The position numbers and the translations under genes are program-made. A stretch of DNA of 27,682 nucleotides from an uncultured archaeon (GTDB lineage: Archaea; Asgardarchaeota; Lokiarchaeia; Sigyniarchaeales; SOKP01), in contig CAZWEM010000054.1 of assembly GCA_964632315.1 (NCBI GenBank), positions 1 through 27,682 of the forward strand, in the 5' to 3' direction. The notes below the pieces were generated by a model. It worked only from the letters and a program-made list of their open reading frames with translations. It was not told the origin of the DNA and made no database searches. Shown here one piece after another: positions 1 to 27,682 of this stretch (the first letter of the stretch is position 1; the number at the start of each line of letters is the position of its first letter).

Positions 1-1771
1 CATTCCATGTTACGTTAGCTGTAATTACTGTTCTTTTATTGGACTCATCTTTAGGTATTTGAAAAGAGAGGGGGACTTTAGCAATACTATTCCTGCTAAT
101 TTCTAAATATCCCGATGTTGGGTTGGCCTTCCATCTGGGAGGTAAAGTAAGTTCATAATGAAGTTCTGAATTCTTGTCTAAATAATTGTTAATTTGCAAA
201 TACGTCGAAAAATCTGTCTGATCCGTGAGAATAATTCGAATTGGATTAAAAGATATCCAATTAGGGTCAAGACCAAAATTGGGGTTATCTTGAGCTACAA
301 TATCCGCTATTGTAGGTTCATATTCAGATACGGATTTTTTGAAGTTTAAGAGCATTTCTTTTGTACACTTTATGACTCCATAATGGCTAATGGCTAAGTA
401 TTCAGGGTTTATATTTAACAAGATATCCGCACATTTCATGAAGCCAACATCTTTCCCCAACTTACATAAATTAATTCCATTTAGGTTGGTGTCACGATCT
501 ACAAAACTTCGTTGAGTAATGGTATCTCCCGTGAAAAAGATTTGCTTTCCATCAATTTTCGTTAGCAATCCCATGTGATATTCAGTTTGCCCTGGAAAAT
601 GGAAAATTTGGAATTCATAATCATCCCAACGGAAAATTTCTTCATCTTTCAAAATACGATCGACCTTAATGGGGCGGTCAATTAAGCATCCTAAACGATA
701 GTGCGTGGGATTTTCTAAGACATCGACCATGTTTTCAAAAGCATATACTGGAGTATTAAATTCATTAGAGAGGAGGGTTATGCCTCCCGTATGATCATCA
801 TGATAATGGGTAGGTAAGACGAAATCTATCGTTTTAATGCCCTCATCATTGCATATTTTCTTAAGTTCAGGGAAGGTATACCCTAAGGAAGTATCTCCAG
901 CGAAGTCAAGGATGATGCAATTTTCATTCTTTCCCTTTAATATGAATGGAGGATGGTCTTCATAGTGAAGAAGATGAGGAAACTCTTTTTTTAGGTCGAC
1001 AGATTTTAATTCTCTTTCTTTCAGTTCAGGTAATTCTACATCAATTCCAGAATATTGTGAACAAAACACTTTTCTCGCTCTTGCGAATTTCTTTTCAAGA
1101 ATTAAAATTTCTCCTCGAGGGTCCTTTATAATTTCGCCGTGAGATGGTAATAACATGTACAGATTATAGGTTAAAAGCCTTTTAAAAGAAGAAAGAGACC
1201 GCTTCATGCCGCCCTCACCATTATCATTATAAATATATTCTAAATCATAGTACGTAAGAACTTTTCCCCCAGAGTGTATCAGATCCCCAGTGAAAGCGAT
1301 GCATTTATCATCTTTTTCTAAAATATAGGAAATTGATTCGCTTGTATGTCCACTTGTTTTAATTACTTTTAGTTTATACTCATTCCAACTAAATGTATCT
1401 CCATGTTTAAAATACAAATCCAACGGTATATTGTAAGTCGAAACGAAGAAAGTAGGCTTAAAATAATAGAGATCGTAATAAGATTTCGTTTTCCAGAAGT
1501 CTTCAGCATTTTGAAATAATCTCCTTTCTCTTTTAGGTGCGGCGATTTTGATCTTCTTTTCAATAGCTCGTTTATCTCCAAAACACTGATCTCGATGATA
1601 ATGAGTGTGTAATATGTAATCTACTTGTTCAATCCCGAGCTCTGAGAGATCATCAAGAACATTTCCGGACCCAAAATCAATTAAAATAGCTTTATTATCA
1701 TGTTTCAAAACATAGACGTTAACCATATCCTTATAAAGAAAAATATCATCAATTACCTGTTCAAACTTCAT
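1..1771 (-). CDS. Tandem (two-domain) metallo-beta-lactamase-fold hydrolase with C-terminal beta-rich domain; 3' end runs off the window
   Basis: Not in the ORF track because there is no stop inside the window. I translated it from the ATG at 1771: MKFEQVIDDIFLYKDMVNVYVLKHDNKAILIDFGSG...ILHTHYHRDQCFGD...SGHTSES...FTGDLIH...LPSHG. A second domain follows in the same frame (LPTHYHDDHTGG at ~790-815, FPGQTEYH, FTGD, ISHYG), and the frame is open to position 2 (~590 codons). Confidence 0.9.
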   Translation of the reverse strand, partial: MKFEQVIDDIFLYKDMVNVYVLKHDNKAILIDFGSGNVLDDLSELGIEQVDYILHTHYHRDQCFGDKRAIEKKIKIAAPKRERRLFQNAEDFWKTKSYYDLYYFKPTFFVSTYNIPLDLYFKHGDTFSWNEYKLKVIKTSGHTSESISYILEKDDKCIAFTGDLIHSGGKVLTYYDLEYIYNDNGEGGMKRSLSSFKRLLTYNLYMLLPSHGEIIKDPRGEILILEKKFARARKVFCSQYSGIDVELPELKERELKSVDLKKEFPHLLHYEDHPPFILKGKNENCIILDFAGDTSLGYTFPELKKICNDEGIKTIDFVLPTHYHDDHTGGITLLSNEFNTPVYAFENMVDVLENPTHYRLGCLIDRPIKVDRILKDEEIFRWDDYEFQIFHFPGQTEYHMGLLTKIDGKQIFFTGDTITQRSFVDRDTNLNGINLCKLGKDVGFMKCADILLNINPEYLAISHYGVIKCTKEMLLNFKKSVSEYEPTIADIVAQDNPNFGLDPNWISFNPIRIILTDQTDFSTYLQINNYLDKNSELHYELTLPPRWKANPTSGYLEISRNSIAKVPLSFQIPKDESNKRTVITANVTWN

Positions 1772-1829
1772 TCGATAACACCATTAAAAAAGATGGAAAA
1801 ATCTTTATTGAATAATTGAATCGCTTGAT

Positions 1830-2747
1830 TTATTTACTTAATAATATTTCTGAAAAGTAATCAACAGTAGTACTTATAATCATGTCTCCTAATTCTTTAA
1901 TTGGTTTGAGTCTTCCTTCATCTAAATCTTTTAGTCCTTTTAGACAATTCCATAGACCAAACTTGTCATCTTTCTCAGTACCTAAAGCTTCAGTATATTT
2001 ACCACCCGCTAAGAGATAGCCTCCTAATCCACCTATGGGAGGCCATTTTGAGAGTGCTTCTTCAAAATCATTGGTTAATAGTTCGTTCATTTCTTTTAAT
2101 TTCTTCTCGTCTAAAATTCCTATGGATGCAGCTATCGAATGCTCCATGTGGCTTGCGTGACCAGCACTTAATAGGATTTTCACTAAAGCCTTAGCAATTT
2201 CACGTTTGTCTTCTCCATTTTTGGCTAATTGAGTTGTTAAATCTTTTGATGCTTCCATTATTTTATTCGCGTTTTTTACAATGTCATCGGTGGTAGTGAT
2301 AATTAGATCTTTTAACTTTAATTCTTGCTGAATTTCATCGGTATAGTCAGCTAGAACATTATTTCCACCATGGCCTGTAAATATAAATACTCGATCAGAA
2401 GGTAAATCCATCTCTTTATACGCAGTAATAAATAAACGTAGAAATTTAATAACATTCTGCACAAGATCTTTAACCGGGACGTATGTAGGTGACCAATCTT
2501 GTGATACACCTCCAGCCCCGTCGGTGGTCCAAGGGATGTGCCCTACGTATCTAGATCCAGTTTTACATGAAATTAAATGAGCAACCCTCTGACCAAAAAA
2601 GTCATCCATGTTTCGTGGTAAGGCGTAACCATGCCCCTCGTAAGGATTGCCAATAGAAAAAATGAGCCATTTTCCTTCATTCTGTTCGAAAGGACCCCAA
2701 TCGTCCATTCTCTTATTTAATTCCAAATTAGAATTCTCCATCGGCAT
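1830..2747 (-). CDS. Creatininase-family amidohydrolase (creatinine amidohydrolase / ArfB FAPy-deformylase-like)
   Basis: Creatininase-family metal-binding motifs GNPYEGHGYALP..DD, FTGHGGN and GHA..EHS. Confidence 0.8.
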   Translation of the reverse strand: MPMENSNLELNKRMDDWGPFEQNEGKWLIFSIGNPYEGHGYALPRNMDDFFGQRVAHLISCKTGSRYVGHIPWTTDGAGGVSQDWSPTYVPVKDLVQNVIKFLRLFITAYKEMDLPSDRVFIFTGHGGNNVLADYTDEIQQELKLKDLIITTTDDIVKNANKIMEASKDLTTQLAKNGEDKREIAKALVKILLSAGHASHMEHSIAASIGILDEKKLKEMNELLTNDFEEALSKWPPIGGLGGYLLAGGKYTEALGTEKDDKFGLWNCLKGLKDLDEGRLKPIKELGDMIISTTVDYFSEILLSK

Positions 2748-2839
2748 AAATTGATTTATTTAAAAATGTATTAAAATTTTTCATTATTATTTAGGTCATA
2801 TATTTACTGATTTGCTAATCAAAAAACATTGATTTACTA

Positions 2840-4075
2840 ATGCCTGGACCAGGAATGGAATTAATTGGTGGGGAAGAAAAAAAAGAATTAATGGAAGTTA
2901 TCAATTCGGGGTATTTATACCGCTATGGTGATCTTTCCAACCCGCAATTTAAAGCAAAAGTATGGAACCTTGAGAAGGATTTTGCAAAGATGGTTGGTGT
3001 AAAGCACGCATTAGCAGTGAATTCAGGAACTTCTGCGTTATTAACCTCACTGTGGGCTTTAGGGGTTGGTCCTGGAGATGAGGTTATAGTTCCAGGATAT
3101 ACCTTTATTGCTAGTATTACTTCTATTATATTTGCAAGAGCAATACCAATTTTAGCGGAAGTTAATGAAACTTTAACTTTAGATCCTCAAGATATCGAGA
3201 AAAAGATAACGCCTAAGACAAAAGCAATAATGCTCGTTCACATGCTTGGAAATCCAGGAGATATAGAATTAATCAATAAAATTGCAGCTGAAAATGATCT
3301 ATTTTTAATCGAAGATTGCGCTCAAGCATGTGGAGCAACATACAATGGAAGATCCGTTGGGAGTTATGGCAAAATTGGGGCTTTTAGCTTGAACGTGTAT
3401 AAAACCATATCTGCTGGGGATGGAGGAATGGTAGTTACAAATGATACTGAACTTTATAAGCGTGCCTTCGCAATCCATGACCAAGGACATCTACCTCTCA
3501 GACAAGGCGTTGAGCAAGGAAATAGAACGATTCTTGGACTTAATTTTAGAATGAATGAGTTGACAGCTGCAGTTGCTGGTGCTCAATTAAAGAAACTTCC
3601 ATATATTCGTAAAAAGCTTCATCAAAACAAAGAACTGTTGAAGAAAAGATTACAATCAAATCAAGATATTCAATTCCGCAAAATATCAGATGAGAATGGC
3701 GATATAGGGACTTTGCTTACATTCTTTATGCCAACAAAAGAAAGTGCGGAAAAATTAGCAACCAAATTAGGTTCTTCAACAGTTGCAAAGTCAGGATGGC
3801 ATGTATATAACAATATGGAGCACTTACTAAATAAGATGACGGTGACTGAAGAAGGATGCCCATTTACTTGCCCATATTACGATTCTGATGTAGAATATGA
3901 AAAAGGAATGCTCCCCAAAACTGATGATCTATTATCTAGGGCAATCAATATTAGCGTGGGTGTCTCAGATGCGGGCTTAGGTTCCGGTTTTGGAATTCAA
4001 ATTAATAGTACACGCGAAGAAATTAATGAAAAAGCTGAAATCATACTAAACGCGATAGAAGAATCAATAGATTAA
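2840..4075 (+). CDS. DegT/DnrJ/EryC1/StrS-family PLP-dependent sugar aminotransferase (KdnA-like N-terminus)
   Basis: Motifs NSGTSAL, GPGDEVIVPGYTFIAS, IEDCAQACGA, FSLNVYKTISAGDGG (PLP lysine) and GLNFRMNEL. The N-terminus MPGPGMELIGGEEKKE resembles the KdnA subfamily as I recall it. Confidence 0.92.
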   Translation: MPGPGMELIGGEEKKELMEVINSGYLYRYGDLSNPQFKAKVWNLEKDFAKMVGVKHALAVNSGTSALLTSLWALGVGPGDEVIVPGYTFIASITSIIFARAIPILAEVNETLTLDPQDIEKKITPKTKAIMLVHMLGNPGDIELINKIAAENDLFLIEDCAQACGATYNGRSVGSYGKIGAFSLNVYKTISAGDGGMVVTNDTELYKRAFAIHDQGHLPLRQGVEQGNRTILGLNFRMNELTAAVAGAQLKKLPYIRKKLHQNKELLKKRLQSNQDIQFRKISDENGDIGTLLTFFMPTKESAEKLATKLGSSTVAKSGWHVYNNMEHLLNKMTVTEEGCPFTCPYYDSDVEYEKGMLPKTDDLLSRAINISVGVSDAGLGSGFGIQINSTREEINEKAEIILNAIEESID

Positions 4076-4082
4076 TAACGAG

Positions 4083-4865
4083 TTGGTAATAATTTCGGAA
4101 TATAACAATTGGTTAATTAAATTAGATTATTCTATTTTTTCTCTCTCACTTAATCGACCAGAGAAGAAAAATGCTTTTGATGCATCAGTAATAGAAGAGT
4201 TATCCAAAATTATAGACAACGAAATTAAGGAAAATTTAGATAGAATTCGAATAGTCATCATTTCAAGCTCTCTTGAAGATTACTTTACTGTAGGGCTTGA
4301 TATAAATTGGTTACTAACATTGAATGTTGAGGAAGCAAAACAAATGACAGAACATTTGCAAGCTATCTTCAGTCAAATTGAAAACCTCCCAATTCCTGTA
4401 ATCATGGCTGTTAGGGGGCTTAATTTAACAGCTGGATTTGAATTAATGCTTTGTTGCGATCTCGTGATAGCAGCGGAAAATGCTAAGTTTGGTCAAGTCG
4501 AAACAAAATGGGCTTTAACTCCAGCAGCTGGTGCAACCCAGAGATTAACTAGATTTGTTGGTATATTAAAGGCTAAGGAAATCATATATACTTCTAAAAT
4601 AATTGACGTTCAAGAAGCTTTAAAAATGGGTTTAGTAAATAATGTTGTTCCTTTGAATGAATTAGACGATAAGGTGGGTGAATTAGCAAATTTAATACTA
4701 CAAAATTCTAATAAGGCCATAAGTTCATGTAAAAAATTGATTCATTCGGGATTATATGATAATCGAAAAGGTTTTTTAATGGAAGGAGAATCATTTTATG
4801 AGTGCTTCAAAACTGGAGAACCTAAAAAAAGATTGCAAAAATTTCTTGACGGCGATAAAAAATAA
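4083..4865 (+). CDS. Enoyl-CoA hydratase/isomerase (crotonase) family protein
   Basis: Motifs LNRPEKKNAF, FTVGLDI, PIPVIMAVRG...AGFELMLCCDLVIAAENAKFGQVE and GATQRLTRFVG; TTG start 7 bp after the upstream stop. Confidence 0.92.
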   Translation: MVIISEYNNWLIKLDYSIFSLSLNRPEKKNAFDASVIEELSKIIDNEIKENLDRIRIVIISSSLEDYFTVGLDINWLLTLNVEEAKQMTEHLQAIFSQIENLPIPVIMAVRGLNLTAGFELMLCCDLVIAAENAKFGQVETKWALTPAAGATQRLTRFVGILKAKEIIYTSKIIDVQEALKMGLVNNVVPLNELDDKVGELANLILQNSNKAISSCKKLIHSGLYDNRKGFLMEGESFYECFKTGEPKKRLQKFLDGDKK

Positions 4866-4946
4866 TCAAAAAATTAAATTATATTCGTTAATTTAATTCT
4901 AAAAATCTTTAATAACCCTTAAGTATTTCATTTTTTAGCAACAGAA

Positions 4947-6014
4947 TTGATAGGTGAACGATTTATATCGCTTTTAAAGAATAAATATTTTGTTTCAACA
5001 CTCTTGAGTATAATTTTGATAATAGTTTTCATTCTTGGATTGATTATTCCAACAACTTACTTTATTTTTGTTCCATTCTATATCATATTAACCATCATTG
5101 CTTTTCTGGTTCAAGAATATCTCTTATTAAAATTTTCATCACTAAAATTAGGTGACCGAAAGAAAATCTCAATGCAAATAATGTGTGCACTAAATTTAGC
5201 TTTTGCATTCAGTATTGGTTTTACAATCCCTCTCATGGAGTCAAATAGCAGGTACAACTTCGGTTTTGTGATGATTCCCTTACTTGTCATACTCGTCTTC
5301 ATTTTAATCAACAAATATGACATGGATTCGAACCCCAAACCTCCGATAATCATGGATTTTGAAGATCGACCAGTTATAGAATTTGAAGGAAAGAAATTCA
5401 TCTTTTCGAATATATCCTTAATCACTTTTGCCATAGGCGCCCCAATTTCGGCTTATCTTATTTATTTATTCTTTGATAATCAAGCAAATTATTGGCTCCA
5501 TGAATTAGTCGTGAAACAAACCGTGTTTTTTTTAAATTTATTTTTTAATATGGGAGCCACATCAAATTATGCACCAGTGGGTAAGTATTTTTGGAGTTTT
5601 GGTGTACCAGGACAATCAAGCATCTTTTTTGAGACCTTCTGTACTGGCATACAGGCAATTTGCGTCTTTGCTGGTATCATTATTTTCATTCCTCATAGTA
5701 GAGATAAAGAAACTAGTAAAGACATTATTTGGAGAAAAGCGAAATCATTGGTAATTTCTTCTGCCATTTTTTATGTTGTTAATATTATTAGAATGTTAAT
5801 CCAAATTTATCTCTATTACATTGGATATCCTTGGGAAAGCATACACGTGTCAATCTCTGCAGCGAGCTCTTTTATCGCCGCTATAATCATATTACTTTTG
5901 CATAAATGGATTCCAGAATTTATCATTTCCATAATTTACATCGGTAGTTTATTTAGTAAATATAGAAAATCAAAAAAGAATAAAGAAATTAATAAAGATA
6001 TAGAAATTAATTAA
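4947..6014 (+). CDS. Archaeosortase/exosortase-family transpeptidase with extra N-terminal TM helices (probably the Lokiarchaeia-type archaeosortase H)
   Basis: Multi-TM protein with the exosortase catalytic triad: Cys in FETFCTGIQ, Arg in VNIIR and His in WESIH. The subfamily name is from recollection only. Confidence 0.82.
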   Translation: MIGERFISLLKNKYFVSTLLSIILIIVFILGLIIPTTYFIFVPFYIILTIIAFLVQEYLLLKFSSLKLGDRKKISMQIMCALNLAFAFSIGFTIPLMESNSRYNFGFVMIPLLVILVFILINKYDMDSNPKPPIIMDFEDRPVIEFEGKKFIFSNISLITFAIGAPISAYLIYLFFDNQANYWLHELVVKQTVFFLNLFFNMGATSNYAPVGKYFWSFGVPGQSSIFFETFCTGIQAICVFAGIIIFIPHSRDKETSKDIIWRKAKSLVISSAIFYVVNIIRMLIQIYLYYIGYPWESIHVSISAASSFIAAIIILLLHKWIPEFIISIIYIGSLFSKYRKSKKNKEINKDIEIN

Positions 6015-6031
6015 AGAATAAGGATGAAAAA

Positions 6032-6934
6032 ATGCTAAATTTTGATGTTGAGCAAAAAGTAGTACAAGTTGGAAAAGTAAAAATTGGAGGTCAGCCGGGG
6101 GAAAATCCTCCGGTAATGGTTGCTACAGTTTTTTATGCCAATCATGCCGCTTTACTTGATGAGAAAACGGGAGAGATAGATGATAAACTTGCGGAACAAG
6201 AATTAAACGATTATTCAGAAGTAATTGATGATACAGGAATGCAAGGAATCATTGATGTAGTTGGAGGATATACTGAAGCGCTAGTTAAAGAATGTGAGTT
6301 TGTAGCAGATAGAGTTGATTATCCATTTTTAGTAGATGGATTAAATGATGAATCCCGGATTCCTACAATGCAACATTTGAAAGAAATTGGATTGCTTGAT
6401 CGTGCGATTCTCAATAGCATTGATGATTCGACTAGCGAAGAGAATCTTGAGAAATTAAAAAACATAGGTGTAAAGTACGCCGTTTTATTAACATTTGGAT
6501 CAAGATACATTTTCCCTAAACAAAAGCTTGAATTCCTTAGAAACATTTTAATTCCAAAAGCGAAAAAAGCAAATATTGATAATTTTATAGTCGATACAGC
6601 AGTATTAGACTTAGCTTCAATTGGGATTAATGCAGAAACCGTCAGAATGGTTAAAAGTGAGCTTGGGCTACCTGTAGGGTATGCTCCCGCAAACGCAATA
6701 TACGGATGGAAGTTTGGCAAGAAATACGGAGAATCATCGCGGTGTGGTGCAATAACCAGTCAAATGGCTTATTGCGTAAATGCGGGAGGAGATTTTGTTT
6801 TATATGGACCAATTAAATTTGCTAAATGCGTTATTCCTGGGATATCATTGATAGCAGCTATAAATGCTTATTATCGAAAAAGAATTTTGAGAAAGGAGAT
6901 ATCTGAAGAAACCCCATTAAACAAGATTTTTTAG
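6032..6934 (+). CDS. mtrH: Tetrahydromethanopterin S-methyltransferase subunit H family (MtrH/MtgA-like pterin:corrinoid methyltransferase), stand-alone
   Basis: N-terminus FDVEQKVVQVGKVKIGGQPGENPPVMVATVFY, then PFLVD, ILNSI, VDTAVLD, GLPVGYAPAN and DFVLYGPI are characteristic of MtrH. Confidence 0.88.
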   Translation: MLNFDVEQKVVQVGKVKIGGQPGENPPVMVATVFYANHAALLDEKTGEIDDKLAEQELNDYSEVIDDTGMQGIIDVVGGYTEALVKECEFVADRVDYPFLVDGLNDESRIPTMQHLKEIGLLDRAILNSIDDSTSEENLEKLKNIGVKYAVLLTFGSRYIFPKQKLEFLRNILIPKAKKANIDNFIVDTAVLDLASIGINAETVRMVKSELGLPVGYAPANAIYGWKFGKKYGESSRCGAITSQMAYCVNAGGDFVLYGPIKFAKCVIPGISLIAAINAYYRKRILRKEISEETPLNKIF

Positions 6935-8427
6935 GAAATATATCTTAATAGAAGATCATTAGCGTTTTGTAGAAGTGTGGGTAAGTTTTGGTTAATTAAT
7001 TCTTTCTTTTTTTCATCATCTATCAAAAAGAGAAAAAACATTTCAAAATCAGCAATTGATACTTTTTTTACGACGATTATGGAATTAGCAACTTGAAATA
7101 TTGCTTCGTTTTGTGGTTCTCCTCTATATTTAGAAAATATTTGGAATAATATGGCAAATTGAGGTCCTGTAAGCTCAAATACGCTAAGTAATTCCTCTGG
7201 CTTATCTATTTTAGTAATCTCTGAAGCCTTTTGGGTATAAGATTCCGCTAAAATTAATCCATCGAGACTCATTAAGAGTCCAAGAAATACTTTTGTTTGC
7301 TTACAAAAATTATGTAAATTATGTTCAATTAAAACTCGATTGGGACTTAATTTTGCTATACCTGAACTAAAAGCCCGTAGAATTGAAAATGGATCAAATA
7401 TGCTGGTAAAATATATCTCAAATTGAATCTCCTTATTAAGATAATCTACTAAATGCTCAACATTTTTTTTTATTTTAGATGAATTTATAATGTCTGGATC
7501 AGCTTTAGAGAAGATATAGATTATTGGGGTATTCTGATTAAATTTTTGTAAAACTAATTTGATGCCTTCTAAATATTCAATACTTTCTTTAAAACGAGAC
7601 GGATTTCCTATATCTATGAAATAAAACAAGAGATCTGCTTCATAAAGATAGATATGAGCTTTATTCAGATATTTATCTCTTAAACTTACCTGTCCTCCCA
7701 GATCCCAGAGGAATAAAGTAGCACCCAATGCTTGTATTGAACTTACCTTAGCACCATGAGTCGGCTTTAACCCTAATAATTTTGAATATTTCTGATCAAC
7801 AGAAAGTAAAAATGAGCTTTTACCAGCGTTGTCAAGTCCAGCTAAGAGAATCTTGAGTTTTCTATGGGAAGAAAAAATGGTGGATGGTTCTTGTTCGATT
7901 TTAGTTATTTTATTGAGTAAATCTAAAAAATGATGAGATACTTCTTCTTGAATCTTTAGAGATGAAACCAACTCTTTATCCAATTTTACAAAAAAATCAA
8001 TAACAAGCTTTTTCAATCGATCAAGGTTATTATAGAGAAAATTTCTCAAATTCTCGTTCACTATTAGTGAAAATGATGTTGCTAAAGGAAGATCCTCATA
8101 TTCAGATTTAATGAAGTGAAAAAATGTTAAAGTTGTGGAACAGAAATCAGGAAATGGGATAATACCAAAATGTTTAAACGAAGAAACGTCTACTTTCGCT
8201 AATATTGATCCATCGCCAATTAATAGGCTTAAATTTTTAATCGCAATCTGAGTAAAATCTCTGATAGTTAGTTTTAATCCTTTTTTATAATCTTGGTTTA
8301 AAGTACAATCTTCTTTTGCATTCTCATCGATTGGATTAGGGAACATGTAAACTGGATGTGGTCCGACATTATCATAAATTGCAAAAACTATTCCATTTAT
8401 GATCGATGAATTTAGTAGTTCTTCCAT
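6931..8427 (-). CDS. Multidomain Arf/Rag-like small GTPase: N-terminal longin/uDENN-like domain + GTPase + C-terminal roadblock-like domain
   Basis: G1 GLDNAGKSS, G2 PTHG, G3 WDLGGQ, G4 SKAD, G5 TSIF. N-terminus GIVFAIYDNVGPHPVYMFP. C-terminal LLMSLDGLILAES is a roadblock/profilin-like strand pattern. Confidence 0.88.
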   Translation of the reverse strand: MEELLNSSIINGIVFAIYDNVGPHPVYMFPNPIDENAKEDCTLNQDYKKGLKLTIRDFTQIAIKNLSLLIGDGSILAKVDVSSFKHFGIIPFPDFCSTTLTFFHFIKSEYEDLPLATSFSLIVNENLRNFLYNNLDRLKKLVIDFFVKLDKELVSSLKIQEEVSHHFLDLLNKITKIEQEPSTIFSSHRKLKILLAGLDNAGKSSFLLSVDQKYSKLLGLKPTHGAKVSSIQALGATLFLWDLGGQVSLRDKYLNKAHIYLYEADLLFYFIDIGNPSRFKESIEYLEGIKLVLQKFNQNTPIIYIFSKADPDIINSSKIKKNVEHLVDYLNKEIQFEIYFTSIFDPFSILRAFSSGIAKLSPNRVLIEHNLHNFCKQTKVFLGLLMSLDGLILAESYTQKASEITKIDKPEELLSVFELTGPQFAILFQIFSKYRGEPQNEAIFQVANSIIVVKKVSIADFEMFFLFLIDDEKKKELINQNLPTLLQNANDLLLRYIS

Positions 8428-8505
8428 GGCTAAAGCTTAATTATTTGTTATACCTATCAAATAAATAGAATTTTTTACATAAATATATGCCGAACCGATT
8501 TATCA

Positions 8506-9465
8506 ATGTTAGAAAAAATCGCCAAATCTATTAGAGAAAATGAGAATATTAAGGAAAAAAGGCAAATAGATCCAATTGTCCGCCAAGTTAATGAAAATTC
8601 ATATGTTAGCTCTCGAATATTTACGGATCTTGGAGAAGATTCTGCCTCAGTTCATTTTGGAGAAAAATTAGTCTTATTGACGACAGATCGAATCAAGACT
8701 GAATACATTGAGAATTTTCCTTATGGTGCGGGCTTTAGTTCAATATTGGTAGGTGTAGATGATATTTTTTGCTGTGGTGGAATACCCTTAGCTGCTAGCT
8801 TAATAATCTCATTTAAAAAAAAAGATCATTTAGATAAGATTGTTCAAGGCGCAATTGAAGGTTCAAATAAATTTCAAGTACCAATTGTACGAGGTCATAC
8901 AAGCATTAATGGAAAGTATTATGAGCTCAGTTCTACGATGATAGGTGAAATACAAAAAGCGGATTATGTTTCAGCCCAAAACGCTCAAGAAAATGATGTT
9001 ATTATTTTAGCCATTGATGAACAGGGAAAGATAGCTGAATCGAATAAATTTTATTGGGACACAGTCACCTTCAAATCCTCGAAAGAAGTTCTTTTTAGAA
9101 GAAGATCAATGAATGAAATTGCTCAATCTCATTTAGCTCACTCAGCCAAAGATGTAGCAAATGGAGGAATTATCGGTTCAATTTTGCAACTTTGTAAGTA
9201 TTCAAAAGTAGGTGCGGATGTATCAATTGATAAAATTCATATTCCCTCAATTCTAGTGAATGAAAATTACTATAATATTGAAACTTTTTTAAAAATGTAT
9301 TTGACGACGTCATATATTTTAAGTACTCAAAAGGAGCATTCTGATGAAATAATTACTATTTTTAAGAAGCATCAGATGAATGCTTTTGTTATTGGAAAAA
9401 TTATTAAGGATAAGGATTTAATAATAAATAGCGGATTAGAATCACTGAAGGTTTTTGAAATTTAG
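8506..9465 (+). CDS. AIR synthase-related (PurM/ThiL/HypE superfamily) protein, methanogenesis marker 2 / sll0787-like
   Basis: Motifs GEDSA, LLTTD, GAGFSSILVGVDDIFCCGGIPLA, VPIVRGHT, AKDVANGGIIG and VIGKI. It lacks the SelD N-terminal Cys/Sec-x-x-Lys motif. Confidence 0.82.
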   Translation: MLEKIAKSIRENENIKEKRQIDPIVRQVNENSYVSSRIFTDLGEDSASVHFGEKLVLLTTDRIKTEYIENFPYGAGFSSILVGVDDIFCCGGIPLAASLIISFKKKDHLDKIVQGAIEGSNKFQVPIVRGHTSINGKYYELSSTMIGEIQKADYVSAQNAQENDVIILAIDEQGKIAESNKFYWDTVTFKSSKEVLFRRRSMNEIAQSHLAHSAKDVANGGIIGSILQLCKYSKVGADVSIDKIHIPSILVNENYYNIETFLKMYLTTSYILSTQKEHSDEIITIFKKHQMNAFVIGKIIKDKDLIINSGLESLKVFEI

Positions 9466-9497
9466 TTTTTATCCCGTTAATTTAATTCATTATTTTA

Positions 9498-9695
9498 TTG
9501 GCAGATTTCCCCATGAAGAAAAAGAAAAGTTCTGCAAAAAAGAAAAAGTCAAAAAAAGCAGAAGGATTAGCTGAACCTTTAATCGGACAGATTAAATGTC
9601 CTAGTTGTCGAAAATTAATTCAAGAAGGGCTAACATTCTGTCCAGAGTGCGGAAATAGAATACCAGAGTTCTTAAGATATAATCCAATTTCATGA
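9498..9695 (+). CDS. Small zinc-ribbon protein with Lys-rich N-terminus
   Basis: CPSC...CPECG motif; co-oriented and tightly packed between its neighbours. The start may be TTG 9498 or the ATG at 9513. Confidence 0.75.
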   Translation: MADFPMKKKKSSAKKKKSKKAEGLAEPLIGQIKCPSCRKLIQEGLTFCPECGNRIPEFLRYNPIS

Positions 9696-9723
9696 TAGAG
9701 AAAAATTACTTGGTGGTGTTTTT

Positions 9724-10242
9724 ATGGTTTTAGACTTTAAAAAAAAATTCAAAGCTACGATTTCAATTATTGGAGCAAGTGAAATTAGTTCTGAAATTGA
9801 ACAAAAAGCAGTTGAATTAGGCCGATTGTTGGCTAAGAATGGTTATGCCGTATCGTGTGGTGGTTTAACTGGAGTAATGAAAGCTGTATGCAAGGGTGCA
9901 AAGCAAGAAGGGGGTTTAACGATTGGGATCACTCCATTTGAAAAAAAGGGGTTGGCTAATAAATATGTTGACATTGAGATTCCAGTTCCATTCTCTCAAG
10001 CTCGGAATATCATTGTTGTATTGAGTGGAGATGCTTGTGTGGCGGTTTCTGGGAAGGCCGGTACTCTTTCAGAAATATGCTTTGCCTGGATTTACAATAA
10101 ACCACTTTTGGCTTTAACAGGCATAGGAGGTTGGTCTTCTAAGGTTGCAGGTCAGCAAATAGATGATCGTAGAAAAGATAAAATAATAGGTTTTGATAAT
10201 CCACAGAAAATAGTTGATAAATTGAATGAGCTATTTAGTTGA
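9724..10242 (+). CDS. LOG/SLOG-family Rossmann-fold nucleotide-binding protein (TIGR00725-like)
   Basis: Motifs ISIIGAS, LGRLLAKNG..VSCGGLTGVMKAVCKGAK, ARNIIVV and GKAGTLSEI; SD-like GGTGGTG upstream. Confidence 0.9.
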   Translation: MVLDFKKKFKATISIIGASEISSEIEQKAVELGRLLAKNGYAVSCGGLTGVMKAVCKGAKQEGGLTIGITPFEKKGLANKYVDIEIPVPFSQARNIIVVLSGDACVAVSGKAGTLSEICFAWIYNKPLLALTGIGGWSSKVAGQQIDDRRKDKIIGFDNPQKIVDKLNELFS

Positions 10243-10364
10243 TTTTTAAAATCACTAATTTAGGAGTTCTCAAAGGATCAGTTATTTTCAAAAGAATTTT
10301 TAAAAGATCAAATAATCTTTTACAACATAAAGAATATATTCGATCATTTGCATGTAAATTCTAG

Positions 10365-11348
10365 GTGAAATTAATTTTGGAAATTCATTACTTAACTAAA
10401 GAAAAGAAAGAAGAACAAGTAGAAAGAGAGATTGCTCATAAGATCCTTTTCACAGGTTTAGATACAGCGGGGAAAACCACAATTATTTTAGCTCTCCAGA
10501 GAGAATTCTCAAAAATTGCACTACTTAAGCCTACAAGAGGAGCACAGCGACGAATATTTGAGTTTCTTGGGCATGATGTCGCAGAATGGGATTTAGGAGG
10601 CCAAACAAGTTATCGAATTGCTTATCTGAAGAATCCAGGAAAATATTTTGATGGAACGGAAATTTGCATCTATGTCTTGGATATCCAAAACCGTGGTAGA
10701 ATCGCTGAATCTATCAGTTATTTTAAAGATGTTGTAGAGCAATTTAGGTTGCTGGAAATTGAACCTCCTATCTACGTATTTTTTCATAAATGTGATCCAG
10801 CATTGATACGTAATGCATTAAATGAAGTAAAAACCTTGAAAATTGATCTCAAGGAAAAAATAAAAGAGGCTGTGGATTATAAGAAAATTTTCTTTTATGA
10901 TACATCAATTTATAATCTTCCAAGCATCATTAAAGCCATGTCAGAAATCTTATTAAATTTACACCCTAAATCTCAGCTTATTGAGAAAACCATTAATGAA
11001 TTTGCCAAAAAAGTGGATTCTGATGGGGTAGTCATAATCGATGACAACAGCCTGATAGTTGGGAGCTATTATTCCAATGAAGAAACCAAAAATTTATTAT
11101 CTGCTTCGACGCCATATTTCCTAACTCTCAATGACAGCTTTCAGTTTACTCAAGTATTACCTGGAAAAGAGGAAGATGAAAACAGGATGATTGTTCAAAG
11201 ATTTGGGAAAAATTTCGTATTTAAACAAATTAAACTGAGTGATGAAAGTCCTCCTTATTACTTATTAATGTTAAAACAAGATCCAAATATAAATAAAGAA
11301 GATTTTGACTCATTTGCCAATCTCTTAAGAGAACTTTTGTATAAATAA
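10365..11348 (+). CDS. Rag/Gtr-like small GTPase with C-terminal roadblock-like domain
   Basis: G1 GLDTAGKTT, G2 PTRG, G3 WDLGGQ, Rag-type G4 HKCD and G5 TSIY; C-terminal VVIIDDNSLIVGSY. The true start may be TTG 10377, since AGGTGA at 10363-10368 looks like an SD. Confidence 0.88.
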   Translation: MKLILEIHYLTKEKKEEQVEREIAHKILFTGLDTAGKTTIILALQREFSKIALLKPTRGAQRRIFEFLGHDVAEWDLGGQTSYRIAYLKNPGKYFDGTEICIYVLDIQNRGRIAESISYFKDVVEQFRLLEIEPPIYVFFHKCDPALIRNALNEVKTLKIDLKEKIKEAVDYKKIFFYDTSIYNLPSIIKAMSEILLNLHPKSQLIEKTINEFAKKVDSDGVVIIDDNSLIVGSYYSNEETKNLLSASTPYFLTLNDSFQFTQVLPGKEEDENRMIVQRFGKNFVFKQIKLSDESPPYYLLMLKQDPNINKEDFDSFANLLRELLYK

Positions 11349-11387
11349 CAAACATTTCAATTTCTCACTCATTCTTTGACCTTAGGA

Positions 11388-11395
11388 TTTTTTTT
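11388..11395 (+). terminator. Possible archaeal oligo-T terminator after the Rag-like GTPase gene
   Basis: T8 run within a T/C-rich stretch about 40 bp after the stop at 11348. Confidence 0.3.
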
Positions 11396-11493
11396 CCACT
11401 CTTTCATTTTAGCATTTAAACTATTTAAAAAAAGTTAATAAATTGGTATTTTCATTATAGATATAAGATAAAAAGGAAAATGATCAAATTTAA

Positions 11494-12459
11494 ATGATTA
11501 TATGCTCAAATTGCGGAGCTACAAATAATGAAGCAAATAGCAATATTTGCAGAAAGTGTGGCGCATTGCTTCCAATATCAACTAAACCTCCTCGAGTTAA
11601 AATAAAGAGCAAAGAAAAAAAGCCAAAAAAATCAGATAAAATAGAAGCCACAGAAACAAAGAAATCTGAATTAGATCTTCAAGAAATCCCTCTATCAGAA
11701 TTTGAGGAAAGTTTAAAAGATCTCGATAAAATTTCCGAATTGGAAGATGACGACAATGAGGTTTTTTATACAGCTAAAGAAGAAGAAGAAAGGGATGTCT
11801 TTCTTAAAGAAATCAAACCAAGTCCATTTCAAGGTTCAATTATAACTGATAAAAAAATATATGGTTCTTTAACTCCTCAAAAAAAACAAGAATCAATCTT
11901 AGTTTCAAAAAAAGATGAGAAAACACAAACTTCCACGACTATTATACGTCAAAAACAATTAGAAGAAGACATGACTAAAGTATTAAAATTCTTGTCAAAA
12001 AAAATCACGGTTAAGGAACTGCCTTCTCAAACTATTGATAAAAAAAAAAATGATGTCACGCAAAAACAAGATTCCTTCATTCCTCTCAGCATGAATGAAA
12101 TATTAAAGGATTTGTTGAAACTTGATGTAAATATAGAAGCATCAGCGATCATTAAATCGGACGGGACAATTTTAGCATCAGCAATATCATCTCGAATATC
12201 CGACTCTTTATTCGCTACTATTGGGCAAAACTTAACAATGATTGGTATTGATATTGTTGATGGGTTGAGTGCGGGTAAGTTAAAGAGTATTTCTTTGAGA
12301 GGCTCTAAAGGAGTATTAGACTTAGCACCCATTTCTGAAGCAAATGATATGTTATTACTAATCTTCAGTAATCCGAAAATTAAGAGTGGAATCATTCATT
12401 TAGCAGCTAAAAATGTGAAGAAACAAGTAAGAGAATATCTTGGAATTTCCAAGAAGTAG
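11494..12459 (+). CDS. N-terminal zinc ribbon + charged low-complexity linker + C-terminal Roadblock/LC7 (MglB-like) domain protein
   Basis: CSNCG...CRKCG at the N-terminus and a K/E/D-rich middle. The last ~125 aa (IEASAIIKSDGTILASAIS...LKSISLRGSKG...LLLIFS...GIIHLAAK) match the roadblock pattern. Confidence 0.85.
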   Translation: MIICSNCGATNNEANSNICRKCGALLPISTKPPRVKIKSKEKKPKKSDKIEATETKKSELDLQEIPLSEFEESLKDLDKISELEDDDNEVFYTAKEEEERDVFLKEIKPSPFQGSIITDKKIYGSLTPQKKQESILVSKKDEKTQTSTTIIRQKQLEEDMTKVLKFLSKKITVKELPSQTIDKKKNDVTQKQDSFIPLSMNEILKDLLKLDVNIEASAIIKSDGTILASAISSRISDSLFATIGQNLTMIGIDIVDGLSAGKLKSISLRGSKGVLDLAPISEANDMLLLIFSNPKIKSGIIHLAAKNVKKQVREYLGISKK

Positions 12460-12460
12460 A

Positions 12461-13231
12461 TTAATTTAAATTTCTACTAAATTCGATCGTTTTAAAATAA
12501 TTTTTATTCCGAAATAATTCTTGTAGGAATGAATTTAATTGACAAATAGAGACTAAAGGTATCTTATTTTCGTTCATTTTAAAAAAATTTTGCTCGAGAC
12601 TTACCATAAAGGGAATTAGTATCATTTCTTCCATATTTGTTTTCATCTTTAACTTCTTACATAATTTATAAATAACTTCGGGATTATTGACTAAAGCCTT
12701 CACGCGCGTGAACTGTAAATTTCCAGCCTTATTCATTGCACCAAAACTATCCTTTCTTTTCCATTGTTTAGCATCGATAAATAACATGTAGTTTTTTTGA
12801 ACAGCTATCACATCAATTTCATATCTTTTTTGAGAATTTGGGTTTTTTAAGTTCGATTTATCAGAAAATCGAAAATTATTTATAGTTTTATAGTTATTCA
12901 GTTTGAGAATTTCGGCGATAAGGGCTTCAAAACCATCAAAGGTAATGATTAATGCAAGATCTCTTATGTCTAAATCCAGCGATTTAATTGCTTCCACGAT
13001 GAAGGGTATTTTATTTATGACAATATAATCACTATAATTACCCTTCTTAATGGAAACTGAATCGATAATTTCTAGAAATTCATTAATTTGGTATTTATTA
13101 TATCTGTTGAAAAAGAGTACTTCAGATGGTTCAATCCACACTTCAATAACTTTGGGGTCAGAGGTTTTTAAAATATTGAAAATCTCGATGAAAAATCTCT
13201 TCAATAGATCGAAGGTGATTATTTCAGGCAT
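12461..13231 (-). CDS. PD-(D/E)xK nuclease, Mrr-like/NERD restriction-endonuclease fold
   Basis: FEALIAEIL...NY and EIDVIA...FIDAKQW match the Mrr-cat E...ID...(D/E)xK motif. Confidence 0.8.
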   Translation of the reverse strand: MPEIITFDLLKRFFIEIFNILKTSDPKVIEVWIEPSEVLFFNRYNKYQINEFLEIIDSVSIKKGNYSDYIVINKIPFIVEAIKSLDLDIRDLALIITFDGFEALIAEILKLNNYKTINNFRFSDKSNLKNPNSQKRYEIDVIAVQKNYMLFIDAKQWKRKDSFGAMNKAGNLQFTRVKALVNNPEVIYKLCKKLKMKTNMEEMILIPFMVSLEQNFFKMNENKIPLVSICQLNSFLQELFRNKNYFKTIEFSRNLN

Positions 13232-13349
13232 AAGAAAGATTTGATCTGATTTTTAAATTAAATATAAGACTGTGATGATTAATTAATTAATAGTCTTCTT
13301 TTTTAGTAGGGAATGAATAATTTATTTCAGACGAATCAAATTTAATTAA

Positions 13350-13357
13350 GGGGAGGA
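13350..13357 (+). promoter_or_regulatory. Strong Shine-Dalgarno site for the nrdD-like gene
   Basis: GGGGAGGA, with GGAGG at 13352-13356, 8 nt before the ATG at 13365. Confidence 0.65.
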
Positions 13358-13364
13358 TATAAAA

Positions 13365-15158
13365 ATGGATCTTTTACCTAAAGTCAATGTAACCGAAGGC
13401 GATGTGGTAGAATTTGAACCAAATAAAATTTTTAATAGTATTGTAAAAGAAACAAATATGAATGAAGCTGATGCAAGAAGAGTCACAGAACTTGCAGTGC
13501 GTAGAATTATTAGCTCTGGCATGAAGTTCTTATCTGGGCCTCACATTAGAGAAATTGTATGTTCAATTCTATCTGAAAATCATTATGAACAAGAGAGAAA
13601 ATTGTACACTCGGATTGGAATGCCATTGATGGATTATGAGGAAATCTTAGAGAAGGGTGTCTCTAATGGTTCAGAAAGCATATTGAATCCTGAAAAAATC
13701 CATCATTGGGCAGCAAATCAATTAGCTGAAGAATATACTTTATTGAGGATCTTAACTGATGAAGAAGCTCATGCACATCTATTTGGAGATATCCACATTC
13801 ACCAATTAAAATATTTTGATTTGAGACCATATAGTCAATATTATGATCCCAGGCTAATATTAAGTAATGGTGTACCGCCAATTAAAAATTATAACCAAGC
13901 TTGTCAATCAGGGGCTCCTAAAGATTTAAAGGACGCTTTGGATCAACTTGTAAGTTGGTTAGGAATGGTTCAAACAGAATTCAGTGGAAATCAAGGGTTA
14001 GAATTTTTAACAATTTTTTTAGCACCATATTGTGCTGGAATGAAAAGAGAAGCAATAAAATCGATCATGAAGAATTTTGTGTATAAAATAAATTATTTGA
14101 TTACCGCTTCTGGTAAAAACATGCTAAATACTTCTATCTCTTGTGCTCCAATGATACTTCCCGAATTTCTTGATATTCCCGCTGTGGGAGCAAATGGAAA
14201 AATAGTAGGTACATATTCAAATTATATGGACGAATGCCAAACTATATTTGATGTAATAACGGAAGTATTTAGAGAAGGTGATGCTTGTGAGAATTCCTTT
14301 AGGAGTCCAGAACATTTAGTTTTTTTTAGTCATGAATGGTTAATCACTCACCCAGAACAATTTGATCGCTTAATTTCTGAAGCATTCATTAATCATAATC
14401 CTAGCTTTATCAACATTGATCAAAACAGGAGAATTAAACAACAAATCGAGCAATATAAAAACCCTTACATGAATTTTGGGGTATTACAAAAAATCTCGAT
14501 AAATCTTCCCCGGATTGCATTTAATTCCAAAGATGAACCGAGATTTAACAATAAATTGGATAATGTCTTAGATACTTGTTTTGAAATATTAAGGAAAAAA
14601 CACAATATAATTAATCAACGATTAGAAACAAACCACTTACCATTATGTAGCGGAAAAATTAATGGAAAAAGAATTTTTGAATTAAACAATCAACAACTTT
14701 GTCTTGGCGTAATTGGTCTAAATGAATCAGTAAAAATTATCTCAAACGAGGAATTACATGAAAGTGACTCTGCGTTTAATTTGGGTAAATCAATTTTACA
14801 TAAAATTTCAGATCGATGTAAAGAACGTACGAGAAATGAAGGTAAAAACTATTCCCTTATTGATTCCTCATCCAATCGAGCTATAAAGAGATTCATAAGA
14901 TTAGATTTAAAACATTTCCCAAAGCTTGCACTTCGTAATTACCAACAGTCCACTCATTTTTCACCAGATGCGAATCTTAGTTTAGAAAAAAGAATTAAAA
15001 AACAAGGAATTTTACATGAATTAATCTTGAACGAACCAAAAATGAAAATTTCAATCAACAGAAATAAAGAATTCATCCAAACTGATTCTGACTTAAAAGA
15101 AATTTTACTTTATACGTGTAGAAATACTCATCTAAATCGATTAAAATTCATCGAATAA
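13365..15158 (+). CDS. nrdD: ATP-cone + anaerobic (class III) ribonucleotide reductase NrdD-like protein; C-terminally short and catalytically degenerate
   Basis: ATP cone (FEPNKIFNSIVKET...LSGPHIREIVC), LYTRIGMPL, AHLFGDIHIH, FSGNQG, ISINLPRIA and LGVIGLNE identify archaeal NrdD. There is no C-terminal Zn ribbon and no R-[IV]-x-G-Y glycyl-radical loop. Confidence 0.82.
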   Translation: MDLLPKVNVTEGDVVEFEPNKIFNSIVKETNMNEADARRVTELAVRRIISSGMKFLSGPHIREIVCSILSENHYEQERKLYTRIGMPLMDYEEILEKGVSNGSESILNPEKIHHWAANQLAEEYTLLRILTDEEAHAHLFGDIHIHQLKYFDLRPYSQYYDPRLILSNGVPPIKNYNQACQSGAPKDLKDALDQLVSWLGMVQTEFSGNQGLEFLTIFLAPYCAGMKREAIKSIMKNFVYKINYLITASGKNMLNTSISCAPMILPEFLDIPAVGANGKIVGTYSNYMDECQTIFDVITEVFREGDACENSFRSPEHLVFFSHEWLITHPEQFDRLISEAFINHNPSFINIDQNRRIKQQIEQYKNPYMNFGVLQKISINLPRIAFNSKDEPRFNNKLDNVLDTCFEILRKKHNIINQRLETNHLPLCSGKINGKRIFELNNQQLCLGVIGLNESVKIISNEELHESDSAFNLGKSILHKISDRCKERTRNEGKNYSLIDSSSNRAIKRFIRLDLKHFPKLALRNYQQSTHFSPDANLSLEKRIKKQGILHELILNEPKMKISINRNKEFIQTDSDLKEILLYTCRNTHLNRLKFIE

Positions 15159-15332
15159 TTTCTAAGATTTAATTGCTCGCAAATATTTAATAATGGGATC
15201 TATCTTCATATATTAGTATATTATACAACTTTATATGAATCAAGTGAAAGTACTAATTAAACACTAGTGTTGATTTTTAAAGTAAAATACTAATTCTTTG
15301 TTAGTTGGACGGATCCCTTACGGTTAGGAAAT

Positions 15333-16745
15333 ATGGAAGAGCAAAAACAAGACATAATCAAGTCAATAGTATTCTCCGTTTTTGATGATGATGGCCCCAC
15401 ACCGAAAATCTATTGGCCCATTGATATGGAAGAATCTGCACGACTATTGGTTGCCATGAAAACAATCTCAATTCTAATGGGAGACGCGATCTATCAAAAT
15501 GGAAATACGACGGAAGGGATATCTTACTTTGGAATTCTTCCTTTCCCAGATTTGAAGTTAAATGGGCTTACATATTTCTTTTTGATACCTGATGAGAATG
15601 CCCGTGGTAATGCAAAAGCAGCAACTATAACTGCTTTGATTGATTCAGCGAATAAGGGTTTTTTTTATGAAAATATGAAATATTTAAGGGTCATTATCGA
15701 TAAATCAGCAACCAAGATTCAAGAATCTAAAAATAAGGATGAATTGAGCATCATCATAGATGATTTGAGGAATGAATTATTAGAATTTACGAGTGCCTTA
15801 GAAAATCCCTTATCCGGAAGACAGCAACTTAAAATCTTAATTACGGGATTAGCCAACTCAGGAAAGACAAGTTTCCTACTAGGTGTTAAAAAAAGATATT
15901 CTGAAATCATAAAGGTCTTACCTACTAAGGGGGTTTCTCGTTCAAATGAGGAAATTTTCGAAGAACAAAATTCTCGGATATCAATTTGGGATATTGGAGG
16001 ACAACAGAAATATCTTGAAAGATTTCTTCAAGAAAGTAAATTTTATCTTTATAATATTGATGTACTATTTTATTTTATTGATATTCAAGATCATGAAAGG
16101 GTTAAAGAATCCTTGGACTTATTTCACAGAATAATTGAAATTTTACAAAATTTAAATGAATCTCCTCCAATTGTTATTTGCTTGAATAAATTTGATCCAG
16201 ATTTAAAAGAATCCAAGAAAATTAATAAGTTGCTTAAAAGCATAATTCACGAGATTGAAAAAAATACTGAAGGATTTTACATTAAAATATTTGAAACATC
16301 CATTTTTAATAGATGGAGTTTAATTTCGGCCTATTCCTATGGACTCTCCCAGCTTAGCCCCAATAAGGAGATTTTTAAAAGTCAGCTAAAATCTTTTGCT
16401 AAAAGCATTGATTCAGATTCTATATTACTATTATCTGAAAATGGTATTATTTTATCTTCTTATTCAAATTCAGAAATATCCGAAAAGTTATTCGCTGTTT
16501 CGGCCCCCCATTTTCAAACACTTTATAAAACTTTTCATGAGTTCAAATTACTTAAGAAGGATTTTTTAATCTCATCAGGTACAGCTGATAATTCTAAAGT
16601 AATTGTTTTTAAAAAAATGATTGTTGGTACTTTCAACCTCTATATATTACTGTATTTGAAAAAGAAATATGAATTAAGTAATTTTGAATCCAAGTTGCCA
16701 CATTTCTCACAAAATATAAGAAATTTGATGTTGAACTATATTTAG
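15333..16745 (+). CDS. Multidomain Arf/Rag-like small GTPase: longin/uDENN-like + GTPase + roadblock-like (paralogue of 6931..8427)
   Basis: G1 GLANSGKTS, G2 PTKG, G3 WDIGGQ, G4 NKFD, G5 TSIF. The N-domain SIVFSVFDDDGPTPKIYWP...FGILPFPD aligns by eye with the paralogue's FGIIPFPD. C-terminal ILLLSENGIILSSY. Confidence 0.88.
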   Translation: MEEQKQDIIKSIVFSVFDDDGPTPKIYWPIDMEESARLLVAMKTISILMGDAIYQNGNTTEGISYFGILPFPDLKLNGLTYFFLIPDENARGNAKAATITALIDSANKGFFYENMKYLRVIIDKSATKIQESKNKDELSIIIDDLRNELLEFTSALENPLSGRQQLKILITGLANSGKTSFLLGVKKRYSEIIKVLPTKGVSRSNEEIFEEQNSRISIWDIGGQQKYLERFLQESKFYLYNIDVLFYFIDIQDHERVKESLDLFHRIIEILQNLNESPPIVICLNKFDPDLKESKKINKLLKSIIHEIEKNTEGFYIKIFETSIFNRWSLISAYSYGLSQLSPNKEIFKSQLKSFAKSIDSDSILLLSENGIILSSYSNSEISEKLFAVSAPHFQTLYKTFHEFKLLKKDFLISSGTADNSKVIVFKKMIVGTFNLYILLYLKKKYELSNFESKLPHFSQNIRNLMLNYI

Positions 16746-16759
16746 AGTTTGAATACTTG

Positions 16760-17998
16760 TTAGTAGTTCGTAAAAGCTTTTCTGCGTCTTCTTTTCTTAA
16801 TAATGATAACAGTAATAATAGTTATTACCAAAATTCCCGAGGGAATGGAAATTAACCATACTAAAGTGAAATCTATTGGAGTTAAATTCGTTTCAATAGC
16901 TTTAATTGACAAAGTATATTGATAATCATAATTTGAATTAGATTGATAGACTATGCAAGGATTGGGAAATTCACTCTGTTTCTTGGATATTGCTGGAATT
17001 GAAAACCACTCCCCTGCATTTAACGCTAATCTTAAGTAATCAACTCGATTCACGTAATCATATTCTTTATTCCATGTGGGGTCAGAAGCGACCCACCCTA
17101 TTCCCTCTACGTAATACTCAACCCATGCATGCCCTAAAAAGTTGTCTTCCGTATTAGAGGCTGTAAATTTCCAGGTTTGACCGACACGTGGTCTTAAGGA
17201 GGGATCATTCGAAATAACATAGCCAGTTACTTTTCTCGCAGGAATCCCTTGACAACGTAAAAGTGTTATCATCAAGGTGGAATATTCGCTACAATCACCT
17301 TTTTTATTATCATAAGCCCATTTAGCCCCATATTCTTGAGCAGGGAGATTTCCATCATAAGTCAAATAATTTGAAACCCAATTACATATTTTAATCGCTT
17401 TTTGTATAGGATTATCGCTCGGTTCTACAATTTCATACGAAGTATTGTTTAAGATGGGATCATCCATCTCATAATAGGTCTCGTTAATGCAGTAAAGATC
17501 AAAAAAATAATTACTCGAGTTATCATATGGTTTGATTTTTGAATAATTTACACCAGAGAAAGAAATCTCATTTAATTTTATGATATAGTTTTGACTTAAT
17601 GTTATGGATTGTCCGGCAAGTAAGGTATTGTTGAATACATCATAGGTATTGTTAAACTTATCAATCGAAACATAAGGAGTACTAGCTGAGCCTGTTATCT
17701 TACTATAAGTCAAATTGCTTTCTTGAAATGGAGGAACATCCTTTGTAAGTATGGAATTAGGTGTTCGATTATCAAATCGAGAAAATTTAAACCAATAAGA
17801 GTAACTCCCAGTTTTAATACTAGTTAATGAAAAATTTACCTCAACTTGGTACGTGACGCTTTGTAACTCCTTATAGGGTTCACTCGTGAGTGAGATATAA
17901 AAATTTGGAACATGGTTCGAAGAATTAAATTGAATGGAAGTGAAAATAATGGACAAAATTGTAACAAGGGCCACGATATGTTTAATTAGCGATTTCAT
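16760..17998 (-). CDS. Secreted, membrane-anchored transglutaminase-like cysteine protease domain protein
   Basis: N-terminal signal/TM helix, triad motifs GDCSEYS, HAWVEYY and DPTW, GIPARKVTGY, a C-terminal TM followed by KKRRRRK, and many N-x-S/T sequons. Confidence 0.9.
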   Translation of the reverse strand: MKSLIKHIVALVTILSIIFTSIQFNSSNHVPNFYISLTSEPYKELQSVTYQVEVNFSLTSIKTGSYSYWFKFSRFDNRTPNSILTKDVPPFQESNLTYSKITGSASTPYVSIDKFNNTYDVFNNTLLAGQSITLSQNYIIKLNEISFSGVNYSKIKPYDNSSNYFFDLYCINETYYEMDDPILNNTSYEIVEPSDNPIQKAIKICNWVSNYLTYDGNLPAQEYGAKWAYDNKKGDCSEYSTLMITLLRCQGIPARKVTGYVISNDPSLRPRVGQTWKFTASNTEDNFLGHAWVEYYVEGIGWVASDPTWNKEYDYVNRVDYLRLALNAGEWFSIPAISKKQSEFPNPCIVYQSNSNYDYQYTLSIKAIETNLTPIDFTLVWLISIPSGILVITIITVIIIKKRRRRKAFTNY

Positions 17999-18074
17999 CT
18001 TTCAAAAGTATCTCATTATTTTATAAGTATCATACAATTACGATCTTTTATTTTTGACTATAAAAAAGAATCAA

Positions 18075-18097
18075 AAGATACATTACAAGATACATTA
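18075..18097. repeat. 11-bp direct repeat AAGATACATTA x2 (12-bp period) in a divergent intergenic region
   Basis: Read directly: aagatacatta c aagatacatta. Confidence 0.7.
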
Positions 18098-18151
18098 TTA
18101 AGGATATAATTTATTAGATTTGTAATTTAGAAAATAAATATTTTTTTAAAT

Positions 18152-18793
18152 TTGATATATAAAATCTACTTAATCGACGGAGATTCTGGAATTTTAATTT
18201 TAGAATCCACTTTCAAAAAGCTCGCTGAAGACAAATTAGATGATGATTTGATCCCCGGTTTCTTTAAGGAAATTAATAAGATAATAGATCATATTCAAGA
18301 AGCAATGGCAAAAGGAGAGAAAGGAAATGAAATTATTAGAGTTCTTGAATCTGAATCTTCTACGATTATTATCTATTTTTATCCCCTCCCCCGTATTTTA
18401 TTCTGTTCTATCTCTGATGCTGATGATGATTCTGATAAATTAATAGAGGTAATACATAAAATCGCTAATAGATTTTATAAAAAGCATCAGTCTGATATAA
18501 ATATCTTTAGGACTACATCGGAAAACACTAGTTTTAAAACATTTACTGCAGATATCGAAAATCTAACTCATAATGGGCATATAGGGGAAGTTTTTCCTAA
18601 CTTGTTAATTGTTAAAAATGTATTGTCGAAAATCTTTAACATGGGAATGATATCTGATTTCGAATTTCATGTAGCGTTGCTCGCTACTGGTGAGAATTCT
18701 CCGCTTAAGATATCAAGAATGTTGCATAAATCAAAATTGGAAATAGCAGAAGCGTTAATAAAGCTGAAAGAATTGGATATCATTAAATTATAA
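18152..18793 (+). CDS. Longin-like domain + C-terminal winged-helix protein
   Basis: IYKIYLIDGDSGILILES...DDDLIPGFFKEI...ILFCSISDADD...IANRF fits a longin/sigma-adaptin pattern. C-terminal TGENSPLKISRMLHKSKLEIAEALIKLKELDII fits a wHTH. Confidence 0.72.
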   Translation: MIYKIYLIDGDSGILILESTFKKLAEDKLDDDLIPGFFKEINKIIDHIQEAMAKGEKGNEIIRVLESESSTIIIYFYPLPRILFCSISDADDDSDKLIEVIHKIANRFYKKHQSDINIFRTTSENTSFKTFTADIENLTHNGHIGEVFPNLLIVKNVLSKIFNMGMISDFEFHVALLATGENSPLKISRMLHKSKLEIAEALIKLKELDIIKL

Positions 18794-18923
18794 CCAAATG
18801 TGATTCCCAATGTCTGTAAAAATATTGAAATAGATTTCTCCATTATCTTTTTAACACAATTACAAAATTTTATTTTTTATCCTTCTTTAGTCATTAATAA
18901 TCATACATCAAAAGTGAGTTAAT

Positions 18924-19487
18924 TTGGAAAAAAGGCAAAGTTTAATTCCAATCGTAAAATCGCCTGCAAGAGACGCCCATCTAAGAAATGGTAGTGGGTT
19001 CTCCTTACCAGAAATCTCATCAGCAGGTCATAATATACAAACTCTAAAAAAATTAGGCATTCAAATTGATTATCGTCGTCAATCAGCACATGAAAAGAAT
19101 GTAAAATTACTCAAATCCTTGAAAATCTCAGATAAAAAGCAAAAAAAGCGAGAACCATTCGTGGCTAAAGAAAAAAAGCGAACCGGATTTAAACCAAAAA
19201 CAGAGAAAAAGAAACAAAGGGTAAAACCTGCTATTAAGAAACAAAAAGTAAAAGAAGAACCAAAGAAAGAAAAAGAGGAAGTTAAACAAATCGAGACAGG
19301 TACTCCCTTGACAGAATTACAAGGCTTAGGTCCTGCCACTGCTAAGAAATTAAACGAACTCGGTGTTAGTTCGGTAGAAGACCTCTTAAAAGAAAAACCA
19401 GAAGAACTAGGAACTTTAGTAAAGGGCTGTACTGAAGATCGATTTAAAAAATGGATTGAAGAAGGAAAAGAATTAATAACAAAGTAA
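18924..19487 (+). CDS. rpl13e: 50S ribosomal protein L13e with Lys-rich linker and C-terminal helix-hairpin-helix domain
   Basis: PIVKSP...RNGSGFSLPEI..AG...LGIQIDYRRQSAHEKNV is L13e. LTELQGLGPATAKKLNELGVSSVEDL is an HhH (Rad51-N/NusA-like) motif. Confidence 0.87.
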   Translation: MEKRQSLIPIVKSPARDAHLRNGSGFSLPEISSAGHNIQTLKKLGIQIDYRRQSAHEKNVKLLKSLKISDKKQKKREPFVAKEKKRTGFKPKTEKKKQRVKPAIKKQKVKEEPKKEKEEVKQIETGTPLTELQGLGPATAKKLNELGVSSVEDLLKEKPEELGTLVKGCTEDRFKKWIEEGKELITK

Positions 19488-19575
19488 ATCCAACTTTTCA
19501 TTCTGATAAATTTATTTTTGACTGATTTTATACCATATTTACCAGAAAATTATTTTTAATTTTGAGGTTATTTCA

Positions 19576-20073
19576 ATGGAGTTTAATTATTATAATTACC
19601 AAAAAGAAGAATGCAAAATAGGCATTGGAAAATTACCTATTTGGTTTAAAGAGGTAAAATATGAAGGTGATGAAAAAGAGGGATCTCTCGTTTTTCATTC
19701 TCAGAACGATTATGATGAATTTTGGGGCGGGAATGCTAAAATGGATCTCTATTGGGAAACTCGAGAGAGGGGATCTTTTTTCTTTTCAAAACTTGTAGAA
19801 CAATCAATAGAAACCTATAATGCCATTGGCCTCGTAGTTACTTCTAAAGAAAATACGTGGCATTTAAGCCACGAGTTTATATACTGGTACGGACAGAGAA
19901 CAAAAATGTTACATAAACATCATTATTCCGCTAGAAGTATACATGGCATATTTTATTGCGACATGACTGAACGTTTATTTAATATTCACACTGAAGTGAT
20001 TAACAAGTTTTATGAAAATTTTAAACCCTATATCCTGAAGGGATATAGCACGATTGTGTGTCATGATATCTAA
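19576..20073 (+). CDS. Hypothetical protein (aromatic-rich; YC...R and terminal CH motifs)
   Basis: 165 aa ORF with GAGGT SD upstream; no recognisable family. Confidence 0.7.
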   Translation: MEFNYYNYQKEECKIGIGKLPIWFKEVKYEGDEKEGSLVFHSQNDYDEFWGGNAKMDLYWETRERGSFFFSKLVEQSIETYNAIGLVVTSKENTWHLSHEFIYWYGQRTKMLHKHHYSARSIHGIFYCDMTERLFNIHTEVINKFYENFKPYILKGYSTIVCHDI

Positions 20074-20786
20074 TTCATTTTTTTAAAAAACGCAAAAAAA
20101 TTATCCTTTTTGTTAGGACCTCCCAACTTGCGGAGTTCAAGTAATTTAAAGTTCGAGAATAAGCGCATAATCTCTGTTCTAGAATATAGATGGTAATAAC
20201 GTTCGTAGGTTTTATTGAGTTTAGATACTTTCCACGGGATAAATATATCCCCGAAATCCTCCAATCCTAGGCTTTTTTGATGTTGCTTAAACTTTGGGAA
20301 TAATAATCGCTTGGAAAAGTCATTTATGAAATAATTTCTAAATCTTTTTTGATATTTTCGCCAAACCGTAATTAAAAGAAAACCTCCTTTCTTTAAGACC
20401 AAGTTTAATTGTTTGACCATATATTGACGATAATGAACACCATGTACGTGATGTAAAGCAGCTATAGAGAAGATTGTATTTATTGAATTAGGACGTAAGG
20501 GTAATGATTTCATGTCACTTAAAATAAGGTGAGGTTTCAATTTATTTTGAGATTTTCTTTCTTTGGCTATTTTTAAAAATTCTAAAGAATTATCAATTCC
20601 AACTATATATTTAGATTTGAACAATTCAAAATTTCTTCCATTTCCACATCCTAAATCTAAGATTAAACCTTCTAGAAGAAATTGTTGGGTTTTAATTTGA
20701 TTTAGAAATGATTCTAAAGTTCGCCAAGGTCTTTTTCTTTTTAAATCATAATCTCGTGCTAATCCTTCTTCATAAATGAAATTCAT
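20070..20786 (-). CDS. Class I SAM-dependent methyltransferase, Trm9/ALKBH8-like (putative tRNA wobble-U methyltransferase)
   Basis: LDLGCGNGRN, VGIDNS, SIAALHH, LKKGG.LLITVW, IPW and RYYHLY match Trm9-type motifs. Confidence 0.82.
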   Translation of the reverse strand: MNFIYEEGLARDYDLKRKRPWRTLESFLNQIKTQQFLLEGLILDLGCGNGRNFELFKSKYIVGIDNSLEFLKIAKERKSQNKLKPHLILSDMKSLPLRPNSINTIFSIAALHHVHGVHYRQYMVKQLNLVLKKGGFLLITVWRKYQKRFRNYFINDFSKRLLFPKFKQHQKSLGLEDFGDIFIPWKVSKLNKTYERYYHLYSRTEIMRLFSNFKLLELRKLGGPNKKDNFFAFFKKMN

Positions 20787-20847
20787 GGCGATTAAATTAG
20801 AATAAGAATTGAGAAAAAATAAAAACTAGTAAAAACTAATTAGGAAA

Positions 20848-22404
20848 ATGGATATACTTTCAGACTTATTGAATAAAATGAGCAAGAATTTTTCAAATGA
20901 CATACTCCAATTTTATGAACAGTTTTATTCATACACTTTAGATTTAATGAATAACAAAAATATTGATTTTAACAAGCAAATTAGTGAAGTGGATGAAGAC
21001 TTACAAGTATTAATAAATTCCATTAATTCAGCATTAAATACAACAGGCATACCAATTACAGAACTTTCGAACCATGCTTTATTAAAAGATTTATTCAAAG
21101 ATGCATTTATCGCTGGAGAAACTAATTTCAAGAATCTCTTTGATAAGGTTGGAAAGGGCTTTATCAACAAACATCTCTTTAAATCGATTTTAGAATATGT
21201 CCTAGATATAGATACCATCAAAATTGAGAACTTAGATTTGTTTGATCTTTTACCAGTAAATTTTAAACATAAATTGGATGAGTTAAAGAAGAACTTAACA
21301 ATATCTGATAAGGATAGACAGAAAATCAAATCTCTGTTTTCTACTATTAACAAGGATTTTGATACTACTACCTTAAAATTTAAAAATAATCGAGTAAATA
21401 ACTCTGAAGAAGGAATGGATATTTTAAAAAAATTACAGGAAGCTAAAGAAAATAATATTCAAGTCTTAAAAGATCCAAACCAGCATGGTTTACCTAGTAA
21501 CACTGTAAAAATTCACGATGAAGTTCAAAATGTAAAACAATCTTCTTATTTTGATTTTTTTGGGAACTTTCCCTTACTTGATTCGCAGAAAATTCAAAAT
21601 ATTAAAGTTGATGTAAAGAATTTTAGTGAAATTGTCTTTAATATGGATTTGTTGATGGATCTGGAAAATTTATTTTATTTTATTAGCATATCAAAAATGT
21701 TAGGTTTAAACAATCTTATTCAACAAAAAAGAATAATTACCATATTGAAGAACTTCGTAAGGGGTTCTATATTTAGCAGTGGAATGTACCACATTTCAAA
21801 TCCAATAAGTAATTTTTATGGTCTTTGCATTCTTTCTGAATTAGATATTTTACAAGAAGATATGGTAAATTTTGTTGATTTTATAGATATTGAGATGTTC
21901 CTCGAATCGGAAATTAAAATTTTTAATCCGTCAAAGTTTTTTTTAAACTTTTATAGCTTTTTAAGCTTAAAGATTCTCGAAAGGCATGGTATGACAGTAG
22001 TAGATAAATCTGATCTTTTAAATCTCCAATTAAGTTTGGATTTTTCTAACATAAATCCAGAAGATTTACCAAGAGATCTCTTATGTCATCTAACTCTTAT
22101 AAAACTCATCAAAAAGGATTTCAAGTTTAATCATGATTTTACAGATTTAAATTTTAATGATTTACTTTCTTCAAATGATTTAATCAATGGTAATATTACA
22201 GATTCAGCGAGAGTTTTATTAATTTTTGATATTTTAAATCGGAAAGACAATGCCCTCATAAAAAGACTCGATAATGCGATATTATCGAATTTGCAAGCTT
22301 TTAGTGGAACTTATCCTCAACTTAATTGGAAATCGGATATTTTAGCTTTAAAAACAGAATTACGCATGTTATTTTGGTCATGTCTCGCTTTGTTGAGATA
22401 TTAA
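20848..22404 (+). CDS. Hypothetical alpha-helical protein; C-terminal half possibly degenerate prenyltransferase/terpene-cyclase-like helical repeats
   Basis: 518 aa ORF with repeated helices such as LENLFYFISISKML, ISNFYGLCILSEL, FLNFYSFLSLKIL and ITDSARVLLIFDIL. The fold call is weak. Confidence 0.6.
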   Translation: MDILSDLLNKMSKNFSNDILQFYEQFYSYTLDLMNNKNIDFNKQISEVDEDLQVLINSINSALNTTGIPITELSNHALLKDLFKDAFIAGETNFKNLFDKVGKGFINKHLFKSILEYVLDIDTIKIENLDLFDLLPVNFKHKLDELKKNLTISDKDRQKIKSLFSTINKDFDTTTLKFKNNRVNNSEEGMDILKKLQEAKENNIQVLKDPNQHGLPSNTVKIHDEVQNVKQSSYFDFFGNFPLLDSQKIQNIKVDVKNFSEIVFNMDLLMDLENLFYFISISKMLGLNNLIQQKRIITILKNFVRGSIFSSGMYHISNPISNFYGLCILSELDILQEDMVNFVDFIDIEMFLESEIKIFNPSKFFLNFYSFLSLKILERHGMTVVDKSDLLNLQLSLDFSNINPEDLPRDLLCHLTLIKLIKKDFKFNHDFTDLNFNDLLSSNDLINGNITDSARVLLIFDILNRKDNALIKRLDNAILSNLQAFSGTYPQLNWKSDILALKTELRMLFWSCLALLRY

Positions 22405-22977
22405 ACCTGCTTTTTCTAAAAATTTTTTGGCAGTTGGATTTTTCTCGTTCTTATTCCAATTAAAAATAAAATTGGCATTTTTCTCCAAATCTTTTAAGGC
22501 TTTTTTTCCTAAAGATTTCCAAGATTTGACATCAATTACAGGAGCTTTATCATTTATCCCTTCACAATATTTCTTTCCTTTTTCAGTAATTAAGATCTTT
22601 ACTTTTTCATCTTCATTTAGATTAAATGAAAAGGGGAACGTTCTGCAAAAACAAGGTCTTATGGAATAAATTCGACATTTCTTTTTCTCTTGATTATAAA
22701 AAATGCAATTTCCATCTTCATTTTTTCTAAGGGCAATAAAAGATTTTCCTTTCTCAGTCGTGATTGGTGGAATTACCATCTGTTCAAGAGCTTCAGAAGA
22801 TTGCATTTCCTTTAAGACATAAAAACTAGTTATTTCTAATAACTCATCTATATCAAGGTTCAAACCATTTTTTAACCGATTCAAATCTGTGATGGTTAAG
22901 TTTACAATAGTTTTATTATCAGTACAACACGTTCCGCATCGGTTACACTCAAATTTGAATTCGTAATCATTAGTCAT
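22378..22977 (-). CDS. YkgJ-family cysteine-cluster (CxxCxxCC) Fe-S/Zn protein
   Basis: FECNRCGTCC, CIFY, CRIYSIRPCFCRTFPF and CEG. Confidence 0.9.
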   Translation of the reverse strand: MTNDYEFKFECNRCGTCCTDNKTIVNLTITDLNRLKNGLNLDIDELLEITSFYVLKEMQSSEALEQMVIPPITTEKGKSFIALRKNEDGNCIFYNQEKKKCRIYSIRPCFCRTFPFSFNLNEDEKVKILITEKGKKYCEGINDKAPVIDVKSWKSLGKKALKDLEKNANFIFNWNKNEKNPTAKKFLEKAGLISQQSET

Positions 22978-23016
22978 ATATTTTAATAAAAGAATAGAAA
23001 AAAATAAAATTTAATC

Positions 23017-26000
23017 TTATTTCGAAGTTGGAAGGATTATTTTATTGCTAATTAATGATTCGATTGCTTCAATAATTACATCCTTATTTTCCTCACTTAC
23101 AGTTTCAATGATATAATCCAAAAAGAAGCTTTTCTTGCTTTTCGCCATCGAGTATACGGTATTTAAAACTCGGGTTTCCATTTTGCTTAGTTCAACTTCT
23201 TTACGTAATTCTGAGATGAATTCTACGTTATTTAATATGAAGGGTTCTTTATAGTATAAATCTAAGTACTGTTTAAGTATTGGAGGCATTTCATTTTCAA
23301 ACGTTTCCAAAGCACCATCCCAATGCTCAATTAGATCATTTAAATTCAAGGTAATTCCAGCGGCTAAATTAATTATGTCATTCTTTAAATTTTCTGAAGC
23401 CTTTTCAGTAAGAACGACCACAATTCTCAGATCATCCCGATCACAAATTAAGCAATGGAAATATTTAAAGTCCAGCTCAAAAAGATTCTGAACAACTCCA
23501 GCTCTACTTTCCCCTTCATCTGACCGCTTTCCAGCAATTTCCTCCCCAATTGATGTGATAGCTTGTACAAATCCAGCAAAAAGCTCTTTCTTTTGCTTTT
23601 CGAGTATTGAATAACTCTTCGAATATAAGGGTATACCGCTATATCTATGCATCAATACAATGGCTTGAATGTTTTGCAGATCCTTAAAATTTTGAGTCTT
23701 TGAAAGTAACTCTGCTTCTTTCCTTCTTTTCCTTGGGAGTATAACATAAGATCTGATACTCAATGCTCCTAAAATACCGATCGCAATCGTTGCACCTCCT
23801 ATTATGATCCAAAGCATGAAATTTGGAAGCTCTCTTGGAGATATCACTACTATGAACGAGGTTTGCATAGCTTTAAATAAAATACTATCGGTTAAAATAA
23901 TCAGAGAGACTTTATAGCTCCCACGAACATTTTCTGGTAAAGTAAATGTAGCTTCATAAATCCCCGAGCCCACATATTCAAGATTTCCTAAACCATATTC
24001 CCATGAATAGCGTATCGTTGCATTTTCAATTATGTTAGTAGTTATTGATTCTGTTAAATTGATTCTTATCAAAACTGAGTCTCCAGAATATCTTTCAATC
24101 GAATCTTGAAAATCGATGGTTTTTGCATTCATTTCAATTTGATTTACTAATACTTGAAAATAGAATTTAGACGTTATATAATTCGGATGGGTAAAGCTAA
24201 CGTATACAGTATTTATACCTAAATCAAAATTATCAGGATCACACGTAACATTTATATTATACCAGTATTCATCATTTTCAATAAATTCTTGATGATAGTC
24301 CCCGATAACTAAAATTGCGCTTCCTCCACTTAGATGAATCTTCTCTGCATTTGCCATTGCTCTTAAAGAAAGTGAAAAATCATCATAATAGGTAACCTGA
24401 ATCAGATTATTTGATTGAATCTCGTTAGATCCGGCGTATAAAGATAAATTGACTGTTTCGGCTGTGATAAAAAATTGGAAGGATAAATAGGAAACAGTAT
24501 AATTGGCTTGTTCAAATTTAATAGAAACCGTATTGATGCCTAAATCAAAATAAGCACCATCAATAATGAAGTTTAAGGTAAACCAAGTGGGTGTTACCTC
24601 ATCAAAATCAAAATGGAACGATCCACTTATTAAAGAGATATTTCCACCAGTTAAATAAATGGTTTCTCCCATAGCAAACGCTTGGGCTGAGATTGTAATA
24701 TTTTCTTTAAACATTAGTTCAATCAATGCTCCTTCAGAAGGGATTGATTGGTCATTAATCGAAGCATTAAGCACCACTGATTGTTCTCTCAACAGTAGTT
24801 GGAATGAAAAGTAAATAGTAGTGTAATTTTCCTTTTCGAACTTGATTGATACGCTATTTATTCCAGAACTAAAATTTGATGCTGTAAATATTATTGATAA
24901 ATTATACCAATCTCCATTTTCAATAAAATCCTTATAATAAAATTGGCTGTCCCAATGAACTTGAGCACCTGAAATATAATTCAAATCTACTGTCCCATAT
25001 GCTCGTAGAGAAAATGATATAGTTTGCTTAAACATTACCTCAATTAATTGATTATCTAATATTTCTTTGGAATCGGCATAGGATGATAATTCTACGGATT
25101 GTTTTTTAACTAATAATTGGAATGAAAATACTTTTGTTTGATAGTCATCTTTTACAAATTGAATTGTTATGCTATTCAATCCTGCAGTGTAATTTATTGG
25201 CACAATTTGAATCGATAGATTATACCATGAACTTACTTCGATTAGCGATTGATCTTGATTTCCACCTTGCCATGTTACCAATGCTCCATTAATATATTCT
25301 ACTTCTACGGTTGCGAAAGCTCTTACTGATATCATGAGGTTTTCCATGTACATTGTTTCGATTATTTCATTTTCAGATATCGCTTGAGAATCGATGTATG
25401 CTGATAATTCAATGGATTGTTCGTGTACTAATAATTGAAAAGAAAATACTTCTGTTTGATAATCATTCTTAATAAACTGAATTGCTATGCTGTTCAATCC
25501 AGGAGTATAATTTGATGATACTATTTGAATTGATAGGTTATACCATGAACTTGTTTCAATTAATGCTTGATCTTGGTTTCCGCCTTGCCAAGAAATTATC
25601 GATCCCGTTATATATTCCATTTCAACAGTGGCGAAAGCCCTTACTGATACTGTAATAGTTTCCATGTACATCGCGTCGATTATCTGATTTTCAGAAATCG
25701 CTTGAGAATTAAGATATGTCGACAATTCTACGGATTGTTCTTGCACTAATAATTGAAAAGAAAATACTTTCGTTTGATAATCATCTTTCATAAATTGAAT
25801 CGCTATGCTATTCAATCCAGGTGTGTAATTAGATGATATTACTTGGATTGTCAGATTATACCACAGATTATCTTCTACTAATTCTTGATCTTGGTTTCCA
25901 CCTTGCCAAGTAATTAACGCCCCAGTGATATAATTCGTTTCTAATGTTGCGTAAGCCCTTACTGATATAGTAAAATTTTCCATGTACATCGTTTCGATTA

Positions 26001-27682
26001 TCTCATTTTCAGATATCGCTTGAGAATCGATATATGCAGATAATTCAACTGGCTGTTCGTGTACTAACAATTGAAAATAGAAAATGTCAGTTTTATACTT
26101 ACTCATCTCAAACTTTATCTCTATTAAATTTAATCCCGCTGAATATACTGATGGGCTAATGATTATAGATGCATTATACCAGGAATCCCCTTCTTCGTTT
26201 AGAGATTGCTGATAAAAATCTACAATCCAAGTGAAATTTCCCCCGGACAGTAATTCATTATCGATATTTGCTTTTGCTTTCGCGGAAACATTAAGCTGTT
26301 CCATGTAGTTAACTTCTATAATAGAATTTTTATCGATATTTTGATTGTTTATAGAAGTGGTTATGTTTATACTCTGTTCAACAATTCTAAATTGGTAAAT
26401 ATGTGTCTGCGGTTCGTAAGAAGGAGCCGTAAAATTGAAATTGAGTTCATAAATTCCTAAATCATCAATGAAAGAGGTGTTAAACTGAATGTCATAGAGA
26501 CCATCACCCGAATTTTTGATGAAATATAACTCAGGATTAGTTATATTAACTTCAACAAGTGCCCTATTGATTCCGGTTTTGCTCACCGTAGAATAGTAAT
26601 TGAATTTAATCGTGCTATTTGCATGCATTTCAATATTATAATCAGATTCAAGTCTCTGTAATCTAGTTTCCTCACCTAAATTAATTCTTAAAGTCAAATT
26701 ATAATTCTCAAATCCCACTTTAAAGGATTGTATTAATATTTCATAAAAACCATTCGAAACTAATTCTGATGTTTCTAAATTAGTTTCATATATCCCTAAA
26801 GCAGCTTCTTCGAAATTCTTTATTTCTGGTACCCCTTCATTTGTCCAATTATATGAAATTATTGCATTAGAGATTGAATCATTATTTTCCGAATCAAAAA
26901 GTTTTATTCGAACAGGAATTATATCTCCTAAAAATGCGTCGGTTATTAAATCAGAAATCGCATCGTTTGGTTTAAGCAAAGACAACAAGCTATTATGAAT
27001 GACAAAAAAGCTGGAGTTTAAACCTCCCAAACAAGTACCATTGGACCAAAATAGCGTATACTCATATTCTCCCCCAGTAGTATTTAATGCATCAAAATAT
27101 AATTCCGAGAAGAAAACAGTTCCATTTGATAATGGGGTTTTCGATTCAAAAAACCATTCGCTATCGTTAGGATCATAAATAGTTAGATTTACTGATGTAT
27201 CATCTAGATTACTTGGAATTTGATTAGTGTAATTAACTTGTGTTTTCAGAATTGTTGATTCCCCCGTAAAAAAAGTATTATCGCTCTCTCCAACTAATTT
27301 AGTATTGGTTAAGTTTAAAAAATTAGGTGAGGTAGCCTTAAAAGTCCACCAACCAGGATATAACGCATTATCTTTATTGATCTTTAAAATTGTATCCCCT
27401 TCATTTCCATATTCATAAACACGGCTTTGTAAAGTAGGATCTAACGCAGATATAAAGTTCCAGTTCCGTGGCTTAATAATGGTAAATTCAAAATCTGAAT
27501 ATTGAGCTGGCATATACAGATTATGTGAAAACTCCCATACTATGGTTCCATTTTTTAATATTTCATAAGAAATTCCTTCTAGGGTAGTTTGTCCTACTCG
27601 TGATTTGGATTTGTGATACCCATAAATGGTTGTATCAAGATCAAATGATAAGGAAGGTGAATCTGTAGTAACAGTTAATTTT
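23017..27682 (-). CDS. Very large single-pass surface glycoprotein: tandem Ig-like repeats + TM + cytoplasmic longin-like + wHTH; 5' end lies outside the window
   Basis: The frame stays open upstream of the track's ATG (27513) to the window edge (...KLTVTTDSPSLSFDLDTTIYGYHKSKSRVGQTTLEGISYEILKNGTIVWEFSHNLY-MPAQ). It has abundant N-x-S/T sequons, a TM FMLWIIIGGATIAIGILGALSI followed by RKRRK, and a cytoplasmic AIVLMHRYSGIPLYSKSY...LFAGFVQAITS longin pattern. Confidence 0.88.
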   Translation of the reverse strand, partial: KLTVTTDSPSLSFDLDTTIYGYHKSKSRVGQTTLEGISYEILKNGTIVWEFSHNLYMPAQYSDFEFTIIKPRNWNFISALDPTLQSRVYEYGNEGDTILKINKDNALYPGWWTFKATSPNFLNLTNTKLVGESDNTFFTGESTILKTQVNYTNQIPSNLDDTSVNLTIYDPNDSEWFFESKTPLSNGTVFFSELYFDALNTTGGEYEYTLFWSNGTCLGGLNSSFFVIHNSLLSLLKPNDAISDLITDAFLGDIIPVRIKLFDSENNDSISNAIISYNWTNEGVPEIKNFEEAALGIYETNLETSELVSNGFYEILIQSFKVGFENYNLTLRINLGEETRLQRLESDYNIEMHANSTIKFNYYSTVSKTGINRALVEVNITNPELYFIKNSGDGLYDIQFNTSFIDDLGIYELNFNFTAPSYEPQTHIYQFRIVEQSINITTSINNQNIDKNSIIEVNYMEQLNVSAKAKANIDNELLSGGNFTWIVDFYQQSLNEEGDSWYNASIIISPSVYSAGLNLIEIKFEMSKYKTDIFYFQLLVHEQPVELSAYIDSQAISENEIIETMYMENFTISVRAYATLETNYITGALITWQGGNQDQELVEDNLWYNLTIQVISSNYTPGLNSIAIQFMKDDYQTKVFSFQLLVQEQSVELSTYLNSQAISENQIIDAMYMETITVSVRAFATVEMEYITGSIISWQGGNQDQALIETSSWYNLSIQIVSSNYTPGLNSIAIQFIKNDYQTEVFSFQLLVHEQSIELSAYIDSQAISENEIIETMYMENLMISVRAFATVEVEYINGALVTWQGGNQDQSLIEVSSWYNLSIQIVPINYTAGLNSITIQFVKDDYQTKVFSFQLLVKKQSVELSSYADSKEILDNQLIEVMFKQTISFSLRAYGTVDLNYISGAQVHWDSQFYYKDFIENGDWYNLSIIFTASNFSSGINSVSIKFEKENYTTIYFSFQLLLREQSVVLNASINDQSIPSEGALIELMFKENITISAQAFAMGETIYLTGGNISLISGSFHFDFDEVTPTWFTLNFIIDGAYFDLGINTVSIKFEQANYTVSYLSFQFFITAETVNLSLYAGSNEIQSNNLIQVTYYDDFSLSLRAMANAEKIHLSGGSAILVIGDYHQEFIENDEYWYNINVTCDPDNFDLGINTVYVSFTHPNYITSKFYFQVLVNQIEMNAKTIDFQDSIERYSGDSVLIRINLTESITTNIIENATIRYSWEYGLGNLEYVGSGIYEATFTLPENVRGSYKVSLIILTDSILFKAMQTSFIVVISPRELPNFMLWIIIGGATIAIGILGALSIRSYVILPRKRRKEAELLSKTQNFKDLQNIQAIVLMHRYSGIPLYSKSYSILEKQKKELFAGFVQAITSIGEEIAGKRSDEGESRAGVVQNLFELDFKYFHCLICDRDDLRIVVVLTEKASENLKNDIINLAAGITLNLNDLIEHWDGALETFENEMPPILKQYLDLYYKEPFILNNVEFISELRKEVELSKMETRVLNTVYSMAKSKKSFFLDYIIETVSEENKDVIIEAIESLISNKIILPTSK
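24145..26382 (-). repeat. Seven tandem ~318-324 bp (106-108 aa) coding repeats; three highly similar 318-bp copies at 25108-26061
   Basis: The marker CGCTTGAGAA occurs at 25381, 25699 and 26017 (exact 318 bp period). The protein unit is EQ.VELS.Y...Q.I.EN..I..MY...WYNL.I....GLNSI.IQF.K..Y.T..FSFQLLV. Confidence 0.92.

Follow-up and report, generated by a model that had tools for sequence, protein, structure and literature searches.

A predicted longin and winged-helix tail on a family of single-pass surface proteins in Asgard archaea

The reading frame at 23017-27681 on the minus strand of the window (the whole 27,682-nucleotide stretch analysed here, which is contig C54 in its entirety) encodes a protein whose C-terminal tail defines a large family that has no Pfam or NCBIfam model. 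The reading that we favour, and regard as fairly probable, is that Asgard archaea have a large family of type I single-pass surface proteins, present in multiple copies, to which this protein belongs and whose tail would act as a docking site for proteins that is fixed to the membrane. Its longin domain would bind its partner directly or form a pair with a second protein of the longin or Roadblock fold. The winged helix that follows would make contacts with proteins rather than with DNA, and a single shared cytoplasmic partner or machinery would in this way be linked to many different extracellular domains. By analogy, the most attractive candidate for that partner is a small GTPase or its regulator.

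Results

The reading frame runs off the contig

Translation of 23017-27681 gives 1554 residues uninterrupted by stops and is closed by a stop codon at 23017-23019; the 5' end is cut by the contig end. In alignments with the full-length orthologues P0169 and P0170 (1393 and 1809 amino acids), residue 2 of the window's translation pairs with residue 463-476, from which we estimate that about 465 N-terminal residues are absent, the signal sequence among them. Since this many residues precede the part in the window, the ATG at 27513 was rejected as the start codon. The initial annotation had advised retrieving the upstream contig for the signal peptide and the full length. The missing 5' piece was not found in the same assembly with orthologous N-termini, the upstream PfkB and genes of about 104-115 amino acids as queries, but full-length orthologues with signal-like N-termini were found; the signal sequence attributed to this protein is deduced from them, its own N-terminus lying off the contig. 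When sequencing runs were searched for the locus, the matching runs were of salt-marsh and marsh DNA, with no RNA run among them.

A repeat-rich ectodomain and a single transmembrane helix

The N-terminal part of the ectodomain (residues 1-434; 26380-27681, minus strand) is rich in sequons, has no Pfam family and is about 60% identical to P0169 and P0170. Seven tandem repeats of about 106 amino acids follow (residues 435-1179; 24145-26379, minus strand). They were detected by self-jackhmmer, with E values of 1e-43 to 1e-55, and by Tandem Repeats Finder, which reported 3.2 copies with a period of 318 at 25070-26077; the middle three of the seven are nearly identical at the DNA level, and a divergent partial copy lies at residues 355-431. 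The membrane-proximal segment (residues 1180-1287; 23821-24144, minus strand) is conserved and could be aligned to relatives that include P0169 and P0170. Searches of the ectodomain returned no family in Pfam or NCBIfam and no match by sequence in the PDB. Repeat number differs among the orthologues, whose lengths range from 1180 to 1855 amino acids.

A hydrophobic stretch, predicted to form a single transmembrane (TM) helix, occupies 23734-23820 on the minus strand, with its core at residues 1288-1309 and its end at up to residue 1316. On the window the core runs from 23820 down to 23755 and, with a conserved interfacial motif (S-x-R-S-Y-V-I-L-P), down to 23734. In 20 relatives the S, R, Y and P positions of the motif never vary, and a hydrophobic segment is found at the TM position in 111 of the 119 family representatives. 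Next come the basic stop-transfer sequence RKRRK (residues 1317-1321; 23719-23733) and a juxtamembrane helix, together residues 1317-1336 (23674-23733, minus strand), with a net charge of +4 here and a family median of +5; the helix is highly conserved, and in the AF2 model it continues the TM helix. The tail, counted from residue 1317 to residue 1554 at the stop codon, has 238 amino acids. The initial annotation had placed a TM helix at 23755-23820, followed by RKRRK and a tail of about 240 residues; this was confirmed, the core falling exactly there, and all the peptide strings that it quoted are found in the translation.

Lysine and arginine residues are distributed unevenly around the TM helix, with six in the 15 residues that follow it and one before. 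All of the 38 N-x-S/T sequons lie N-terminal to the helix. Shuffling of the ectodomain gave an expectation of 19.1 +/- 3.7 sequons, and 38 was reached in none of 2000 shuffles; the tail has no sequon where 1.6 are expected, a difference too small to be significant by itself. In 74 members of the family, sequon density per 100 amino acids is 3.45 in the ectodomains and 0.52 in the tails. In addition, many full-length relatives have an N-terminal hydrophobic, signal-like segment. A type I single-pass topology, N-out and C-in, is supported because of the sequon asymmetry, the basic stop-transfer sequence and the signal-like N-termini of full-length orthologues. The single-pass, positive-inside architecture proposed earlier is thus borne out by the one hydrophobic segment, the charge pattern and the family-wide asymmetry of sequons. 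The ectodomain had also been described as giant and glycosylated; it is large and sequon-rich, and its glycosylation is a prediction from sequons rather than an observation.

A longin fold is predicted for the start of the tail

Residues 1337-1475 (23257-23673, minus strand) were modelled by AF2 with moderate confidence (pLDDT 76.6, pTM 0.65). DSSP assigned E59-66, E72-77, H86-107, E119-125, E130-136, E139-145, H151-173 and H180-193, so that the predicted model has the order beta-beta-alpha-beta-beta-beta-alpha-alpha and a five-stranded antiparallel sheet. The best match by VIA-align was the longin domain of VAMP7 (Z 12.3, rmsd 2.5, 113 aligned), ahead of AP-5 sigma (Z 12.0), CPLANE (Z 11.7) and Sec22 (Z 11.5); the Lokiarchaeota longin 8yqg reached Z 10.4, and Mon1-Ccz1, TRAPP and SRX were also among the matches. 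Longin domains made up 13 of the 14 top rows, which lie at Z 10.4-12.3, and the remaining row was synbindin, a TRAPP subunit with the longin-type SEDL fold. The longin matches spanned model residues 58-196, whereas the Roadblock rows (Z 8.6-10.3) covered residues 54-170 only. Roadblock/LC7 domains have the order alpha-beta-beta-alpha-beta-beta-beta, their N-terminal helix being packed on the sheet, and one C-terminal helix at most. In the tail a conserved helix precedes the first strand and, in the model, runs straight on from the TM helix; two helices lie at the C-terminal end. Foldseek returned zeta-COP, sigma adaptins and LAMTOR at E about 1e-4. At the level of sequence families, the tail matched no longin model and no family in Pfam or NCBIfam, and 47 family members gave one weak match, to Intu_longin_1 (E 0.0095). 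A distant relative, P0252, carries the NCBI name 'roadblock/LC7 domain-containing protein'.

The tail start had been called longin-like from its sequence, with structure modelling and Foldseek suggested as a check. This check returned a longin-type fold; longin domains rank first and cover the whole domain. These results support the prediction that the tail start folds as a longin domain, within the moderate confidence of the model.

A predicted winged helix with an acidic third helix closes the tail

The remainder of the protein (residues 1476-1554; 23020-23256, minus strand) is modelled as a short beta/alpha linker and a winged helix, with pLDDT 90.7 from 64 sequences. Its elements are H1 at 1500-1515, H2 at 1521-1527, H3 at 1533-1545 and a wing strand at 1549-1551 (H27-42, a bridge at residue 46, H48-54, H60-72 and E76-78 in the numbering of the model). 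Every VIA-align match at Z 5.5-8.0 was a winged helix, a moderate strength of match; Zur (Z 8.0) and the TbtB RRE (Z 7.9) were accompanied by ORC, Cdc6, RPA32C and Rio2. Residues 167-238 of 8fw5 chain B, which we take to be NPRL2, matched at Z 5.7, one among many and non-specific. Foldseek gave no match to this model at E <= 0.001. The wHTH-like end that had been read from the sequence is therefore supported at the level of the fold, with moderate strength and, as for the longin part, from a predicted model.

Among the nearest winged-helix matches are proteins that bind DNA (Zur, Fur, MecI and LexA), and Rce1-like intramembrane protease genes adjoin two of the paralogues in this genome. One might then imagine a membrane-tethered transcription regulator whose winged helix binds DNA at the membrane or after proteolytic release. 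We consider this highly improbable. The net charge of H3 is -2 here, with a family median of -1, and of 64 members 19% have a positive H3. The core of the winged helix is close to neutral (median 0), and the protein's C-terminus cuts the wing short. The basic recognition helix and wing of a DNA-binding wHTH were therefore not found, and equally good matches are the protein-binding RPA32C, ORC, Scc1, RiPP recognition elements and 8fw5 chain B. Because H3 is acidic, we read the winged helix as a putative protein contact rather than as a DNA binder.

The initial annotation had noted that the tail mirrors a soluble 213-amino-acid protein with longin-like and wHTH-like parts, encoded at 18152-18793 on the plus strand. 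That protein is strongly conserved across Asgard archaea: its 314 homologues are 60-100% identical, and Pfam assigns none of them to a family. A collinear hhalign alignment of the tail profile with this protein (200 columns, probability 24.9%, E 7.8e-4) and a language-model (Atlas) feature score of 0.82 agree with such a likeness, but BLASTP between the two gave E = 10. With the untrimmed tail-family alignment the hhalign probability was 3.9%, and a predicted complex of the tail with the soluble protein scored 0.01, a verdict neither way. The soluble protein, which resembles the tail weakly, is possibly a distant look-alike.

The tail is conserved on divergent ectodomains

The tail family comprises 299 representative clusters, and the tail profile matches 267 of the 301 Asgard genomes. 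The same tail is found on ectodomains of about 100 to 1900 amino acids. In this genome alone, four or more paralogues are TM-anchored, and there are soluble forms as well; soluble forms of the tail module carry a Zn ribbon and a coiled coil, and the longin part by itself is found on a six-TM protein. The tail and the juxtamembrane region are 50-60% identical, while the ectodomains diverge and repeat number changes, which argues for selection on a cytoplasmic interaction. In the literature that we searched, no description of a TM-anchored longin family in Asgard archaea was found, which is not proof of novelty.

A giant ectodomain, rich in repeats and sequons and variable in repeat number, is typical of surface-coat proteins, and it fits the irregular 'complex surface proteins' on cultured Lokiarchaeia without an S-layer: Ca. 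L. ossiferum lacks an ordered S-layer and bears dense, complex surface proteins (PMC9834061). The protein could then be a purely structural coat protein or adhesin without any signalling, its tail serving only to anchor, oligomerise or space it, for example by longin-longin pairing. That there are several paralogues per genome, that these are stand-alone genes without signalling neighbours, and that the Lokiarchaeota longin domain is dimeric in the crystal, according to the title of the 8yqg entry, are all in keeping with such a role. We nevertheless hold it to be unlikely, since a two-domain tail of 238 amino acids that is better conserved than the ectodomain exceeds what an anchor needs. Moreover, the occurrence of the module in soluble Zn-ribbon and coiled-coil forms, and of its longin part on a six-TM protein, indicates a portable interaction module.

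Small GTPase genes lie 6-16 kb away in the window and are absent within 6 kb at 14 paralogous loci

The gene directly downstream, at 22378-22977 on the same (minus) strand, encodes a CxxCxxCC (PF03692) protein (Pfam E 1.7e-13) and begins 39 nt past the stop codon. Of 80 related loci, 66 have it at this position, either overlapping or separated by 0-50 nt, and no other gene shows such tight and recurrent coupling to the orthologue group.

In eukaryotes the longin fold is a platform for GTPases, and it had been proposed that the tail recruits small GTPases to the membrane. The protein would then be a receptor for adhesion or contact, with Rag/Arf-like GTPases recruited or regulated by its longin tail, and would form a TM-fixed platform akin to Ragulator or GATOR that relays extracellular contact to GTPase switches. 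The fold matches to Mon1-Ccz1, TRAPP, CPLANE, SRX and AP sigma are consistent with this proposal, as is the presence in the window of three Gtr1/RagA-type GTPase genes, two of them with extra N-terminal regions. The orthologue of one of these (15333-16745) remains about 6 kb away in relatives, and in L029, a distant member, a Ras-family GTPase gene is divergently adjacent. However, the GTPase genes of the window lie 6-16 kb from the receptor-like gene with unrelated genes on both strands between them, and the block of roughly 25 kb that holds them is syntenic as a whole in close relatives, including housekeeping genes such as NrdD and L13e. At 14 paralogous loci no GTPase gene occurs within 6 kb, and a GTPase gene adjoins only one of 14 distant members, the other 13 having housekeeping neighbours. 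Small-GTPase-like ORFs number 93 in the genome, or one every 48 kb or so, which makes chance proximity common; proximity alone is therefore weak evidence. Around paralogues and distant members we found no recurrent GTPase, Roadblock or P0002-like neighbours, barring L029 and the C55 paralogue, which has a Roadblock/Zn-ribbon gene 1.3 kb away.

Thus, nothing that we found supports the recruitment of small GTPases by the tail, and nothing refutes it; the idea draws on the function of longins in eukaryotes. As an account of this protein, we think the GTPase platform improbable. A more specific form, in which engagement or clustering of the ectodomain alters the pairing of longin and winged helix and so docks or regulates a Rag/Arf-like GTPase, in a receptor family with swappable ectodomains, we regard as still more doubtful.

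Discussion

Longin domains, Roadblock domains and small GTPases number in the dozens in Asgard archaea. A docking module of longin and winged helix, joined to single-pass surface glycoproteins as we favour, would offer a concrete handle for studying how these are wired, as the soluble 238-amino-acid tail could be purified and used to fish for its cytoplasmic partner. In the Asgard cell coat, which lacks an S-layer, surface proteins are thought to be important for syntrophic cell contacts, and the genes of this family are candidates for encoding the surface densities that cryo-tomography has revealed. If the partner is a GTPase or a regulator of one, a eukaryote-style link from surface to switch would predate eukaryotes; if docking is in addition coupled to the ectodomain, the outside-in GTPase signalling of eukaryotes would have a prokaryotic forerunner in this family. 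Even with some other kind of partner, the family makes up a major part of the Asgard envelope that lacks annotation.

Asgard genomes have been described as rich in longin and Roadblock proteins and in GTPase fusions (PMC10933270; bioRxiv 10.1101/2020.10.19.343400). The solved ones (the Lokiarchaeota Roadblock-Longin 8yqg, the MK-D1 Roadblock structures 9jue and 7yh1, and the Thorarchaeota Roadblock 7f8m) come from the same phylum and have the same superfold, resembling the tail in fold (Z 8.6-10.4). They are soluble or GTPase fusions, and membrane-spanning forms are not mentioned in PMC10933270. Among Asgard longins there are also 'NPRL2-like longin' proteins and many fusions with prokaryotic signalling domains, described in a text that makes no mention of a transmembrane or ectodomain architecture (bioRxiv 10.1101/2020.10.19.343400). 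In NPRL2 and NPRL3 of GATOR1, too, a longin domain precedes a small winged-helix-like domain, the 8fw5 chain B match being non-specific; GAP subunits of this type are further marked by a catalytic arginine finger and by a C-terminal domain through which GATOR1 is assembled.

The eukaryotic longins (VAMP7/Sec22/Ykt6, AP sigma, zeta-COP, TRAPP Bet5/Trs23, Mon1-Ccz1, Fuzzy-Inturned/CPLANE and SRX) share the predicted fold at Z 9-12.3 over 104-136 residues, but the tail is not a member of their sequence families, and the Asgard domain lies in the cytoplasmic C-terminal part of a type I surface protein, preceded by a TM helix. In the longin SNAREs, the longin domain is followed by the SNARE motif and then by a C-terminal anchor. 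The order here is the opposite of that in VAMP7, Sec22 and Ykt6, with ectodomain, TM helix, longin and winged helix in succession; identity as a longin SNARE was rejected, there being no SNARE motif and no coiled coil between longin and anchor.

In Ragulator and EGO, lipid-anchored LAMTOR1 holds Roadblock dimers that dock Rag GTPases. The LAMTOR and Ego/Gse1 chains match the longin model at Z 8.6-10.3, but the topology of the tail is closer to longin than to Roadblock, and the anchor here would be the TM helix of a giant ectodomain protein instead of a lipidated scaffold. What the two have in common, as a functional analogy only, is a membrane-fixed platform of the longin/Roadblock superfold, found here in a genome rich in Gtr1/RagA-type GTPases.

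The giant gene encodes a predicted type I surface glycoprotein

On the minus strand, a reading frame at 23017-27681 stays open over 1554 codons and continues past the end of contig C54, which is the entire window (27,682 bp) and belongs to an Asgard MAG of 4.45 Mb and ~31% G+C. The named relatives of the window's proteins belong without exception to Asgard archaea, either of the Promethearchaeota/Lokiarchaeia type or others. Two full-length orthologues (1393 and 1809 aa), both starting with a signal-like hydrophobic segment, align with window residue 2 at their residue 463-476. Consequently, ~465 N-terminal residues of the giant protein lie beyond the contig and the ATG at 27513, rejected as a start codon by this alignment, is internal. 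The missing 5' end was not found in the rest of the assembly. In two relatives, gene calling divides the orthologous gene into two ORFs (858 and 268 aa with a 143-nt gap at L010:5281-8807; 1348 and 373 aa with a 4-nt overlap at L012:2032-7196), possible causes being a frameshift, misassembly or a real gene split. At least half of the sampled words of window 22300-24300 occur in four salt-marsh metagenome runs from one study, and other marsh runs contain the locus in part; no RNA run is listed among the sequencing runs matching this segment.

The initial annotation described a TM helix, an RKRRK motif and a tail of ~240 aa, and each was recovered. Hydrophobicity places the helix at residues 1288-1309/1316 (23734-23820, minus strand), the RKRRK stop-transfer follows directly (23719-23733, minus strand), and the tail is 238 aa long. 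The proposed single TM and cytoplasmic tail are supported by charge bias, with six basic residues in the 15 positions after the helix versus one before, and by sequon asymmetry, all 38 N-x-S/T sequons lying upstream of it. This number is twice the composition-based expectation (19.1 +/- 3.7) and was reached in none of 2000 shuffles; in 74 relatives, the predicted outside carries 3.45 sequons per 100 aa and the inside 0.52. The ectodomain, for which no Pfam or PDB sequence match was obtained, carries seven tandem repeats of ~106 aa each (residues 435-1179, minus strand), three of them nearly identical in DNA. The overall architecture, that of a type I surface glycoprotein whose cytoplasmic tail joins a longin domain to a winged helix, is well supported, its glycosylation being predicted from the sequons.

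The tail is predicted to combine a longin fold and a winged helix

An AlphaFold2 model of residues 1280-1554, built with 20 relatives (pLDDT 76.6, pTM 0.65), shows a long helix (TM plus juxtamembrane), the order beta-beta-alpha-beta-beta-beta-alpha-alpha and a small helical end. Foldseek against the PDB returned zeta-COP, sigma adaptins, TRAPP subunits, LAMTOR and Rag C-terminal domains (E ~1e-4). In an exhaustive VIA-align search, longin domains took the top rank, covering model residues 58-196: VAMP7 (Z 12.3; rmsd 2.5 over 113 residues), AP-5 sigma (Z 12.0), CPLANE (Z 11.7), Sec22 (Z 11.5) and a Lokiarchaeota longin (Z 10.4). Since Roadblock chains ranked lower (Z <= 10.3) and their matches were shorter, ending near residue 170, the modelled start of the tail is assigned to the longin/Roadblock superfold and, within it, to the longin topology. 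A caveat is that the conserved juxtamembrane helix, straight in the model, might in reality pack as helix 1 does in Roadblock domains.

A separate model of the C-terminal 81 residues, built with 64 sequences, was confident (pLDDT 90.7) and has the order H1, strand, H2, H3, strand. Foldseek found no significant match for it; its VIA matches at Z 5.5-8.0 were all winged helices, namely those of Zur, RiPP recognition elements, the MetAP2 insert, ORC/Cdc6, Rio2, RPA32C and residues 167-238 of 8fw5 chain B, which we take to be NPRL2. Thus, at the level of modelled folds, both the longin-like start and the wHTH-like end proposed for the tail are supported. H3 is net acidic in the giant protein and most relatives, and we therefore read this winged helix as probably binding protein rather than DNA.

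The tail had also been said to mirror the soluble product of 18152-18793, a highly conserved Asgard protein of 211-216 aa without a Pfam family. Direct BLASTP between the two gave nothing, and a profile-profile alignment, although collinear end-to-end over 200 columns, reached a probability of only 24.9%; by language-model features, the cluster of the soluble protein came third among tail look-alikes (0.82). The resemblance is a reasonable lead, not a result.

The tail defines a widespread Asgard family

A full scan of 1.84 billion representatives (E <= 1e-3) yielded a tail family of 299 clusters. Among 119 representatives whose match begins at the tail start, a hydrophobic segment immediately precedes the tail in 111, and 94 extend no more than 40 residues beyond it; total length ranges from ~250 to 2275 aa, and many members also carry a hydrophobic segment at the N-terminus. 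C-terminal extensions of more than 40 and up to 237 aa occur in about a fifth of family representatives. The tail profile matches 267 of 301 sampled Asgard genomes (E <= 1e-5), most strongly in the window's own taxonomic family (68/68) and more weakly across most others. Pfam-A and NCBIfam hold no model for the tail; one distant member bears the NCBI name 'roadblock/LC7 domain-containing protein', and the nearest ESM Atlas shapes are the family's own Promethearchaeota clusters (~730-750 aa, TM 0.66-0.70).

The window's genome, G000, encodes at least four TM-anchored members (ORFs of 1554, 1581, 1776 and 1931 aa) and a fifth of 765 aa; the module is also found in soluble forms with a Zn ribbon and coiled coil. 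The 1931-aa paralogue (C7:111830-117622, plus strand) has ~90 extra residues beyond the tail resembling a second helix-turn-helix-type segment. A six-TM protein (C30:12370-13677, minus strand) matches the longin portion of the profile more weakly, in its C-terminal part (domain E 0.0012), placing this portion on a multi-pass membrane protein as well. At C65:14816-18603 (plus strand), a 231-aa ORF matching the longin part (E 1.5e-7) lies 125 nt downstream of a 984-aa ORF, and the pair may represent the fused architecture in 'split' form.

A CxxCxxCC gene, rather than a GTPase gene, is tightly coupled in position to the giant gene

The whole region is syntenic among close relatives, in the order PfkB, a ~104-115-aa gene, giant gene, CxxCxxCC, ~530-aa protein, methyltransferase, ~164-aa protein, L13e-HhH, ~213-aa protein, transglutaminase, GTPase, NrdD, and so on. 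A ~25-kb block (window 6931-22977 and loci L010-L013, L019 and L020) common to same-family relatives holds GTPases, NERD, NrdD-like, transglutaminase, the 213-aa protein, L13e-HhH, methyltransferase, the ~530-aa protein and CxxCxxCC. Proximity inside this block consequently says little about function. The only tight coupling among 80 related loci is that of the CxxCxxCC (PF03692) gene, here at 22378-22977 on the same minus strand, 39 nt downstream; in 66 of them it lies 3' of the giant gene on the same strand with a 0-50 nt gap or an overlap. Gene order thus makes it a likely, if putative, co-transcribed partner of the giant gene's orthologue group. The transglutaminase-core protein (16760-17998, minus strand) is probably another extracellular, membrane-anchored protein, because a hydrophobic segment lies at each of its ends and its sequon density is 2.9 per 100 aa.

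The suggestion that the tail recruits small GTPases gained no support from this analysis and stays an inference. The window's GTPase genes belong to the large syntenic block, beside housekeeping genes; no GTPase lies within 6 kb at 14 paralogous loci, and none adjoins the paralogues in G000. Thirteen of 14 distant members sit among enzymes (e.g. dUTPase, NDK, aIF5B, transaldolase, phosphoglycerate mutase) and one beside a Ras-family gene. With 93 small-GTPase-like ORFs in G000, proximity is weak evidence. A published observation on MK-D1 agrees with this picture: its GTPase genes mostly do not share operons with genes for longin or Roadblock proteins (PMC10933270). Immediately beside two of the giant paralogues lie genes for Rce1-like (CPBP) intramembrane proteases (L014:10632-11357 on C9; L016:14848-15675 on C7), an arrangement that may be coincidental or may hint at tail processing. 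On C55, the 765-aa paralogue is followed on the same strand, at a distance of 1.3 kb, by a gene for a Roadblock/LC7 protein bearing a Zn ribbon at its C-terminus (L018:4826-5341); an uncharacterized 293-aa protein is encoded between them.

A portable docking module

We propose that the tail would serve as a portable cytoplasmic docking module for many ectodomains, because conservation extends from the tail through the juxtamembrane helix into the inner end of the TM helix (with an invariant S-x-R-S-Y...P) while the ectodomains diverge, and because the module is reused in soluble proteins and its longin part on a six-TM protein. Longin and Roadblock proteins, GTPase fusions and 'NPRL2-like longin' fusions have been published for Asgard archaea (bioRxiv 10.1101/2020.10.19.343400; PMC10933270); the literature searched yielded no description of the present TM-anchored family. 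For a docking module of this fold, coupling to GTPases would be the natural analogy, as in Ragulator, GATOR1, Mon1-Ccz1 and SRX-SRbeta; a rival to such coupling, equally sober, is that the giant protein plays a purely structural role in the Lokiarchaeia envelope, which is without an S-layer (PMC9834061).
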